NCBI GenBank assembly: GCA_049320885.1
Contig: JBMORA010000027.1
Coordinates: forward strand, 32,001-96,000
Source: Thermodesulfobacteriota bacterium
Lineage (GTDB): Bacteria; Desulfobacterota; Desulfobacteria; Desulfobacterales; SURF-7
Length of the DNA: 64,000 nt
Direction of reading: 5' to 3'
Part shown: positions 1 to 64,000 of the stretch, one piece after another
Position numbering within the stretch: position 1 is the first letter of the stretch
How the letters are laid out: the number at the start of each line of letters is the position of its first letter
Notes under the pieces: generated by a model
The model's database searches: none
Told to the model about the DNA's origin: nothing
Seen by the model: only the letters and a program-made list of their open reading frames with translations
Position numbers and translations under genes: made by a program

Positions 1-333
1 GCAAGGGGTCCTGTGCGGGCGGATGAGGCTCTGCGGGAAGGACGGGCCGCGGCCATGCGGGCCATGCGCTTGCTGTGCCGCGATACATTGCGGGAATCCG
101 TCGTGACGGCCCGGGTCCGCCCGGCCCTGTGTTCCGCCTGCGAGGCATGCATCCCGGTTTGCGCCTATCACGCCCGCTATGTGGACAAGAATGCGGGGCA
201 TGTGATGGTGGACCCGGCCGCCTGTCAGGGCTGCGGGGCCTGCGCGGCCGTCTGTCCCAACAATGCTGCCGTCCTGGGCGGCCTGGAAACCAGGGGAATC
301 ATGGAAGCGATCGGGGCGGCGTTGGAAACGTGA
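1..333 (+). CDS. C-terminal part of an HdrA-like flavoprotein/polyferredoxin (partial, runs off window start)
   Basis: Two CxxCxxCxxxC ferredoxin motifs (CSACEACIPVC, CQGCGACAAVCP) after an HdrA-like 'GP...G.AAA.RA' segment; frame open to position 1. Confidence 0.7.
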   Translation, partial: ARGPVRADEALREGRAAAMRAMRLLCRDTLRESVVTARVRPALCSACEACIPVCAYHARYVDKNAGHVMVDPAACQGCGACAAVCPNNAAVLGGLETRGIMEAIGAALET

Positions 334-339
334 TGGGAA

Positions 340-382
340 AATTACGAATTAGGAATTACGAATTACGAATGGTGGATGGGGA
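340..382 (+). repeat. AATTACG heptamer tandem repeat with GGATGGGGA tail, copy 1
   Basis: aattacg aattagg aattacg aattacg aat ggt ggatgggga, just after a stop codon; near-identical copy at 8650-8692. Confidence 0.8.
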
Positions 383-448
383 GCATTCATTATATAAAAA
401 ATCGGCCCACTGCCAAGTGTGGGAATAATCCGGATGGGAACAACTGAA

Positions 449-1660
449 ATGGAAGGTATCAAAGAAACGGCCCCGCTGCGGCCGGGGGGCTTCACGCCGT
501 CGCTGTGCATGGCCTGCGGGACCTGCGCCGCAGGATGTCCCATCACCGGCAGGGAAGGATTCGACCCCAGAAAAATCGTGCGGCTGGTGCTGCTGGGGCG
601 GGATCGGGAACTGGTGGACTCGGATCTGCCGTGGCTCTGCACCATGTGCGGCAAATGCGAGCATGCCTGCCCCATGGGGGTGAATATCGTCCATATCGTG
701 CGCCGGGCCAGGGGGCTGAGGGATCGCGACAAGGTCCCGGGTCAAATTCACAAAGGGGTGGAATTGTGCCTGAAAACCGGCAACAACCTCGGGCTGCCGG
801 CGGAGGATTTCCAGTTCATCATCGGCGACGTGGCCGACGAACTGGCCGGGGAGGAAGGCTTCGAGGGATTTTCCATCACCTTCGACAAACAGGGCGCCAA
901 CCTGCTCCACACCCTGCACAACAAACTGGTCAATACGCAAAACGAGGATCTGGTGCACTGGTGGAAGATTTTCCACGCCGCCGGCGAGGATTTTACCATT
1001 CCCAGCGAGAACTGGGAAGGGGTCAACTGGGGGCTGTTTTCCGGCGACGACGAGGCCATGAAAACCATCGTGGGCCGGATCGTCGCGCACATGGACCGGC
1101 TCCAAATCCGAAACCTCATGTATCCGGAATGAGGGCACGCCTACCTGGCGACCCGGTACGGGTTGCTGACTTGGTATCCGGACTTTTTCGACCGTCACCA
1201 GGCCTTGACGGTTTTCGATCTGCTGACGGACTATCTGGGTTCCGGCCGCATCCGGGTGGATAAAAGCGTCTACTGCGGGCGGGCCGCGTATCACGATCCC
1301 TGCAATTATTGCCGCAAGTCCGAGGAACTCTTCGGCCATGGTTACTACGAGGAACCCCGCCGGATTCTCGATCAGGTCCTGACGGACTGGGTCGACCTGT
1401 ATCCTTCAGGGGCCAATCAGTACTGCTGCGGCGGCGGGGGAGGAACCCTACTGACCCCGTTCCAGGAAACCCGGATGCATTACGGCCGTCGGAAAATAGA
1501 GCAGATCCGGCGCAGCGGGGCCGAAATGATCGTGCTTCCCTGCCACAGCTGTCACGGCCAGATCAAGGCCCTGCTGGCCGAGCACGGCATGGCGGATATC
1601 GCGGTCAAGTATTTATGGGAAGTTGTGGCCGACAGCCTTGTGATGGAGGAAAATGCCTGA
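449..1660 (+). CDS. HdrC/HdrD-like (Fe-S)-binding CCG-domain protein with probable selenocysteine (UGA 1130-1132)
   Basis: ORFs 419-1132 and 1163-1660 are in the same frame; readthrough gives YPE-U-GHAY, matching the usual 'ECGH' motif. N-terminal 4Fe-4S motifs, then YHDPC, CCGGGGG and PCHSC. Start could be 434. Confidence 0.8.
1148..1166 (+). promoter_or_regulatory. Candidate bacterial SECIS hairpin
   Basis: GCGACCCG-GTA-CGGGTTGC stem-loop starting 15 nt after the in-frame UGA, with G in the apical loop. Confidence 0.65.
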
Positions 1661-3059
1661 CACCCACCCCAAAAAGATCAAACCAGCCGTCGAACGGCGA
1701 AGAACCGCGGATTCCACGGCCATCATCCTGGAAAGCATTTCCGACGGCGTTTTCACCGTGGACGGCGACTGGCGAATCATGACGTTCAACCGGGCCGCGG
1801 AGGAAATCACCGGCACTCCCCGGGAAGAGGCTGTCGGCAAACTCTGCTCCGAGGTATTCCGGGCCAGCATGTGCGAAGAGGACTGCGCGTTGAAGCGCAC
1901 CATGGAGACCGGCGTCCCGGTGATCAACAAGTCGGCCTTCATCGTCGATGCGGACGGGCGCCGCATCCCCATCAGCGTATCCACGGCGCTGTTGCGCAAT
2001 GCGGGCGGGGAAATCCTGGGCGGGGCCGAGACCTTCCGCGATCTCAGTATCGTGGAAGAGCTTCGCAAGGAGCTGAAGGGCCGGTTTCAGGCTGGTGATC
2101 TGGTCAGCCGCAGCATTTCCATGCGCCGGTTGTTCGACCTCCTGCCCATGCTGGCGGCCAGCGACAGCACGGTCCTGATTCAGGGTGAAACCGGCACCGG
2201 CAAGGAGTTTGTGGCCCGGACCATCCACAACCAGGGGCCGAGACGCGACAAACCGTTTATCGCGGTGAACTGCGGGGCCCTGCCGGATACCCTCCTGGAG
2301 TCGGAATTGTTCGGATACAAGGCCGGGGCGTTTACCGGCGCGGCCAAGGACAAGCCCGGCCGCTTTCAGGTCGCGGCAGGGGGCACGCTGTTTCTGGATG
2401 AAATTGGTGAAATCAGTCCGGCTCTTCAGGTGCGCCTGTTGCGCGTACTCCAGGAAAAAACCTTCGAACCCCTGGGGGGGAACACACCGGTGAATGCGGA
2501 TGTCCGCATCATCGCCGCCACCCACCAGGATTTGGCGTCCCGGGTCAAGAAGGGCACCTTCCGTCAGGACTTGTTTTACCGGATCAATGTCGTGAAACTG
2601 GATTTGCCGCCCCTGCGGAAACGCAGGGAGGACATCCCCCTGTTGATCGAGCATTTCATCGCGCGTTTCAACCGGCTGCAAAACAAAGCCGTGGAAGGGA
2701 TATCTCCGGAGGTAACTTCCCTGCTGATGGCCTATGACTATCCCGGCAACATCCGTGAACTCGAGAACCTCATCGAACACGCGTTTATCCTGTGCGGCGA
2801 AGGTGTTATCGAAACCTGCCACTTCCCGGAAGAATTCATGACGCGATCGCCGCAGCAGAAAACAGTCACCAATATGGACGGCGCCTTGAAGGCCGTGGAA
2901 GCCCAGACGATACTGGAAGCGCTGAAACGAAACCGGTATAATCGGTTGGCCGCGGCAAAGGAACTCGGCATTCACAAGAGCACCCTTTTCCGGAAGGTAA
3001 AGTCCCTGGGCATCGGGCTTCCATCCCAGGATGGCCGTTCCTCGCGGAGGAACGGCTGA
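1653..3059 (+). CDS. PAS-domain sigma-54-dependent transcriptional activator (AAA+, Fis-type HTH)
   Basis: GETGTGKE Walker A, ELFGY..GAFTGA, FLDEIGE, YPGNIREL and C-terminal HTH; N-terminal PAS. Confidence 0.93.
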   Translation: MPDTHPKKIKPAVERRRTADSTAIILESISDGVFTVDGDWRIMTFNRAAEEITGTPREEAVGKLCSEVFRASMCEEDCALKRTMETGVPVINKSAFIVDADGRRIPISVSTALLRNAGGEILGGAETFRDLSIVEELRKELKGRFQAGDLVSRSISMRRLFDLLPMLAASDSTVLIQGETGTGKEFVARTIHNQGPRRDKPFIAVNCGALPDTLLESELFGYKAGAFTGAAKDKPGRFQVAAGGTLFLDEIGEISPALQVRLLRVLQEKTFEPLGGNTPVNADVRIIAATHQDLASRVKKGTFRQDLFYRINVVKLDLPPLRKRREDIPLLIEHFIARFNRLQNKAVEGISPEVTSLLMAYDYPGNIRELENLIEHAFILCGEGVIETCHFPEEFMTRSPQQKTVTNMDGALKAVEAQTILEALKRNRYNRLAAAKELGIHKSTLFRKVKSLGIGLPSQDGRSSRRNG

Positions 3060-3144
3060 GGAAAGCCATGATCCGGGGGAACTTCCCCCGGTTTTTGCAG
3101 GCATCGCCAACAACCATGAATTACAAACAAAAAGGATTCGAAAC

Positions 3145-3525
3145 ATGAAGATTGCATTCCCCGTGGAGACCGATAACGGGATGGAAAGTATCGTCTACGG
3201 GCATTTTGGAACCGCCCGTTTTTTTATTCTGATTGACCCGGACAAGCCGGAGCCCGAAGTGCTGCCCAACCAGGACCTGAACCATTCCCATGGGAAATGT
3301 CAACCGATCCTCGCCCTGGGGGGAAGAAAGGTGGACGCCGTGGTGGTGGGCGGCATTGGCGGCGGGGCGTTGCGCAAATTGAGCCAGGAAGGCATCACCG
3401 TTTTCCGGGCCGTGGAGGGAACGGTGGCCGACAACCTGGCCCTGATCCGATCGGGAAAGCTGCCCCGATTCTCCATGGACCAGACCTGCGCCGGACACAC
3501 CACCATCGGCGGATGCAGTCACTGA
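3145..3525 (+). CDS. NifB/NifX-family (FeMo-cofactor-binding domain) protein
   Basis: MKIAFP...HFG.A..F, 'VDAVVVGGIGGGA' pattern; ATG at 3145 after AAGGA. Confidence 0.85.
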   Translation: MKIAFPVETDNGMESIVYGHFGTARFFILIDPDKPEPEVLPNQDLNHSHGKCQPILALGGRKVDAVVVGGIGGGALRKLSQEGITVFRAVEGTVADNLALIRSGKLPRFSMDQTCAGHTTIGGCSH

Positions 3526-3754
3526 TCAGTACCACCCATCGACGCTCCACACCCCTCGAGGCCGGGGTCGACAGGGTCGCGCAAATGCACCGTCAGCGAA
3601 GGGCTACCGTGGCATTGGGACGATTTTCCCGTTGCTCTTTCCAGCGGCAGGGAGGCCTCGGTCTCTCCGGACCGCCATTCACGGGGCCGCTGGAACGGCC
3701 ATTGGTATGAATCAACGGCGAGCCCATGATATTCCGGTTGTTTCCGGTGGATTC

Positions 3755-3769
3755 TGGCATGCTTCCTGC
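3755..3769 (+). promoter_or_regulatory. Sigma-54 (-24/-12) promoter
   Basis: TGGCATGCTTCCTGC = GG-N10-GC, about 20 nt upstream of GGAGG/ATG of the next gene and near a sigma-54 activator gene. Confidence 0.7.
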
Positions 3770-3789
3770 GCTACTGAATGTCGGAGGTC

Positions 3790-4176
3790 ATGGGTATGCG
3801 AATAGCCATCACGTTCTTGAATGAGCGGATTTCACCGGTTTTCGATGTCGCCCGCAATCTGCTGGTGCTGGATATGCAGGAAGGCGCGGTTGTCAGCGAA
3901 CGGCGTGAACGCTTTGTCAGCGACCAGCCGCCCCGGAAAGCCGCCCTCCTTGCCGCGCTGGAGGTCCGGACCCTGATCTGCGGGGCCATTTCTAAGCCCA
4001 TGGCCGGATTGATCGGGACTTACGGCATTGCCATCATTCCCTTCATTGCCGGTAACGTGCAGGAAGTCATCGACGCCTACCTCTCCGGCAGACTGCCCGA
4101 TGCGGCGTTCGCCATGCCGGGATGCAGCCGGCCCAGACGCATGCACCGGGGAAGACGGCGGCAGAGGGCGCTGTAA
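3790..4176 (+). CDS. NifB/NifX-family protein
   Basis: RISPVFDVA...LICGAIS...F.MPGC motifs with Arg-rich tail; GGAGG RBS at 3783-3787. Confidence 0.82.
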   Translation: MGMRIAITFLNERISPVFDVARNLLVLDMQEGAVVSERRERFVSDQPPRKAALLAALEVRTLICGAISKPMAGLIGTYGIAIIPFIAGNVQEVIDAYLSGRLPDAAFAMPGCSRPRRMHRGRRRQRAL

Positions 4177-4186
4177 TGGAAAACCG

Positions 4187-5686
4187 CTATTTCAACAATT
4201 CGATTTCACCGGGTCTCCAGGTCCTGTCAAACCAGGGTTCGAGGGGCTGATAGAGTCTCAGGATCAGCCAGAAGCCCTTTCCGGGAATGGTCTTGATCCA
4301 GTTTTTTTTCTTGTTTTTCGGCGCCTTGGGTCCGAAATAGATGTTGATGGAGCCGTCCTTGGCGGTCATCGGCGGGGCAGGCAGGCTGCTCACGCCGGGA
4401 AACGCCTGGCTTGTCTGCAGCATGCTGCGGGTCTGGGGATCGTAGGCGACGACGGACCAGTGCCCCTTCACCGGAACGGACGGCGGGAGCGTCAGCTTGT
4501 ATTTTTTGCCTCCGTCCAGATAATTCCCCTCCGAATCCAGCGAATTGACGGCCCGCTGCCAGCCTTTGCCAACGGTCTTTTCAGCCATGACCGGGGTGAT
4601 GAAATTGTGTCCGTAGTGAAACAGCGTGCGGGCATCCAGATCCCGTACGCCGTTGCGCAGGAATTCGTGGCTGTCGCCGATGAAATACTTCGCCCAGGTG
4701 GATTCTCCCGGATAGAGCCAGGCTTCGCTGTCCCTGGGGCGGAATATAATGGTCCGGGCCGTGGCGTTGCCCACCGCCACGGCTTCCTCCAGGATACGCT
4801 GCATGCGTTCATCCGGATTGAACGGAAATCCTTTTTTGATCCCGATGGCGGCCAAAAGTCCCAGCAGTTCCGGATCAAGGGAACCGGGCGGCTCCTCCTG
4901 GACGATGGCGTTGACTTCCGCATAAAACCCGATGTCGTTGGCATGCACGGTGTTGACGGTTTTGCCGGAGCCGTTCACAAAACGGGTTTTGGTTGCCTCC
5001 CCCCCCTTGGCCAGTTCATGGATTTTCATTTTTTTACGGAAATTCTGAACCACCGGTTTGAGTTTCCCGTTCTTCGGAAACCCCTGAATCAAGAGACAGA
5101 CGCCATGGGTCCGGGCACGGACCGTGAAATAGCCGGCGGGCGGCTTGGCCTTGTAATCGGGCGGCAGAATCACATATTTCCCGCCCTTGCCCTTATCCGG
5201 ACCGAAGTCGCCGATATCCGTGACATGGCGCGACCAGGCGTCGTTGAGGACGCCGACCGTATTGGGCGGGGATGAAAGCACCATGGGGCCTTTCCGGAGG
5301 TCGAGCCACGCCAGAGCGGTGACGGTCTCCGGATTTGCCCCGAGGAGAATCGTATTCGGGTGAATCCGGTTTTCGAACAACAGAACCTGTCCGTCTTCGG
5401 CTCCGGCTTGGCGGATGCCCTTGTGCAAGGCGGCCAGGGATGCTCCCTGGCAGGTGTTCAGGAATACTTCCACTCCGCGCATGAAATCCAGGTTTTCATA
5501 CACTTTTCTGGCGGTTTCCTGGGAGGGGAAACCGTCGTTGAACTCCAGTTTGCCGATCCGGGTTTTGACCTTTTCGGGGGTCTGGATCGACTGCGGGATC
5601 TCGGTCAGGGCCTGTCCGGTAAAAAAGAGCAGCAGGATCACGGCGAGCGCCGCCGCCCAGCTTCTAATTCTGGTTCGTGTTGCCAC
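4187..5686 (-). CDS. Exported DUF1254/DUF1214-type protein
   Basis: N-terminal hydrophobic signal; motifs GPDKGKGGKY, LDGGKKYKLTLP, WSVVAYD, WIKTIPGKGF..ILRLY; GTG start at 5686 after AAGGGA. Confidence 0.8.
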   Translation of the reverse strand: MATRTRIRSWAAALAVILLLFFTGQALTEIPQSIQTPEKVKTRIGKLEFNDGFPSQETARKVYENLDFMRGVEVFLNTCQGASLAALHKGIRQAGAEDGQVLLFENRIHPNTILLGANPETVTALAWLDLRKGPMVLSSPPNTVGVLNDAWSRHVTDIGDFGPDKGKGGKYVILPPDYKAKPPAGYFTVRARTHGVCLLIQGFPKNGKLKPVVQNFRKKMKIHELAKGGEATKTRFVNGSGKTVNTVHANDIGFYAEVNAIVQEEPPGSLDPELLGLLAAIGIKKGFPFNPDERMQRILEEAVAVGNATARTIIFRPRDSEAWLYPGESTWAKYFIGDSHEFLRNGVRDLDARTLFHYGHNFITPVMAEKTVGKGWQRAVNSLDSEGNYLDGGKKYKLTLPPSVPVKGHWSVVAYDPQTRSMLQTSQAFPGVSSLPAPPMTAKDGSINIYFGPKAPKNKKKNWIKTIPGKGFWLILRLYQPLEPWFDRTWRPGEIELLK

Positions 5687-5930
5687 GGGGTCTATCCCTT
5701 TTCGGTTCGGTTTCGCAGGATGCGCCATCCGTCCGGAAGGCATTTCCAAACCCGGCGCATCAACCTGAGCCTCATACCACAATACAGCGAGATCTTCAAA
5801 TAATACTGTGATGATCCAACGAAACCTTTGACAGATCATGGATATCGTGCAAATATAATAGAATCCAAAATGATATCAGAGAGGTAAACACTTGCAGACA
5901 CGCGAACACACCATCGGCTGGAGGAAACGG

Positions 5931-7184
5931 ATGACCATGAAGGATGTGCTGGGGTTGATCATGGGCGGCGGTCAGGGGGCGCGCCTGTATCCGCTGACCA
6001 AGATGCGCGCCAAACCCGCCGTGCCCCTGGCGGGCAAATACCGCCTGATCGATATTCCCATCAGCAACTGCCTGAATGCCGGCATCGATAAAATCGCCAT
6101 TTTGACACAGTTCAACTCGGTCTCCCTTCACCGCCATATCCAGCAGACCTATGCCCGGGACATGTTTTCCGGCGGCTGGGTGCAAATCCTGGCCGCCGAG
6201 CAGACCCCCGAGAGCGCCAACTGGTACCAGGGAACGGCGGACGCCGTCCGCAAGCAATTACTGGAAATCAGGGCCGCCCGCACCAAATATGTCCTGATTC
6301 TGGCGGGCGATCATCTGTACAACATGGATTACCGGGAATTTGTCCGGCATCATATCGACACCCGGGCCGATATCACCATGGCGGTCCAGCCGGTGGGGGT
6401 TGAGCTGGCCCCGGGCCTGGGAATCCTGAAATGCGACGCCGGCGGGCGGATTCGCGATTTCATCGAAAAACCGCGCCCGGAGATTCTTCCGGGCCTGGCC
6501 AGCACGGACGACCCGGAAACCCCGTTTCTGGCATCCATGGGAATTTACGTGTTTCACACGGATCTGCTGCTGGAAATATTGAAGGCCGAGGGGGACGATT
6601 TCGGCAAGCACATCATTCCCGGTATGATCGCCGGCTACCGGGTGATGGGGTATGTGTATGACGGTTATTGGGCGGATATCGGCACCATCCGCCGTTTTTA
6701 CGAAGTGAACCTGGAAATGGCTTCGCCGGAACGCCCCTTCGATTTCTACAGCCCCGACCGGCCGGTCTACAGCCGCGCCCGCTCCCTGCCGGCGTCCGAG
6801 GTTCACGGGGCCTGGTTGAGACATGCCCTGCTGGCCGACGGCTGCCGGGTGGAGAAAGCGGAGATCACCCAATCGGTCATCGGTCTGCGCTGCCTCATCG
6901 GGGAAGAAGCCGTGATCCGTTCCTCCATCATCATGGGGGCGGACTACTATGAAACCGCGATCGACCGGGTAGAGAACAGGCGGCTGGGGCGACCCGACAT
7001 CGGCATCGGCCGGGGGGCTCATCTGGAAGCCGCCATCATCGACAAGAATGCCCGCATCGGGCAGCATGTGCGCATCCGCCATCTGCCGGACCGGCCGGAT
7101 ATGGAAACCGAAAACTGGGCGGCCCGGGATGGCTTGGTGGTGGTGCTCAAGGACGCCGTCATTGCGGATCATACCGTGATTTGA
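5931..7184 (+). CDS. glgC: Glucose-1-phosphate adenylyltransferase
   Basis: GGGQGARLYPLTKMRAKPAVP, WYQGTADAV, ASMGIYVF, YWADIGT. Confidence 0.95.
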   Translation: MTMKDVLGLIMGGGQGARLYPLTKMRAKPAVPLAGKYRLIDIPISNCLNAGIDKIAILTQFNSVSLHRHIQQTYARDMFSGGWVQILAAEQTPESANWYQGTADAVRKQLLEIRAARTKYVLILAGDHLYNMDYREFVRHHIDTRADITMAVQPVGVELAPGLGILKCDAGGRIRDFIEKPRPEILPGLASTDDPETPFLASMGIYVFHTDLLLEILKAEGDDFGKHIIPGMIAGYRVMGYVYDGYWADIGTIRRFYEVNLEMASPERPFDFYSPDRPVYSRARSLPASEVHGAWLRHALLADGCRVEKAEITQSVIGLRCLIGEEAVIRSSIIMGADYYETAIDRVENRRLGRPDIGIGRGAHLEAAIIDKNARIGQHVRIRHLPDRPDMETENWAARDGLVVVLKDAVIADHTVI

Positions 7185-7208
7185 CATACGAACCAGTTGG
7201 GGATCGGG

Positions 7209-8648
7209 ATGAAAATCGTATATGTTTCTCCGGAAATCGCGCCTTTTTCCAAGACCGGAGGCCTGGCCGACGTGGCCCAGGCCCTGCCCAAGGCCCTGCG
7301 GGCCCTGGGGCACGACGTCCGCAGCGTCATGCCCAAATATCCTTCCGTGACGCGAATCCGTGCGGTCCTGGAACCCGCGGCCGCTTTTCCCGTGGTCATG
7401 CACAACGGCCTCCAGTCCGCCGTTGCATGGCAAAGCGATAACGGCGGCGTGCCCATTTATTTCATCGAAAACGAGGTGTATTTCAACCGCGACGGCAATT
7501 ACGGCCTCGGCAACTGGGATTACCCCGACAACCTGGAACGCTTTGTCTTTTTCTGCAAGGCCGTTCTGGAACTCTGCAAAGCCATGGATTTCCGGCCGGA
7601 TGTGATCCACTGCAACGACTGGCAGACCGCGCCGCTGCCGGCCCTCCTGAAATTGGTGTATCGCCAATACCGGAGCGATTCCTTCTTCACCGACAGTCCC
7701 TGCCGGGTGGTTTTCTCGATTCACAATATCGCCTATCAGGGGCTTTTCCCCCAGGAGCAATGGCCGGTATTGACCATACCCCGCGGCTATTACGTCAACG
7801 ACTTCGAATATTACGGCCGGATCAATCTCATGAAAAGCGCCATCATCCATGCGGACAAGATCCATACCGTGAGCGAGACCTACGCCCGCGAAATCCAGAC
7901 CACCGAATTCGGCTTCGGTCTCCAGGGGGTGCTCTGGAACCGCCGGGAGGATCTGCGGGGAATTCTCAACGGAGCGGATTACCAGGAATGGGACCCGGCC
8001 GTGGATCCCCACACCTACGGCATCCGCTATTCCGCGGACGACATGGGCGGCAAGCGCCTCATCAAGTCCCGCCTGCTGGCGGATTACGGTCTGCCGGAAC
8101 GGGACGGCGTTCCCCTCATCGGCATGACCACCCGTTTCGTGGCCCAGAAGGGGCTCGACCTGTTGACCGCCTGCGCCGAGGGGATTCTGCACCTGGATAC
8201 CCGGCTGATCGTCCTGGGCGAGGGGGAGCACCGGTATCATGATTTTTTTGAATGGCTGCTGCGAACGCATCCGGACCGGGTGGGGTTGTACATCGGTTAC
8301 AACGATGAGCTGGCCCACCGGATCCAGGCCGGCGCCGACATGTTTCTCATGCCGTCGCATTTTGAACCCTGCGGTCTGACCCAGATCTACAGTTTGAAAT
8401 ACGGCACCCTGCCCATCGTCCGGCTGACCGGTGGACTGGCCGACACCATCCAGGACGGTGTCAACGGCTTCACCTTCTTCGACTACCACCCCCATTTCTT
8501 GTATGAGACGGTCCGGCGGGCCTGCGACACCTACCGGAACCGTCCGGATCAATGGGAAGGGATGATGCGGACCGCCATGGGGCAGGATTTTTCCTGGCGG
8601 CGGTCGGCGGAGAAAATTGTGGCGCTGTACGGAGAGGGCAAGAATTGA
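7209..8648 (+). CDS. glgA: Glycogen synthase
   Basis: KTGGLADV, HCNDWQT, HNIAYQG, PSHFEPCGLTQ; downstream of glgC. Confidence 0.95.
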   Translation: MKIVYVSPEIAPFSKTGGLADVAQALPKALRALGHDVRSVMPKYPSVTRIRAVLEPAAAFPVVMHNGLQSAVAWQSDNGGVPIYFIENEVYFNRDGNYGLGNWDYPDNLERFVFFCKAVLELCKAMDFRPDVIHCNDWQTAPLPALLKLVYRQYRSDSFFTDSPCRVVFSIHNIAYQGLFPQEQWPVLTIPRGYYVNDFEYYGRINLMKSAIIHADKIHTVSETYAREIQTTEFGFGLQGVLWNRREDLRGILNGADYQEWDPAVDPHTYGIRYSADDMGGKRLIKSRLLADYGLPERDGVPLIGMTTRFVAQKGLDLLTACAEGILHLDTRLIVLGEGEHRYHDFFEWLLRTHPDRVGLYIGYNDELAHRIQAGADMFLMPSHFEPCGLTQIYSLKYGTLPIVRLTGGLADTIQDGVNGFTFFDYHPHFLYETVRRACDTYRNRPDQWEGMMRTAMGQDFSWRRSAEKIVALYGEGKN

Positions 8649-8649
8649 C

Positions 8650-8692
8650 AATGAGGAATTACGAATTACGAATTACGAATGAAGGATGGGGA
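8650..8692 (+). repeat. AATTACG heptamer tandem repeat with GGATGGGGA tail, copy 2
   Basis: aatgagg aattacg x3 aat gaa ggatgggga immediately after the glgA stop. Confidence 0.8.
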
Positions 8693-8753
8693 TCAATAAG
8701 ATAAGACGACAACCTAAAACCGGTCAACTGATCAACCGGACGATGGGAGTGCG

Positions 8754-9518
8754 ATGTTTATCGTCAAAAAAATCATTACGGCGTTTGTGCTGCCTCCGGG
8801 GCTGATTATCCTGGCCCTGCTGATCGTCGGCGGGAGACTGATACGGAAAAAACAAAGCCGGGCCGCGGGGGGGTTAGTCCTTTTTCTGGGGCTTCTGCTG
8901 TGGGCCGCATCCGTATCCCCGGTGTCCGACCATCTGGTCCGGGGGCTCGAGGAGGGGCAGGCCATTCCGCGGCAGGTCGGCGGGGACGTGATCATTCTGC
9001 TGGGAGGCGCCAATATCGATGAAGCGCTGGATATGACCGGCAAGGGATTCCCGGGCGGCGACACGCTGGCGCGGATGGTGACGGCGGTGCGGTTGCAGCG
9101 GCGCCTGGATATTCCGGTGCTCATCGCCAGCGGCCGGGTGTTTCCGGACAGAATGGCCGGCGCGCTGGTGGTCAAGCGCCTGATGATGGATCTGGGAGTT
9201 CCCGCAGAGCGGATTTTCCTGGAGGAGAAAAGCCGGGACACCCTGGAAAACGCCTTTTACAGCATCGAGATTTGCCGGGAACATGGCTGGCGGGAGCCTG
9301 TCCTGCTGACCTCGTCGGCGCATATGAAGCGGTCCGTGATGCTCTTCGAGCGTTACGGCCTGAAAACAACGCCATACCCGGCCTATCTCGTAGCCGGCGA
9401 ACCCGTCGTCCATCGCTGGCGCGATTACCTGCCAAGAGCCGACGCCCTGGCCGAAACCGCGGCGGCCCTCCATGAATATCTGGGGATTGTATATTATCGT
9501 CTGGTGCACCGGTCATGA
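8754..9518 (+). CDS. YdcF/ElyC (DUF218) family membrane protein
   Basis: N-terminal TM helices; IILLGG, EEKSRDTLENA, LTSSAHMKRS, LHEYLG. Confidence 0.88.
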   Translation: MFIVKKIITAFVLPPGLIILALLIVGGRLIRKKQSRAAGGLVLFLGLLLWAASVSPVSDHLVRGLEEGQAIPRQVGGDVIILLGGANIDEALDMTGKGFPGGDTLARMVTAVRLQRRLDIPVLIASGRVFPDRMAGALVVKRLMMDLGVPAERIFLEEKSRDTLENAFYSIEICREHGWREPVLLTSSAHMKRSVMLFERYGLKTTPYPAYLVAGEPVVHRWRDYLPRADALAETAAALHEYLGIVYYRLVHRS

Positions 9519-9519
9519 T

Positions 9520-9550
9520 CCCGGCGGCCTGTTCTCTCCGGCCGCCGGGC
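9520..9550. terminator. GC-rich hairpin between convergent genes
   Basis: cccggcggcc-N-ggccgccggg inverted repeat; no strong U-tract. Confidence 0.4.
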
Positions 9551-9577
9551 CTTGGTTATTGACGGACCTCGGCGTCT

Positions 9578-10627
9578 TCAGGTGGAAAGGGTTTTGATGA
9601 GCACGCTCAGGTAAAAGCGGGCATGGCTGATATGGGCCGCCATGTTGGCCCGGTGATTGGCGAAGATGCTGTTCAGGCCGCTGTTGAGCACGATGACCGG
9701 ATCCACATGCCCCGCATGATGGCAGGATTCGATGGCGTGATGCAGGTCGCTGAGGCAGTTCCGGCGTTCCAGGGTCGCGTTGAAGTCCTTCTCCACCGCC
9801 TCCAGAATGGTGGCCATGGTGCTGGCCACGCCTTTGGAATAGTACAGATAATCGTCGGCCCTGAAAAAGCTGACCTCACTGCCGTTCTTTTCCGTGGCCT
9901 TGACCAGGTTGTCGTCACAAGAGCCCAGGAGATGCTCGAACTCGGCCAGGAGGGGGATCAGGTTGTCGGCCCGGGTATAAAAAGCGGCCTCGCCTTTCCG
10001 CAGTTTTTCCATGTAGGTCTCCAGTTCCTCCAGTCCGTCCTCATATTTCCGTTCCGGAGAGGGGAACCAGTAGCGCACCGCTTCCACCATGAAGCAGGAG
10101 CTGCGCGCGTTCTCCAGATTCTTGTCGAAGGCGGCCGTGCTGCCCGTGCGGGAGATGTTTTCCGTCAGCCGTTCCACGGTGCGCCGGGTGGTTTCAATGA
10201 CTCCCAACTGGAAATTGTTGATGTTGTCGGTAAAATCCAGAATATCGTTGGGACGCCAGCCCCAGAAGCGTTCGTCCAGTTCATGCCGCATGGGCGCAAT
10301 GACCGCCTGGACGAAGGCGATTCCCACGAAATCGTTTTCCGACAGGGCGGGCGTGAACGGCGTCACGGGAGTGATCTCCGGCTTCGAATGGGCGGAAGGC
10401 TGGGCGTGACCGGCGGGTTCCGGCGCCTCGCCGGCGGGTTCCGGGGCGCCGACGTGTTCCGCCCGGGGGGGGGCCAGATCCGCCGGCTTTGAAAAGCTGA
10501 GCACCAGCCCCACGATCCATATTCCTGTTACGGCAAGCAAAACGACGACGATCATCCGCTTGGTGGCATAGCGTTTAAATCCGGTTCCCTTGGCAGCGCC
10601 ATTGTCAATGCTGTTTCCCTGTTCCAT
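9578..10627 (-). CDS. DUF2333-like membrane-anchored protein
   Basis: N-terminal TM; GWRPND..., DNINNFQLGV, RADNL, ADDYLYYSKG, FANHRANMA. Confidence 0.75.
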   Translation of the reverse strand: MEQGNSIDNGAAKGTGFKRYATKRMIVVVLLAVTGIWIVGLVLSFSKPADLAPPRAEHVGAPEPAGEAPEPAGHAQPSAHSKPEITPVTPFTPALSENDFVGIAFVQAVIAPMRHELDERFWGWRPNDILDFTDNINNFQLGVIETTRRTVERLTENISRTGSTAAFDKNLENARSSCFMVEAVRYWFPSPERKYEDGLEELETYMEKLRKGEAAFYTRADNLIPLLAEFEHLLGSCDDNLVKATEKNGSEVSFFRADDYLYYSKGVASTMATILEAVEKDFNATLERRNCLSDLHHAIESCHHAGHVDPVIVLNSGLNSIFANHRANMAAHISHARFYLSVLIKTLST

Positions 10628-10811
10628 GGTAACTCCGTTCTGTGATGATTATCGGGTATGGGCATATGTACCCCGCTCCGACGATTCTGTCAATCGGCGG
10701 AGAGAAGTTCGTCATCGGCGGACGGACATGCCTGCTTCCACCTTTGATCCACGGTGTTCTCGGTTTATCGGCCTGGGGTGTTGCCGCCGTTCCTCCTTTC
10801 CTGCGCCGCCC

Positions 10812-12737
10812 TCAGGCGTTGCGGAGCTTCCGCAGATCGCCCACCCGGATGGTGACGTTCTGGGAGTCGAAAAATTCGAGCAGCGGAATAAGGTATTTCC
10901 GCGACACCTCGGTCATTTCCTTGAATTGCGGAGTCGAGAGTTCCCCCTTCGCCTTCAGGAAATCCACCAGCCGTGTTTTCAGGGACTCGATGGCCAGGCG
11001 GTGAAAATAGAGATCCTCCTTGACCTTGACGATCTCCCGCTGCTCCACCAGCAGCAGGAGTACGGCTTTGGCCGTGGCCGCGTCGATCTCGAGGGTTTTG
11101 CTCAGTTCCGTGAAATAGGGGGGGCTCAATTCCGCGGATTTATAAATGGCGACGATTTTCCGGCTCACTTCGGCCTGGTCGACGGCCAGGGAGACCGCAT
11201 GGTCGGCCAGGCGCACGCTGTCCTCGGCCTGGACGATCCGGCCGGACTTGACCAGCTGGCCCATCACCAGGTTGATCAGTTTGGCGTCGGGTTTTTCCGG
11301 CAGTTTCGACCGGAGTTCCTCCCGGGGCATACCGCCCTTCAGCGGGTTTTTCTTGTGATACTGCTCCAGGATCCCGATACAGGCGGTCTGCAATTCCCCG
11401 AAAGCGTCTCCATGCAGGAAAACCCGGTTCTCCTTGTCGATCTGGATGAGATGTTTCCGCGAGAGCAGCCCGGATATGGCGGTCTGGAGCTGTTTTTCCG
11501 GCAGGTTGGTCATGAGGATCAGGTCGGTGAAGGATACGCCGGCGAACCTCGCCTGTCCGGCATGAAATTCGATGAGGGCCTCCGCCGGGCCGTCGATCAG
11601 TTTTTCCAGACCGGCGATGATCTCCGGCTTGAAGCGTTTGTATTTGACGGGAATGGGATTCAGGACCTGGCCGCCGCCGATGGTGCGCACCGGGGAATAG
11701 CTCCGGATGACGAAGCGGTCCTGCTTGACCAGGGACACCGGCGTGTCCAGCCGGATCTGGACGATGGCCGTTTCCCCCGGCGCCAGCTCCTCCCGGTCCA
11801 GCAGGATGATGTTGCCCATGATTTCGCTGGTGCCGGTATGGAAGCGGACCCGGGTGCGGTTTTTCATGGGTTTTTCATTGCTGGACAGAAACTGAAGCTG
11901 CAGGTCGATCATGTAACCGGGCTTGAGGGTGTCCGGTCTGGCCAGGACATCGCCCCGGTTTACGGCGGTTTTTTCCAGGCCCTGGAAATTGATGGCCGTC
12001 CGCATGCCGCTGAAGGCGGTTTCGACGCTCTGGTTGTGGACCTGAATGCCGCGGACCTTGGAGGTGATCCGGGAGGGATACACCATGATGGTCTCCCCCA
12101 CGGCGATCCGGCCGGAAATCAGGCTGCCGGTGATCACCGTGCCGAAGCCCTTCATGCTGAAAACCCGGTCCACCGGCAGACGGAACAGGGTGGAGACCTC
12201 CTGGTCCGGTATCCGGGCGCTCAGTTGGTCCAGGGCGGTCAGCAGTTCCGGCAGGCCCTGGCCGGTAATGGAGGAAACGTTGACAATCGGCGCGCCTTCC
12301 AGGAAGGTGCCGCGCACGAAATCCCGCACGTCTTCGGTGGCCAGTTCCAGCATCTCCTCGTCCACCATGTCGACCTTGGTCAGCACCACCAGTCCGTAGC
12401 GGATATCCAGCAGGGAGCAGATTTCCATGTGTTCGCGGGTCTGGGGCATGACGCCTTCGTCGGCCGCGATGACCATGGCCACCAGATCGATGCCGGTGGC
12501 GCCGGCCACCATGTTTTTCACGAATTTCTCATGGCCCGGGACGTCCACGATGCCCAGGTGCTGACCGCTGGGCAGATCCAGGGCCGCAAACCCCAACTCG
12601 ATGGTGATGCCCCGCTCTTTTTCTTCCTTCAGGCGGTCCGTGTCCGTGCCGGTGAGGGCCTTGATCAGGCTGGTCTTGCCGTGATCGATGTGGCCGGCGG
12701 TTCCGAGAATGATCTGCTTCATTTGGTTTTCAGCCAT
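10812..12737 (-). CDS. selB: Selenocysteine-specific translation elongation factor
   Basis: [24 protein letters not shown]-terminal winged helices ending [13 protein letters not shown]; start 12737 or 12722. Confidence 0.96.
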
Positions 12738-12903
12738 CCCTGTGCTTTTTGATATATTCAAAATAATAGGCCATTCCCACCATGAAGGCGGCCAGTCCAA
12801 TGGAATACCCGATGGGCTTCTGCGGATAAAACATCCGCACCAGCAGAATGGCGAACATGACACCCAGAACGGCGCGGATCAGAAAAACAGAGAATCGGTG
12901 CAC
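12730..12903 (-). CDS. Small two-TM membrane protein, 57 aa (absent from the ORF track)
   Basis: GAGGAG RBS, GTG start, [57 protein letters not shown]; stop overlaps the selB start region. Confidence 0.65.
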   Translation of the reverse strand: MHRFSVFLIRAVLGVMFAILLVRMFYPQKPIGYSIGLAAFMVGMAYYFEYIKKHRDG

Positions 12904-13072
12904 ACGGTCTCCTCGGCTTGCGGGACTGAAAACCTATTGGAAATGGACGAAAAAACAATAAACCCGGAGGTAGATTATATAATATGGCCACATCGGTCAA
13001 TACCAAGTTTCCGGCGCGGGATGCTCCCCGGGGCGGCTTTTCGGGAAAAGCGTCCGGCCATGTCGAAATCCC

Positions 13073-13101
13073 TTGAAATGGGTGAAACGATCTGCTAAAA
13101 G
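13073..13101 (+). promoter_or_regulatory. Candidate sigma-70 promoter of the tRNA pair
   Basis: TTGAAA-N17-TAAAAG with a TG extended -10, 14 nt before tRNA-His. Confidence 0.45.
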
Positions 13102-13115
13102 AATCTATTTTTCAC

Positions 13116-13192
13116 GGTGGGTGTAGCTCAGTTGGCAGAGCACTTGGTTGTGGCCCAAGTGGTCGTGGGTTCAAGTCCCATCACTCACCCCA
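13116..13192 (+). tRNA. tRNA-His (GUG)
   Basis: Cloverleaf with encoded G-1:C73 pair, anticodon loop TTGTGGC, GGTTCAAGT T-loop, encoded CCA. Confidence 0.96.
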
Positions 13193-13203
13193 CAAGCCGA
13201 CCG

Positions 13204-13240
13204 AACCACCGCGGCGGAGCCGATCCCCGCGGTGGTTTTC
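13204..13240 (+). other. Stable hairpin in the inter-tRNA spacer (processing signal or terminator)
   Basis: aaccaccgcgg...ccgcggtggtt inverted repeat followed by TTC. Confidence 0.5.
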
Positions 13241-13248
13241 TCGTCTCC

Positions 13249-13325
13249 GCGCCCGTAGCTCAGCTGGATAGAGCACCGGACTTCGAATCCGTAGGCCGGG
13301 GGTTCGAATCCCTCCGGGCGCGCCA
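13249..13325 (+). tRNA. tRNA-Arg (UCG); integration target
   Basis: Acceptor stem GCGCCCG/CGGGCGC, anticodon loop CTTCGAA, GGTTCGAATCC, encoded CCA. Confidence 0.95.
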
Positions 13326-13329
13326 TTTA
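13281..13329 (+). repeat. attL core (49 bp)
   Basis: cttcgaatccgtaggccgggggttcgaatccctccgggcgcgccattta, identical to 25550-25598; begins at the anticodon loop. Confidence 0.95.
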
Positions 13330-13339
13330 TTTCAATGGG

Positions 13340-14467
13340 TTACAGGGTTGTTGGGCAGACCCCATTTTGCTGGTGTGGGACTTGGTGTGGGACTTTTTTG
13401 GAAACGTCCCCTGAAAAGTGCCTGTCGAAGACACTCATGGCATCCCTTTCCGCATTCCCGATTGAATGAAGATAGATTTCCGTTGTTGTCCTGTTTTCAT
13501 GTCCGAGAATCCGTTGAATGGACCCGATGGGGATGTTTTCCTGATCGAGCATCGATGCGCCGAAATGCCGCAGGGCATGAAAGCGGAAATACCGGACTCC
13601 CGCCTTGTCGCACAGATACCGCATGATCTGGCTTCGATCCTTGTAACGCTTATCGATCCAACTTCGGCTTTTTCTGTCAAAATACCGGTGCCAGAACACC
13701 CAGGGTTTCATTCCATCCCGATTTTCGTAGCGCCGCCGCATGATGTCATACAGGCTGCCGCACATCGGAATCTTGCGGGGCGTTAAATGGCCGCCGCGCT
13801 TTTTGCGGGTGTACAGGATAACCGACCTGGTTTCAAGGTTCACATCCTGCCACGTCAGGCGGTTTATTTCGCTCATTCTGCCCATGGTAAGGGCAATGGT
13901 CCAAAGGTAATCCTGCGTGTCCGTATCGGCCGCTGAAATCACCTTGAGAACGTCTTCTTTCGGCGGTACGTATTTGATCTTCTTTTCCACCGGAAAAAAC
14001 GCAATGCCCCGTGTGGGATTCCGTTGCATCCATTCGCGGGTTGGATGCATGGCGAAATTGAAAAGCGCCCTGAGCATTCTAAGATCCTTGTTGGCGGTAT
14101 AGCCCGATGTCTTGCGAAAACGCTTGAGCAGGAACTCTTGTATCGATGCCGGCGTGATGTCCCCGCACTTACATTTTCCCCATTGCTTGATCCACCGCTT
14201 GGCCAGATAGATATGGTCTGAATAATGCCGTTCCGAATTATACGCTTTCACATAATCCAGGCGGTGATTCACCAGATCCAAGAAGGCCATGTCGGTTGGG
14301 ATCGCCGGTTCCTCGGTCTGAATCTTCGGGTTTTGAATTTCCTCCCTTCTGGTTGCTTCGGCCTGTCTGGCTTCGCGTTTGTTTTTGAATCCGGCTTGCG
14401 TGTAGCGCATGCCGCTCAGGACAAAATCGTAACGCCACGACTTGCCCTTGACCGAAAATACACTCAT
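13340..14467 (-). CDS. Tyrosine recombinase/site-specific integrase
   Basis: TMGRMSE (R), FHALRH (HxxR), LGH...TTEIY (H, Y) catalytic motifs; AAGGAGG RBS. Confidence 0.95.
   Translation of the reverse strand: MSVFSVKGKSWRYDFVLSGMRYTQAGFKNKREARQAEATRREEIQNPKIQTEEPAIPTDMAFLDLVNHRLDYVKAYNSERHYSDHIYLAKRWIKQWGKCKCGDITPASIQEFLLKRFRKTSGYTANKDLRMLRALFNFAMHPTREWMQRNPTRGIAFFPVEKKIKYVPPKEDVLKVISAADTDTQDYLWTIALTMGRMSEINRLTWQDVNLETRSVILYTRKKRGGHLTPRKIPMCGSLYDIMRRRYENRDGMKPWVFWHRYFDRKSRSWIDKRYKDRSQIMRYLCDKAGVRYFRFHALRHFGASMLDQENIPIGSIQRILGHENRTTTEIYLHSIGNAERDAMSVFDRHFSGDVSKKVPHQVPHQQNGVCPTTL
13371..13392 (+). repeat. Putative integrase arm-type sites, left (TGGTGTGGGA x2)
   Basis: Two direct copies inside the integrase 3' end; the same motif recurs near attR. 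Confidence 0.7.
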
Positions 14468-14612
14468 AGAGATCCTCCTTATTCGGGAAGAACAGAGAAC
14501 CTCCGAGTTTCCTGCCGCCCAGCGCTTTCCAGTTTTTATAAACCCAACTGTTGCTTTTCCGGAGCAACCGGGCGACCTCCTCGATGGTCATTATGGCCGG
14601 ATCGTTTTTCAT
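14238..14612 (-). CDS. Excisionase-like HTH protein overlapping the integrase 5' end
   Basis: IMTIEEVARLLRKSNSWVYK resembles Xis/MerR-like winged HTH; directly upstream of int. Confidence 0.65.
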   Translation of the reverse strand: MKNDPAIMTIEEVARLLRKSNSWVYKNWKALGGRKLGGSLFFPNKEDLYECIFGQGQVVALRFCPERHALHASRIQKQTRSQTGRSNQKGGNSKPEDSDRGTGDPNRHGLLGSGESPPGLCESV

Positions 14613-14782
14613 GTCAATATTTTCGTTCGCCACAATCAAGGTCCATGAGGTCTCGGAGGTTGTTTTTCTTCGTAAATAGGCGGTCTCGCGTCTTCGGTTC
14701 AAAGTAGCATCACCCGCCAACCTGTTCAAGGCCAAGCGTTGTGGCCTTTTTCCGTTCAATTGGGGTATTGCCGCCGCCTGGT

Positions 14783-16282
14783 CTATTCGGGAGGCCCGCC
14801 CTGATCTTGACCATCACCGGCCAGCCTTGAGCAGGTTGGCGGCTGATGCTGGAGGGGACACAGGCGACGGCGAGAGGACTGGCGGCCGGTCAGCTCTGGC
14901 TCAAGGACTTTCACCGGCTTGGCCGGCCGCAGATACGGGAAACCGTTTTCCTGCCTTTCAGCCCGAACTCTGTCGGCTTTGGCTTCGTCGCGCCGGTATC
15001 TGGCTTCTTTTTTCCGGATATCGTCCTTGATGACATTACGATCAATTTTCAACTGTCTCATTTCTTCCATGAGTGGTTTGATGATATCGCCTACATGGGT
15101 TAATTGTGCGTCGCTGTTGCCGGACACGGCATGAATGGAAGTGAGGATGCCGTATGCCTGGAAAGCCAATTTGCTTCTATCCTGTTGCATCGCTTTTGCC
15201 CGGATAATCGGCTTCGGTTTTTGGCTCCCGTTAAACCCTTCTGTAATCTTGATCCACCAATCGAGATCCTTTCTTTGGGTGTGATGCTTTCCCGGGTTGT
15301 CCTGGAATCGCAACCATTTTTGGGTGCAATATCCCCAGATATTTTTCGTATGGTTGAATAAATCTTCAATTGTGTGGATGTTCAATTCATTCATTGCCTG
15401 ACGTCTAAGCTGGAATTCGGTTCGGATGATCTTCTTTCCGGAAGGAACTCTTTTTATACCCCAGATTGAATACATCCATTCTTTGGATTTCTTGATTTTG
15501 ATTTCAAGGGGCTTGTCATACAGCCTGGCGCATAAATGGCCTTTCCCGATGCTGATCCCGGTTAAATCGGCATTATGCAAATGTGACGCGGCGTATTTGG
15601 AGCGCGTTACCCGGTTATGAATTATGTCCATCGTCCATTTGTCGGCGTCCATCAATAAATCCAGACATACATCGACTCTGCTCGGTTTTATTTCCGTGAT
15701 GAAACCGCCACGATATTCTATGAATTCGATTATCCGATTGACGGATTCTTCGGGGCCGTGATTCCATAGGGGTTCCGAGCGGATTTCCACCATGATGCTC
15801 GGTCTTGATTTCGGATGAGTCCAGTTTCCTATTTTCAAGTTGTATTCTTTATTCTGGATCATCCATTCATACCCCTTTGACCCATGGGCCATGATTTCAA
15901 ATATCCATTTTTCATCTGTTTTTTCTCTATCAAAATGAATAGCCTGTGGTTCGTCGTGGAATGCCGACAGCTTTTTCCCTTCCTCCAGTTTTTCGAAAAA
16001 GCGTTGATTTTGCCATATGGTGTTGATGGCAAGATAGAGAGTGTCAATTCCTGATGAGAGGACAGGACCGAGTCGAACCGGAGAGGGAGTCACCTTTACG
16101 GGGGGGCTGATAGTCGTTCGCCCCCCACCGGGGATTGAAACAGGTTCCGGGGGCGGGGGCTGTCCGGCTTCCTCGCTGGAGCGCTCGTCAGCGGCCCAGC
16201 CGGTTGAATGCAGGGGTTGATTTTCTGGGGTGATACTGGTTTTTGACTGTTGGGGTCCGTTTGTGAAGTTTGTTGTTTTCAT
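14783..16282 (-). CDS. Rep_trans-like rolling-circle replication initiator/relaxase
   Basis: GIDTLY, SRVDVCLD, TGISIG...RLYDK, RTEFQLRR motifs typical of the Rep_trans (replication initiation factor) family; start uncertain. Confidence 0.75.
   Translation of the reverse strand: MKTTNFTNGPQQSKTSITPENQPLHSTGWAADERSSEEAGQPPPPEPVSIPGGGRTTISPPVKVTPSPVRLGPVLSSGIDTLYLAINTIWQNQRFFEKLEEGKKLSAFHDEPQAIHFDREKTDEKWIFEIMAHGSKGYEWMIQNKEYNLKIGNWTHPKSRPSIMVEIRSEPLWNHGPEESVNRIIEFIEYRGGFITEIKPSRVDVCLDLLMDADKWTMDIIHNRVTRSKYAASHLHNADLTGISIGKGHLCARLYDKPLEIKIKKSKEWMYSIWGIKRVPSGKKIIRTEFQLRRQAMNELNIHTIEDLFNHTKNIWGYCTQKWLRFQDNPGKHHTQRKDLDWWIKITEGFNGSQKPKPIIRAKAMQQDRSKLAFQAYGILTSIHAVSGNSDAQLTHVGDIIKPLMEEMRQLKIDRNVIKDDIRKKEARYRRDEAKADRVRAERQENGFPYLRPAKPVKVLEPELTGRQSSRRRLCPLQHQPPTCSRLAGDGQDQGGPPE
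16101..16126 (-). other. Candidate double-strand origin/nick-site hairpin
   Basis: GGGGGGC-GAACGACTATCA-GCCCCCC on the coding strand at the 5' end of rep. Confidence 0.45.
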
Positions 16283-16331
16283 GCCGTGTGATTAAACACA
16301 GCTTTTCAACAAAGACCCGGACAGGAAAAAA

Positions 16332-17291
16332 TTATTTTTTGTCCGATTGAAATGAATTCAACCAGATTTTTCTTTCACGTTGAATTGCCTTTGCAAAGGC
16401 TTCGGGGCTTTCTGGTAAATCTGGATCAATCTCCGGACCGCCTGAATCCATTTGAACAGCATCGAACAATTGACGAATTTCGGGTTCTGTCAGTTTCGCA
16501 TTAAACAATTGACTTGCTGCAGAAACCAAGCCGGCCACGTAACATTTTACGCTTTTTGGGGTTATGGTTTTTATGGGTGCTTTACTAAGTGCGGATGTTA
16601 TGACGCTATAGGTTCGATTGTTTTTTCTCCATCTTGATTTATGGAATATGTCGGCGATTCTTGGTTCATGAATTAATGAAGAATCGATTCGTAATAGTTT
16701 ATCAAGTGCATCTATGTTTCCACTTCTTGCCTTTCGCAAGAGGATTCCAGGTGGTTTTTGATGAAAAAACCAGCATGGTACCACAACTCTGTAAAAAAAT
16801 ATTATTTCGGGATCTTTTATTTCTCCTTCAATTTTTGGTTGTATTTCTTCATTATTTTTACTTGGAAAATCTTCTTCTATGTCTTTATAACTTATTTGTA
16901 AAAAATCCTTACAACAATTTGAATTCTCTTTTTTTTCTTCAAGAATCAATTTATCTATTTCGTTTTTTAGCATTTCATTTAATGTTTTTGATCCTGTTCT
17001 TCTCATTTTTTTTCGGAATAAATTAAATATTTTAATGAATATTATACTAATTTCAGCGAATTCATATTTTGCGGCAAAGAAATTTTCTAAAGTATTTATT
17101 ACTGTTCGATTTTTTTTGTATAGAGAAATCCATAATTTTTTGTCTGGTGGGGTTTCATTTGGAGTAAGTTTTTCACCAGATTTCCATATTTTTAATATTG
17201 AATAGATAGCACTTGAGCTTACAACTGCTTGTGTAGCTACGATTGCAATAAATACTGGTTTGTTTTCACACCATTTTTTAATATTATTCAT
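16332..17291 (-). CDS. Hypothetical protein, probable element backbone gene
   Basis: 319-aa AT-rich ORF directly upstream of rep; not followed by an attC. Confidence 0.7.
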   Translation of the reverse strand: MNNIKKWCENKPVFIAIVATQAVVSSSAIYSILKIWKSGEKLTPNETPPDKKLWISLYKKNRTVINTLENFFAAKYEFAEISIIFIKIFNLFRKKMRRTGSKTLNEMLKNEIDKLILEEKKENSNCCKDFLQISYKDIEEDFPSKNNEEIQPKIEGEIKDPEIIFFYRVVVPCWFFHQKPPGILLRKARSGNIDALDKLLRIDSSLIHEPRIADIFHKSRWRKNNRTYSVITSALSKAPIKTITPKSVKCYVAGLVSAASQLFNAKLTEPEIRQLFDAVQMDSGGPEIDPDLPESPEAFAKAIQRERKIWLNSFQSDKK

Positions 17292-17300
17292 AAATAGAAT

Positions 17301-17354
17301 CGCCGCTAATCAGCCGCGCGGAATTTTGCGTCGGCTGAATTAGCATTGTTAGCC
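17301..17354 (-). other. attC site of the R-M cassette (R' is non-canonical G|AT)
   Basis: Minus strand GGCTAAC-AAT-GCTAATTCAGCCG...CGGCTGATTAGC-GGC-G|ATTCTA; one extrahelical base in the L box. Confidence 0.8.
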
Positions 17355-17360
17355 ATTGCC

Positions 17361-18971
17361 TTATTTTTTTGATCTATTCAATCTTCTATTAGATAATTTC
17401 TTCCAAATACTATCCGCAAGCTCTATTTCCTTGTCGGTAAAGCCGTATCCTTTTTTTAGAATTTGCTCATTCGTAATATTCAAAATTTCGTCTATTGGCT
17501 TTTTGGCGCGCATCATCCTATCTATCTGATTAAGCAATGCTTCATTTCCTATTTTATATGGAAGCAGAATTTTCCCAGCTTCACTAGGCATTAATTCCAA
17601 TACTCCACCACCATAAGAGCGTCCGGTAATTTCGGAGAATGCCAATGAAAGTGAATTGTAAAAACTCGCTACAAAGGCTTTGATGTTGGTTTTTGGCTTT
17701 ACAAATACTCGATGCATGGTGTCGGTGGTGTAAGCACCTACTTCGTTCAAAATTAATTTTGGGTAAAGATTATTTCTCCTGATAAAAAGTGCTTGTGATA
17801 ATTTGATGGAAGGCACAACAAACCAGTCATCCCGAATGCCTGTTTTGTAGCCCTTGTTGATTCCCACAGACTCGCCCAACGAGATATAGGTAGTTGCTCC
17901 TTTATGCCTATTTAATTCTTTCTTTGGAGGGAAAATGAGCAAATGCGTACGGGCTCTGGTCAAGCGGTTTCTTTTCCAATCTTCTTCGTTGAAAACAATG
18001 CTATTTACCTGCACACTTCGGCCCACCATAGGTTTGGCATATTCATGCAGGCTGTATGCTTCCACTACAGGTAAAGGCACGGTGAAATAGTTGTTTGCAC
18101 CCGTGGTAATACCTACTTCAACTTTTGCATAGTCTGCAATTTTTGGAATAAATTTTTTCTGGGCGACTGTTTCCAAAAAGTTAATTTCTTCCTGTTGCAA
18201 AAAATAAAATGTCCACTTGTTGCTTTTAAAATCTATCTGCTTTTGTGGACTTTGAAGCTTGTTTACTTCCAGTGCTTCCAGTTCGGATGCATCAGTTATT
18301 TCTAAATGCTCAATAAAGTGGCTGTCCGTTCCATTTTTCTCACAAAGCAGTAATACAACCTCTTGCTGTATATCAGGGAATACCAGCTTTTTAAATGAGA
18401 CGATATTGATCTTGTTGTAAAAATGAGCCAAAAACTCCCGTAGTTGTTGAGCATAAGAAACCTGTAATATTTCCGCTGGAACAACAAAGCCGATTTTCCC
18501 CTTCTCCTTTAATAGTAAGCTTGAACCGACTACAAAGGAAACCCATGCATTGGTGAGCTTAGTGTATTTAAGACCTGCTTTGTTAAATATTTTAGTTGCT
18601 TCTATCTGCTGCGCCTCATCAAAATATTGATAACGTATGTAAGGTGGATTACCGACCACAAAATCAAAACATTCAGTAGTTTCATTGCAATAGAGATGAA
18701 AGTCTGTGTTAATAACCGTTTTGCTTCCAAGTTGTAGTTTATCGGCTTTTTTAGCTTCTGCTTCATCAAATTCAATAGCCGTGATCTTATTAAATTTATG
18801 CTTCTGCTCCTTTAACTGTTTCAGAAAAACACCTTCACCGCAGCTCGGTTCCAAAATATCGTAGGATGAACTACCGTTAATGCCCCATTTCAAAATAAAT
18901 GCGGCAATAGGTTCGGGGGTATAAAATCCACCTCTAAGTTTCTCTGCTGATGCGTGTTTAATTAGCTTCAT
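17361..18971 (-). CDS. Companion N6-adenine DNA methyltransferase (M.Eco57I/M.AcuI-like)
   Basis: GGFYTP, LEPSCGEG (motif I), VGNPPY (motif IV), YGGGVLELMPSE; overlaps the R-M gene stop. Confidence 0.9.
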   Translation of the reverse strand: MKLIKHASAEKLRGGFYTPEPIAAFILKWGINGSSSYDILEPSCGEGVFLKQLKEQKHKFNKITAIEFDEAEAKKADKLQLGSKTVINTDFHLYCNETTECFDFVVGNPPYIRYQYFDEAQQIEATKIFNKAGLKYTKLTNAWVSFVVGSSLLLKEKGKIGFVVPAEILQVSYAQQLREFLAHFYNKINIVSFKKLVFPDIQQEVVLLLCEKNGTDSHFIEHLEITDASELEALEVNKLQSPQKQIDFKSNKWTFYFLQQEEINFLETVAQKKFIPKIADYAKVEVGITTGANNYFTVPLPVVEAYSLHEYAKPMVGRSVQVNSIVFNEEDWKRNRLTRARTHLLIFPPKKELNRHKGATTYISLGESVGINKGYKTGIRDDWFVVPSIKLSQALFIRRNNLYPKLILNEVGAYTTDTMHRVFVKPKTNIKAFVASFYNSLSLAFSEITGRSYGGGVLELMPSEAGKILLPYKIGNEALLNQIDRMMRAKKPIDEILNITNEQILKKGYGFTDKEIELADSIWKKLSNRRLNRSKK

Positions 18972-21951
18972 ACATTTTTTTTATTAGAGGGATTAATGAA
19001 TCATCTTTTTTCAATCCATAAAGCTTTTTCAAAAGCTCATCCAGTTCCGATTTAAGCAAGTGAAACTCTCTTTGTAACCTTGAAAGTGACCGCTTGTCTT
19101 TTTGATTTTTGTCTATTTCTCCCTGTTTCAGAATCAGTTCCTTTTGGGTTTTTACGATCTTAGTGTGAAATGTCTTATCCATTTTATTATTGAAGTCAAT
19201 CTTTCGAATTGGTAAACGCTTCAAAACTTTTGTTCCTCTAGCAATATAGCCACCTCTAAAAACTTCGCCCAAAAGAGCCGAAATCCATTCCAAGTATTTT
19301 GAGTTAAGCAAAGCCTGAATGTAATAGATTGAGTAAGGAGAATCGGGGGGGAGTGCAACAACACAATAGCCGGCTGTTCCTCCGGAGGAAATCAGTGTGC
19401 CATGAAAATCAATGGCGTATTTGTCGCCAACTGACAGAACTCCCACAATGATTTTTTTCGGTATCCCGCATTTGTCTAAACTTTGGTGTCTGCCATATCT
19501 GTGCCATTCATGTTTAGTTTCAGGTTCAGGTTTGATGTCTCTTTCTTGGTTGTCAAGTATGCTTTTATGTTGTTGCAAGTATTTATAAGCCGCAGGAAAA
19601 TTCTTCTTAATATCCTTTAACGAGATTAAATCTATACCTGATTTGGTAAGTTTGTAAGGGTAAATTACCCGTGCATTGGGTTTAAAAGGTCGATAAGTAT
19701 TCAGGTTGTCATCGCCAGAAGAAGTTTGGAAGTAAGGTTTCGTTATGGCCTTTTCAATTTTCCATTCCATTCCCTTTTTTTCAAAATAGTAATAGGTTTT
19801 ATCTTCCTTCTTAGGCTGAAAGATATAGATTGCATTGGCACTTGTTTGAATACCGTTAAAAATACCTTCACGGTCTACGATATCTTCCAGCAAAATACTT
19901 TGAGCATTAATTTTATCAAAGGCCGGTTTGAGTTCGGGAGGTACGAGCACCCAAACTTCTTTATTCAGGCTCTTTGTTTCTATAGTTTGGTACTCAATGT
20001 CATCTTTTTCACTAACCCTCCAGGCCGGTAAATCCATGATTTCGGTGTGTTGGAATGTTGAAAGTTTTTCTTTTCGGAGAATCAGCAGACACGTGTATGT
20101 GGTTTTACTGCTGAATATCTGGTTTGCGCCAAAAGAAACAATGGTATGAATATACTCTTTATCTTGCAAAAACTCTCTGAGTTTTAAACCGGCTCCTACT
20201 TTAGCGAATTTGCTTGGTACGATATATCCAAGCCAGCCTTTGTCTTTAAGTAAATCAATTGCCCGTTCAATAAAAACAAAGTATTTGTCGAATTGCTTGT
20301 AAGCAGAGGAGTATTTCTTTTTGTATATCGGAAGTTCAAGCGGAGTGATCTGCTTCATGTCTTCCGATTTCATATACGGAGGGTTGCCAACAATTACGTC
20401 ATATTTTTCCTTGCTAAAATCAAATGGATTTATTTTTGATAAAGCTTTTTTATCATTAACATCTTGTGGAGCAATCAATGTATTCCCAAAATGGATATTG
20501 CTGCTTAGATCAGGCAGAATTGGATTTTTTGAGTTGACTGAACTGTTGTCCTCACTTTCAAGAAGTTTTAGGAGCAACCCGAATTTTGTAGCTTCAACCG
20601 CATTATAATCTTTATCTGTGCCATAAATGCAATTCAAAAGCAGTTCCCGTTTTAGTTCAAATGGTAGCTTATAGGTATTTATGCTGGTATGAATAAGCTT
20701 TGAGCTGGCATTGTTGAGATAGAAGTCAAGCAATGTGTCGCTCAATAACTGGAACAGCTCTAAAAGAAAAGCACCTGAACCGCAGGCAATATCCGCCATT
20801 TTTGAACCAAGGATATCTTTAGCTGTTTTACCCTCACAAAACGGAGCAACTGTCTGATTTAAAATAGACTTGATAATAAAATTCGGAGTAGTGATAATAT
20901 CCCTGTCAACATTTTCCGGTTTTCGGACAAGTTCAATCTTTCCGTTTTGTATAGCGAGTTTTTCAGAAAGAAAAATTTCGTAGATGCTGCCCAATACATC
21001 AGATGAAAATACTGCAAAAGAGTAGGGGCTCTCCGGGTAGTAAAGTTGTCTGATGATCAACCAGAATATGGAGCTGATGTTGCCAATGATTTTTTCAGAT
21101 AAAAATTGATCAAACAAACCGGAATTGTATTTTTTATCTGCTTGATCGAACTTTTTCAGAAGGGCTTTGAAGTCCTGCTGATCGGCAAATTGGAGTAAGG
21201 TTTGATAGGCCTCTAAATCTCTATCTTCGCAGACCCGAAGAAAAATAATCCGGTTTATGTAGCTCTGTACGTAATCGTTGAGCAATTGCTCTGATATCCC
21301 GTGTTCATATTTGTAGATTTCTGCTCCAAGCTGTTTCCTCCATTCATTAATCTGATTCAGGAATAGATGGTCAATGCTGAATAGACTGAGCTTTTCTTCA
21401 ATGCTCTTCCATTCTTCATCAAACTGACCGGTGTAAACGGATTTTTTTCCAAGCAGGGATTGCAGTTCTTCAAACTTGTCTGCATATTCAGTGTAGTGGT
21501 ATTTTTTTATAAGGGCTTTGTTATGGTTGTCGTCTTTTTCAACTTTGATTGAACAATCATAGATCAACAGATATTCAAAATTGGAAAGCACCGATATTTT
21601 CAGCTTAGCGGTAAATCCATATCGCCTTACTTGTTTGGCGTTATCAATATTGGTTTCAATGGAAACGCTTGGCTTTTTAGCTTCAAGAAAAAATTTCCGT
21701 TCAGAGAACAGTCTGAAAGTATAATCTGGCTTTTTTGAGTTTTCAAATGCATTTGCCTTTAACGCTTCTTCTAAAAGGACTTCCCTTTCGTTAGTTGGCT
21801 TACCTGATTTGTTTTTGATATCCCATCCTAAAAACTCAAACAATGTATCCAGAAAATCAGACCTCAATTGCGTCTCATTATAAGTCGCTTTGAGATAATT
21901 ATCTCTGTTGGAATGATATTTATTTACAAGGTTTTGAATGGTTGTTTTCAT
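18958..21951 (-). CDS. Type IIG restriction-modification enzyme (Eco57I/AcuI-like), 997 aa
   Basis: N-terminal nuclease KPDY...LEAK (PD-(D/E)xK), DIACGSGAFL, VGNPPY, C-terminal TRD; family recognised from memory of Eco57I/AcuI. Confidence 0.9.
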   Translation of the reverse strand: MKTTIQNLVNKYHSNRDNYLKATYNETQLRSDFLDTLFEFLGWDIKNKSGKPTNEREVLLEEALKANAFENSKKPDYTFRLFSERKFFLEAKKPSVSIETNIDNAKQVRRYGFTAKLKISVLSNFEYLLIYDCSIKVEKDDNHNKALIKKYHYTEYADKFEELQSLLGKKSVYTGQFDEEWKSIEEKLSLFSIDHLFLNQINEWRKQLGAEIYKYEHGISEQLLNDYVQSYINRIIFLRVCEDRDLEAYQTLLQFADQQDFKALLKKFDQADKKYNSGLFDQFLSEKIIGNISSIFWLIIRQLYYPESPYSFAVFSSDVLGSIYEIFLSEKLAIQNGKIELVRKPENVDRDIITTPNFIIKSILNQTVAPFCEGKTAKDILGSKMADIACGSGAFLLELFQLLSDTLLDFYLNNASSKLIHTSINTYKLPFELKRELLLNCIYGTDKDYNAVEATKFGLLLKLLESEDNSSVNSKNPILPDLSSNIHFGNTLIAPQDVNDKKALSKINPFDFSKEKYDVIVGNPPYMKSEDMKQITPLELPIYKKKYSSAYKQFDKYFVFIERAIDLLKDKGWLGYIVPSKFAKVGAGLKLREFLQDKEYIHTIVSFGANQIFSSKTTYTCLLILRKEKLSTFQHTEIMDLPAWRVSEKDDIEYQTIETKSLNKEVWVLVPPELKPAFDKINAQSILLEDIVDREGIFNGIQTSANAIYIFQPKKEDKTYYYFEKKGMEWKIEKAITKPYFQTSSGDDNLNTYRPFKPNARVIYPYKLTKSGIDLISLKDIKKNFPAAYKYLQQHKSILDNQERDIKPEPETKHEWHRYGRHQSLDKCGIPKKIIVGVLSVGDKYAIDFHGTLISSGGTAGYCVVALPPDSPYSIYYIQALLNSKYLEWISALLGEVFRGGYIARGTKVLKRLPIRKIDFNNKMDKTFHTKIVKTQKELILKQGEIDKNQKDKRSLSRLQREFHLLKSELDELLKKLYGLKKDDSLIPLIKKMYEAN

Positions 21952-21973
21952 AAAACATTCTCATTTTTTGTAT

Positions 21974-22045
21974 GGCTAACGCCTTTCTCACCTGACGGTG
22001 TGGAGCGGCAGCGTAACACCGGTCAGGTGCAGAAAGTGGTTAAGC
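21974..22045 (-). other. attC site (72 bp)
   Basis: R'' GCTTAAC contains the upstream gene's TAA; arms cacctgac/gtcaggtg and ggtgt/acacc with bulges; R' GTTAGCC. Confidence 0.88.
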
Positions 22046-22777
22046 GCCCATTTTTCTAAGATATTCGATAAAGCCTTTTTCGAACATCGTCTGAACGTCA
22101 TTTATTTGCAATTTTATAGAAACAAATACGTCCTTGTTCTTGATTTGACAGTACCCCAACATATTAACGCTTTGGTCGGTTATCTGTGGCAACCGGCCTT
22201 GGTGGACAAAAGCGTTCCTTTCCTTGTAGAGCATGTCCACGAAGGCTTTCAATCTTTCATCAAAGTTGAGCGATTTGTATTTAGGGCTTTGGTCTTTAAT
22301 ATCAAAACCCGCGATTAATTTTTGTTTGTCTTCGAGAGTAAAATATCTATTAACAAAACTGCGCACTTTCTCTGTAGAGCCATGTTTTGCATAATATTCA
22401 TTCTGAAGAGATACGATTGTTCTTTTAAGATCTTGTTGATCAGTTATTGGAAATGAAATCGATTCAGGTTCTTTAATTTTGGCTAATAACCATTGGTCAA
22501 AGGGCTGAAATTTCTCATCCGCTGTAGCTTCCATTATTGAAAATATTGAAATCAAAATAACACCAGCATGTTTGATCTCTTTCGTTACGACATAATAAAA
22601 AAAGCCTAATCTTATTATTTCTTCTTTTTCGTCGTTTAATTTTGACAAGCGTTCATTAAAATCATTACGATTTTCAAAATATTTTTCAAATGCGCAATAA
22701 AAAAGATCACTATTTATCCTATACATATCGTTAATGAAGGTATCGGGAAAAGGCTTTATTTGATCTTTATCGTTCAT
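22040..22777 (-). CDS. HEPN-motif protein (cassette; candidate anti-phage RNase)
   Basis: SIFSIMEA followed by LYKERNAFVH (Rx4H); ATG at 22777 lies inside the cassette boundary. Confidence 0.6.
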   Translation of the reverse strand: MNDKDQIKPFPDTFINDMYRINSDLFYCAFEKYFENRNDFNERLSKLNDEKEEIIRLGFFYYVVTKEIKHAGVILISIFSIMEATADEKFQPFDQWLLAKIKEPESISFPITDQQDLKRTIVSLQNEYYAKHGSTEKVRSFVNRYFTLEDKQKLIAGFDIKDQSPKYKSLNFDERLKAFVDMLYKERNAFVHQGRLPQITDQSVNMLGYCQIKNKDVFVSIKLQINDVQTMFEKGFIEYLRKMGA

Positions 22778-22789
22778 AGATGATATGGC

Positions 22790-22921
22790 GCTTAACACTA
22801 GAGCTGTGGGGCCGGGAAACGCACCTGCACAGCATTGAAAAAAGTTACAAATATTTTGCCTGCAAAGGATTTGGAAAAAAGCCGCGACCTTTCCCGGTCC
22901 CTCACAAGCGAATGGTTAGCA
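22790..22921 (-). other. attC site (132 bp)
   Basis: Plus strand gcttaac...gctgtggggccgggaaa...tttcccggtccctcacaagc...gttagca. Confidence 0.85.
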
Positions 22922-22944
22922 TCTCTGGACTTCTGCGCTATTGA

Positions 22945-23157
22945 TTAACTGTTTATCGAACGAAACCATTTTGGCACTTTCCCTTGAATAGTCACATATG
23001 AAAATAATAGCAAAAGCAATGATCCAGAAATTAGAAAACTCCAAGATTTCGTTTCAGCGACAAAAATTTCAATTGCTAATGCAAATAAAAATAATACACT
23101 GGAAATTCCAGCGAGTATTCTATAAACAGTTTTGATTTTTGGATCTACTTCTTTCAT
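22945..23157 (-). CDS. Small two-TM membrane protein (cassette), 70 aa
   Basis: Two hydrophobic segments; fills the space between two attC sites. Confidence 0.7.
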   Translation of the reverse strand: MKEVDPKIKTVYRILAGISSVLFLFALAIEIFVAETKSWSFLISGSLLLLLFSYVTIQGKVPKWFRSINS

Positions 23158-23167
23158 AATTTTTGGA

Positions 23168-23293
23168 TGCTAACACACTGCTGTGGGGCAGCCAGGGCTC
23201 CCACAAATTTTATAAAAAACGATAAAAGTTCAATTTTCAACAATATTTCAAATCGGCTCGGCCCTGGCTGTCCCTACCAGCAGATTGTTCGGC
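23168..23293 (-). other. attC site (126 bp)
   Basis: Plus strand tgctaac-aca-ctgctgtggggcagccagggc...gccctggctgtccctaccagcag-att-gttcggc. Confidence 0.87.
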
Positions 23294-23305
23294 CCTTTAC
23301 CATTA

Positions 23306-23767
23306 TTAAGGTGAATATTCATGTATAATGTCCGATGCTGTGATTATCCAATCAGGACCATCGGCCCATTCTATTGTATGAATAATTAGGCCATCATCTG
23401 AAAGTGAAAATTCATCATATCTCCAGTCTCCGTGTGTTCGAGTTATGTTTGTTCCAGGCATATTAAGTTGATATTTTTCCACTATGGGATAACGAAGGGT
23501 GATTCGTCCTGAATATGCAGACTCGAGCTCTACTGTGATTCTGCAATACTGATTATTTTTTTCTATTGTATCCGACATTGTAAAGTTTATAAGCCGACTG
23601 TCATGTGGAGCTTCAGGTTTATCAAATGAATACCACCACTCCGAAGTTGCAATTTTAAATGCATTTTTTGGAAAACGATCCCGAACAGAATTGAGATAGC
23701 CCATGTATTGTACCCAATTCTGGTCTGAATTATCAGAGTGCCTCTGTTTTGAAAGAATAAATGCCAT
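23306..23767 (-). CDS. Hypothetical cassette protein, 153 aa
   Basis: Fills the cassette; conserved-looking PHDS, HGDWRYDE and HTIEW motifs; function unknown. Confidence 0.75.
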   Translation of the reverse strand: MAFILSKQRHSDNSDQNWVQYMGYLNSVRDRFPKNAFKIATSEWWYSFDKPEAPHDSRLINFTMSDTIEKNNQYCRITVELESAYSGRITLRYPIVEKYQLNMPGTNITRTHGDWRYDEFSLSDDGLIIHTIEWADGPDWIITASDIIHEYSP

Positions 23768-23788
23768 TATAAATTTCCAATATTATGA

Positions 23789-23887
23789 GGCGAACGTTTA
23801 AATGAGCTAACACAAAAGCCGCCAAAATATTTGATTTTATCAAGAATCGACCCGGCTTTTGTGGTTAGCTCTATTTTTTTGTTCGGT
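23789..23887 (-). other. attC site (99 bp)
   Basis: Plus strand ggcgaac...aaatgagctaacacaaaagcc...ggcttttgtggttagctctattt...gttcggt. Confidence 0.85.
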
Positions 23888-23995
23888 TACTTTTAATATA
23901 CAGATATATAAACCTCTATCAAAATATAACCAAGAGTACATGACAATTTTGGTTCAACCAGCACTCAGGGAATAAAAAACTGTAGAAATTGTAAA

Positions 23996-24922
23996 TTATA
24001 TCCCCGATAATTTTTTATTTGTTGAATTTATTCGATTATATTTTTTAATTTCACCATTTATAGTTTGGATAATGAAAAAGTCATTTGTTATATCGATGAT
24101 AATATCCTTATCCGTATCGCCTTTTGAGGCACTATTGCTTGATGATTTTTCATATACATAATAAAGAGTTGAATCTTTGATTTTCCATGTACCTGAGAAA
24201 TCAATTGCTATTGTTTTTTTTTGCTTTAAATGACCATCATACTTGCCATTAGTATAAAAGTTTAATTGTATGGTCTTTTCCTTCTCGCTATTTACATGTT
24301 TCCAGGAGCCAATCAAACTTGAAGCAAGATTTGGATAATTGCGAGCCTCGGCACCACGCAAACGTTTTTGTTTAGATATCAAAACTTCTTTAAGTCGCTC
24401 TATTTGGATACTAAAAAAATCACAATTATTATTTATGGTTGGCTTTAACTCAATTGCTTTGTCAAAATCTTTAATGGCATTTTCGTGTTTACCAATATTA
24501 TAATAGGCAATACTTCTATTATAGTAAACGAGTGCATCATTTGGTTTCAAAGTTAAAGCCTTATTGTAATCTTGGATGGCCAATTCTTTTTTACCAATCC
24601 AATCATAAGCATTCCCTCGATTAACATAATATTCAGCTTTGTTAGGAACTAACTTAATTGATTTAGTAAAATCATTAATGGCTTTATCATATTGTTTTAA
24701 TTCAAGGTAACAATTCCCCCTTCTGTTGTAAGCAATAGGATTATAGGGATTTTTTGCTATTTCTTTTGAAAAGCTATCTATTGCTTGCTCATAATTGCCA
24801 GAATCATATTGCCTTATTCCTTCCTTAATAAACTGAAGATCATATGCAAATGTATTTGTTATACTCAAATACATTGAAATTATAAATAAAAAGGGGAAAG
24901 AAACTATCTTAATTAATTTCAT
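23996..24922 (-). CDS. Exported TPR-repeat protein (first cassette)
   Basis: Signal peptide; about four TPRs (AYNRRG, YYVNRG, VYYNRS); C-terminal 'LIGSWK' beta domain. Confidence 0.85.
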   Translation of the reverse strand: MKLIKIVSFPFLFIISMYLSITNTFAYDLQFIKEGIRQYDSGNYEQAIDSFSKEIAKNPYNPIAYNRRGNCYLELKQYDKAINDFTKSIKLVPNKAEYYVNRGNAYDWIGKKELAIQDYNKALTLKPNDALVYYNRSIAYYNIGKHENAIKDFDKAIELKPTINNNCDFFSIQIERLKEVLISKQKRLRGAEARNYPNLASSLIGSWKHVNSEKEKTIQLNFYTNGKYDGHLKQKKTIAIDFSGTWKIKDSTLYYVYEKSSSNSASKGDTDKDIIIDITNDFFIIQTINGEIKKYNRINSTNKKLSGI

Positions 24923-25408
24923 CTTTTATATCCAATTGAACAATTCGCATAGGTCGAACAAATTGACCGAACCACATTGGTTAACAGGTCAATTTTCCCT
25001 GATAAGTTGATATTGAGGGGGTTTTCGGGCAAATTTACCCTGAAATGAAATCAGGGTTGATTTAAGCCGAAAGTTATGTTCCCATCCGTCCTTATTTGAG
25101 ATCAACCTCAACAAGCTCTTCCCGATCCATAGAAACTTGGTTCGCCTACTGAACGATACATCCGAAAAGAACCAAACAAAGCGATACTGTAAATATTTAA
25201 AGAAGTTAAAACCCTATTTAACTGGATATGTCAACAATAAAAAACCATGAACTTTCATTTCGGGATTCAATACGCGACCAGTATTGCTCAATATCCCAGG
25301 GAAATGCCTATTGTAACTGAACTATACAGTTCACGCGTTTTCTCATGAATCGAATGACCGCCAATCGAATGCGGAATATTTTTTAATCCGGGGTGATCCT
25401 CAAGAATT

Positions 25409-25450
25409 TGGTGTGGGAATTGGTGTGGGAAAAATTTCCAAAATGTGGGA
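25409..25450 (+). repeat. Putative integrase arm-type sites, right (TGGTGTGGGA x2 plus TGTGGGA)
   Basis: Copies at 25409-25418, 25421-25430 and 25444-25450; same motif and 2-nt spacing as at the left end. Confidence 0.7.
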
Positions 25451-25549
25451 AAAACGACTAAAGACCGAAAAAATCGAATAACAATAATATTATTAACAAT
25501 CAATATGATAAATAGATTTGAGGAGGTTAGGAAACTCGAAAATCCTTGT

Positions 25550-25598
25550 CTTCGAATCCGTAGGCCGGGGGTTCGAATCCCTCCGGGCGCGCCATTTA
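25550..25598 (+). repeat. attR core (49-bp duplicate of the tRNA-Arg 3' half)
   Basis: Identical to 13281-13329; lacks the tRNA 5' half. Confidence 0.95.
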
Positions 25599-25658
25599 AA
25601 TCAAGTACTTAGCGCGAATTTTACCAATTTTTCAGCCCGAAAAATCGGCGATTGTGCC

Positions 25659-25705
25659 CGGTGGTGTGTGTGGTAGGGGGCCGTGAGACCACTCCCTATC
25701 CCGAT
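25659..25705 (+). mobile_element. Probable 3'-terminal remnant of a group II (class C-like) intron
   Basis: cggtggtgtg...ggtagggggccgtgagaccactccctatcccgat resembles the end of DV plus DVI; no RT ORF or complete DV. Confidence 0.5.
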
Positions 25706-25768
25706 ATGCGGTAGCTTGATTGCTTGAAATCTCCATCAATGTCCATACAAAATCGAAGCGCGGCCGAC

Positions 25769-27577
25769 TCAAGGCGCCATTGTTTCGGGCGTCACCTCCC
25801 AACCCGCCTCGATGCCGCCTGGCAGCATCTGGCCTCGATCTTCACCAACCTCGGCATCGATCAGGCCATTGAGCTTTTCGTTCATAGCGACGACCAGTTC
25901 GCGGTGCTGCTTGCCGGACGCAGCGAGATTCTTCATTTCCAAAGGATCGGCTTGGACGTCGAAAAGCTCGACATCATTGAGCCGATAGAGTTCTTCCAGT
26001 GTTTTTGGACGGTTATGCTGCTTGGGAGAAAAATAGCGGGCGAACACGTACTGGCCGTCGTACACCATCCTCACCGCGCCACGTTTCGTCATGTCAGGGA
26101 CAATGCCTGCTTGCTTGAGCTGTCTCGGATTCCCGCCCTGCTTGATGTGAGCAACGGCCTTGTATAGAAAATCCCCGTCGAGATATGCGAACATGTTGTA
26201 GTTGAACAGGGCACCATCCCTTACGGCGGTGAGATCGGCGCTCTGCGGGGCGGCCAGGACGCCAGAGAAGTCTTTGCCAGGCACACCCTTGACAATGTTG
26301 GCACGCTGGCCCGGTGCAACGCCCGTCAGCGCAACCAGCGTCGGGGCAAGGTCGACATGGGAGGTGACAGCACGACATTGTTTGCCTCCGGGATAAGCGG
26401 GATGTACCACAATCAAGGGCACGTGATTCTGTTCGCGATACGACACCGCCCCCTTGGCATGCAGCAGGTGTGCGCCGTCCATGTCTCCATGGTCCGACGT
26501 CAGGATTACAATAGTGCGGTCGGTGAGGCCTGCCGCATCGAGTTCGGCAAGAACCGCGGCGATATTACGATCAACGTCGCGCAGACAATTCAGATAGTAG
26601 TTGTGTCGCCGACGCCAGCGTGGCTCCTCATTAGGAATTTCCCCCACGAGGGCATCGTGTGAACGCAGGAAGTCGCGATGCGCTGGTGGCCGGCCCGGTG
26701 CGTCGAGCGGTTGGGTGTGATTTGCCGGCAGGTCGAAGCGCCATTGCTTGGCATAAAGCGGATCGCTCGGTTCCCGTACCACATGGGTGAGGGCCTTCGG
26801 AGCTTGGTGCGCCGTGCCAGGCGCATCCGTGTCATAGAACATTACATCATGCGGATTCACCAGATTGACGGCGAGGAACCACGGTTTGTTCTGGGAAGCC
26901 AGTTCGCGCCCCTTGCCGCGCAACCAGCTGACGGACATGGCGGCAATCACGCCGTCATGCAGATAGCCCCCCTGATGATGCGCGATGATATCGCCCACCC
27001 CGAAGTAATCGGAGAAACCGTAGTCCTCCATTTCCTGGGTAAAAATCTTGGTGGGCGTACCCAGGGTGTTGACCGTCTCGAAGTCCTTGTTCAGGTGCCA
27101 CTTGCCCTTGTATGCCGTGTAGTAGCCGGCTGCGCGCAACATGTCCCCCACAGTGGGAAGTTCGGTCGACATGCTGCTGATCCAGGGGAAATTGGTGTTA
27201 TCAAACATTCGGGTGTTTTGAATGTGTTGGCCGGTATAAAGGACAGACCTCGATGGTGTGCACACGCAGGAATTGATCCGATGATTTAGAAACGTTGTAC
27301 CCTGCTTGATCAAGCGCTCACGGGCAGGCAGCCTAAAACCAGCTGGCAATTCACCCGGGCGAAAGAAACGCTCCTGATCGGTAAGAAGGAAGAGAATGTT
27401 GTAAGGGCCAGCGGCAAGCCTTTCGTTGCGTGAGGGGTGTTCATTACCAGCCGCGGCGAATGCCTTTTCGGATCCACTGCCAAAGGCGCCCAAACCGGCA
27501 ACCATCGCACCGGCTCCGGCAAGACACATAAATTCACGCCGCGAAATGGAGGAGCTATAATCATCGTGATCTCTCAT
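25769..27577 (-). CDS. Tat-exported sulfatase
   Basis: SRREF twin-arginine signal, CTPSR formylglycine motif, GKWHL, SDHG; AAGGAG RBS before ATG 27577. Confidence 0.9.
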   Translation of the reverse strand: MRDHDDYSSSISRREFMCLAGAGAMVAGLGAFGSGSEKAFAAAGNEHPSRNERLAAGPYNILFLLTDQERFFRPGELPAGFRLPARERLIKQGTTFLNHRINSCVCTPSRSVLYTGQHIQNTRMFDNTNFPWISSMSTELPTVGDMLRAAGYYTAYKGKWHLNKDFETVNTLGTPTKIFTQEMEDYGFSDYFGVGDIIAHHQGGYLHDGVIAAMSVSWLRGKGRELASQNKPWFLAVNLVNPHDVMFYDTDAPGTAHQAPKALTHVVREPSDPLYAKQWRFDLPANHTQPLDAPGRPPAHRDFLRSHDALVGEIPNEEPRWRRRHNYYLNCLRDVDRNIAAVLAELDAAGLTDRTIVILTSDHGDMDGAHLLHAKGAVSYREQNHVPLIVVHPAYPGGKQCRAVTSHVDLAPTLVALTGVAPGQRANIVKGVPGKDFSGVLAAPQSADLTAVRDGALFNYNMFAYLDGDFLYKAVAHIKQGGNPRQLKQAGIVPDMTKRGAVRMVYDGQYVFARYFSPKQHNRPKTLEELYRLNDVELFDVQADPLEMKNLAASGKQHRELVVAMNEKLNGLIDAEVGEDRGQMLPGGIEAGWEVTPETMAP

Positions 27578-27774
27578 ATTATCTCCTTGTGATTTATTGC
27601 TCTTATATAGATAAAGCCACCGCATAATCGCGGGCGGATGCCCGCGTCCGTGTGCATGCCGTGTGCCGGGCACGGCACGTGTTCTTAAAAGTGAGCCAAC
27701 GCTATCATATCTTTGATAATTTTGGCAAGTCCTAGAACCAGCCTGATGGAGGCGAAGGGTGTGGCGGCAAGCAA

Positions 27775-27849
27775 CGATTGTTTGCGTGGGTCCAAAACGT
27801 CAGGCGTTTGGTTGTTCGTTATGAGTACCATGCTGATCATTTTCTCGAA
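27775..27849 (+). pseudogene. IS5-family transposase C-terminal fragment
   Basis: Translates to [25 protein letters not shown], matching the IS5 'ERxFAWL..FRRL..RYE' motif. Confidence 0.65.
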
Positions 27850-28245
27850 CCACTTCGACGTATGTTTCGGCGTCATCGGTGGATAAACCGCTTTTCCCGC
27901 CGCAGGCCCAAAATCCCGGCTCCTGGTTTTTCATCCGTGTAATCCGTGATCAAACAGCTCTTCCCCCGCTCTTTCCCTAAAACGCCCCTTTTGCCCCCCA
28001 AAGGAGAATCTCAGCGCAGAATTGTTTGCATGGATTCTATCTGCCATTTCGTATTTTTGCAAACCGCATAATCACGCCGCCGGAGGTAAAACGTGCAAAG
28101 GCGTTTATTTCAATATTATTATATGTTATCGTATTTAACCAGAATCTTGGGGCAATCAGGGCTTATGCCCGAATAGAATTCCTGTGAATTGGATTGCCGT
28201 AGCATTACGGTAACGAGCAACCTGAACCATTGGAGGATGCATAGT

Positions 28246-29376
28246 ATGTCTTGGGGCTGGAGAAAACAAAGGACCCTGGTCGACAAAACACCCCCCAAAC
28301 CTCCTTTTTATCTGGCAAGCGAAGATCTTTTTGTAAAAAAGGACGGCAAGGAAATTTTTGTAAAACATATTCATTCTGTTTCCAGGAAGATTTCGAATAG
28401 GGGGCCGGTTATCATGAGCCCGGGAGTGTGCAGCAACGCCAATCTTTTTCGAATGGACGAATCCGGTGGTTGCCTGTCATTGGATCATGACAGGTCCTTT
28501 GCCAATCTCCTCGCGTCGGAAGGTTTTCACGTTTACCTCTATCACCCCGGTTTTACAGAAAGGGTCCATAATCGTTATGTCAGCCGTCATTGCAATGAAA
28601 GTATCCATTACCGGAAACGATACAAGGTTTCTGCGGAATTCGGTTATCGAGATATGGTTGATTTTGAAGTGCCGGCGGTTATTGATTTCGTATGCCGGCA
28701 CAGCGGGAAGCGGAATGTAGACTGGATCGGGTATAGCCTTGGCGGGATGATTGCGTATTCATTTCTGTCCAAAAACCGAACAAATCCGATCCGAAACCTG
28801 ATCACCATTGGTGCCCCCATGACTTTGAATCAATTGTTTTTTCGATTTGTGCCGTTTATCAACTTCGCATCGACATCACTCGGATTGGAGGAAGATGCCT
28901 TGTTGGGAAATATCGCACACAATTTGGTCCCGCTTACCCGGGGGATTCGTGCATTGCCGAACTGGATCGTTCGTTTTAATCTCGTGACGCCGTTGTTATG
29001 CAATCCATTGAACATAACCAATACGGCGATAAAAACGATATTGGGGCAGATTATTGAACCGATGCCCAAAGAGCTGGAGCGGTTTTTTTCCAGATTTGTT
29101 CAACAGGGCTATTCTTCACGCGAAAAATTTGTCGTCTATCTGAAAAATTTGCGACAGCTCAAAAAAACCCGTAGGCGGTTTTTATTTTTTTATGGCGCCA
29201 ATGACATGATCGCAACGGCGGAGAGTGTCTTTCTGGCGCGTGAGACCATTTCCCCTGGCGATCCGGATAATCTCATCGGGGTGCCCGCTGCCGGACATAT
29301 CGATCTGGTTTTGGGAAAGAACGCCTTTGAAAAAGTCTGGAAACCCTCGCTTGAGTGGTTGAAAAAGAACGGGTAG
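28246..29376 (+). CDS. Alpha/beta-fold hydrolase (PhaC/lipase-like)
   Basis: WIGYSLGG nucleophile elbow, GAND, GHIDLVLG; start uncertain. Confidence 0.8.
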   Translation: MSWGWRKQRTLVDKTPPKPPFYLASEDLFVKKDGKEIFVKHIHSVSRKISNRGPVIMSPGVCSNANLFRMDESGGCLSLDHDRSFANLLASEGFHVYLYHPGFTERVHNRYVSRHCNESIHYRKRYKVSAEFGYRDMVDFEVPAVIDFVCRHSGKRNVDWIGYSLGGMIAYSFLSKNRTNPIRNLITIGAPMTLNQLFFRFVPFINFASTSLGLEEDALLGNIAHNLVPLTRGIRALPNWIVRFNLVTPLLCNPLNITNTAIKTILGQIIEPMPKELERFFSRFVQQGYSSREKFVVYLKNLRQLKKTRRRFLFFYGANDMIATAESVFLARETISPGDPDNLIGVPAAGHIDLVLGKNAFEKVWKPSLEWLKKNG

Positions 29377-29394
29377 TTATTCCGAAATGGATCC

Positions 29395-30328
29395 GGGTCG
29401 CACCAAGTTAACAGGCAGGTATTTCAGGATTAATGTTCCAGCAATATGTATTTTGGGGGCCAATATCGCTGTTTTCGACCCCAAAAAAGCAATTATAGAA
29501 AACCTCGTCTTCACGTAACTCGGAACAATTTTCAGCTTGCCGGATGGAACGTCCGATTGCCATGGAATTCATTTTTTTCTTTATCAACTCCATAAAAGAT
29601 CGGCTGCCAACGGCGATTGATTGCGTCCACATCGATTCCCTCTGCAGGTCTGAATTGGATACCGCTGCGTTCACCCATTTGCGATGTGCGATTTGAAAAT
29701 TCGAAAAATCCGTAAATCCGGCCAATCTCCGAACCTCTTCATAATCAATCAGAACACATTTTTTCCGGGGCGCCTGAATCTCATTATAGCCGCCGTGCAT
29801 CCATCGTTCCGGATGATCCACGACCCCGGCGCGCACCATATTCATGTCAATGTATACGATACACCGCAATAAATGTTCACCGTCTTCGATGATCGCGGCA
29901 TGATAGCGATCTTCCCAAAATGCTCCTTTCCGTTTCTTTCTCTGATTATATTCCTGCCCGGTTCTCCCGGCCACCAGCTGCATGGATCTGGAAAGAACAT
30001 CGTTACCGGTGGCGTCGTAGGCGAGTAAATGGATATGATTCGATGTCACCGTATAATCCAGAATTTTCAGTCCGTATCGTTTTCTCGCTTCATAGAGCCA
30101 TTGAAGCCATCGGAGCCGGTCCTTTGAGAATTTCAACAAGAATTCCCGTTTATGGCATCTATGGGTGATATGCCAGATATGTCCGGGAATGTAATGTCGA
30201 TAAGCACGCGCCACAAAAACTCCTCAATATCGATCTTTTTGGGAGTAAAAAATGCATTATCGCTATGAAATCAAGGCCCTCATAATCCAATTAAAATTTT
30301 AAATCAAGATGTTAACTTGGTGCGACCC
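29395..30328. mobile_element. 934-bp element: Y1 (RAYT-like) transposase between perfect 19-bp inverted repeats
   Basis: gggtcgcaccaagttaaca (29395-29413) and tgttaacttggtgcgaccc (30310-30328). Confidence 0.8.
29408..30214 (-). CDS. REP-associated/IS200-like HUH tyrosine transposase
   Basis: WHITHRC, TSNHIHLL (HUH), GAFWEDRY, YIDMNMVRAG. Confidence 0.88.
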   Translation of the reverse strand: MARAYRHYIPGHIWHITHRCHKREFLLKFSKDRLRWLQWLYEARKRYGLKILDYTVTSNHIHLLAYDATGNDVLSRSMQLVAGRTGQEYNQRKKRKGAFWEDRYHAAIIEDGEHLLRCIVYIDMNMVRAGVVDHPERWMHGGYNEIQAPRKKCVLIDYEEVRRLAGFTDFSNFQIAHRKWVNAAVSNSDLQRESMWTQSIAVGSRSFMELIKKKMNSMAIGRSIRQAENCSELREDEVFYNCFFGVENSDIGPQNTYCWNINPEIPAC

Positions 30329-30495
30329 CGGCGTTCGGCGCCTCGGCGCCTCAATAGCGTACATTACAGACGAATGTCTTGTACCGAGACCGCCGCGTGC
30401 GGCACTGCGCAGCAGGTTTAAAAATCAGACAGTCGCTTACCGCAAGGATGGCCCCGCCCGGCGTGATTACAATTGAATCCAAAATCCAATCAATC

Positions 30496-30530
30496 AAACA
30501 GCCGGGGGAATCTCTCCCCGGCTGTTTTTA
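30496..30530. terminator. Intrinsic terminator downstream of fic, possibly bidirectional
   Basis: aaacagccgggg-N8-ccccggctgttt, flanked by A and T tracts. Confidence 0.6.
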
Positions 30531-30581
30531 ATTTTGTTACCTTGTAACACGATAATCCTATGGCTGCGAAAGAACCGGCGT

Positions 30582-31628
30582 TTAAAAAGGACGCTTCCCA
30601 AGAGAATAGCGCGTTCCTTTCCCCGCGCCCTGTTTCTGCAGATATCCTTCCGCCACCAGTTCACGCAATCTGACCTTGATCGTGTTCCGGTTGGCACGGC
30701 TGATGGCGTAAATCTCAGATATCGTGACTCGGCCATGCTCCTTCACGATCTCCAATATCCTGGCCGACAAGTCCGGAAGCCGTTGCATCAAGCGTTCCTG
30801 TTCGATCTTTCCGGTCAAATTGTCTTTCTGCTTTTTCAAACAGGTGAGCAGAAACAGCAACCAGGCTGAAAGATCTGCATCAAGCGGGCGCTGGGCTTTC
30901 CGTAAGGCCAGATAATACCCTTCCTTGTTCTGCTCAATAATGCTTTCGAGGGAGCTGTAAGGCACATACGAATAGTCGTTTTGCAACAACAGGAGCGTGG
31001 TCAATATCCGCGATAGCCTGCCGTTGCCGTCCTGAAATGGATGGATTGCGAGGAAATGCACGACAAAAACCGCAATCACCAGCAACGGGTGCAGCTCACC
31101 GGTTTCAAGATGGCGTTCGGTCCATTTTACCAGCGCTTCCATTCTCGCCGGTGTGTCAAATGGTGAAGCTGTTTCAAAAATAACCCCCAGGCTTTTACCG
31201 TTCTGATCAAACGCTTCCACATGGTTCGGCAACTTTTTGTATTCCCCCCGGTGCCGGACATCTTTTGAACTGAACTTAAGAAGAATACGATGCAGTTGCT
31301 TGATATGGTTTTCCGTAACCGGGATTTCCTCATGGGATTCAAAAATCAGGTTCATCGCCTCGGCATATCCGGCCACCTCTTCCTCATCCCGCGATCGGAA
31401 CGAGGCGATGTCGAGCCCGGCCAGAAGAGCCGCGACCTCCTGGTCAGTGAGTTTGACGCCCTCGATCCGGGTTGATGAGCCCACCGACTCAATGGTTGCA
31501 ACCTTCTTCAGGGCATCCAACCGATCCCGCGCCAGGTTGCCCACCGCCTTCCACTCCCCCTTGAACTCATCGATTTCGGCAATCAGCCGCAACATCTCAT
31601 TCGTAATATTTATAACCGGTTCTTTCAT
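30582..31628 (-). CDS. Fic-family protein with C-terminal winged helix
   Basis: HPFQDGNGRLSR Fic motif, SSTRIEG autoinhibitory-type motif; AGGAG RBS before ATG 31628. Confidence 0.92.
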   Translation of the reverse strand: MKEPVINITNEMLRLIAEIDEFKGEWKAVGNLARDRLDALKKVATIESVGSSTRIEGVKLTDQEVAALLAGLDIASFRSRDEEEVAGYAEAMNLIFESHEEIPVTENHIKQLHRILLKFSSKDVRHRGEYKKLPNHVEAFDQNGKSLGVIFETASPFDTPARMEALVKWTERHLETGELHPLLVIAVFVVHFLAIHPFQDGNGRLSRILTTLLLLQNDYSYVPYSSLESIIEQNKEGYYLALRKAQRPLDADLSAWLLFLLTCLKKQKDNLTGKIEQERLMQRLPDLSARILEIVKEHGRVTISEIYAISRANRNTIKVRLRELVAEGYLQKQGAGKGTRYSLGKRPF

Positions 31629-31907
31629 TTCTGCTCCTCTTGATACCCATAAATATACCCACAAATACCCATAAAATCATGAAAGAATCAATGGCTAATT
31701 GTCGGCGGTGGGCGGTGGTCAAAATATTATTTGATCATTTAACGTTGCAAAAACAACATGTTATAATGAAAACAAGGCGAAGGGCCGTCCGTTTCGGGTA
31801 TTTTGCCGCGATAATAGTAGGTTGGCAGGCCGTTGAGACGCGTTCGGCAGACAATCTCACCGGCAGTCGTTTGAGTTTGTTGTGCTTGAAGTGCTGTCGC
31901 CAGATTT

Positions 31908-33113
31908 TCATCCGCGGTTTCTGGCCAGACCGTTCACCCCTTCCTCCCAGGCTGTCAGCATCCGTCCGCCGATATCCTTGAATTCCGGATGATCGGAAAT
32001 ATACTGTTTGAGCAAACTACGGGTTTCCGATACGGCTTCCACCACGCGGTTGAAAACGAATGATATGGCAGCCGTCGGCAACGAAAGATGCGCCACGGCG
32101 AAACGTTCCAGCAGGTTTCGCGGCCACCATTTTTTGGTGCCGGAAAGGGTCAGGGCCGGCACATCGTTTCGGATATACACCGTCGTGGTCACTATATCGT
32201 AAACCGGCGCAAGCCGCACAGGGGACTGGGGCGCTGTGTAGAGTACACCGAAATTTTTCAGATGGGCGTCGCCGTTGCGTAGCATGACGGATAGCGCCAA
32301 GGTGGCGAAATACTGCTCCCTGGCGGCCATCAAGTGTTCACCGGAAACAAAGTCGCGAATGCTGCGCGCCACCCGCTCATAGCTGCTGGAATATTTTTGG
32401 GCCGAACCCAGGGCCTGCAGGCTGGCCATATCCTCGAAGCCGAGGGGTTCTCCATCGGCATTGATGTCGAACCGGCGCATGAGAAACAAACCGCCATTGT
32501 CGGAGATGAAGAATTCCGGTGTGGGCAGTCCGGCCCGCTTGGCGGCGGTCATGCAAAAAAATTCATTGGCGGCCAGGAAGGGGTATTCCGTACCCCATGA
32601 CTTGACGATGTAACCAGCGGACGTCAGTGAGATCCGGTCTGTGGCTTCCAGCATCACCTTGGGCTGAACCCCCGATATCCCGGAACGCAGGGCATATCGC
32701 TCCACCAGCTCGTGAAACAACTCCCCGGTGTCCGGATAGGTGAGGAGTTCCGTGAGGGATTCGGGTGTTTCCGGAATATCGGGGTAGGCCTCGCCGGGCA
32801 GGGAGAAACGGTTTCTGCCCACCTGGTTTCCGCCGGTGACCCGGAGAATCGACAGGTCGTCCTCACCGATAATCTTGGCAATGGCGCGGCGGATGGCCTC
32901 CAAAAGAGCCCCTTCCGGCAGGTTCATCTGGAAGATGGGATGCAGATCGCGGCTGGCCCAGCTTTTCAGGCGCACCGGCATGGTCAAGGATACCTGGGCG
33001 TGTTTTTCCGCATCCGGTGCATAGGCGAACACATACTCCCGGCTGGGTTCCCGTGCCAGAATCCCGGCGTGTTTGCCTGCGGCCCATACGGCCAGCGAGG
33101 AGGCCTTTGTCAT
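31908..33113 (-). CDS. hipA: HipA-family kinase toxin
   Basis: ISGVQPK, ANEFFCM, RRFD, NGDAHLKNF, LAPVYD. Confidence 0.92.
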   Translation of the reverse strand: MTKASSLAVWAAGKHAGILAREPSREYVFAYAPDAEKHAQVSLTMPVRLKSWASRDLHPIFQMNLPEGALLEAIRRAIAKIIGEDDLSILRVTGGNQVGRNRFSLPGEAYPDIPETPESLTELLTYPDTGELFHELVERYALRSGISGVQPKVMLEATDRISLTSAGYIVKSWGTEYPFLAANEFFCMTAAKRAGLPTPEFFISDNGGLFLMRRFDINADGEPLGFEDMASLQALGSAQKYSSSYERVARSIRDFVSGEHLMAAREQYFATLALSVMLRNGDAHLKNFGVLYTAPQSPVRLAPVYDIVTTTVYIRNDVPALTLSGTKKWWPRNLLERFAVAHLSLPTAAISFVFNRVVEAVSETRSLLKQYISDHPEFKDIGGRMLTAWEEGVNGLARNRG

Positions 33114-33358
33114 GCGCTATCCTCCTCTTGCCGGAGCTCTTCCAGGGTCGGTGGGCTGCCGGCGGGGCGGACGCGGAGTTCCAGCGCCAGAAATTCCAGT
33201 ATTCGGATCAATTTGCGTACGCCGACATCCGGCACCGTTCCGTTCTCGATCTGCCCGATGGTGGTCCGGCTCATGCCCAGGGCTCTGGCCAGGTCCGCCT
33301 GGGTGAGTTTCCGGCTTTTCCGGGCTTGTCGAATGTGTTGTCCGATACCAAATAACAT
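33110..33358 (-). CDS. hipB: HipB-like XRE HTH antitoxin, 82 aa
   Basis: LTQADLARALGMSRTTIGQIENG; ATGA overlap with hipA. Confidence 0.85.
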   Translation of the reverse strand: MLFGIGQHIRQARKSRKLTQADLARALGMSRTTIGQIENGTVPDVGVRKLIRILEFLALELRVRPAGSPPTLEELRQEEDSA

Positions 33359-33362
33359 AAAA

Positions 33363-33418
33363 GAATCATATAGAATGCAAAAAAATATATCAATATAAAA
33401 AAGCATTATATATAATGC
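33363..33418 (-). promoter_or_regulatory. hipBA promoter with two palindromic operators
   Basis: TTGATA (33393-33388)-N17-TATGAT (33370-33365); perfect palindrome gcattatatataatgc at 33403-33418 and a 13/16 copy at 33363-33378. Confidence 0.7.
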
Positions 33419-33637
33419 ATTAATAGGGCGACCCGAGTTCGGCGACACAATGGTGATCGATGATCTCGACATCAAAGCATCGTCCGACATCGGCAGTTTT
33501 CGCTCTGTAACAGCGGCACCAACTGAACCCGACCAACTGAACCCGATTTGACAAACAGGCGCGAATGGATATGGTATGGGGACCATGGGAATTTCAGGAG
33601 AAATGCCCTGTCCGGAAATCCGCAAAGGAGGAACACT

Positions 33638-33862
33638 ATGAACGCGCATCTCAAAACCATTATCGACCGGCAAAAGTTGATGGAATTGAATGCCGAAGGC
33701 TGTCCGGCCTGCGGGCATAAATTCAATCTGGGAGATCCGGTGGTGATCGCCTGTGGCTCCTGGGAGGGGCCGCCCAGGCTGATTCACGAAAGCGAGGCGG
33801 TATTTGACCCCCGATCCTCGTCGTATGTGGAGCGGCGCTGCTTCCAGGCAAAAATGAAATAG
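33638..33862 (+). CDS. Small hypothetical protein with CxxC, possibly metal-binding
   Basis: AAGGAGG RBS, CPACG motif, 74 aa. Confidence 0.75.
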   Translation: MNAHLKTIIDRQKLMELNAEGCPACGHKFNLGDPVVIACGSWEGPPRLIHESEAVFDPRSSSYVERRCFQAKMK

Positions 33863-34072
33863 CGCCATGAAAATGCTTTTATTCTATTTCGGAGCGGGTT
33901 GTTTGGGTGGACTGGCCGACAGCCTTTTCGGTTCTTTTCCTGATATCACAAAGGCGTTTCAGACACGGTCATAGATGATTCTACATGGACGTCAGTTTCA
34001 AATAATCTTTTGGGTCAATGCTTGGCGGCAGGGATATTCAAGGGCGCAGTTGGTCTTTTCCAGGCCGGCGGA

Positions 34073-34696
34073 TCAGGCCGCCGATTCCTGGGGGATGCCG
34101 TTCTTGAAGACCGAGGCCACCACCAGGGCCAGGCGGTGAATGTGCTTGCGGCGTTCTTCCTTGGTGTGACCCGGGAAATTCCGGAAGGTCATGACAACCC
34201 CGGCCAGGGCCGCGAAAAGGGCGTGGGAATAGAAGCGAATCTCGCCGCCGGCGCCCTCCCTGGCCAGCACCTGGTCCAGCAGATCGAGGAAATAACGCGC
34301 CACGGTGTTGAAACGGTTGAGGATATGGGGTTCCATATCGACCTTGGTCATGAAGTAGGTCATCATCTGGTAGGTCTGCTCATTGTCGAACAGATAATCG
34401 ACGAATTCCACGGCCAGTTCATCGATGGAGGCGGTCTGGTCCTCCATCCGTTTTTCGAACCGCTGCTCGACGATGATGATGTCGCGGATCAGGGCCTCGG
34501 CGAACAGGTCGTCCCGGCTGGGGAAATAGCGATAAATGGAGGCCGCCGATACACCGGCTTCCGCGGCGATGTCCCGCATGCCGATGTCCTGAAAGGGCAT
34601 GCGCTCGAACAGGGTCATGGCGGCGTTGATAATCAAGGTCTTCCGGATCTCCCGCTCATCCTCCCGCATCCGCATGAATGTGGATTTATCCGTCAT
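34073..34696 (-). CDS. TetR/AcrR-family regulator
   Basis: IGMRDIAAEAGVSAASIYRYF HTH. Confidence 0.9.
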   Translation of the reverse strand: MTDKSTFMRMREDEREIRKTLIINAAMTLFERMPFQDIGMRDIAAEAGVSAASIYRYFPSRDDLFAEALIRDIIIVEQRFEKRMEDQTASIDELAVEFVDYLFDNEQTYQMMTYFMTKVDMEPHILNRFNTVARYFLDLLDQVLAREGAGGEIRFYSHALFAALAGVVMTFRNFPGHTKEERRKHIHRLALVVASVFKNGIPQESAA

Positions 34697-34708
34697 TCTC
34701 AATTCCCC

Positions 34709-35338
34709 CTACTTCTGATACCCCTTGCCTAAAAATTTCAACTCACTGCCTTCCCGCAGAATCAGCAACGCAAGGGTATGCATGTGTTCGCGCCGTTCCT
34801 CCTTGGTGCGGCCGGGATAATTGCGGAAGGTCATGACCACGCCCGCCAGGGATGCGAAAAACGCCTGGGTGAAATAGCGGTTGTCGCCCTTGTAGCCGGC
34901 TTTTTTGACGACCTCGTCGAACATGTTCATGAAATAGACCTGCACGGCGTTGAACTTGTTCATGGCCCGCGGGTTGATGCCGCCGCGGATCATGAAATGG
35001 CACATCATTTGAAAAGAGGCCTCGTTGTCGATCATGTAATCCACGGCGGTGATGGCCAGGTCCTCGATGGCGGTTTTCCCTTCCGCAAGGCGATCCTCGA
35101 GCCGTTTTTCAATATTGTTCATATCCTGGATCAGGGCCTCGACAAACAGGTCGTCGCGACTCGGGAAATACCGATAGATGGTGGCCGCGGAGACACCGGC
35201 TTCCTTGGCGATATCCCGCATGCCGATTTCATGAAAGAGCTTTTCCTCGAAGAGCTTCATGGCCGCTTCCATAATCAGGCTTTTGCGAACCTCGCGTTCG
35301 TCCTCCCGCAATTTCATGAATGTAGATCTCTCCGACAT
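34709..35338 (-). CDS. TetR/AcrR-family regulator (tandem paralog)
   Basis: IGMRDIAKEAGVSAATIYRYF HTH; similar over its full length to the adjacent gene. Confidence 0.9.
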   Translation of the reverse strand: MSERSTFMKLREDEREVRKSLIMEAAMKLFEEKLFHEIGMRDIAKEAGVSAATIYRYFPSRDDLFVEALIQDMNNIEKRLEDRLAEGKTAIEDLAITAVDYMIDNEASFQMMCHFMIRGGINPRAMNKFNAVQVYFMNMFDEVVKKAGYKGDNRYFTQAFFASLAGVVMTFRNYPGRTKEERREHMHTLALLILREGSELKFLGKGYQK

Positions 35339-35500
35339 TCTTCAACATCCTCCTCTGGTATCATTTCCGCTGATTATCGGACTGCCCTGGGAAAACAGCC
35401 GACCGGCTGATTGTCTGTAACACAGTTCACTATGACAAACAAGTTAAAATACTCGACATCGCTCGGAATCCTGATAAATGCCCCTCGAACGCGCCAAACC

Positions 35501-36181
35501 CTATGGAGCCGAGACTTTCAGCTGTTGTCCCGGGAAAATATCATTCCCGTTCAGGGAAGGATTCAGGCGCCGGAGGGCATCCACCGACAGCCCGTTTTGC
35601 CTGGCGATGCCGAAAACGGTTTCCCCGGCTTTGACGTGGTGAATCCTGGCGGCGGCCTTTTTCCCGGCAACGGGCTGCTTGGCCGCAGCGGGTTTGGCTG
35701 CGGCGGGCTTGGCCTGCGGCGGCGCCGCCGGTTTGGGTTGCGGCTGAACCTTGGCCTGGGTCGGCTCCGGTTTCTTCTCCACCTGGATGGCTTTCATCAG
35801 CCGCTCGCCCTCCAGGCGGCTGACCCGGTCGATCAGGACGCTGAGTTTTTTCTCCTGCAGTTCGATCAGCTGGAGCTGCTCATTCTGCGCGCCCAGGGTC
35901 GCGATCTGTTCTTCGATCTTTTTCAGGCGGTTCTCCAGGTCGACAAGGCGGACGTCGCCGTCCGATCCGCCGCTGTTCATGGCCACCACCACCAGAAAGA
36001 CAACCAGCACCAGCACGATGATGCCGATGAGAACCATGGGCAGGTCAATTCTGCTGAAACGACCGGCCATGGAAAATCCCGCGTTTCGTTTTCTGAAGGT
36101 CGAATGCTGACTGCCGTCGAAATAGTCATCCAACGGCTTTTCCGGAACCAGTTCCTTCTCCGAAGGGTCATTGTACTGCAT
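35501..36181 (-). CDS. Membrane-anchored LysM-domain protein
   Basis: TM helix, coiled coil, Pro/Ala linker, C-terminal HHVKAGETVFGIARQNG LysM. Confidence 0.88.
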   Translation of the reverse strand: MQYNDPSEKELVPEKPLDDYFDGSQHSTFRKRNAGFSMAGRFSRIDLPMVLIGIIVLVLVVFLVVVAMNSGGSDGDVRLVDLENRLKKIEEQIATLGAQNEQLQLIELQEKKLSVLIDRVSRLEGERLMKAIQVEKKPEPTQAKVQPQPKPAAPPQAKPAAAKPAAAKQPVAGKKAAARIHHVKAGETVFGIARQNGLSVDALRRLNPSLNGNDIFPGQQLKVSAP

Positions 36182-36231
36182 GGCTTCTCCTCTCCGTGGT
36201 TCGGCTTCCGCCTATCCGGCCCGGTCCGGCG

Positions 36232-38013
36232 CTATTCCAGCAGGAACAGGTGGATATAGCGCGGATCGAGGCTTTCAGCCGCCACGGCTGCATATTCATT
36301 TTCCATATCCGCAAACAACTTGTCAAATGTCGCTCCCAAATCCGCAAGCAGTTCCTTCTCGGCCAGGCCTGTCTCCCGGCCGAGCCATACCAGAAAAGCC
36401 TGTTTCATGGCCGGCGGTATCCGGCGCGTTCCGGTCCCGCCCTTCGCCTTCCCTCCTGAATCCGCGGCCGGACCAGCCGGGGGCAGCAGTTCCTGAAAGA
36501 ACAGCTTGAAACGCGGGAACGGAACCGGCGCTTTTTCCGCCAATCCCAACCGCGCCCCGGCCCACAGGGTCAACAGCAGGCTGTCCCAGGCCGGCCCTCT
36601 GCCGGCCAATGCGGCCGGGACCACGGGAATCAGCAGGGACAGCAGCCGATCCAGGGCCGCGACTTCCCTCAGAACGGCGTCCGTTTCCCGCAGATCGTTG
36701 CCGGTCTGGAATTCCCGGTATAATACGCCTGTCCGGAACGCATCGAAGTACAGGGGTTTTTTGATCATCAGCCCGCCGATAACCCCCACCCGATGTTCCC
36801 CCCAGAAGCTCAACGGCAATCCGGCGCCGGCATACCAGCTGTTCTTCCGCCATTTGTCGGCCCGGTCTTTCAATTTCACCACCCGGTCATACCCGATCCG
36901 GAAAATGTCGGTCAGGGAGTGATTCAGGATCAAACCGGCGGCGAGCTCATCCGTCGCTTCCCGCCCCTCCTCTTCCATCAGGCGCTGCAATCCGAGGGAA
37001 AGATATCCGCTGGCTTTCGCCACCATCCGGCCCAGGGTTTCCCGCTCCCTGGCAACCACCTGATCGGCCGCCATGAGACGGTTGCAGAGGGCCGCGAGTT
37101 CGATCTGGACCTGCTCGACGGCGGCGGCGGTTTTCAGGGATCGTACCGCCCGGCCGAACGGGTCCTCCCCTCGCAGCAATACCGCAGGCGACAGGGAGAA
37201 AGGAATCAGGCCCCGGTCTTTTTTCACCACCGGCTTGCCGCGGAAAGCCGCCAGCTCGTCCCTTCCAAGGGGCTGGTAGACGCCCAGGGCTTCCTCGAAG
37301 GGCAGGAAGCCTTTTTCCGCCAGCCGGATATTGCGCCAGCGATACAGCTCCTCCTCGGTTTCCGCCGGCAGCAAGGTCGTGGACTCCACGAGGATCTGCT
37401 GGTATTTCACGAAATCGGTTTCGGCCAGCTGCGCCAGCATCGCGGCCAGGAACTCATACCGCCGCCCCTCATCCAGGCCACCCGCTTCCGGGTCGCCCGC
37501 TGCATCCAATATCCGAAAATAATAAACATCGTCAAAAGTGGCGTATTCATCACCGAAATCCGCGGGATCCTGGTCATGTTCCCGCATGATCACGGACACG
37601 TTGCGGTGCAGGCAGTATTCCAGCAGGTCGGTTTTTTCGTCCCGCAGCCAGGCTGTCAGCCGGCCGGAATCGGCCTGCATCAGCAGGGACAGCCAGGTAA
37701 TCAGGTTCGACTGGGAAATCCCGTCTTTTTGCCAGATTTCCAAATCCAGGAGGTATTCCCACTGCCTTCCGGAGGCCAGCGCCAGAAGCGGCAGACTGTC
37801 CGCGGGGCCGATATCGTGTACGAGAAAATAGAAATCCTCCTCCGCGAAGGAATGCACCAGCGGAAGCGGTTCCTCCGCCTCCAATATGGCATTCAGCGCC
37901 TTTTCCGGCGGCATCCCCAGAATCTCCGTGCGCTTCTCCCGCAGGCGGGCGAGGCGCGCCCTTATATCCAGTGGCAACATCCGATCCGTCATGGCAGCAC
38001 TGCTTTCCCCCAT
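36232..38013 (-). CDS. Conserved hypothetical protein (DUF6178-like)
   Basis: 593-aa ORF in an operon; LLDLEIW and RLAEKGFLPFEEA motifs. Confidence 0.7.
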   Translation of the reverse strand: MGESSAAMTDRMLPLDIRARLARLREKRTEILGMPPEKALNAILEAEEPLPLVHSFAEEDFYFLVHDIGPADSLPLLALASGRQWEYLLDLEIWQKDGISQSNLITWLSLLMQADSGRLTAWLRDEKTDLLEYCLHRNVSVIMREHDQDPADFGDEYATFDDVYYFRILDAAGDPEAGGLDEGRRYEFLAAMLAQLAETDFVKYQQILVESTTLLPAETEEELYRWRNIRLAEKGFLPFEEALGVYQPLGRDELAAFRGKPVVKKDRGLIPFSLSPAVLLRGEDPFGRAVRSLKTAAAVEQVQIELAALCNRLMAADQVVARERETLGRMVAKASGYLSLGLQRLMEEEGREATDELAAGLILNHSLTDIFRIGYDRVVKLKDRADKWRKNSWYAGAGLPLSFWGEHRVGVIGGLMIKKPLYFDAFRTGVLYREFQTGNDLRETDAVLREVAALDRLLSLLIPVVPAALAGRGPAWDSLLLTLWAGARLGLAEKAPVPFPRFKLFFQELLPPAGPAADSGGKAKGGTGTRRIPPAMKQAFLVWLGRETGLAEKELLADLGATFDKLFADMENEYAAVAAESLDPRYIHLFLLE

Positions 38014-39317
38014 TTCCTGGTTGTCGTTTCCGGCTCACCGGCCGGCCGCGGCGCGATTTTCAACAACATCAGCAGTCCCGGGGCGGCGATCACCGCGCAG
38101 CCGATGAAAAAAGCCCCCCATCCCATCTGCTTGGCGATCCATCCGGTGGGCGCGGAAGCCACGACCCGCGGCAACCCCATCAGGCTGCTGAGCAGGGCAT
38201 ACTGGGTCGCCGTGAAGCGTTTGTTGGTGATGCTGGCCATGAAGGCGGTATAGGCGGCCGTTCCCATTCCGCTGCTCAGGTTCTCGAAGCCGATGACCGC
38301 GGCCAGGATGGGGATCACCGCGGCGCCCGTCTGGGCCAGTACAGCGAAACAGGCCGTGGACAGGGCCTGAAAAAGCCCGAAAACCACCAGGCACCGATGG
38401 ATCCCGAATCGCAGCAGGGCGACCCCGCCCAGCAGGGCCCCCGCCAGGGTGGCGCCGGTGCCGAACACCTTCACCACCGCGCCGATTTGGGTTCTGGTGA
38501 ACCCGATATCCAGGTAAAAAGGGGTGGCAATGGCCGCCGCCATGGTGTCGCCGATCTTGAACAGGAAAATGAAGCCCAGGATCCACAAGGCATTGGGGCG
38601 GCTGAAATACTCCCCCAGGGGATCGACCACCGCCGCCCGGAGGGTCCGGGGACTTCCGGAGGCCGTCTCCGGTTCCGGCGTCAGCAGGGTGACGGCCACC
38701 CCGGGCAGCAGGCAGCCGGCCATAATGAAATACACCGTGGGAAACGACACATGATCCGAAAGAATCAGGCCGCCGCCGGAAGCCAGCAGCATTCCCATGC
38801 GATAGCCGTAGATATAAACCGAGGAACCCAAACCCAGTTCCTCGTCCGCCAGGTCCTCCCGCCGGTAGGCATCCACGACGATATCCTGGGTGGCGCTGAA
38901 AAAGGCCGTCAAACCGGCGGCGATCACCGTCAGCCAGAGCGATCGCACCGGATCGGAACAACCCAGCGCAACGATGGCCGCCATCAGCCCGAGCTGGGCA
39001 ATGAGCAGCCACCCCCGCCTGCGGCCCAGTTTCGGTATGGCAAAGCGGTCCAGGAAAGGGGCCCATAAAAATTTCCAGGAATAGGGCAGCTGCACCAGGG
39101 TGATCATGCCGATCCAGGTCAAATCCACGCCCCCTGCCTGCATCCAGGCCTGGAGGACACCGATGGTCAGCAGCAGCGGCAACCCGCAGCAAAACCCCAT
39201 CATGAAGGCCACCGCCATCCGGCGGCTGATCATGACCTGCAGAACGGTTATCCGACTCCTTGCATCCACTCCCGGATCCCACTTTTTCAGCCGGCCGGTC
39301 ATCCCGGCCTGGTCCAT
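37989..39317 (-). CDS. ampG: AmpG-family muropeptide MFS transporter
   Basis: GLPLLL, WKFLWAP..D, GRRRGWLL, SATQDIVVDAYR, FTATQYALLSSL; start overlaps the PEPCK stop. Confidence 0.88.
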   Translation of the reverse strand: MDQAGMTGRLKKWDPGVDARSRITVLQVMISRRMAVAFMMGFCCGLPLLLTIGVLQAWMQAGGVDLTWIGMITLVQLPYSWKFLWAPFLDRFAIPKLGRRRGWLLIAQLGLMAAIVALGCSDPVRSLWLTVIAAGLTAFFSATQDIVVDAYRREDLADEELGLGSSVYIYGYRMGMLLASGGGLILSDHVSFPTVYFIMAGCLLPGVAVTLLTPEPETASGSPRTLRAAVVDPLGEYFSRPNALWILGFIFLFKIGDTMAAAIATPFYLDIGFTRTQIGAVVKVFGTGATLAGALLGGVALLRFGIHRCLVVFGLFQALSTACFAVLAQTGAAVIPILAAVIGFENLSSGMGTAAYTAFMASITNKRFTATQYALLSSLMGLPRVVASAPTGWIAKQMGWGAFFIGCAVIAAPGLLMLLKIAPRPAGEPETTTRKWGKAVLP

Positions 39318-41275
39318 TATGCCTGTAATCGCGCAGGCGTCGCCACGGAACCGGTTTTTTTCCGCAGGGCGATCAATTCGTCCCGTTGCGCCCGCAGCAC
39401 TGCGAAAAGCCGCTGGGGGATATTCCATTCTTTTTTGTAGGCGTCGATCTGCAGATCGATGCGGGCCAGAATATGATCGATATACAAAGAGAACTGCTTT
39501 GTATACAGGGTTTCCGGGTAGTCCTTGGCGATGATGGATCGGAAAAGATGGCACAGATCCTCGTATTTCGGCAGATAACCGATGGGCGTATCGATCACCC
39601 CTACCTCGCCGTGGGCGTGCCTTTCCAGCCAGGCCAGCCACACCTTGACGTCCCGCTTCTCGCCCAGCAGTTTTTTGCCGCCGCCGCCCCGGGCCTCCTC
39701 GGTGAGAAAATAATTCAGCCCGGCCATCACCGGTTTCTTGTCGGCGGCGATCCGTGGATTGTTGAAGAAGGTGAACTGGGCGTCCATGTAGTCCCCCAGG
39801 GCCCCCGGGATGAACGGCGCATTGGCCCATGGAGCGCGTTTTACGCCCGTTGCCCCGACCTCCGTTGCGGTGGCGGCCGAGACGATGCAGGCGCCGATAG
39901 CCACCCCCTGGTCCGGTGTCTTGGCAACCCAGACCGGCGGCATGGTGTCGCTGTCCCGCCCGCTGTAGGTGACGATCCGCGTGACCACGCCGGCGGGGTT
40001 TTCGGTTTCCGCCGAATAATTGGCCAAGGCGGCGGCGGACAGCGTGCAACGAGAATTGGGATGGGAGATGGGAACCGGCTTGCCTTTGCCGTCCACCATT
40101 CCCTTTTTCCAGGGTCCCTGGTAATTTCGGCCCTCTTCCGGCGCTTCCTCGCCGTTTCCGGTCCAGTGGGGCACGCCGTTGTTGTCGATCAACACGTTGG
40201 ACCAGATCACTTCGGTTTTCGGATTGCGCAGCAGTTCCATCAGGTGCGGGTCGCCCTCCTGATTGACGTCTTCCACGATGCCGAAGATGCCGCATTCGGG
40301 ATTGATGGAACGGATGCTGCCGTCCGCCGCGATCCACATCTGGACCAGATCATCGCCCACGAAAAAATTTCCGGCCATGGCCGTGGTGGTCTTCCCGCAT
40401 CCGCTGGGAGCCGCTCCGGTACACCAGGTGATCCGGCCGCCGGGCCCGCTGACACCGGTGATGAACATATGCTCGGCCAGTTCATGGCCGCGGTTTTCAT
40501 AGACCGCCTTGTCCACGGCAAACCGGTGGTTGCCTTTCTTCAGCAGCAGCGTGTTGCCGGCGTAGGTGCAATACATGCTGTAAGTGGTCCAGTGACTGCG
40601 ATCCATGTAAACCCTGGCATTCGGCAGGTCTTCGGGACGGTTGGCGCCTTCGCTGTGCACATTGGTGAAGAAATGGCCCAGCCTGGCGACTTCCCGGTCA
40701 AAATGGGCATAGGCGTTGCGGTATAAAATTTCCGCGCTGTGGCTGACATAGGCGGAGCTGGTGATTTCCAGGGCCGGATTGGACACCGGCGCGCCGATGG
40801 GACCGCGCATGTAAAACCCCACCACCATGACCCGGCCGGCCATGATCCCGCTCATCTTTTCCCGGATTTCCCCAAGCGCTTCGGAACGGAGTTGCTTGTT
40901 GGCCAGGGAACTGATGGTCTCGCCCTCGTTGGCGATATAAAAGGTCCGGTCGATGATGCGGCCCTGTTCCTCTTTCAGGTCATAGTGGATGGTATGGCCC
41001 TTCATGGGCAGGGCCTCCTCTTCCCCGTTTTTCAGGGCCAGGTCGCGGATATACCGCCGATCCTCTCCGGAACCGGTATTGATGAAAACCGTCTCGGGCC
41101 GGCACATGACCATGGTATTGGCGATCTTCATCAACACCTCCGGATGCCGAATGGTTTCCACCCGGGCCAGCTGGATCGGGTCCAGTTTTTCCCGGAACAA
41201 GGCCCTTGCCTGTTCGGGCGACCGGATTCCGCCTATTTCCGTGACGATATCGATGCCTTTGTTTCGTTCCAACAT
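39317..41275 (-). CDS. pckG: Phosphoenolpyruvate carboxykinase (GTP)
   Basis: YAGN.LL.KK, LAEHM, APSGCGKT, VGDD, INPE.G.FG, SHPNSR. Confidence 0.92.
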   Translation of the reverse strand: MLERNKGIDIVTEIGGIRSPEQARALFREKLDPIQLARVETIRHPEVLMKIANTMVMCRPETVFINTGSGEDRRYIRDLALKNGEEEALPMKGHTIHYDLKEEQGRIIDRTFYIANEGETISSLANKQLRSEALGEIREKMSGIMAGRVMVVGFYMRGPIGAPVSNPALEITSSAYVSHSAEILYRNAYAHFDREVARLGHFFTNVHSEGANRPEDLPNARVYMDRSHWTTYSMYCTYAGNTLLLKKGNHRFAVDKAVYENRGHELAEHMFITGVSGPGGRITWCTGAAPSGCGKTTTAMAGNFFVGDDLVQMWIAADGSIRSINPECGIFGIVEDVNQEGDPHLMELLRNPKTEVIWSNVLIDNNGVPHWTGNGEEAPEEGRNYQGPWKKGMVDGKGKPVPISHPNSRCTLSAAALANYSAETENPAGVVTRIVTYSGRDSDTMPPVWVAKTPDQGVAIGACIVSAATATEVGATGVKRAPWANAPFIPGALGDYMDAQFTFFNNPRIAADKKPVMAGLNYFLTEEARGGGGKKLLGEKRDVKVWLAWLERHAHGEVGVIDTPIGYLPKYEDLCHLFRSIIAKDYPETLYTKQFSLYIDHILARIDLQIDAYKKEWNIPQRLFAVLRAQRDELIALRKKTGSVATPARLQA

Positions 41276-41344
41276 GCTCTTTCTCCCTTTCGGACCCGCG
41301 GTTCCCGAAGATGAATCAACAAGGGCCGCGGTCCGGAAATCGCC

Positions 41345-42010
41345 TTACGCGCCTTCGTCGCCCGGCGCGCCGCACCCCACCCGCTGCGGCGCCGGAGAAT
41401 GCCGCCTGATCCAGGCCAGAACCTTGTCGAATTCGGCGGCCATTTCCATGAGGGCCCTGGCGCGATGGCTGATCCGGTTTTTTTCCGCCAGGTTCATTTC
41501 GGCAAAGGTTTTGTTCAGTTCCGGGTAATAAAATATCGGATCATAGCCGAATCCGCCTGCCCCCGCCATGGTTTCCGCGATGAATCCATGGCAAGCCGCC
41601 TCATAGGTCAACGCCGGTCCCGAGGGCACGGCAATGGAAATCACGCACTGGAAAAAAGCCCTGCGATCGGACCGGCCCGCCATCTCCTGAAGCAGTTTTT
41701 CGCAACGCTGCCGGTCTGTGGCGTCCGTTCCCGCGTAGCGCGCCGACAGGACCCCCGGAGCCCCCCCCAGGGCCGCAACCACCAGCCCGGAATCATCGGC
41801 CAGGGCCGGCAGCCCCAGGATCCTGGCGGTCATGCTGGATTTCTTGTACGCATTGTCGTCGAAGGTTTCCCCGTCTTCGACGATTTCCGGAATCGGGCCG
41901 AAATCGTTGAGATTTTTTATATCGATCGGCTGATACTTCAGCAGTTCCCTGATTTCACTTATTTTCCCCTCGTTGCGCGTGGCGATGACAAGGGTCGTTT
42001 TTGCTGGCAT
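41345..42010 (-). CDS. rdgB: XTP/dITP diphosphatase (Ham1 family)
   Basis: ATRNEGK, ADDSGL, GFGYDPIF, KNRISHR. Confidence 0.93.
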   Translation of the reverse strand: MPAKTTLVIATRNEGKISEIRELLKYQPIDIKNLNDFGPIPEIVEDGETFDDNAYKKSSMTARILGLPALADDSGLVVAALGGAPGVLSARYAGTDATDRQRCEKLLQEMAGRSDRRAFFQCVISIAVPSGPALTYEAACHGFIAETMAGAGGFGYDPIFYYPELNKTFAEMNLAEKNRISHRARALMEMAAEFDKVLAWIRRHSPAPQRVGCGAPGDEGA

Positions 42011-42245
42011 GGTGAAACGTCCATATCCCTGATGATGGTTTTCCCCGCTCCCCGGCCGGATCGAAGCCGCCGGGACGGTGTCGATTAAAAAGGTATATAT
42101 AGTTCAAGGTATTTTCTTTGTAAAGATATTTCAACCGCTTGTCATGGAAAAGCCTTTACAGGAGGATGCCGGGTGGTATATGGAGACTGTCTATGTGAAT
42201 TGGAACCCGTCCGGATCATTCCGGCTAGGATGAAAGGAAACCTCC

Positions 42246-44108
42246 ATGCATAAACTGCTGACCGACAACCCCGGCATGGAAATGCTGCTGCTCGGCAACG
42301 AGGCCATCGCCCGGGGCGCCGTTGAAGCCGGTGTGGCCTGCGCCACCACCTATCCGGGAACGCCATCCTCCGAAATCTCGCTGAATTTCTTTCAGCTATC
42401 GAAAGAAAGCGACCTCTACTTCGAATACAGCACCAACGAAAAGACCGCCCTGGAAATGGCGGCGGCGGCGGCCAATTGCGGCGTCCGCAGCATGTGCGTC
42501 ATGAAACACGTGGGCCTGAACGTGGCCGCCGACACGCTCATGACCCTTGCCTATGTCGGGGTGAAAGGCGGTCTGGTGATCCTGACGGCGGATGATCCCT
42601 ACATGTTTTCCAGCCAGAACGAACAGGACAACCGCTATTATGGGAAGCTGTCCGGACTGCCGATCCTGGAGCCGTCCTCCGTGGCGGAAGCCCGGGAGAT
42701 GACCATCGAGGCCTTTGCCCTGTCGGAAGCCCTCCAGGAACCGGTCCTCCTGCGGACCACCACCCGGATCAACCATTCCACGGCCGTCGTGCCGCTGGGG
42801 GCCATCACGCCGCCCAAAACCCATGGCGGTTTCGTCCGGGATCCCTTCAACTATGTCACCGTCCCGGCGGTCTCCCGCAAACTCCATGTCAAGCTGCTGC
42901 AGCATCTGGAACAGGCGGCGGCGCTCTCGGACCGCTCCCCCCGGAATTTTGTCCAGGGCGGCGGTCCCTGGGGACTCATCTGCAACGGCGTCAGCTACAA
43001 TTACGTGACCGACGCCATCGACGATCTGGAAATCGGGGAAAAAACCAGCGTCCTGCGCATCGGCTTCTCCCATCCCATGCCGGCCTCCATGGTCAAAACC
43101 TTTCTGCAGGGCAAGGAAATGGTGCTGGTGGTGGAGGAAGGCGAACCGTACATGGAAGAGGCAGTCAAGGCCCTGGCCCAGGAAGCGGGCCTGACCCTGC
43201 CCATCGCCGGAAAAGGCGGAACCCTGTTCAGCCGCCTGGGCGAATTCGATCCCGCCATGGTCCGGTCGGTGATCGCCGCCTATTTCGACCTTCCCGGCCT
43301 CTTGAAAGCCAGCCCGGATCTGTCCGACATGCCGGAAATTCCCCAGCGCCCGCCGAATTTATGCGCCGGCTGTTCCCACCGGGCGGTTTTTTACGCCGTC
43401 AAAAAAGCGGCCCAGGGCCTGGACGTGGTCTATCCCACCGACATCGGCTGCTATACCCTGGGATTTCTGCCGCCGCTGTCCATGGGGGACTTCCTGCTCT
43501 GCATGGGGTCCTCCTCCGGCACTTCGGGCGGATTCTCCAGATTTTCCGGCAAAAAAGTGGTGGCCTATATCGGGGACTCCACGTTTTTCCATTCCGGCAT
43601 CCCCGGTCTGATCAACGGGGTGTTCAACAATCACGACTTCACCCTGGTGATTCTCGACAACCGCACCACCGCCATGACCGGTCATCAACCCAATCCCGGA
43701 GTGGACATGCGGGAACTCCAATACGAAGGGTACAATCCCATTGATATCGAAACCCTGGTCCGATCCCTGGGTGTCGGCCATGTATCGGTGATCAAGCCCT
43801 ACAACCTGAAAAAAAGCATCCCGCAGCTCACCGAGGCTTTGCGCTACAAGGGGGTGTCGGTGGTGATCGCCAGGGAAAAATGCTCGCTGTACGCCAAAAG
43901 CCTGAAGCAGCTCCGGGCGAAACCGTTTTTTGTTTCCGATAAATGCAAAAACCATCGGGACTGCATCAACGAACTGGCCTGCCCGGCCTTTTTCATTCAG
44001 GACAACCGGGTGGGCATCAACCCCGCCCTCTGCGTCGGCTGCGCCGTCTGCGCCCAGATCTGCCCCGAGCATGCCATTTTACCCTTGAAAGTGAAGGATA
44101 GCGAATGA
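42246..44108 (+). CDS. iorA: Indolepyruvate:ferredoxin oxidoreductase alpha subunit
   Basis: LLGNEAIARG, YPGTPSSE, SSQNEQD, RPPNLCAGC, GDSTFFHSG, C-terminal ferredoxin. Confidence 0.93.
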   Translation: MHKLLTDNPGMEMLLLGNEAIARGAVEAGVACATTYPGTPSSEISLNFFQLSKESDLYFEYSTNEKTALEMAAAAANCGVRSMCVMKHVGLNVAADTLMTLAYVGVKGGLVILTADDPYMFSSQNEQDNRYYGKLSGLPILEPSSVAEAREMTIEAFALSEALQEPVLLRTTTRINHSTAVVPLGAITPPKTHGGFVRDPFNYVTVPAVSRKLHVKLLQHLEQAAALSDRSPRNFVQGGGPWGLICNGVSYNYVTDAIDDLEIGEKTSVLRIGFSHPMPASMVKTFLQGKEMVLVVEEGEPYMEEAVKALAQEAGLTLPIAGKGGTLFSRLGEFDPAMVRSVIAAYFDLPGLLKASPDLSDMPEIPQRPPNLCAGCSHRAVFYAVKKAAQGLDVVYPTDIGCYTLGFLPPLSMGDFLLCMGSSSGTSGGFSRFSGKKVVAYIGDSTFFHSGIPGLINGVFNNHDFTLVILDNRTTAMTGHQPNPGVDMRELQYEGYNPIDIETLVRSLGVGHVSVIKPYNLKKSIPQLTEALRYKGVSVVIAREKCSLYAKSLKQLRAKPFFVSDKCKNHRDCINELACPAFFIQDNRVGINPALCVGCAVCAQICPEHAILPLKVKDSE

Positions 44109-44695
44109 ATACCAAACGACTGATCATTGTGGCGGTGGGGGGCCAGGGCAACCTGCTGGCTTCCAGGATTCTCGGCGAAGCGGCGCTGCTTTCCGGAGTT
44201 CCGGTCCGCATGAGTGAAATTCACGGCATGGCCCAGCGCGGCGGCGTGGTGGAGTCCGCCATCCTCTTCGGGGAAGGGCGGAGCACGATCATTTCCGACG
44301 GCGAAGCCGATGTGCTGGTGAGCTTCGAGCCGTCCGAGGCCATGCGGGCCCTGAACCGCTGCAACAACCGGACCATCGTCATCACCAACCTGTCCCCCCT
44401 GCCGCCCTTCACCACCATCATCGGCCGGGGGACTTACCCGGACCTGAAAGCCGGCCTTGCGCTCATCCGGGAAAAAACCGGCGGACTGATCGCCCTGGAC
44501 GCAACCGATCTGGCGATCCAGGCGGGGAATGTCATGGCCGTCAACATGGTGCTCCTGGGGGCATTGATCCGGACCGGGATCCTACCCCTGTCGGACGAAA
44601 ACGTCCGCGCCGCCATAAGGACCCGCACCAGAAAGTCCACGGTGGATGTGAATCTGAAGGCCTTTGACAGCGGCTACCAGGCGGGCGGGAAGTAA
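44105..44695 (+). CDS. iorB: Indolepyruvate:ferredoxin oxidoreductase beta subunit
   Basis: VGGQG, SEIHGMAQRGG, NMVLLG; ATGA overlap with iorA. Confidence 0.92.
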   Translation: MNTKRLIIVAVGGQGNLLASRILGEAALLSGVPVRMSEIHGMAQRGGVVESAILFGEGRSTIISDGEADVLVSFEPSEAMRALNRCNNRTIVITNLSPLPPFTTIIGRGTYPDLKAGLALIREKTGGLIALDATDLAIQAGNVMAVNMVLLGALIRTGILPLSDENVRAAIRTRTRKSTVDVNLKAFDSGYQAGGK

Positions 44696-44821
44696 GCGCT
44701 TCCCATGCCGGCCCCCTGCCCGGCGAAGCGACGCCCGTAATCGTAATCGAACGACGGCCGGCGGCAGCGCAGGGGCACCGATTGCGATTACCGGCAGGGA
44801 AAAACGGTATGGAAAGTGTAT

Positions 44822-45052
44822 CTACTCCCCTTGCTCCCCGGTGTCCGGTTCCGTCTCCGCCTGCCCCCGCTCCATCTCGATGTGTTCCTTGATTTCCTTG
44901 AGCACAAAATAGCGCTTGACGGCCCGGGCGATTTCCGCCTGGGAAGGAGACTGCCCGGTGGTCTCCGCGACGAACTTGCGAATGCTTTCCAGGGCGTCCC
45001 ACAGGACCGTTTCGACTGCGTGGCTTTCCGTTTCCATACGCTCCCCGCTCAT
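44822..45052 (-). CDS. Small hypothetical protein
   Basis: ATGA overlap with the upstream regulator; 76 aa, helical. Confidence 0.6.
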   Translation of the reverse strand: MSGERMETESHAVETVLWDALESIRKFVAETTGQSPSQAEIARAVKRYFVLKEIKEHIEMERGQAETEPDTGEQGE

Positions 45053-45801
45053 TCCCCGGCGGCCGCATCGAGGTTGGATGCCGCCGCGAATTGTTTGACC
45101 ATATCCAGGATCAGGCGTTTCCGGATGATGCCGATCATGGTGTTGATGACAGTGGTACCGCCTTCCACCATGCGGATCATCTCCTCCGGGCTGATCCGGC
45201 CGGCCGCCCGTTTGACCATGATTTCCGTCTCGGCCGCCACCAGGGTCCCCATGGCCGCGAGATGCGGGGTCAATACGTCCGCGTCGAATCCCAGTTCCCG
45301 GGAAAAACCGATTTCCCTGAGTTTTTTCCAGCATTCCATGAAACGGATATCATCTTCTTCATACCAGCGCTGTTTTCCTTTCGTAACGGGCCGCAGCAGC
45401 CCCATCCGCTCCAGGGTTTTCATTTCCCGAAGAGTCGCCCCCGTGCGCTCGGCCAGTTGCTTGGTGGTGGCTTTCTTGATTTCGATGCTCTCGGTCATGT
45501 TCCGGAACAGGCGGCCGTCCATTTCCGCTATCGTCCGGATCTCGTCGACGCTCAGTTCGCTCCGGTCGTTGCGGACCATCTTCCGGATCACCGACAGCGG
45601 CAGATACCGCTTGGTCTGCAGTTCCTTGATCACCTTGATGGCATTGACATGCTCCATGGTGTAATAGTGCATGTTGGGATTGGCGACGATGGGCCTGGGA
45701 ATCAGGCCTTCCTTGATATAAAACAGGATGGTTGCCTTGGGAACGCCGGATACAGCCACCAGCTCCTTCATGCGCATGCGTTTCTTGATGGGTTCCGCCA
45801 C
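45049..45801 (-). CDS. MerR-family transcriptional regulator
   Basis: MRMKELVAVSGVPKATILFYIKEGL; second MerR-like repeat; GTG start after GGAG. Confidence 0.85.
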   Translation of the reverse strand: MAEPIKKRMRMKELVAVSGVPKATILFYIKEGLIPRPIVANPNMHYYTMEHVNAIKVIKELQTKRYLPLSVIRKMVRNDRSELSVDEIRTIAEMDGRLFRNMTESIEIKKATTKQLAERTGATLREMKTLERMGLLRPVTKGKQRWYEEDDIRFMECWKKLREIGFSRELGFDADVLTPHLAAMGTLVAAETEIMVKRAAGRISPEEMIRMVEGGTTVINTMIGIIRKRLILDMVKQFAAASNLDAAAGE

Positions 45802-45884
45802 GGGTAGACTCCAGTCGTTTGCAGGTTGCCCGCCCTTCCTCCTCGCATCGGGACTGCCATCATTCTTACCCGTGAAAATACTTG

Positions 45885-45913
45885 TTGACAAGAAAAAACG
45901 CAATCATTATAGA
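45885..45913 (+). promoter_or_regulatory. Candidate sigma-70 promoter
   Basis: TTGACA-N17-TATAGA, about 100 nt upstream of 46014. Confidence 0.45.
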
Positions 45914-46013
45914 GCGTCATAACTGTAAAGTGTTGCTTTTCACTTTACTTTAATGCCTGCCCGAACGCATGATGGGAAAGGGCAAACCGCAACGATGAGA
46001 GGAGAATGATCGT

Positions 46014-47756
46014 ATGACCGGAAGAAACCCTTTTTTGCAGGAAACCTTCAAATCCAGACCGGAAAGATGGGAACCCGCCGGGGAAGAACCCATCGAATCC
46101 AGGCTTCGGATCGGCGCAACGGAAACCATCGGCCTGGAAGTGACCTGCATCTCGGAAACCGGCATGGAAGGCCGACCGGTTTTCAAGATCCCCGAATCCG
46201 TCCGCGGGAAGGAAATCACCGAAATCCAGATCCGCTGCAACGGCCACCGGCTGTCCTTCGGTCCGGGGAAATTCGCGCCGGGCGGCCTCCATTCGGCGGA
46301 CAGAACCGTCGGCATCTGTTTCGACGCCAACCAGTCGGACCAGCTTGCCCTCCTCAGGCCCCATCTGCGTCCGCGCAGCTATGTCACCCATGAACTCCGC
46401 GACGAGGTGCTGGAAGCCATGACCACTTCCATCAATGGCTTGAAGCACTCCCTGACCGACTTCTACCGCATCGACTCCCCGGATGTCTTCGAGAAATGCA
46501 ACCGCTTTTACGAAATGATCAAGGATCTGCAAAAAAACAAATATTATCAAGGTCTCTATCGCGTGACGCTGACCTCCGGCATCGGCCCCCGGATCACGGT
46601 ATTCAATCCCTCCCGCAGACGGGAGGAACCGATGATCTGCTATGATTCCAACAGCTATCTGGGCCTCCACCGTCATCCCCGGGTGCTCGCCGTCGTGGAC
46701 CGGACCCTGCGGGTGGCCGGATACGGCACCCCCAGTTCCCAGCTGCTGAGCGGCACGAACAAATACCTGCGGACCCTGGAGGAAACCGTCGCCGCCTTCC
46801 ACCAGCGGGAGGACTGCATCATCTTTCCCACCGGATACGCGGCCAATATCGGGGCCATTTCAGCGCTGATCCGGGACCGGGATCTGATCGTCCGGGACCG
46901 CTTCGCCCACAACAGCATCCGCAACGGGACGCTGTCCGCCCGTTCGCCCCATGTCGCCGTCTATCCCCACCAGGACTACGACTCCCTGGAGGAGATCCTC
47001 TCATCGGCCGGCGGCAATCCCGAAATCATCGGCAAAATGATCGTCACCGACGCGGTTTTCAGCATGCACGGCAGCGTCGCGGATCTGCCCAGACTTGCGG
47101 CGCTCTCCAAAAAACACAACGCCCGTTTGATGCTGGATGAGGCCCATTCCATCGGCGTGCTGGGGGAGACCGGGCATGGGATCGAGGAACACTACGGCAT
47201 GACCGGGGCGGTGGATGTGCTGATGGGAACCCTCAGCAAGACACCCGGCTCCCTGGGGGGCTATGTGGCCGGCTGCCGGGAACTGGTGACCTATCTGCGG
47301 CATTACGCCCAATCCGGCATGTTCACGACCTCCCTGCCCGCGGCGATCTGCGCGGGAGTGACCGAGGCGTTTCATGTCATGGAAGAAGAGCCCGAGCACC
47401 GGGAACGCCTCTGGAACAACATCCGCCGGCTCACCGCCGCCATCCATGACGCAGGGCTGCTGGTGTCCCCTCCCCGCAGCAGCATCATCACGGTTTCCGT
47501 GGGCGAGCTTGGCCTTCTGTGGCTGGTCAGCCAGGAGCTTTTTCAAGCCGGCATCAAGGCGGGCAGCGTCACCTACCCCGCGGTGGCCAGGGGGGAATCC
47601 ATACTCCGGCTCAGCGTCACCGCTCAGCATACGGCGGAAGACATCGATTACACGGCCGGGACCCTGAAGGCCATCGGCCGGAAATACGGCCTGTGCGGAA
47701 AAAGCCTCGCGGAACTCAACGAAATGTCCGAGCGGTACCGCCTGGGCGCCGATTAG
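46014..47756 (+). CDS. PLP-dependent alpha-oxoamine synthase (SPT/KBL/BioF family) with N-terminal extension
   Basis: SNSYLGL, TGYAAN, DAVFSMHG, DEAHSIGVLG, GTLSK (PLP lysine). Confidence 0.85.
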   Translation: MTGRNPFLQETFKSRPERWEPAGEEPIESRLRIGATETIGLEVTCISETGMEGRPVFKIPESVRGKEITEIQIRCNGHRLSFGPGKFAPGGLHSADRTVGICFDANQSDQLALLRPHLRPRSYVTHELRDEVLEAMTTSINGLKHSLTDFYRIDSPDVFEKCNRFYEMIKDLQKNKYYQGLYRVTLTSGIGPRITVFNPSRRREEPMICYDSNSYLGLHRHPRVLAVVDRTLRVAGYGTPSSQLLSGTNKYLRTLEETVAAFHQREDCIIFPTGYAANIGAISALIRDRDLIVRDRFAHNSIRNGTLSARSPHVAVYPHQDYDSLEEILSSAGGNPEIIGKMIVTDAVFSMHGSVADLPRLAALSKKHNARLMLDEAHSIGVLGETGHGIEEHYGMTGAVDVLMGTLSKTPGSLGGYVAGCRELVTYLRHYAQSGMFTTSLPAAICAGVTEAFHVMEEEPEHRERLWNNIRRLTAAIHDAGLLVSPPRSSIITVSVGELGLLWLVSQELFQAGIKAGSVTYPAVARGESILRLSVTAQHTAEDIDYTAGTLKAIGRKYGLCGKSLAELNEMSERYRLGAD

Positions 47757-49420
47757 AAGTCCGACAGATTCTGATAGAACATCACCGTCGCGGGGCTGGT
47801 GACATTGGGATCCGTGACCACGTTGATGCAGGCCGGCTTGCCGGAAGCCAGCGCGCGTTGGAGGGCTGGGGCCACGTCCTCGTCCCGGGTCACCAGTTCC
47901 CCGTATCCTCCCAGCCCCTCCACCATTTTTTCATAATGCCGCATACCCAGCTCCGCGCAGGTGCAGCGGTCGTGTCCGATGCTCATTTCCTGGGAATGCT
48001 TGATCATGCCCCAGGCGCAGTCGTTGTTGACCACGCAGATGATGGGAATGTTGTGGCGCACCGCCGTGTCGAACTCCATGCTGTTGAAACCGAAGGAACC
48101 GTCTCCGTTCAGCACCACCACCGGCTTGTCCGGATGGGCCAGCTTCGCGGCGATGGCAAAGGGAATGCCCGTCCCCAGGCAACCCAGAAGGGCGCCGGCC
48201 GGAACCTGAACCCCCGAAGGATGCCGCGACATGAAACCCGCCAGTCCGTAATAACTGGTGTCGCCGCCGTCGGCGACGTAAAAGGCGTCCTGCCCGAAAA
48301 CCTCCATGATGCGGGCCACCAGCCGGATGGGATGAATCGGATCCGACGGCGTCGAACGCTTTTCCAGCTCCGTGGTCATGAACGCCTGGTAGGCGTTGCG
48401 CAACCTGCCGATCCAATCCCCATGCTCCCGGGCCTCAACCCCGGCGAGCAGACGGCCGAGGACGTCGCCGCAGTCCCCCACCAGCCCCACGTCAGCGCTG
48501 CGGTTGCGGTCGATTTCCTGGGGATCGATGTCGATGCGGACGACCTTGGCCTGGGGAAACAACCTGCCGGATTGCAGCACCCAGTTGAAGCGGATGCCGG
48601 CGGCCACGATCACATCCGCCTGGGGCAGCCCGGTCATGACGCCCGTGAATCCGCCGTCGCTGATGGACAGCGGATGATCGTCCGGCAGGACCCCCCGGCC
48701 GTTGTTCAGGAGGCAGAAAGGCATGCCGGTTTTTTCCAGAAAGGCCCGGGCGGCATCCCCGCAATTGCTCATGCCCACGCCGCTGCCGCCGAGAAAGATC
48801 GGTTTCCGGGCGTTGTTGATGAGCTCCGTTGCCCGGCGCAATTCGGTTTCATCCGGATGGACGGCGGTTTTATGGCTCCGGCGCGGGGGGATGTTGACGC
48901 TCTCCGTATCCACCTGGACGAAGAGAATGTCCGGCGGCAGTTCCAGAAAAACCGGACCCGGCCTTCCGGTGGTGGCTTGGCGGAACGCCAGGGAGAGGTA
49001 TTCCGGAATGCGTCTGGTATCGAAGCAGGTGGCGTTCCATTTGGTGACCGGTTTGATCATGTCGATCTGGTTCATCTCCTGCAGCGCCCCGGTGAGATCG
49101 TCCCGCAACGGGTGACGGCCGCACAATACCACCAGGGGGGCATTGTCCAGGTAGGCGTTCACGATGCCCGTCAGGGCATTGGTGAATCCCGGACCGGCCG
49201 TCACCAGGCAGACGCCCGGCTCGCCTTTGTAGACCGACCAGGCGTGCGCCATCATGGCCGCCGCCTGCTCATGACGGACATCAATGGTGCGGATGCCGTA
49301 TTCGGTAAAACCGTCCAGAATGTTTTCGATGTGCCCGCCGGACAGGGTGAAGACCGTCCGCACGTTTTCGACTTCCTTCATGTACTTCGCCACCAGATGT
49401 CCGCCGTATATTTTTGCCAT
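47753..49420 (-). CDS. ThDP-dependent enzyme (acetolactate synthase-like/2-hydroxyacyl-CoA lyase family)
   Basis: RHEQAA, TAGPG, GALQE, GDGSFGF...NN ThDP motif. Confidence 0.88.
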   Translation of the reverse strand: MAKIYGGHLVAKYMKEVENVRTVFTLSGGHIENILDGFTEYGIRTIDVRHEQAAAMMAHAWSVYKGEPGVCLVTAGPGFTNALTGIVNAYLDNAPLVVLCGRHPLRDDLTGALQEMNQIDMIKPVTKWNATCFDTRRIPEYLSLAFRQATTGRPGPVFLELPPDILFVQVDTESVNIPPRRSHKTAVHPDETELRRATELINNARKPIFLGGSGVGMSNCGDAARAFLEKTGMPFCLLNNGRGVLPDDHPLSISDGGFTGVMTGLPQADVIVAAGIRFNWVLQSGRLFPQAKVVRIDIDPQEIDRNRSADVGLVGDCGDVLGRLLAGVEAREHGDWIGRLRNAYQAFMTTELEKRSTPSDPIHPIRLVARIMEVFGQDAFYVADGGDTSYYGLAGFMSRHPSGVQVPAGALLGCLGTGIPFAIAAKLAHPDKPVVVLNGDGSFGFNSMEFDTAVRHNIPIICVVNNDCAWGMIKHSQEMSIGHDRCTCAELGMRHYEKMVEGLGGYGELVTRDEDVAPALQRALASGKPACINVVTDPNVTSPATVMFYQNLSDF

Positions 49421-49457
49421 CCCGTCCTCCTTATGGTGTCAGCGCCTGCCTGTCTGC

Positions 49458-49814
49458 CTACAGCACCAGTTTGATCCCGTTTTCAAACCACTGGGCATAA
49501 ACGCTCATGCCCGCCACCTTCAATTTACCCTCCGCCGCGGCGTTGAAGGAGGCATCCGGCCGCTTGTCGGTCATGACGGAAAAACCGGTGGCGGCGTCTT
49601 TCCAGATCAACGCCACGTCGAATTCCCGGCAATCGCCGGCCGCGGACGAAACCCGGCCCCTGTTGAAAATGAACTGCCGGGCCCGCAGCCCGTCGGCGGT
49701 TTTGATCAGCACCCGGGCGTTGATCTTGGCAATGTATTTCCGGAAGGCCCGGTTGGTGATGGACGCCGTTTTCAACGCGACGAACAAAACAAACAACAGA
49801 AACGAAAAGCGCAT
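49458..49814 (-). CDS. Small SCP2-like hypothetical protein
   Basis: 118 aa ending in 'EGKLKVAG', as in sterol-carrier folds. Confidence 0.55.
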   Translation of the reverse strand: MRFSFLLFVLFVALKTASITNRAFRKYIAKINARVLIKTADGLRARQFIFNRGRVSSAAGDCREFDVALIWKDAATGFSVMTDKRPDASFNAAAEGKLKVAGMSVYAQWFENGIKLVL

Positions 49815-49852
49815 ACATTTCTCCTTCCCGCGACAGCCCTTGAACCCGGTCG

Positions 49853-51073
49853 CTAGGGAAAGGCCACCACGGTCTTCATGGCCTTGTGTCGCCCCTTGTT
49901 CAGATTGACCTCGATCATCCGCCGATATTCCTCCAGCCGGAACCGGTGGGTCACCAGTTTCTCCGCCCGGATTTTCCCGCTCCGCATGAGCTCGAGCGCG
50001 ATTTCGAACGCATGGGCTTCCCCGTTCCGCCAGACGTTCCGGCCGTAGGCATAGACCCCCTTGACGGTTTGCAGTTTCAGCCAGAGCGGCGTCAGATCCA
50101 GCCGGACATCTCCGCCGATGCCGACGACGCTGAGGGTCCCCATGGCCGACAGCAGCCGCATGGCCAGATTCAGGGTGGCGGCGCTGCCGACGGTGTCATA
50201 AATCCGGTGAAAACCGCCCATGAGAATTTCCTTCCCCAGCATGGGCTTGTAAACGGCGGCGCCCGTGACGCGCGCCGTCCTCTCATATACTGCCGCCGCG
50301 GGGATCAGGCCTTCGGCGCCGGCCTCCTCCGCCAACCGTCCGGCGAAGGGGGAAGGCTCGATGACGAATATCCGGCAGGCGGCCGACAGATTGCGAAGCG
50401 ACTGCACCATCAGATTGCCGATGACGCCGCCGCCGATGACCAGCACCGTCTCCCCGCCTTCCGGCTTGTTGTCCAACACCGCCTGCAGGGCCACGGCCAG
50501 CGGCTCGGTCATGACCGCCGCTTCCGGACTGAGCCCCGGCGGCACCGGGAACAACTGGCTCTTATGCGCCACGAGAAACGGCGCGAATCCGCCGTTCACC
50601 CCCCGGTTGATGCCCAGGAACATCCCCGGCGGCAGATCGCCGTCGGCGAAATGAGCGCAATTGCCGGACCGCCCCGCCCGGCAGGCCGGGCATGCGGGCG
50701 ATATTCCCCTGGTCTCGCAGCCCAGAATCGGATTCACCACCACCCGGTCGCCCGGTTGAAAGGCGCCGGCCCCGCTCCCTGCCTCCACGATTTCGCCGAC
50801 GATTTCATGCCCGGTGATGCAGGGAAACGAGGTGAAAGGGGAAGCGGTGGGCGAATCGTGCAACAGGATCAGGTTCAGGTCGCTGCCGCAGAAACCGCAA
50901 TAGCGCGTGCGGATCTTGACCCAGTCCGGTGACGGGAGAACCGGCTCCGGAATGTCCGCAAGACGGATGGTGGCCACGGGGCTGTTGTAAAAAACCGAAC
51001 GACCGAAAATCCCGCGAAGAATTTTGGCCGCGATAAAGCGGGGAACCGTCACATGGAATTGAAGCGCTTGCAT
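49853..51073 (-). CDS. Zinc-dependent alcohol dehydrogenase (MDR family)
   Basis: GFCGSD, GHEIVG, structural Cys cluster, IGGGVIG. Confidence 0.9.
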   Translation of the reverse strand: MQALQFHVTVPRFIAAKILRGIFGRSVFYNSPVATIRLADIPEPVLPSPDWVKIRTRYCGFCGSDLNLILLHDSPTASPFTSFPCITGHEIVGEIVEAGSGAGAFQPGDRVVVNPILGCETRGISPACPACRAGRSGNCAHFADGDLPPGMFLGINRGVNGGFAPFLVAHKSQLFPVPPGLSPEAAVMTEPLAVALQAVLDNKPEGGETVLVIGGGVIGNLMVQSLRNLSAACRIFVIEPSPFAGRLAEEAGAEGLIPAAAVYERTARVTGAAVYKPMLGKEILMGGFHRIYDTVGSAATLNLAMRLLSAMGTLSVVGIGGDVRLDLTPLWLKLQTVKGVYAYGRNVWRNGEAHAFEIALELMRSGKIRAEKLVTHRFRLEEYRRMIEVNLNKGRHKAMKTVVAFP

Positions 51074-51285
51074 GTTTCCTCCGTCCATCCATCGCCGGAA
51101 CAACGGCGCCGTCCTGTATTTACGAATTATTATTCATCTTGTCAATATTTTTTATTATATTATTTTTCATATAGTTATTGATTTTTTATGAACTTTTAAT
51201 CACATTATTATGATTGACAAACCGGACCGGACTCTGATACTCCCGGGGCATTGAAAAATCCTTCTCATTCAGGAGCGCATCCGTC

Positions 51286-51894
51286 ATGACAGCCGTACGG
51301 ACCCCGCGGCAACAGCGCGGGAAGGAAACCAAAAACCGGATCATCAAGGCGGCCTTTCACTTGTTCGCCCGCAAAGGCATCCACGGCACCAACTCCCGGG
51401 AAATCGCCGAAAAGGCCGGCGTATCCATCGGCAGTTTTTATTCCTACTTCAACAACAAAAAAACCCTGCTGCTGGAAATGCTGGAGGATTACACGGACCG
51501 CCATTACGCCAGGATATGGGACCAGATAGGCAGCTACGCCTTCGAGAGCCTGGGAAGACAGGACATCAAGACGATTATCGGGAATGTCTTCGCGGCCTAT
51601 GATATCTCGCCTGAATTTCACCGCCAGACCCACGCCCTGCGCTACTCGGATCCGGACATCAACCGCATTTACGACCGGGAGCGCAGGCGCGAGGTGAAAC
51701 AGATTAGCGCCATCCTGGAGAAAAACAGCGGACGCCTGCGGATTGCCGATACGGCAGCCGTCGCCGTCATCATTCAGAACGCCGTGGAAAACGTGGCCCA
51801 CACCGCCAGGTTCATCGGCACGGATATCGAAGACCACCGGCTGGTGGATGCCCTGGCCGATATGATTTACAGTTTCGTCATTGGTGACGAATGA
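51286..51894 (+). CDS. TetR/AcrR-family regulator
   Basis: RTPRQQRG...IAEKAGVSIGSFYSYF. Confidence 0.92.
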   Translation: MTAVRTPRQQRGKETKNRIIKAAFHLFARKGIHGTNSREIAEKAGVSIGSFYSYFNNKKTLLLEMLEDYTDRHYARIWDQIGSYAFESLGRQDIKTIIGNVFAAYDISPEFHRQTHALRYSDPDINRIYDRERRREVKQISAILEKNSGRLRIADTAAVAVIIQNAVENVAHTARFIGTDIEDHRLVDALADMIYSFVIGDE

Positions 51895-53177
51895 AACCGG
51901 GGCGGAATTTCCTGATCCCGCTGTTGCTGGCGATCCTGGAGGCGACATCGGCCGGAGCGGATGCGGATCTTGCCCGCTCCTACCTTTCCGGCAGGGAAAA
52001 CCAATCGCGGAAGGCTCCGCCTTCCCCCGGACTGCTTCGAAGTTATGAGGCCGGCGACAATGCGGCTCTCCCTCCGGACCTTGCCGATGTCGCGTTTGTT
52101 TACGACAATGCGCTCGTTCTTCTGGCCTGCATCCAGGACAAAAGCCCGGAAAGCAGGGCTCGCGCCGGAAACATCGCCGCCGCCTTCGTCCATGCCATGA
52201 CCCATGACCGCTATTTTCAGGACGGAAGACTGCGGAACGCCTATTCGGCCGAATGCCTGATCGATCCGCAAACCGGCAAGACCCGCCTTCCCGGATGGTG
52301 GGCGGACGGTGAAGCCCGATGGCGCGAGGACCGCTACCAGGCCGGCACCCACACCGGCAACATGGCCTGGGTGGTCATCGCCCTGTCCCAGTACCACCGC
52401 CGATTCGGCGGACGGCAGTACAAGGAGGCCGCCGTCCGGCTCGGAAACTGGATACATGCCCACACGAACGACAACGGCGACGGATATCGGGGGGGGTTCG
52501 AGGGCTGGGAGCCGGATCCGGAACGCCTTCCATGGAAATCAACCGAGCACAATATCGATGTCCACGCCGCGTTCACCTGGCTCCACCGGATCACCGGCGA
52601 CAACGCCTGGAAACAGCGGGCCGCCTCCGCCCGGCGGTTTGTGAACGCCATGTGGTCCGGAGACCATTTTCTCATCGGCACGAAACCGGACGGCAGAACC
52701 CCCGAAACCGGCAACCCCCCGCTGGATGCCCAGGCCTGGGCCGTGCTGGTTTTCGGCGGCCACGGGAAAGCCCTGGCGTGGGCCGAACGCAATTGCCTCG
52801 TCCGCCGAAACGGTCAGCTGGGATTTGACTTCAACACTTATCGAAATGGAATCTGGCACGAGGGAACCGCGCACATGGCCCTGGCCTATCGCGCCGTCCG
52901 GGCCTGCGACAAAGCCGCGCCGCTGCTGGATACGCTGCGGGCCGCCCAATCATGCGGCCCGCTGGGGGTTGGGAAAGGGATCGCGGCGGCAGCGCCGGAT
53001 CACATCGTGGATACCGGGCTCGGCTGGAGATACTTCCCCTTGCCGCATATCGGCGCCACCGCCTGGTATGTCCTTGCGGAAATGGGAATCAATCCGTTTC
53101 TCGGTTCCCGGCTGCCCTGTCCTCCGGCGGACGCTCCCGTCACGTCAGCACGCCGTATCGATCCTTGTACGCCTTGA
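51891..53177 (+). CDS. Exported hypothetical protein, glycoside hydrolase-like alpha/alpha barrel
   Basis: Signal peptide; YDNAL, TGNMAW, KSTEHNID, LDAQAW, WHEGT, HIGATAW. Confidence 0.6.
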   Translation: MKPGRNFLIPLLLAILEATSAGADADLARSYLSGRENQSRKAPPSPGLLRSYEAGDNAALPPDLADVAFVYDNALVLLACIQDKSPESRARAGNIAAAFVHAMTHDRYFQDGRLRNAYSAECLIDPQTGKTRLPGWWADGEARWREDRYQAGTHTGNMAWVVIALSQYHRRFGGRQYKEAAVRLGNWIHAHTNDNGDGYRGGFEGWEPDPERLPWKSTEHNIDVHAAFTWLHRITGDNAWKQRAASARRFVNAMWSGDHFLIGTKPDGRTPETGNPPLDAQAWAVLVFGGHGKALAWAERNCLVRRNGQLGFDFNTYRNGIWHEGTAHMALAYRAVRACDKAAPLLDTLRAAQSCGPLGVGKGIAAAAPDHIVDTGLGWRYFPLPHIGATAWYVLAEMGINPFLGSRLPCPPADAPVTSARRIDPCTP

Positions 53178-53670
53178 CCATCCGGGTCAATTCCGCCATG
53201 TCCACCATGGCGTTGGCGAGTTGCTCGTCGGTTTTACGCATCCGCTCCACCAGGACGCCGGCGATGCCCCTGTAGAGGATATAACAGAAGGCGATCTTGT
53301 CGTTGCCGGACAGCCGGCCGATATATTCGGTGTCGGTGGCCAGGCACACGGTTTCCTCCACCGCGTAGACCGAGGCGGACCGGTCGTTCTCGCTGATGGC
53401 GCCCATTTCCCCGAACAAATCCCCCCGGCGCCGCAGGAAAGAAAGGTCCTCCCCGTTCTTGGTGATCCGGACACTGCCGTTGATCAGGAAATAAATCCGG
53501 CGGTCGATCTCCCCCTCCTTGATGATCAGCTCCCCCGGCGCGTACTGCCGGATCTTGCTGACCCTAAGCAGCCCCTCCAAATCCTTGAGTTCGAATTCCT
53601 TCAGGACGGGAATGGACAACAGCTTTCTCAGGTTTTCCTCGTTGGCTTTCAACTGCCTCGATTCACGCAT
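53140..53670 (-). CDS. Cyclic nucleotide-binding domain protein
   Basis: IIKEGE, GDLFGEMG, RSASVYA. Confidence 0.88.
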   Translation of the reverse strand: MRESRQLKANEENLRKLLSIPVLKEFELKDLEGLLRVSKIRQYAPGELIIKEGEIDRRIYFLINGSVRITKNGEDLSFLRRRGDLFGEMGAISENDRSASVYAVEETVCLATDTEYIGRLSGNDKIAFCYILYRGIAGVLVERMRKTDEQLANAMVDMAELTRMVKAYKDRYGVLT

Positions 53671-53691
53671 GCCTTCCTCCGCCGAAAGGGT

Positions 53692-55344
53692 TCATTCCAT
53701 GAGTTGCGTCATGTTCAGCTTGACGGCCGTCCGGACCAGCTCGGGATCGAATTGCCTGCCGGCGTTCACCTCGAGTTCCCGGAGGGCGTCGGCCATGGAC
53801 ATCTTTTTCCGGTAGGTGCGCTCCGACGTCATGGCCACCAGGGCATCGACGATGGCAAAAACCCTGGCGCCCACGGGAATCCTGTCGCCGCTCAATCCAT
53901 TGGGATAACCGGTTCCGTCGTAGTGCTCATGATGATGCAGCAGCACTTCCCGTTCCTCGGCAAAAAAATTGAACAGCCCGGTCAGATCGGCCAGCATGCC
54001 GGGATGCGATTCGATTTCCGATCGTTCCGTATCCGTGAGATCCCCCTGTTTGTACAGAATCGAATCGGAGAGCAGGATCTTGAAGCAGTCATGAAACGTA
54101 ACCGCCCGCTTCAGCGAATCGATCAGGGATGGGGACAACCCGAGCTTGTCGCCGAAGAGGTTCAGGTATTGGGTTACCCTGCGGTTGTGATTGCGGAAGC
54201 GGTCGCCGCCCAGATCCCTCACCAGCAGCTCCAGGGATTCCAGGGATGCCTTTTTGGTTTTTTCCAGAATGGCGCTCAGGTTCTCCTTCAGATAGCGCAA
54301 ATCCTTCTGCCCGGCGGCCTTTTCACCCTGGCCCGCGACCCCTTCCGATCCTTTTTCCTGGTATATGGTCACCCGGTTGCGACCCTCGGCCTTGGCCTGG
54401 TACAACGCCTTGTCCGCCAGAGCGATCATGTCCCGGGGCCGCTCCGGCCGGTGCATGACAAGGGATGCGATGCCGATGCTGACGGTCACCGTTATCTTGC
54501 GATCGCCGTCACGATACACCCGTTCCTCGCTCCATTTCCGGATGGCCTCCCCCCGCGCCATGGCACCCTGGATGTCCGTATGGGGAAGCAGCAGCAGGAA
54601 TTCCTCGCCGCCGTACCGAAAGGCGTAGTCGGTGCGCCTGGTGAAGCGTGCCAGGCAACCGCCGAACTCCCTCAACACATAATCGCCGCAGGCATGGCCG
54701 CAATAATCGTTGATCTGCTTGAAGAAATCCAGGTCCATGAGCAAGCAGGAGAAATCGGTGCGATACCGTTTCGCGCGGGCGAATTCCTGGGAAATGATGT
54801 TCTGCAGATGATGGCGGTTGTAGAGCCCGGTGAGGCTGTCGCGAATCACCAGCTCGCTCAATTTCCTGTTTTGCTTCTCGATGATTTCCTTGGATTTGTT
54901 CAACTCCGCCAGTTTCTGGCGCAATTCGCTGCTGGCGCTTTCCAGATCCTTTTTCTGCCGGTGAAATGACAGAAACATGTTGACCTTGTTCCGCAGAATC
55001 GCCGGATTCAGGGGTTTGAACACATAATCCACCGCGCTTGAGTCGCAGCCTTGAAAATCGCCCTGGTCATGGTGATGGATGTCGGTGATGTAGATAATCG
55101 GCAGGCGGCCGGCGGCCTCGCTGCCGCCGACCATATCGGCGGTCCGGCAGTCATCCTTCTGGTTGGCCTGGGCATCCATCACCAGCATGGCGAAATCATG
55201 GGCCAGGCTCAGCATCATGGCTTCCTTTGCCGATGTCGCCTTCATGATGATCAGATCCGGGCGCCGCAGCATTTCCTCCAGAGCCGCCAATTGCTCCGGC
55301 CGCTCGTCCATCAACAGGATTTTGATTGTCTCGTTCGTCTGCAT
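53692..55344 (-). CDS. Receiver-GGDEF-HD-GYP protein
   Basis: N-terminal REC; DSLTGLYN...RYGGEEF; FHD...HHEHYDGTGYP. Confidence 0.9.
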   Translation of the reverse strand: MQTNETIKILLMDERPEQLAALEEMLRRPDLIIMKATSAKEAMMLSLAHDFAMLVMDAQANQKDDCRTADMVGGSEAAGRLPIIYITDIHHHDQGDFQGCDSSAVDYVFKPLNPAILRNKVNMFLSFHRQKKDLESASSELRQKLAELNKSKEIIEKQNRKLSELVIRDSLTGLYNRHHLQNIISQEFARAKRYRTDFSCLLMDLDFFKQINDYCGHACGDYVLREFGGCLARFTRRTDYAFRYGGEEFLLLLPHTDIQGAMARGEAIRKWSEERVYRDGDRKITVTVSIGIASLVMHRPERPRDMIALADKALYQAKAEGRNRVTIYQEKGSEGVAGQGEKAAGQKDLRYLKENLSAILEKTKKASLESLELLVRDLGGDRFRNHNRRVTQYLNLFGDKLGLSPSLIDSLKRAVTFHDCFKILLSDSILYKQGDLTDTERSEIESHPGMLADLTGLFNFFAEEREVLLHHHEHYDGTGYPNGLSGDRIPVGARVFAIVDALVAMTSERTYRKKMSMADALRELEVNAGRQFDPELVRTAVKLNMTQLME

Positions 55345-55451
55345 AGTTGGGGACCGATGAATTTGTTTCGGCGGAAGTCCTTCTGTTTATCAGCAGTACC
55401 GCATGAATGTCGGCTCCTCACCCGGAAGCATCCGCGCATTCGGTTGGTATC

Positions 55452-55766
55452 TTACGGGAATTCATCTTCCATGTCAATCGGTTGCAACGGTTTTGGTTGC
55501 CCTGGTTGCAGCAGTACCACGGTGGCCCCCCAGCCCCCGGAATCCGGCGCCGCATCCTGAAAAGAAACCACCAGCGGATGCTTCCCCAGCAGGTTTCGCA
55601 CCCGGTCTTTCAGCCGGCCGGTTCCCTTGCCATGAATCAGCCGGAGACGGGTTATGCCGCTGCCTGCGCACGCTTCCAGATATTCATGGAGCAGATCGGG
55701 AATTTCCTTCGGCGCAAAGGCATGCAGGTCGAGAACGTCTTCAATGGGAATATGAACCGGATCCAT
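55452..55766 (-). CDS. Smr/MutS2-domain protein
   Basis: LDLH, LIHGKGTG.L, GGWGATVV. Confidence 0.88.
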   Translation of the reverse strand: MDPVHIPIEDVLDLHAFAPKEIPDLLHEYLEACAGSGITRLRLIHGKGTGRLKDRVRNLLGKHPLVVSFQDAAPDSGGWGATVVLLQPGQPKPLQPIDMEDEFP

Positions 55767-55863
55767 TTGGCTGCTCTTGCAATTCTCCGACGGAATCGGT
55801 AAACAGGATGAACATGAAACGCGACGGACGTCATCTCCGCCAAATCGGGACACCCAACAGACG

Positions 55864-56499
55864 ATGAACACCTTCTTCTCCCCTGTCATGACCGCCGGCA
55901 TCCTGACGATCGGCGCCTATCTTTTGGGATCGATTCCCTGGGGGCTGATATTCACCAGGCTGTTCACCCGGAAGGATATCCGCCGGGAGGGCAGCGGCAA
56001 CATCGGCGCCACCAATGTACGCCGCACTGCGGGAACCCTTGCGGCCCTGCTGACGCTTGCCGGAGATGTCCTGAAGGGCGCGGTTCCCGTGCACCTGACC
56101 GGGCTTCTGGTTTTTCCGGAACCATTCCCCCGCGACGCGCTGACGGCCGCTGTTTCCCTGGCCGCTTTTCTCGGCCATCTCTACCCGGTTTTCCTCAAAT
56201 TCAGGACCGGCGGGAAAGGCGTGGCCACGGCCGCCGGTTGCTTCGCCGTCCTCTGCCCCCAGGCCCTGCTCGTCGCCCTTACGGTCTTTCTGGTTGCCGC
56301 CATTGCCAGCAACCATGTTTCCGTCGGATCCATCGCCGCCATGCTGATCCTGCCGGCGGCCGTCTGGCATGGAGGCGCCCCGCCCATGACCGTCATGCTC
56401 GCCGCGGTGATATCCGTGTGGGTCATTGACCGGCACCGGGACAACATCCGGCGTCTGCGGCACGGGACGGAATCGCGAATCTGGAACCGCCGCAGATAA
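55864..56499 (+). CDS. plsY: Glycerol-3-phosphate acyltransferase
   Basis: AYLLGSIP, GSGNIGATN, GGKGVAT, HRDNIRRL..G.E. Confidence 0.93.
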   Translation: MNTFFSPVMTAGILTIGAYLLGSIPWGLIFTRLFTRKDIRREGSGNIGATNVRRTAGTLAALLTLAGDVLKGAVPVHLTGLLVFPEPFPRDALTAAVSLAAFLGHLYPVFLKFRTGGKGVATAAGCFAVLCPQALLVALTVFLVAAIASNHVSVGSIAAMLILPAAVWHGGAPPMTVMLAAVISVWVIDRHRDNIRRLRHGTESRIWNRRR

Positions 56500-56528
56500 T
56501 CCGCACCTGCGTTGCGCGGACTACGGCT

Positions 56529-58256
56529 TTACGCCGCGGCCCAGATCAGCGTCAGGAGTCCCGCCAGCACGAAAGTCGATTCCACCAGAAACGCCAGCCG
56601 GATGCCGCCGGCCAGGGCTCCGCGCTCATGGGCCAGGATAATGCCGAACATGACGGCGGGAATCATTCCCAGAACAATGCCCAGCGAGGAGATGAAACCG
56701 AGCCCGACCGCGGCGCAGAGAATCACCGCGAGCCCCATGGCCGTGTATTTCAGCAGGGTTCTGGTGCGCTCCTCCCCCAAAAAAAGCGGAATGGTTTCCC
56801 GGCCGACGATCCGGTCCCCCTGCATATCGAGGATATCGAAAAAGGCCGTCCGGATGAACACCATACCTGCGGACCAGACAAGGGCAAAAACGGTGGCCGG
56901 ATACATGCGGCCGCTGATGGACAAGGCCGGCAGCAGGGCGGTGACGATCCCCCAGGCCAGGACAATGAGCACGGTCTTGGAGCCCGGGATGTCCTTGATG
57001 GAGCGGAAGGCCCTGGTCGAACGCCAGCCCGACCAGATCCGGACATTATACAACCCCCCCAGAACGCTCATGGCCAGCAAGACGAAAAAGGGCAGCGGTC
57101 CCATGGTGAAACCGATGGCCAGCCCGGCCGCGCCGGCAGCGGCGGCCATCAGGGTGAGGGCCACATGATGGTCCTCGTAAAAAGCGGCCCGATCCGGATC
57201 GTTATACCGGTCCGATTGACGTCCGGTGAGATGGTTGAAGGTGTGCATGGAAAGGATGTACAGGCATGCGATGAGCAGGGGCAGCAACTGCTCGCCCATG
57301 TTCTGGAGCTGGGTCGCCGTATAGGTCAGGCTTCCGGCCCCCAGGGCGATATAGAGGTTGCTGAACAGCAGCAACCGTTGCAGCGGATACAGCATCCGCC
57401 TTCGGCGCCGCTCTTTTTCAAAGGCCAGGGATTCCACCCGGCGGAAAACCCGGTTGATGATCCAGTTGGGCGTCGACGCACCCGCCGTGATGCCCACGGA
57501 GCGAATCGACGCCAGACATTTGGGATCGATATCCTCCTCGGTCTCGATGTGGTAGGCCGGCTTTCCGGTCTCCCGGGCCACTTCCGCCAGGCGTTGCGTG
57601 TTGCCGCTGTTGTATCCCCCCACCACGATCATCGCATCCACGGTTTGCGACAGCCGGTCGACCTCCGCCTGGCGTTTGTCCGTCGAATCGCAGATGGTGT
57701 TGAATATCCGATACTGGGGGTGACGGCGGGCGGCCCAGTCTTTCACCTGCTCGAAAAACTTCGTGTTCTGGGTGGTCTGGGCCACGATGATGGCCTGCTC
57801 GAACACCGGAAGGGCGTTCAGGGCCTCCAGGCTGTCGACCACATGACCTTTTTCTCCCGCGTAGCCCAGCAGCCCCACCACTTCCGGATGATCCCGATCT
57901 CCGATGATAATGACGGCAAAACCGCGCACAGCATGCTTGCGGATGATGGTCTGGACTTTAATGACCCGGGGGCAGGTGGCGTCGATAACCGTAAAGCCGG
58001 CGCGGGTCAAGGTTTCCTTGGTTTCCGGCGGAACGCCGTGGGCCCGGATCAGGATGGTGCCGTTGCCTTTTTCCGGAATCCGGTCCACGACGAAAATCCC
58101 CTTCTCCTCCAACAGCCTCAAGACCTGAGGATTGTGGATGAGGGGACCGTAGGAACAGATCGGCTCGCTCGTATTGTTGGAGGCGTCCAGGGACATTTCC
58201 ACGGCCCGTCGAACGCCCATGCAGAATCCAGCGGTTTTGGCGACAACGATTTTCAT
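56529..58256 (-). CDS. ispH: IspH (HMBPP reductase) fused to a UbiA-like membrane domain
   Basis: AGFCMGV, DATCP, NTIC, SGNT, TAGASTP, followed by a multi-TM domain with DRYNDPDR and DILDMQGD motifs. Confidence 0.9.
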   Translation of the reverse strand: MKIVVAKTAGFCMGVRRAVEMSLDASNNTSEPICSYGPLIHNPQVLRLLEEKGIFVVDRIPEKGNGTILIRAHGVPPETKETLTRAGFTVIDATCPRVIKVQTIIRKHAVRGFAVIIIGDRDHPEVVGLLGYAGEKGHVVDSLEALNALPVFEQAIIVAQTTQNTKFFEQVKDWAARRHPQYRIFNTICDSTDKRQAEVDRLSQTVDAMIVVGGYNSGNTQRLAEVARETGKPAYHIETEEDIDPKCLASIRSVGITAGASTPNWIINRVFRRVESLAFEKERRRRRMLYPLQRLLLFSNLYIALGAGSLTYTATQLQNMGEQLLPLLIACLYILSMHTFNHLTGRQSDRYNDPDRAAFYEDHHVALTLMAAAAGAAGLAIGFTMGPLPFFVLLAMSVLGGLYNVRIWSGWRSTRAFRSIKDIPGSKTVLIVLAWGIVTALLPALSISGRMYPATVFALVWSAGMVFIRTAFFDILDMQGDRIVGRETIPLFLGEERTRTLLKYTAMGLAVILCAAVGLGFISSLGIVLGMIPAVMFGIILAHERGALAGGIRLAFLVESTFVLAGLLTLIWAAA

Positions 58257-58284
58257 TTGGCTCGCATGCCGGGAGCGGGGCGCA

Positions 58285-58476
58285 TCATTCCAGCGGCTGC
58301 AGATACACGTTGTGATCCACCAGGGCCAGGGAGTGGATCCGGGCCTTGATGAATTTCTGCTCGCCGAAAATACTGACCAGACGCACACCGTCTCCTTCCG
58401 GTGAAACGGTGTCCACCGATTCCATGATCAGCTGATTCCCCTTTTCATTCATCAGATAGGCATTCGCTTCGCACAT
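58285..58476 (-). CDS. CooT-family nickel-binding protein
   Basis: MCEANAY...IMESVD...SIFGEQK...LVDH. Confidence 0.85.
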   Translation of the reverse strand: MCEANAYLMNEKGNQLIMESVDTVSPEGDGVRLVSIFGEQKFIKARIHSLALVDHNVYLQPLE

Positions 58477-58524
58477 GTTTCATTTCCCTTGCAAAAGGGT
58501 TGCGGTCTTCCCGCAACCGGTTTT

Positions 58525-58965
58525 TCACGGCGCCGGCATGGTTTTTCCGGATGGCCCGGATAGCCTCAGAAGTTTCTCGATCAGCGCCTCGATGAGATGG
58601 GGCAGCGGCATGTCCGGCACCCCCGCCACGGTTACATTTTCCTGGGAAAGCGGCAGGATGATTTTCTCGGCGGGACTGCTGGCCACGGCTTCGGCCATCC
58701 GGGGCGTAACCTCGCCCATCATGGCATGGGCCATGAGGATGCCGATGGGGCAGATGATCACGTCCACCCGGGAACTGGTTCTGACAATGGCGTTCTCCCC
58801 CGAAGCCCCCCGATTCGCCCTGGCCTTCAACATCTGCGCGGTGGCGATGGCATTGGTGCCGAGAGCGATGATCTCGATTTCTTCTCCGGCGGTCTCCCGC
58901 AGTTTTTTGATCACGGCGCCGCCGATCCCGCCGCCCTGACCGTCGATCACGCATATCCGCTTCAT
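58525..58965 (-). CDS. DUF3842-family protein
   Basis: VIDGQGGGIG, LGTNAIAT, GASGENA, GEVTP.MA. Confidence 0.85.
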   Translation of the reverse strand: MKRICVIDGQGGGIGGAVIKKLRETAGEEIEIIALGTNAIATAQMLKARANRGASGENAIVRTSSRVDVIICPIGILMAHAMMGEVTPRMAEAVASSPAEKIILPLSQENVTVAGVPDMPLPHLIEALIEKLLRLSGPSGKTMPAP

Positions 58966-59046
58966 GGTGCGTATTTCCTTTGCCGCCTGTCCGCCCGTCC
59001 GACCCGCCGCCGGGCCATGGTTCCGGAAGCGGGTGTCACACCGGCG

Positions 59047-59574
59047 TTACAGTTTTTTCAGTTTCACCTGATTCCGGCGTTCCCGCTTCGACCGCCTGCG
59101 CTGGGGTCCTTTCTTCCGGGTGGTCGGTTCCCAGCCGTTTTCCTCTTCCCCTTCCGCAACCGCCCCTTTGACGGCCGAATAGGAGGCCATGGCGAGCCGG
59201 TTTTCGAATTCCTCGGACGAAATCACCGCTGCCTGGCAGGTTTCCGCAAACCGCGTGATTTCCCTGTCCGAACTCACCACCAGCGCCCGTTCCTTTTCCC
59301 GGGCGAGCATGCGTTTGATCACCTCATCCGCGGATTCTCCCCGGCGGGAAAAGCGGATTCCGATCCCTTTCGCCCGGAGTTGCGGTTCAATAAAATCCGG
59401 CGCGCCGGCGGCGTCAAAAACCACCGTAATGGCATGCGGCCTGATTTTTTTATAGGCCGAAAGCATGTCGATCAGGGCTTCCCTGCCGAGCTGCATATCC
59501 TGTTGATCCAGGGAAGCGAGGGCCTGGGACTGACGAATCAGGTTGTAGCCGTCTATAATGATGTGGACCGACAT
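59047..59574 (-). CDS. NYN-domain (YacP-like) RNase
   Basis: IIDGYNL, VVFD, SADEVI, VVSSDRE. Confidence 0.88.
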   Translation of the reverse strand: MSVHIIIDGYNLIRQSQALASLDQQDMQLGREALIDMLSAYKKIRPHAITVVFDAAGAPDFIEPQLRAKGIGIRFSRRGESADEVIKRMLAREKERALVVSSDREITRFAETCQAAVISSEEFENRLAMASYSAVKGAVAEGEEENGWEPTTRKKGPQRRRSKRERRNQVKLKKL

Positions 59575-59602
59575 GGTGGCATCAGGCGCCGATTCGGAGA
59601 CA

Positions 59603-60508
59603 TCAGTCTTTCTTCAGCAGCATGAGCAGACGATCGAGATCGTCGTTGCTGTAAAACTCGATTTCGAGTTTGCCCTTTTGCCCCTGTCGTTTGATGAGGA
59701 TCTTGGTTCCGAAATGGCGCGACAGTTCCTCGGCAAGGCTTTCGAAATAGATTTCATCCGAACTTTTCGACGGCGCCGGGCGCTTCTCCTTTTCTTTTTT
59801 CAACCGTTTGATCAAGGCTTCGGTTTCGCGCACCGACAGCTCCTTGCCGACCACCACCTGCCATGCCGCCAGTTGTTGGGCCGCGGTTTCAACCCCCAGC
59901 AGGGCCCGGGCATGGCCCATGCTGATCCGCCCTTCCGACAGGCTCTTCTTGATCGGCTCCGGCAGCTGGACCAGACGCAGGAAATTGGCCACCGCCGACC
60001 GGCTTTTTCCCACTTTCCCCGCCACCTGGTCCTGGGTCAGATGGAACTCGTTCATCAGCCGCCGAAACGCCTCCGCCTCCTCCATGGGATTCAGGTTCTC
60101 CCGCTGAATGTTCTCGACGATGGACAATTCCAGCAATTCCGTGTCCGGAACATTCCGGACCACCACGGGCACCTGACGCAGCCCGGCCATTCGGGAAGCC
60201 CGCAACCGGCGTTCACCGGCGATCAACTCATAGCCGGTATCGGCCTTGCGGACGATCAGGGGTTGGAGGATCCCCTGGGTCTGAATCGATTGTTTCAGCT
60301 CGGCCAGTTCTTCCTCGGAAAAACGGATCCGGGGTTGAAAGGGGTTGGGGCGGATCAGGTCCACGTCGCATTGGAAAAAATCCTTCGCCGTCTGCTGGTC
60401 CATTTCGCCAATATCCGGAAACAGGGCGTCAAGCCCTCTGCCCAGAGCCACTTTTTTCTGTCCTTTCGGGTGGATTTCATTTTTACGGATCGTCATCGGC
60501 CTCGGCAT
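59603..60508 (-). CDS. parB: Chromosome partitioning protein ParB
   Basis: ALGRGL, PNPFQPR, IAGERRLRA, ENIQRENL, HTH. Confidence 0.95.
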   Translation of the reverse strand: MPRPMTIRKNEIHPKGQKKVALGRGLDALFPDIGEMDQQTAKDFFQCDVDLIRPNPFQPRIRFSEEELAELKQSIQTQGILQPLIVRKADTGYELIAGERRLRASRMAGLRQVPVVVRNVPDTELLELSIVENIQRENLNPMEEAEAFRRLMNEFHLTQDQVAGKVGKSRSAVANFLRLVQLPEPIKKSLSEGRISMGHARALLGVETAAQQLAAWQVVVGKELSVRETEALIKRLKKEKEKRPAPSKSSDEIYFESLAEELSRHFGTKILIKRQGQKGKLEIEFYSNDDLDRLLMLLKKD

Positions 60509-60527
60509 CCTGATTACAATTCAGCGT

Positions 60528-61304
60528 TCACGGGTGAGTGCGCCGTTGGTTCTTCATCAACTCCCTGGCCAGGCCCATATAGCTGGTCGCCCCCACGGAA
60601 GCGGCGTCATGCAGCAGAATCGGTTTGCCGAAACTGGGGGCTTCCCCCAACCGGACATTGCGGGGGATTCTGGTTTTAAACACCAGCTCCTTGAAATGTT
60701 TTTCCGCATTATCGGCCACCTGGGACGACAGGTTGGTGCGTTTGTCATACATGGTCAGCAGGATACCGGCGATTTTCAGATCCGGATTGAGCTGCTGTTT
60801 TATACGCCTGATGGTCTGCATCAACTGCCCCAGCCCCTCCAGGGCGTAAAATTCGCTCTGGAGCGGAATCAATACCGTATCGGCCGCCGTCATGGCGTTC
60901 AGGGTCAGCAGACTGAGGGAGGGCGGGCAGTCCAGCACCACATACTCATACTCGCCGTTCACCCCCCGCAACAGGTTTTTCAGACACCTTTCCCGGGACG
61001 GATCGGCCATCATTTCCACTTCGAAGCCGATCAGTTCCACCCGGGACGGAATCACCCGCAGGTCCGGTATACCGCTTTCTACAATGATATCGTTTAGTTC
61101 GGATATACCGAGCATGCCATGGTACAGGGTCCGCTCCAGCATGCCCTTGTCGATGCCCACGCCGGTGGTGGCGTTGGCCTGGGGATCGCAATCCACCAGC
61201 AGGGTCCGCTTGGACGACATGGCCAGGGCGGCCGACAGGTTGATCGCCGTCGTGGTCTTGCCCACACCGCCTTTCTGGTTGGCTATACAGATAATTTGTG
61301 TCAT
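60528..61304 (-). CDS. parA: Chromosome partitioning ATPase ParA/Soj
   Basis: NQKGGVGKTT, DPQANAT, DCPPSL, IPRNVRLGEAPS. Confidence 0.95.
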   Translation of the reverse strand: MTQIICIANQKGGVGKTTTAINLSAALAMSSKRTLLVDCDPQANATTGVGIDKGMLERTLYHGMLGISELNDIIVESGIPDLRVIPSRVELIGFEVEMMADPSRERCLKNLLRGVNGEYEYVVLDCPPSLSLLTLNAMTAADTVLIPLQSEFYALEGLGQLMQTIRRIKQQLNPDLKIAGILLTMYDKRTNLSSQVADNAEKHFKELVFKTRIPRNVRLGEAPSFGKPILLHDAASVGATSYMGLARELMKNQRRTHP

Positions 61305-61417
61305 AATCGGTTGCTCTACCATAAAATAACCGCTTTGAAAAGAACCTAAGATCCTGGTTCAGCCCGGCCAACCCGGAAGAGCGGTTCTGGACGTTATTGA
61401 ACAGGAAACGGGCATAT

Positions 61418-62839
61418 ATGAAATTGTTCCGGATAACACCCCTGTCGGCGATCTTCCTCTTTACCGCCATCATCATGCTCTGCCGGCCGGCCTCCGCCAT
61501 GACGGTCAAGGAAGAGGAAGAAATGTCCCATGAATTCATGCGGATGGCTGTCAGCCATTACCAGCTCATCGAAGACCCCATGATCAACGATTACGTCAAA
61601 CGGGTCGGCAGGAAAATCATCGCCGTCATGCCGCCCCAGCCCTTCACCTTTCATTTTTATGTCGTCCAGGAAGATGTGTACAATGCCTTTGCCGGACCTG
61701 CCGGCCATATTTTCCTGCATAGCGGACTGCTGGAAGCTCTCAGTGGAGAGGATGAACTCGCCGGCATCCTGGCCCATGAAATCTCCCATGTTTCCTGCCG
61801 ACACTTATCCGACATGATTAAAAAATCAAAACAAACGACCCTGGCCACCCTGGCCGGAGTCGCCGCGGGCATTTTTCTGGGAGCCGGCGGGGCCGCGGCG
61901 GCGGGCTCCGCCGTCACCATCGGCTCCATGGCCGCCGGCCAGTCTCTCAGTCTGGCCTACAGTCGGGAAAACGAAATCCAGGCGGATCAGAACGCCCTGC
62001 AATATCTGGCCAAAGCCGGGTACTCCGCTTCCGGTCTGCTGGAAAGCCTGAAAACCATCCGCGCCAAAACCTGGTTTGGAACCGACGAGGTGCCCTCCTA
62101 CCTCATGACCCATCCGGCGGTGGATGACCGCATCACCTATATCGGCTCATGGGTCACGGCCCATGAAACAGGGCCGCACCAGCCTTCGGACCAATCCCGG
62201 AACGATTTCTCCCGGATGAAAACCCGACTGCTCGCCCGCTACGGCGACAAGCAGGCGGTTTTGAATAAATTCGCCGAGGACAGCCGGAAGCATCCGGAAT
62301 CCGCCATGATTCAATATGGCTATGGGTTGGCGCTGGCCAGAAACGGCCAACACAAGGAGGCCATTGCCCATCTCCGCAACGCGCTGGAGAAAAAGCCGTT
62401 TGATCCTTACATCGTCCAAGAATTGGGCCGGATCTATTTTCTCGAAGGGCAGTACGAAAAAGCCCTCGCCATGCTGGGCACCAACAGTCCGTCCCAGCCC
62501 TTCGATCCTGAAAGCCGTGTTTACCTGGGCCGGACCCAGGCGGCCCTTTCCCTGTATTCCGAGGCCATCGCCACCCTGGAAGAAGTCACGGCCCAGAAGC
62601 CGGATTACGTCATGACCTATTATTATCTAGGCGAAATACACGGGAAGGAGGGCCGACTCGGCAACGCCCATTATTATCTGGGAATTTACTACCGCAAAAA
62701 GGAAGATTATCTCAATGCCGATTTCCATCTCAAGACGGCCGTGAAACAATTGACGGATCCGGCCCTGATCCGCGAGGCCGAGAAACTGCTCAACGAGGTC
62801 CGGCAGATGGAAGCCATGGGGATGACGGGCATGTTTTGA
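61418..62839 (+). CDS. M48 metalloprotease with TPR repeats (BepA-like)
   Basis: Signal peptide, NAFA, AHEISH, YSRENE..AD, THP, C-terminal TPRs. Confidence 0.9.
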   Translation: MKLFRITPLSAIFLFTAIIMLCRPASAMTVKEEEEMSHEFMRMAVSHYQLIEDPMINDYVKRVGRKIIAVMPPQPFTFHFYVVQEDVYNAFAGPAGHIFLHSGLLEALSGEDELAGILAHEISHVSCRHLSDMIKKSKQTTLATLAGVAAGIFLGAGGAAAAGSAVTIGSMAAGQSLSLAYSRENEIQADQNALQYLAKAGYSASGLLESLKTIRAKTWFGTDEVPSYLMTHPAVDDRITYIGSWVTAHETGPHQPSDQSRNDFSRMKTRLLARYGDKQAVLNKFAEDSRKHPESAMIQYGYGLALARNGQHKEAIAHLRNALEKKPFDPYIVQELGRIYFLEGQYEKALAMLGTNSPSQPFDPESRVYLGRTQAALSLYSEAIATLEEVTAQKPDYVMTYYYLGEIHGKEGRLGNAHYYLGIYYRKKEDYLNADFHLKTAVKQLTDPALIREAEKLLNEVRQMEAMGMTGMF

Positions 62840-62898
62840 CGTCCGCGCTGGCGAAGAAGGACCGGCGGCAACTCCGCCGCCGGGAATCCGGGACAGCT

Positions 62899-64000
62899 CT
62901 AGTTGCTGTCGAAATGGGAAAAATGCATGGTGAACGTTCCGCGTCCCTGGGTGGCGGATCGCAAGGATGTGGAATACCCGAACATCCGGGAGAGGGGCAC
63001 CACCGCCTTGATCAGCTGGATGCCGGTTTTGGGATGGATGGACTCGATTTTCCCCTTGCGCGCATTCAAATCCCCGATCACTTCTCCCATGAACGTCTCC
63101 GGAACGAATATCTCCACATCCATAATGGGCTCCAGAAGATAGGGTCCGCCCTTGGACAGGGCCTCCTTGCAGGCCATGGACGCGCTCACCTTGTACGCCA
63201 GGGGCGTACCCTGGGAGTCCTTGTAGGACCCACCCACCAGGGTCGCCGCCACATCCACCACCGGGTATCCCATCAACGATCCGCTTTCGAAAGACTCCAT
63301 GACGCCGGCCTGGATGGCGGGGATAAAACTTTCCGGTATCGCCTCGGGGGCCGCAACGGAAGTAAATTGATTTCCGGAACCCCTGGGCAGGGGACGCAAC
63401 CGGAGGGAAACTTCCCCGAAATGCTTCTGCCCGCCGACCTCGCGGTCGAACACCATGGTGGCTTCGGATTCCGCGGCAATGGTTTCGCGATACACCACCT
63501 GGGGTTTGCCCACATTCACGCTGGTATTGAACTCCCGCTGCATCCGGCTGATGATGATCTCCAGGTGCAGTTCCCCCATACCGGACAGAATGGTCTGCCC
63601 GGTATCCTCATCCTCCTTGACCTGCAGGGTGGGGTCTTCGGCCATGAACTTTTCCAGCACCTGTTTCAGTTTTTCCTGGTCGCCATGGGTTTTGGGTTCC
63701 ACGGCCATGGAAATCACCGGCTCGTAGAATTCCATTTTCTCCAGCAGCACCGGCCGGTCCATACTGCACAGGGTTTCGCCGGTGGAGGAATCCTTGAGTC
63801 CGACCACGCCGACAATGCTGCCGGCGCCGGCTTCCTCGATCCGCTCTTTTTTATTGGCATGCATTTTCAGGATACGGGAAAGCTTTTCCCTGGTCTTCCG
63901 GGCCGGATTGTAAACCTCCTCGCCGGCCTTCATCCGGCCGCTGTAAACCCGGACAAAGGACAGCTTGCGACCCTCCATCATGGCGACCTTGAAAATCAGC
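62899..64000 (-). CDS. fusA: Elongation factor G, C-terminal part (partial; probably a stand-alone paralog)
   Basis: SGMGELHLEI, GKPQVVYRE, LLEPIM, GYSTSLRSATQGRG; not followed by tuf. Confidence 0.9.
   Translation of the reverse strand, partial: LIFKVAMMEGRKLSFVRVYSGRMKAGEEVYNPARKTREKLSRILKMHANKKERIEEAGAGSIVGVVGLKDSSTGETLCSMDRPVLLEKMEFYEPVISMAVEPKTHGDQEKLKQVLEKFMAEDPTLQVKEDEDTGQTILSGMGELHLEIIISRMQREFNTSVNVGKPQVVYRETIAAESEATMVFDREVGGQKHFGEVSLRLRPLPRGSGNQFTSVAAPEAIPESFIPAIQAGVMESFESGSLMGYPVVDVAATLVGGSYKDSQGTPLAYKVSASMACKEALSKGGPYLLEPIMDVEIFVPETFMGEVIGDLNARKGKIESIHPKTGIQLIKAVVPLSRMFGYSTSLRSATQGRGTFTMHFSHFDSN

Follow-up and report, generated by a model that had tools for sequence, protein, structure and literature searches.

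The integrative element and its backbone

The window, by which we mean the whole 64,000-nucleotide stretch of a Thermodesulfobacteriota genome analyzed here, contains an element of 12,324 bp that is bounded by 55-bp repeats of the 3′ end of a tRNA-Arg(TCG) gene, the two copies (13281-13335 and 25550-25604) being identical at 53 of 55 positions in blastn. The first-pass annotation had proposed a tRNA-integrated element with int, xis and rep genes at this place, and the repeats, together with genes for a tyrosine integrase, an HTH_17-like protein and a protein with a predicted Rep_trans fold, bear it out. The backbone consists of the following features:

13249..13325, plus strand: tRNA-Arg(TCG), the integration target (ARAGORN; Rfam)
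13281..13335, plus strand: att core repeat on the tRNA side, 55 bp (blastn)
13340..14467, minus strand: tyrosine integrase of the element (PF00589, E = 1e-20; phrog_1)
14238..14651, minus strand: excisionase-like HTH gene (HTH_17 in the N-terminal 60 aa, E = 3e-4, below the Pfam cut-off)
14783..16282, minus strand: predicted rolling-circle initiator of the Rep_trans family, 499 aa (AlphaFold model; PF02486 in relatives)
16101..16126, minus strand: candidate double-strand origin, a G/C hairpin with a conserved loop, located within the 5′ part of rep (covariation)
16332..17291, minus strand: orf4, a conserved backbone ORF (homologues in many relatives)
25550..25604, plus strand: att core repeat on the far side (blastn)

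The start codon of the HTH gene is assumed, and its 3′ half overlaps int; an HTH gene beside int is conserved in relatives. The element integrase is not an IntI; it scored only 41 bits against TIGR02249, for which the cut-off is 265. The AlphaFold model of the Rep protein matched the structures 4CIJ (E = 7e-9) and 4CWC, and the residues R202-D204-D208, Y255 and E289 are invariant in the family alignment. The window protein itself had no Pfam match, PF02486 was matched by 7 of 29 aligned family members, and a search of solved structures by sequence with the Rep alignment returned 0 matches. MOBT proteins are described in PMC11389934 as Rep_trans domains fused to an N-terminal HTH; residues 1-70 of the window protein are unstructured in the model, mostly with pLDDT < 50, and no HTH of the MOBT type was found there.

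orf4 matched no Pfam or PHROG family and no confident atlas family (atlas matches below 0.9); we count it to the backbone because its homologues lie directly upstream of rep in many relatives. In 88 distinct sequences from relatives the hairpin at 16101-16126 is retained, with base changes that compensate each other: among 45 distinct 26-mers, one pair is G-C in 30 and T-A in 14, and another is G-C in 32 and C-G in 12. Judged from the position of the origins in Rep_trans replicons, this hairpin is likely the nick origin.

The element shares with Rep_trans IMEs a tyrosine integrase, direct repeats at a tRNA 3′ end and an initiator that is modeled to have a Rep_trans fold. Neither a Zot/pI morphogenesis ATPase nor coat genes were found in it in the ORF list or by Pfam, which sets it apart from inovirus prophages. 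As potential helper functions, PF05707 (Zot) and VirB4 were both looked for in the host genome and were not found there. Neither circles of the excised element or of cassettes nor another strain having a different array at this element were found in the contigs and in the one read run, probably the source run, that covers the element. Read joints near the att sites are explained by other tRNAs and by a related integrase on contig C30 and give no sign of excision.

The cassette array, its attI and the intI remnant

Most of the element between orf4 and the far repeat is occupied by five cassettes, preceded by an attI and the remains of an integron integrase gene:

25228..25346, plus strand: decayed 5′ remnant of intI, divergent from attI (nhmmer)
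about 24966..25063, minus strand: attI, crossover G at 24972 (homology to the C56 attI; attI profile)
23996..24922, minus strand: cassette 1 ORF, TPR-repeat protein (Pfam TPR_1, E = 5e-32)
23789..23887, minus strand: attC1 (fold, R3)
23306..23767, minus strand: cassette 2 ORF (ORF call; no Pfam, NCBIfam, PADLOC or PHROG match)
23168..23293, minus strand: attC2 (fold, R3)
22945..23157, minus strand: cassette 3 ORF, small membrane-type protein (ORF call; sub-threshold DUF6320)
22790..22921, minus strand: attC3, the weakest (z = -2.5, E = 0.22; fold, R3)
22040..22777, minus strand: cassette 4 ORF (ORF call; no Pfam, NCBIfam, PADLOC or PHROG match)
21974..22045, minus strand: attC4 (fold, R2/R3)
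18958..21951, minus strand: cassette 5, Type IIG restriction-methyltransferase, Eco57I-like (PADLOC REase_MTase_IIG, 1183 bits)
17361..18971, minus strand: cassette 5, companion type II methyltransferase (PADLOC MTase_II, 666 bits; Pfam Eco57I)
17294..17354, minus strand: attC5, terminal, R′ = G|ATT (fold, R2/R3)

Five co-oriented attC-like palindromes had been reported by the first-pass annotation, and all are present on the minus strand where it had put them; only the end of the last one has to be moved, from 17301 to 17294, its R′ being G|ATT and not G|TT. Folded from their bottom strands, the sites give attC-like hairpins that contain extrahelical bases, with z values against shuffles of -6.65, -4.97, -2.51, -4.84 and -3.33 for attC1 to attC5. 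A covariance model (R3) built from 14 longer attC sites, all from other loci, was run over the whole 64-kb window and returned these five sites, with exact ends, as its five best distinct matches (E = 9e-6, 2e-5, 0.005, 0.09 and 0.22), while a model (R2) of 11 short attC sites, none from the window, found the two short attC (28 and 21 bits) and missed the three long ones. The attC and CALIN calls given here were made with home-made models. A loose attC heuristic gave 331 matches genome-wide and was dropped; a later heuristic, at a threshold of 12, produced 0-6 false matches per 7.8 kb, and for this reason the covariance models were relied on. The complementarity between the first bases of each cassette and its own R″ box, another earlier observation, holds for 34 of 35 bases (7, 6, 7, 7 and 7 of 7), and at the variable positions the observed pairing, with 19 of 20 matches, is the best of all 120 permutations. 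With at least two attC on one strand and no intact intI nearby, the array has the make-up of a CALIN.

The suggestion that the attC sites came from different donors fared less well and appears weak, as attC4 is 83-88% identical to three attC of the host's own chromosome. attC5 is 90% identical to an attC in a related prophage (L034, see below), and its G|ATT junction lies ten bases ahead of the orf4 start. The GC content of the array is 30-39%, compared with ~56% for the genome. A defense gene had been expected among the cassettes, and from its sequence cassette 5 is a predicted Type IIG restriction-modification system, consisting of a fused REase-MTase and a companion MTase. Its relatives (best 80 of 121) are spread over several phyla, and most of them are not cassettes (5 of 68 were called by the heuristic, some of them falsely, and 3 were model matches), although four loci share the cassette core and then continue into other attC sites. 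Defense cassettes in integrons have already been published (bioRxiv 10.1101/2024.07.02.601686).

The attI lies directly upstream of cassette 1. It is identical at 75 of 89 positions (84%) to the attI beside the host intI on contig C56 and matched a profile of 18 relatives' attI with an E value of 2e-13; an exact attI pattern search of genome_contigs gave no match. The motif was present in 14 of the 61 genomes searched and adjoins a full intI at 7 sites, which identifies it as the attI of the host family. In the window its L box is followed by a 7-nt spacer, compared with a modal length of 5 and a range of 4-10 among 28 parsed sites. For a cassette promoter (Pc), the search for sigma-70 sites gave nothing above chance (1 site, 2.1 expected); TTGACA occurs on the cassette strand at 27 of 37 attI sites, mostly over the intI start codon and without a canonical -10.

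The absence of intI from the window, as originally described, holds for an intact gene and not for its remains. About 40 codons of the 5′ end, interrupted by a stop, a frameshift pair and a gap of 6 nt, are preserved at the usual distance and orientation from attI; ~85% of the gene has been lost, and what is left is decayed. At the DNA level the remnant was detected by nhmmer with 17.7 bits (E = 3e-7; 0 of 500 shuffles), as a protein it is marginal (8 of 1000 shuffles), and a 269-nt block that begins at the start codon and takes in attI is 69% identical to an integron of the same genus (E = 1e-41). The window attI is 80-90% identical to five relatives' attI, for which intact or recently broken pairs among themselves give 77-91%, while the 5′ end of the window intI is 55-61% identical to relatives that are 66-86% identical among themselves. 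That an IntI should be available in trans was confirmed by the genome search, in which full TIGR02249 matches occur only on contigs C8 and C56; the cognate IntI on C56 is intact, with 326 aa.

Of 37 distinct attI sites, 7 adjoin a full intI and 2 an internally deleted copy; 18, the window site among them, are left with a 5′ remnant, and 10 have no intI at all. The set is biased, since 20 extra regions were included because no intI was visible in them. Most lie at ordinary chromosomal places and are followed by attC. Since attI sites with a decayed or missing intI are this common, orphan attI platforms are a habit of the host family, and one such platform lies on the element. The host also has several unrelated CALIN-like sites.

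Relatives of the Rep element

Locus searches with the Rep and with the Int protein singly found no close relatives. Within the host order, relatives of Rep were found in 6 of 401 genomes, and Rep relatives were collected at 50 genome loci, 80 metagenome loci (the best 80 of 94 matches) and also 4 viral loci. The named ones are mostly Desulfobacterota, which suggests that the host is a sulfate reducer of Desulfobacterales type. The family set comprised 137 Rep loci in 121 clusters, many on short contigs, and 36 distinct elements with both ends. A family-wide phrog_197 search gave no match, its control being silent too. At least two attC were present in 5 of the 36 bounded elements, namely the window element, L020, L034, L119 and L017, four of which were called by script while L017 was added from separate attC searches. 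Most relatives are without cassettes. The variable cargo that the first-pass annotation had expected in homologous elements was found: eight arrays compared have no protein in common.

The arrays form a series. L119, L171 and L030 carry complete integrons whose own IntI, in each case scoring above the TIGR02249 cut-off, lies beside orf4; in a quick tree the three make up a single supported Rep clade, and their arrays do not overlap. An attI without intI is found in the window and in L020, the only matches to the attI profile among the Rep loci, and arrays with neither attI nor intI are present in L012, L017, L024 and the inovirus-like prophage L034. The IntI of the L119 type is only 43-47% like the C56 type, hence integrons have been captured at least twice.

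L020 is likewise inserted at tRNA-Arg, with an integrase 70% identical to that of the window element, and it has its attI at the far end; neither an intI nor a detectable intI stub lies beside this attI. Six attC can be read from the sequence, four of which are model matches. The array opens with TIR, caspase and TIR-like cassettes (the third recognized by eye) and has no cassette protein in common with the window. A test of one shared capture for the window and L020 platforms gave a p-AU of 0.21 on quick trees. An identical copy of the L020 element is present in genome G113, which lacks a full intI of the cognate type: its cognate-type gene survives in truncated form, and the two complete IntI of that genome are no more than 52% like the cognate type.

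Origin of the array and comparison with known systems

The attI and the decayed 5′ end of intI upstream of cassette 1 mark the window array as a captured integron that lost its intI. On balance, we favor the reading that a host-type integron was captured, that its attI was kept, and that cassettes arrived by means of an IntI encoded elsewhere, most simply the one on C56. A small integrative rolling-circle element, consisting of the tyrosine integrase, the HTH gene, a Rep_trans initiator and orf4, would have inserted at tRNA-Arg and captured a chromosomal integron platform of the host family with the 5′ end of intI, the promoter region and attI. The intI would then have decayed to the stub, while attI went on receiving cassettes. 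The integrase and the HTH protein would excise the element at tRNA-Arg, Rep would nick the hairpin and maintain or export a single-stranded circle, and a helper, either a conjugative element or an inovirus, might move the element with its array to new hosts. On this reading, excision and replication from the hairpin origin would still take place, and the element probably borrows the cassette enzyme of its host.

Loading in trans appears likely from the intact cognate intI, the conservation of attI relative to the diverged stub and the near-perfect cores. A match of 34 of 35 core bases has a probability of 0.007 at 10% drift per site and of 7e-6 at 20%, so the cassettes look younger than the decay of the stub; from this and from the conserved attI beside a diverged stub we infer that cassettes entered after intI had decayed, with the C56 IntI as the obvious catalyst. 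L020 shows the same layout, with no intI and with unrelated cassettes, and two papers (PMC11389934, PMC12444791) state that CALINs are mobilized in trans. On the other side, the 7-nt spacer may mean that the window attI no longer recombines, conservation of attI could reflect an overlapping promoter and not recombination, and the argument from age would lose weight should the stub stem from a more divergent intI. The truncated cognate-type intI of G113, the negative searches for circles and for Zot or VirB4, and the many relatives without cassettes count against this reading as well.

Rather unlikely, though the strongest of the alternatives, is a frozen relic, in which an already assembled chromosomal array with an orphan attI was taken up in one step and has since been transported as a fixed CALIN, its attI dead and serving only as promoter region. 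The aberrant spacer suits this view, as does the terminal attC, which meets the orf4 leader at G|AT, an attG-type junction compatible with one insertion event (such junctions and insertions are described in bioRxiv 10.1101/2022.09.11.507474). Orphan attI arrays do occupy ordinary chromosomal sites in relatives, and the L020 attI is nearer to the chromosomal attI sites of G113 (89-92%) than to the window attI (83%), which a capture from the resident chromosome would predict. Cassettes that are young while the stub is old would, however, still need loading in trans before the capture, and the homology ends of 26 orphan platforms show no enrichment for GWT (10 of 26, background 30%). The latter result also gives no support to an excision of whole platforms by IntI at GWT sites. 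It is improbable that cassettes and platforms simply fall into any dispensable island of integron-rich sulfate reducers, making the link to this element family incidental: the small share of bounded elements with at least two attC and the unrelated CALIN-like sites of the host would agree with it, but attC-like matches number 28 in 283 kb inside elements and 1 in 399 kb of flanks (several single matches being false hairpins and the flanks mostly core genes), and three members have related IntI fixed beside orf4 with non-overlapping arrays. The original proposal of a vehicle that is integrase-less by design, never had an intI and evolved as a cassette carrier on host IntI is very improbable, for although L020 has an attI without a detectable stub, the attI at about 24966-25063 and the decayed intI at 25228-25346, in normal distance and orientation, are what that proposal had itself named as speaking against it, the tRNA-Arg sisters L117 and L174 have neither attI nor attC, and other members carry a full IntI.

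Taken alone, the window locus is a decayed integron whose parts are known, and it is the series across the family that adds interest. In the literature we found no description of Rep_trans integrative elements with environmental integrons in sulfate reducers, the search having covered papers without their supplements, and genome-wide integron tables may list these loci. Tentatively, and with some doubt, we propose that Rep_trans elements of sulfate reducers are recurrent, independent mobile carriers of integrons, which would capture them repeatedly, shed intI as soon as a copy in the host can serve in trans, keep attI under selection and, as "satellite integrons", move whole arrays between lineages. 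Such satellites would sample the cassette pool of the host, anti-phage genes included, and the multi-copy orphan attI platforms of the host family would represent this strategy on the chromosome, in a form that current definitions of CALINs do not capture. Most knowledge on the mobilization of sedentary environmental integrons comes from clinical classes borne by transposons; the present family points to a transposon-free route, with a series from a complete integron to an attI-only array on one kind of element. It also provides a concrete test case for the loading of CALINs in trans, often asserted and rarely shown, as the cognate IntI occurs in one genome together with two variants of attI. 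Our results further suggest that in many CALINs a working attI goes unnoticed, because attI is lineage-specific and the stub is the 5′ end of intI.

CALINs, and the way they arise when intI is lost, are in print (PMC4889954). Like the CALINs described there, half of which have an IntI elsewhere in the genome, the array of five attC in the window has no intact intI nearby and an IntI elsewhere; unlike them, it lies wholly inside an integrative element and keeps a recognizable attI and an intI 5′ stub that a search with the IntI C-terminal domain would miss. The CALIN of the Shewanella prophage M16-3 (PMC9892861) is likewise an attI-bearing, integrase-less array on a mobile element, but as described it shares the prophage with a complete integron, whereas the array described here sits on a 12-kb Rep_trans element that has no phage genes, with the IntI encoded in the chromosome. 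Rep_trans/MOBT IMEs (PMC5704250) resemble the window element in their tyrosine integrase, tRNA 3′-end target, size of 5-15 kb, Rep_trans initiator and variable cargo, and IMEs can carry integrons, for example those of the SGI1 type (PMC5704250). The Rep_trans IMEs treated in that paper are from Firmicutes and its IME integrons are clinical resistance integrons of the In104 type, in contrast to an environmental host-type integron with defense and unannotated cassettes on a putatively mobilizable element that has no coupling protein.

Within Desulfobacterales, the inovirus-like prophages L034 and L039 share the Rep family (~41%) and the origin-like hairpin with the window element. L034 has an array of five attC inside its att sites and its sister L039 has none; both encode a Zot-like morphogenesis protein and a secretin, neither of which is encoded by the window element. 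Class 2 integrons are carried on Tn7 and use IntI1 in trans. Those with a truncated intI2 (PMC8876359) come close in combining a mobile platform, an attI and a dead integrase gene; intI2 as described there is dead by one stop codon, whereas ~85% of the window intI is gone and the rest has decayed.

attI-like sites and intI remnants in the host family

In genomes G001-G031 of the host family (loci L188-L206), attI-like matches reached up to seven to eight in one genome, and at most of them intI was absent or reduced to its first codons. Six intI remnants end a few codons or less from the intI start, at a point where a TTGACA on the cassette strand overlaps the start codon. Clean internal deletions of intI, each adjoining an intact attI, were also observed at L064:905-1345, where aa 79-248 are gone, and at L203:9574-9803.

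In the host genome, the contig that carries the window has, at its start (C27:143-206; L207), a third attI-like site, which is weaker and lacks an intI. Beyond this site and beyond the attI at the end of contig C56 (L010:19785-20000) lies a shared 127-bp sequence at which the assembly breaks; in L070 it likewise follows attI and is succeeded by a second tyrosine recombinase gene. This sequence may be a repeat element with attI as its insertion site. Distant from both intI genes, the host chromosome contains more attC sites and small CALIN-like clusters:
C33:1023-5428
C43:88378-89233
C17
C9:68972
C58:6698
C12:290

Integration modules and surroundings of the tRNA-Arg element

To the right of the 12.3-kb element, the following genes were found, which suggests an older variable region at its tRNA-Arg:
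Window 25769-33400: sulfatase, alpha/beta hydrolase, IS200-type transposase, Fic protein and HipA-type toxin

An HTH gene lies upstream of the toxin gene. Related int-HTH modules (62-65%) occupy tRNA-Arg sites in the host (C30:75913-77252, L098; C61:13242-13423) and in two same-genus genomes (L346, L348), all without the window-type Rep; the integration module is common to different islands.

Cargo and IntI of related elements

One genome harbors two near-identical inovirus-like prophages (L034:1057-16933 and L039:599-14521), which encode a Zot-like protein, a secretin and a Rep of the same family as that of the window element. One of the pair has a five-attC array between the integrase and the att site; the cargo of the other consists of two non-cassette genes. 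In two elements with their own IntI (L119:7451-8893 and L171:7517-8986), this protein is extended N-terminally by ~150 aa, its gene overlaps the start of the backbone gene orf4, and it has its own attI, ending ...AACTT|GTT. The first cassette of L020, an element with attI but lacking intI, is a 2.4-kb unit of three genes and a candidate anti-phage system:
L020:2795-5173: TIR-like (ThsB match), caspase (EACC1-type match, below the cut-off) and TIR-like protein
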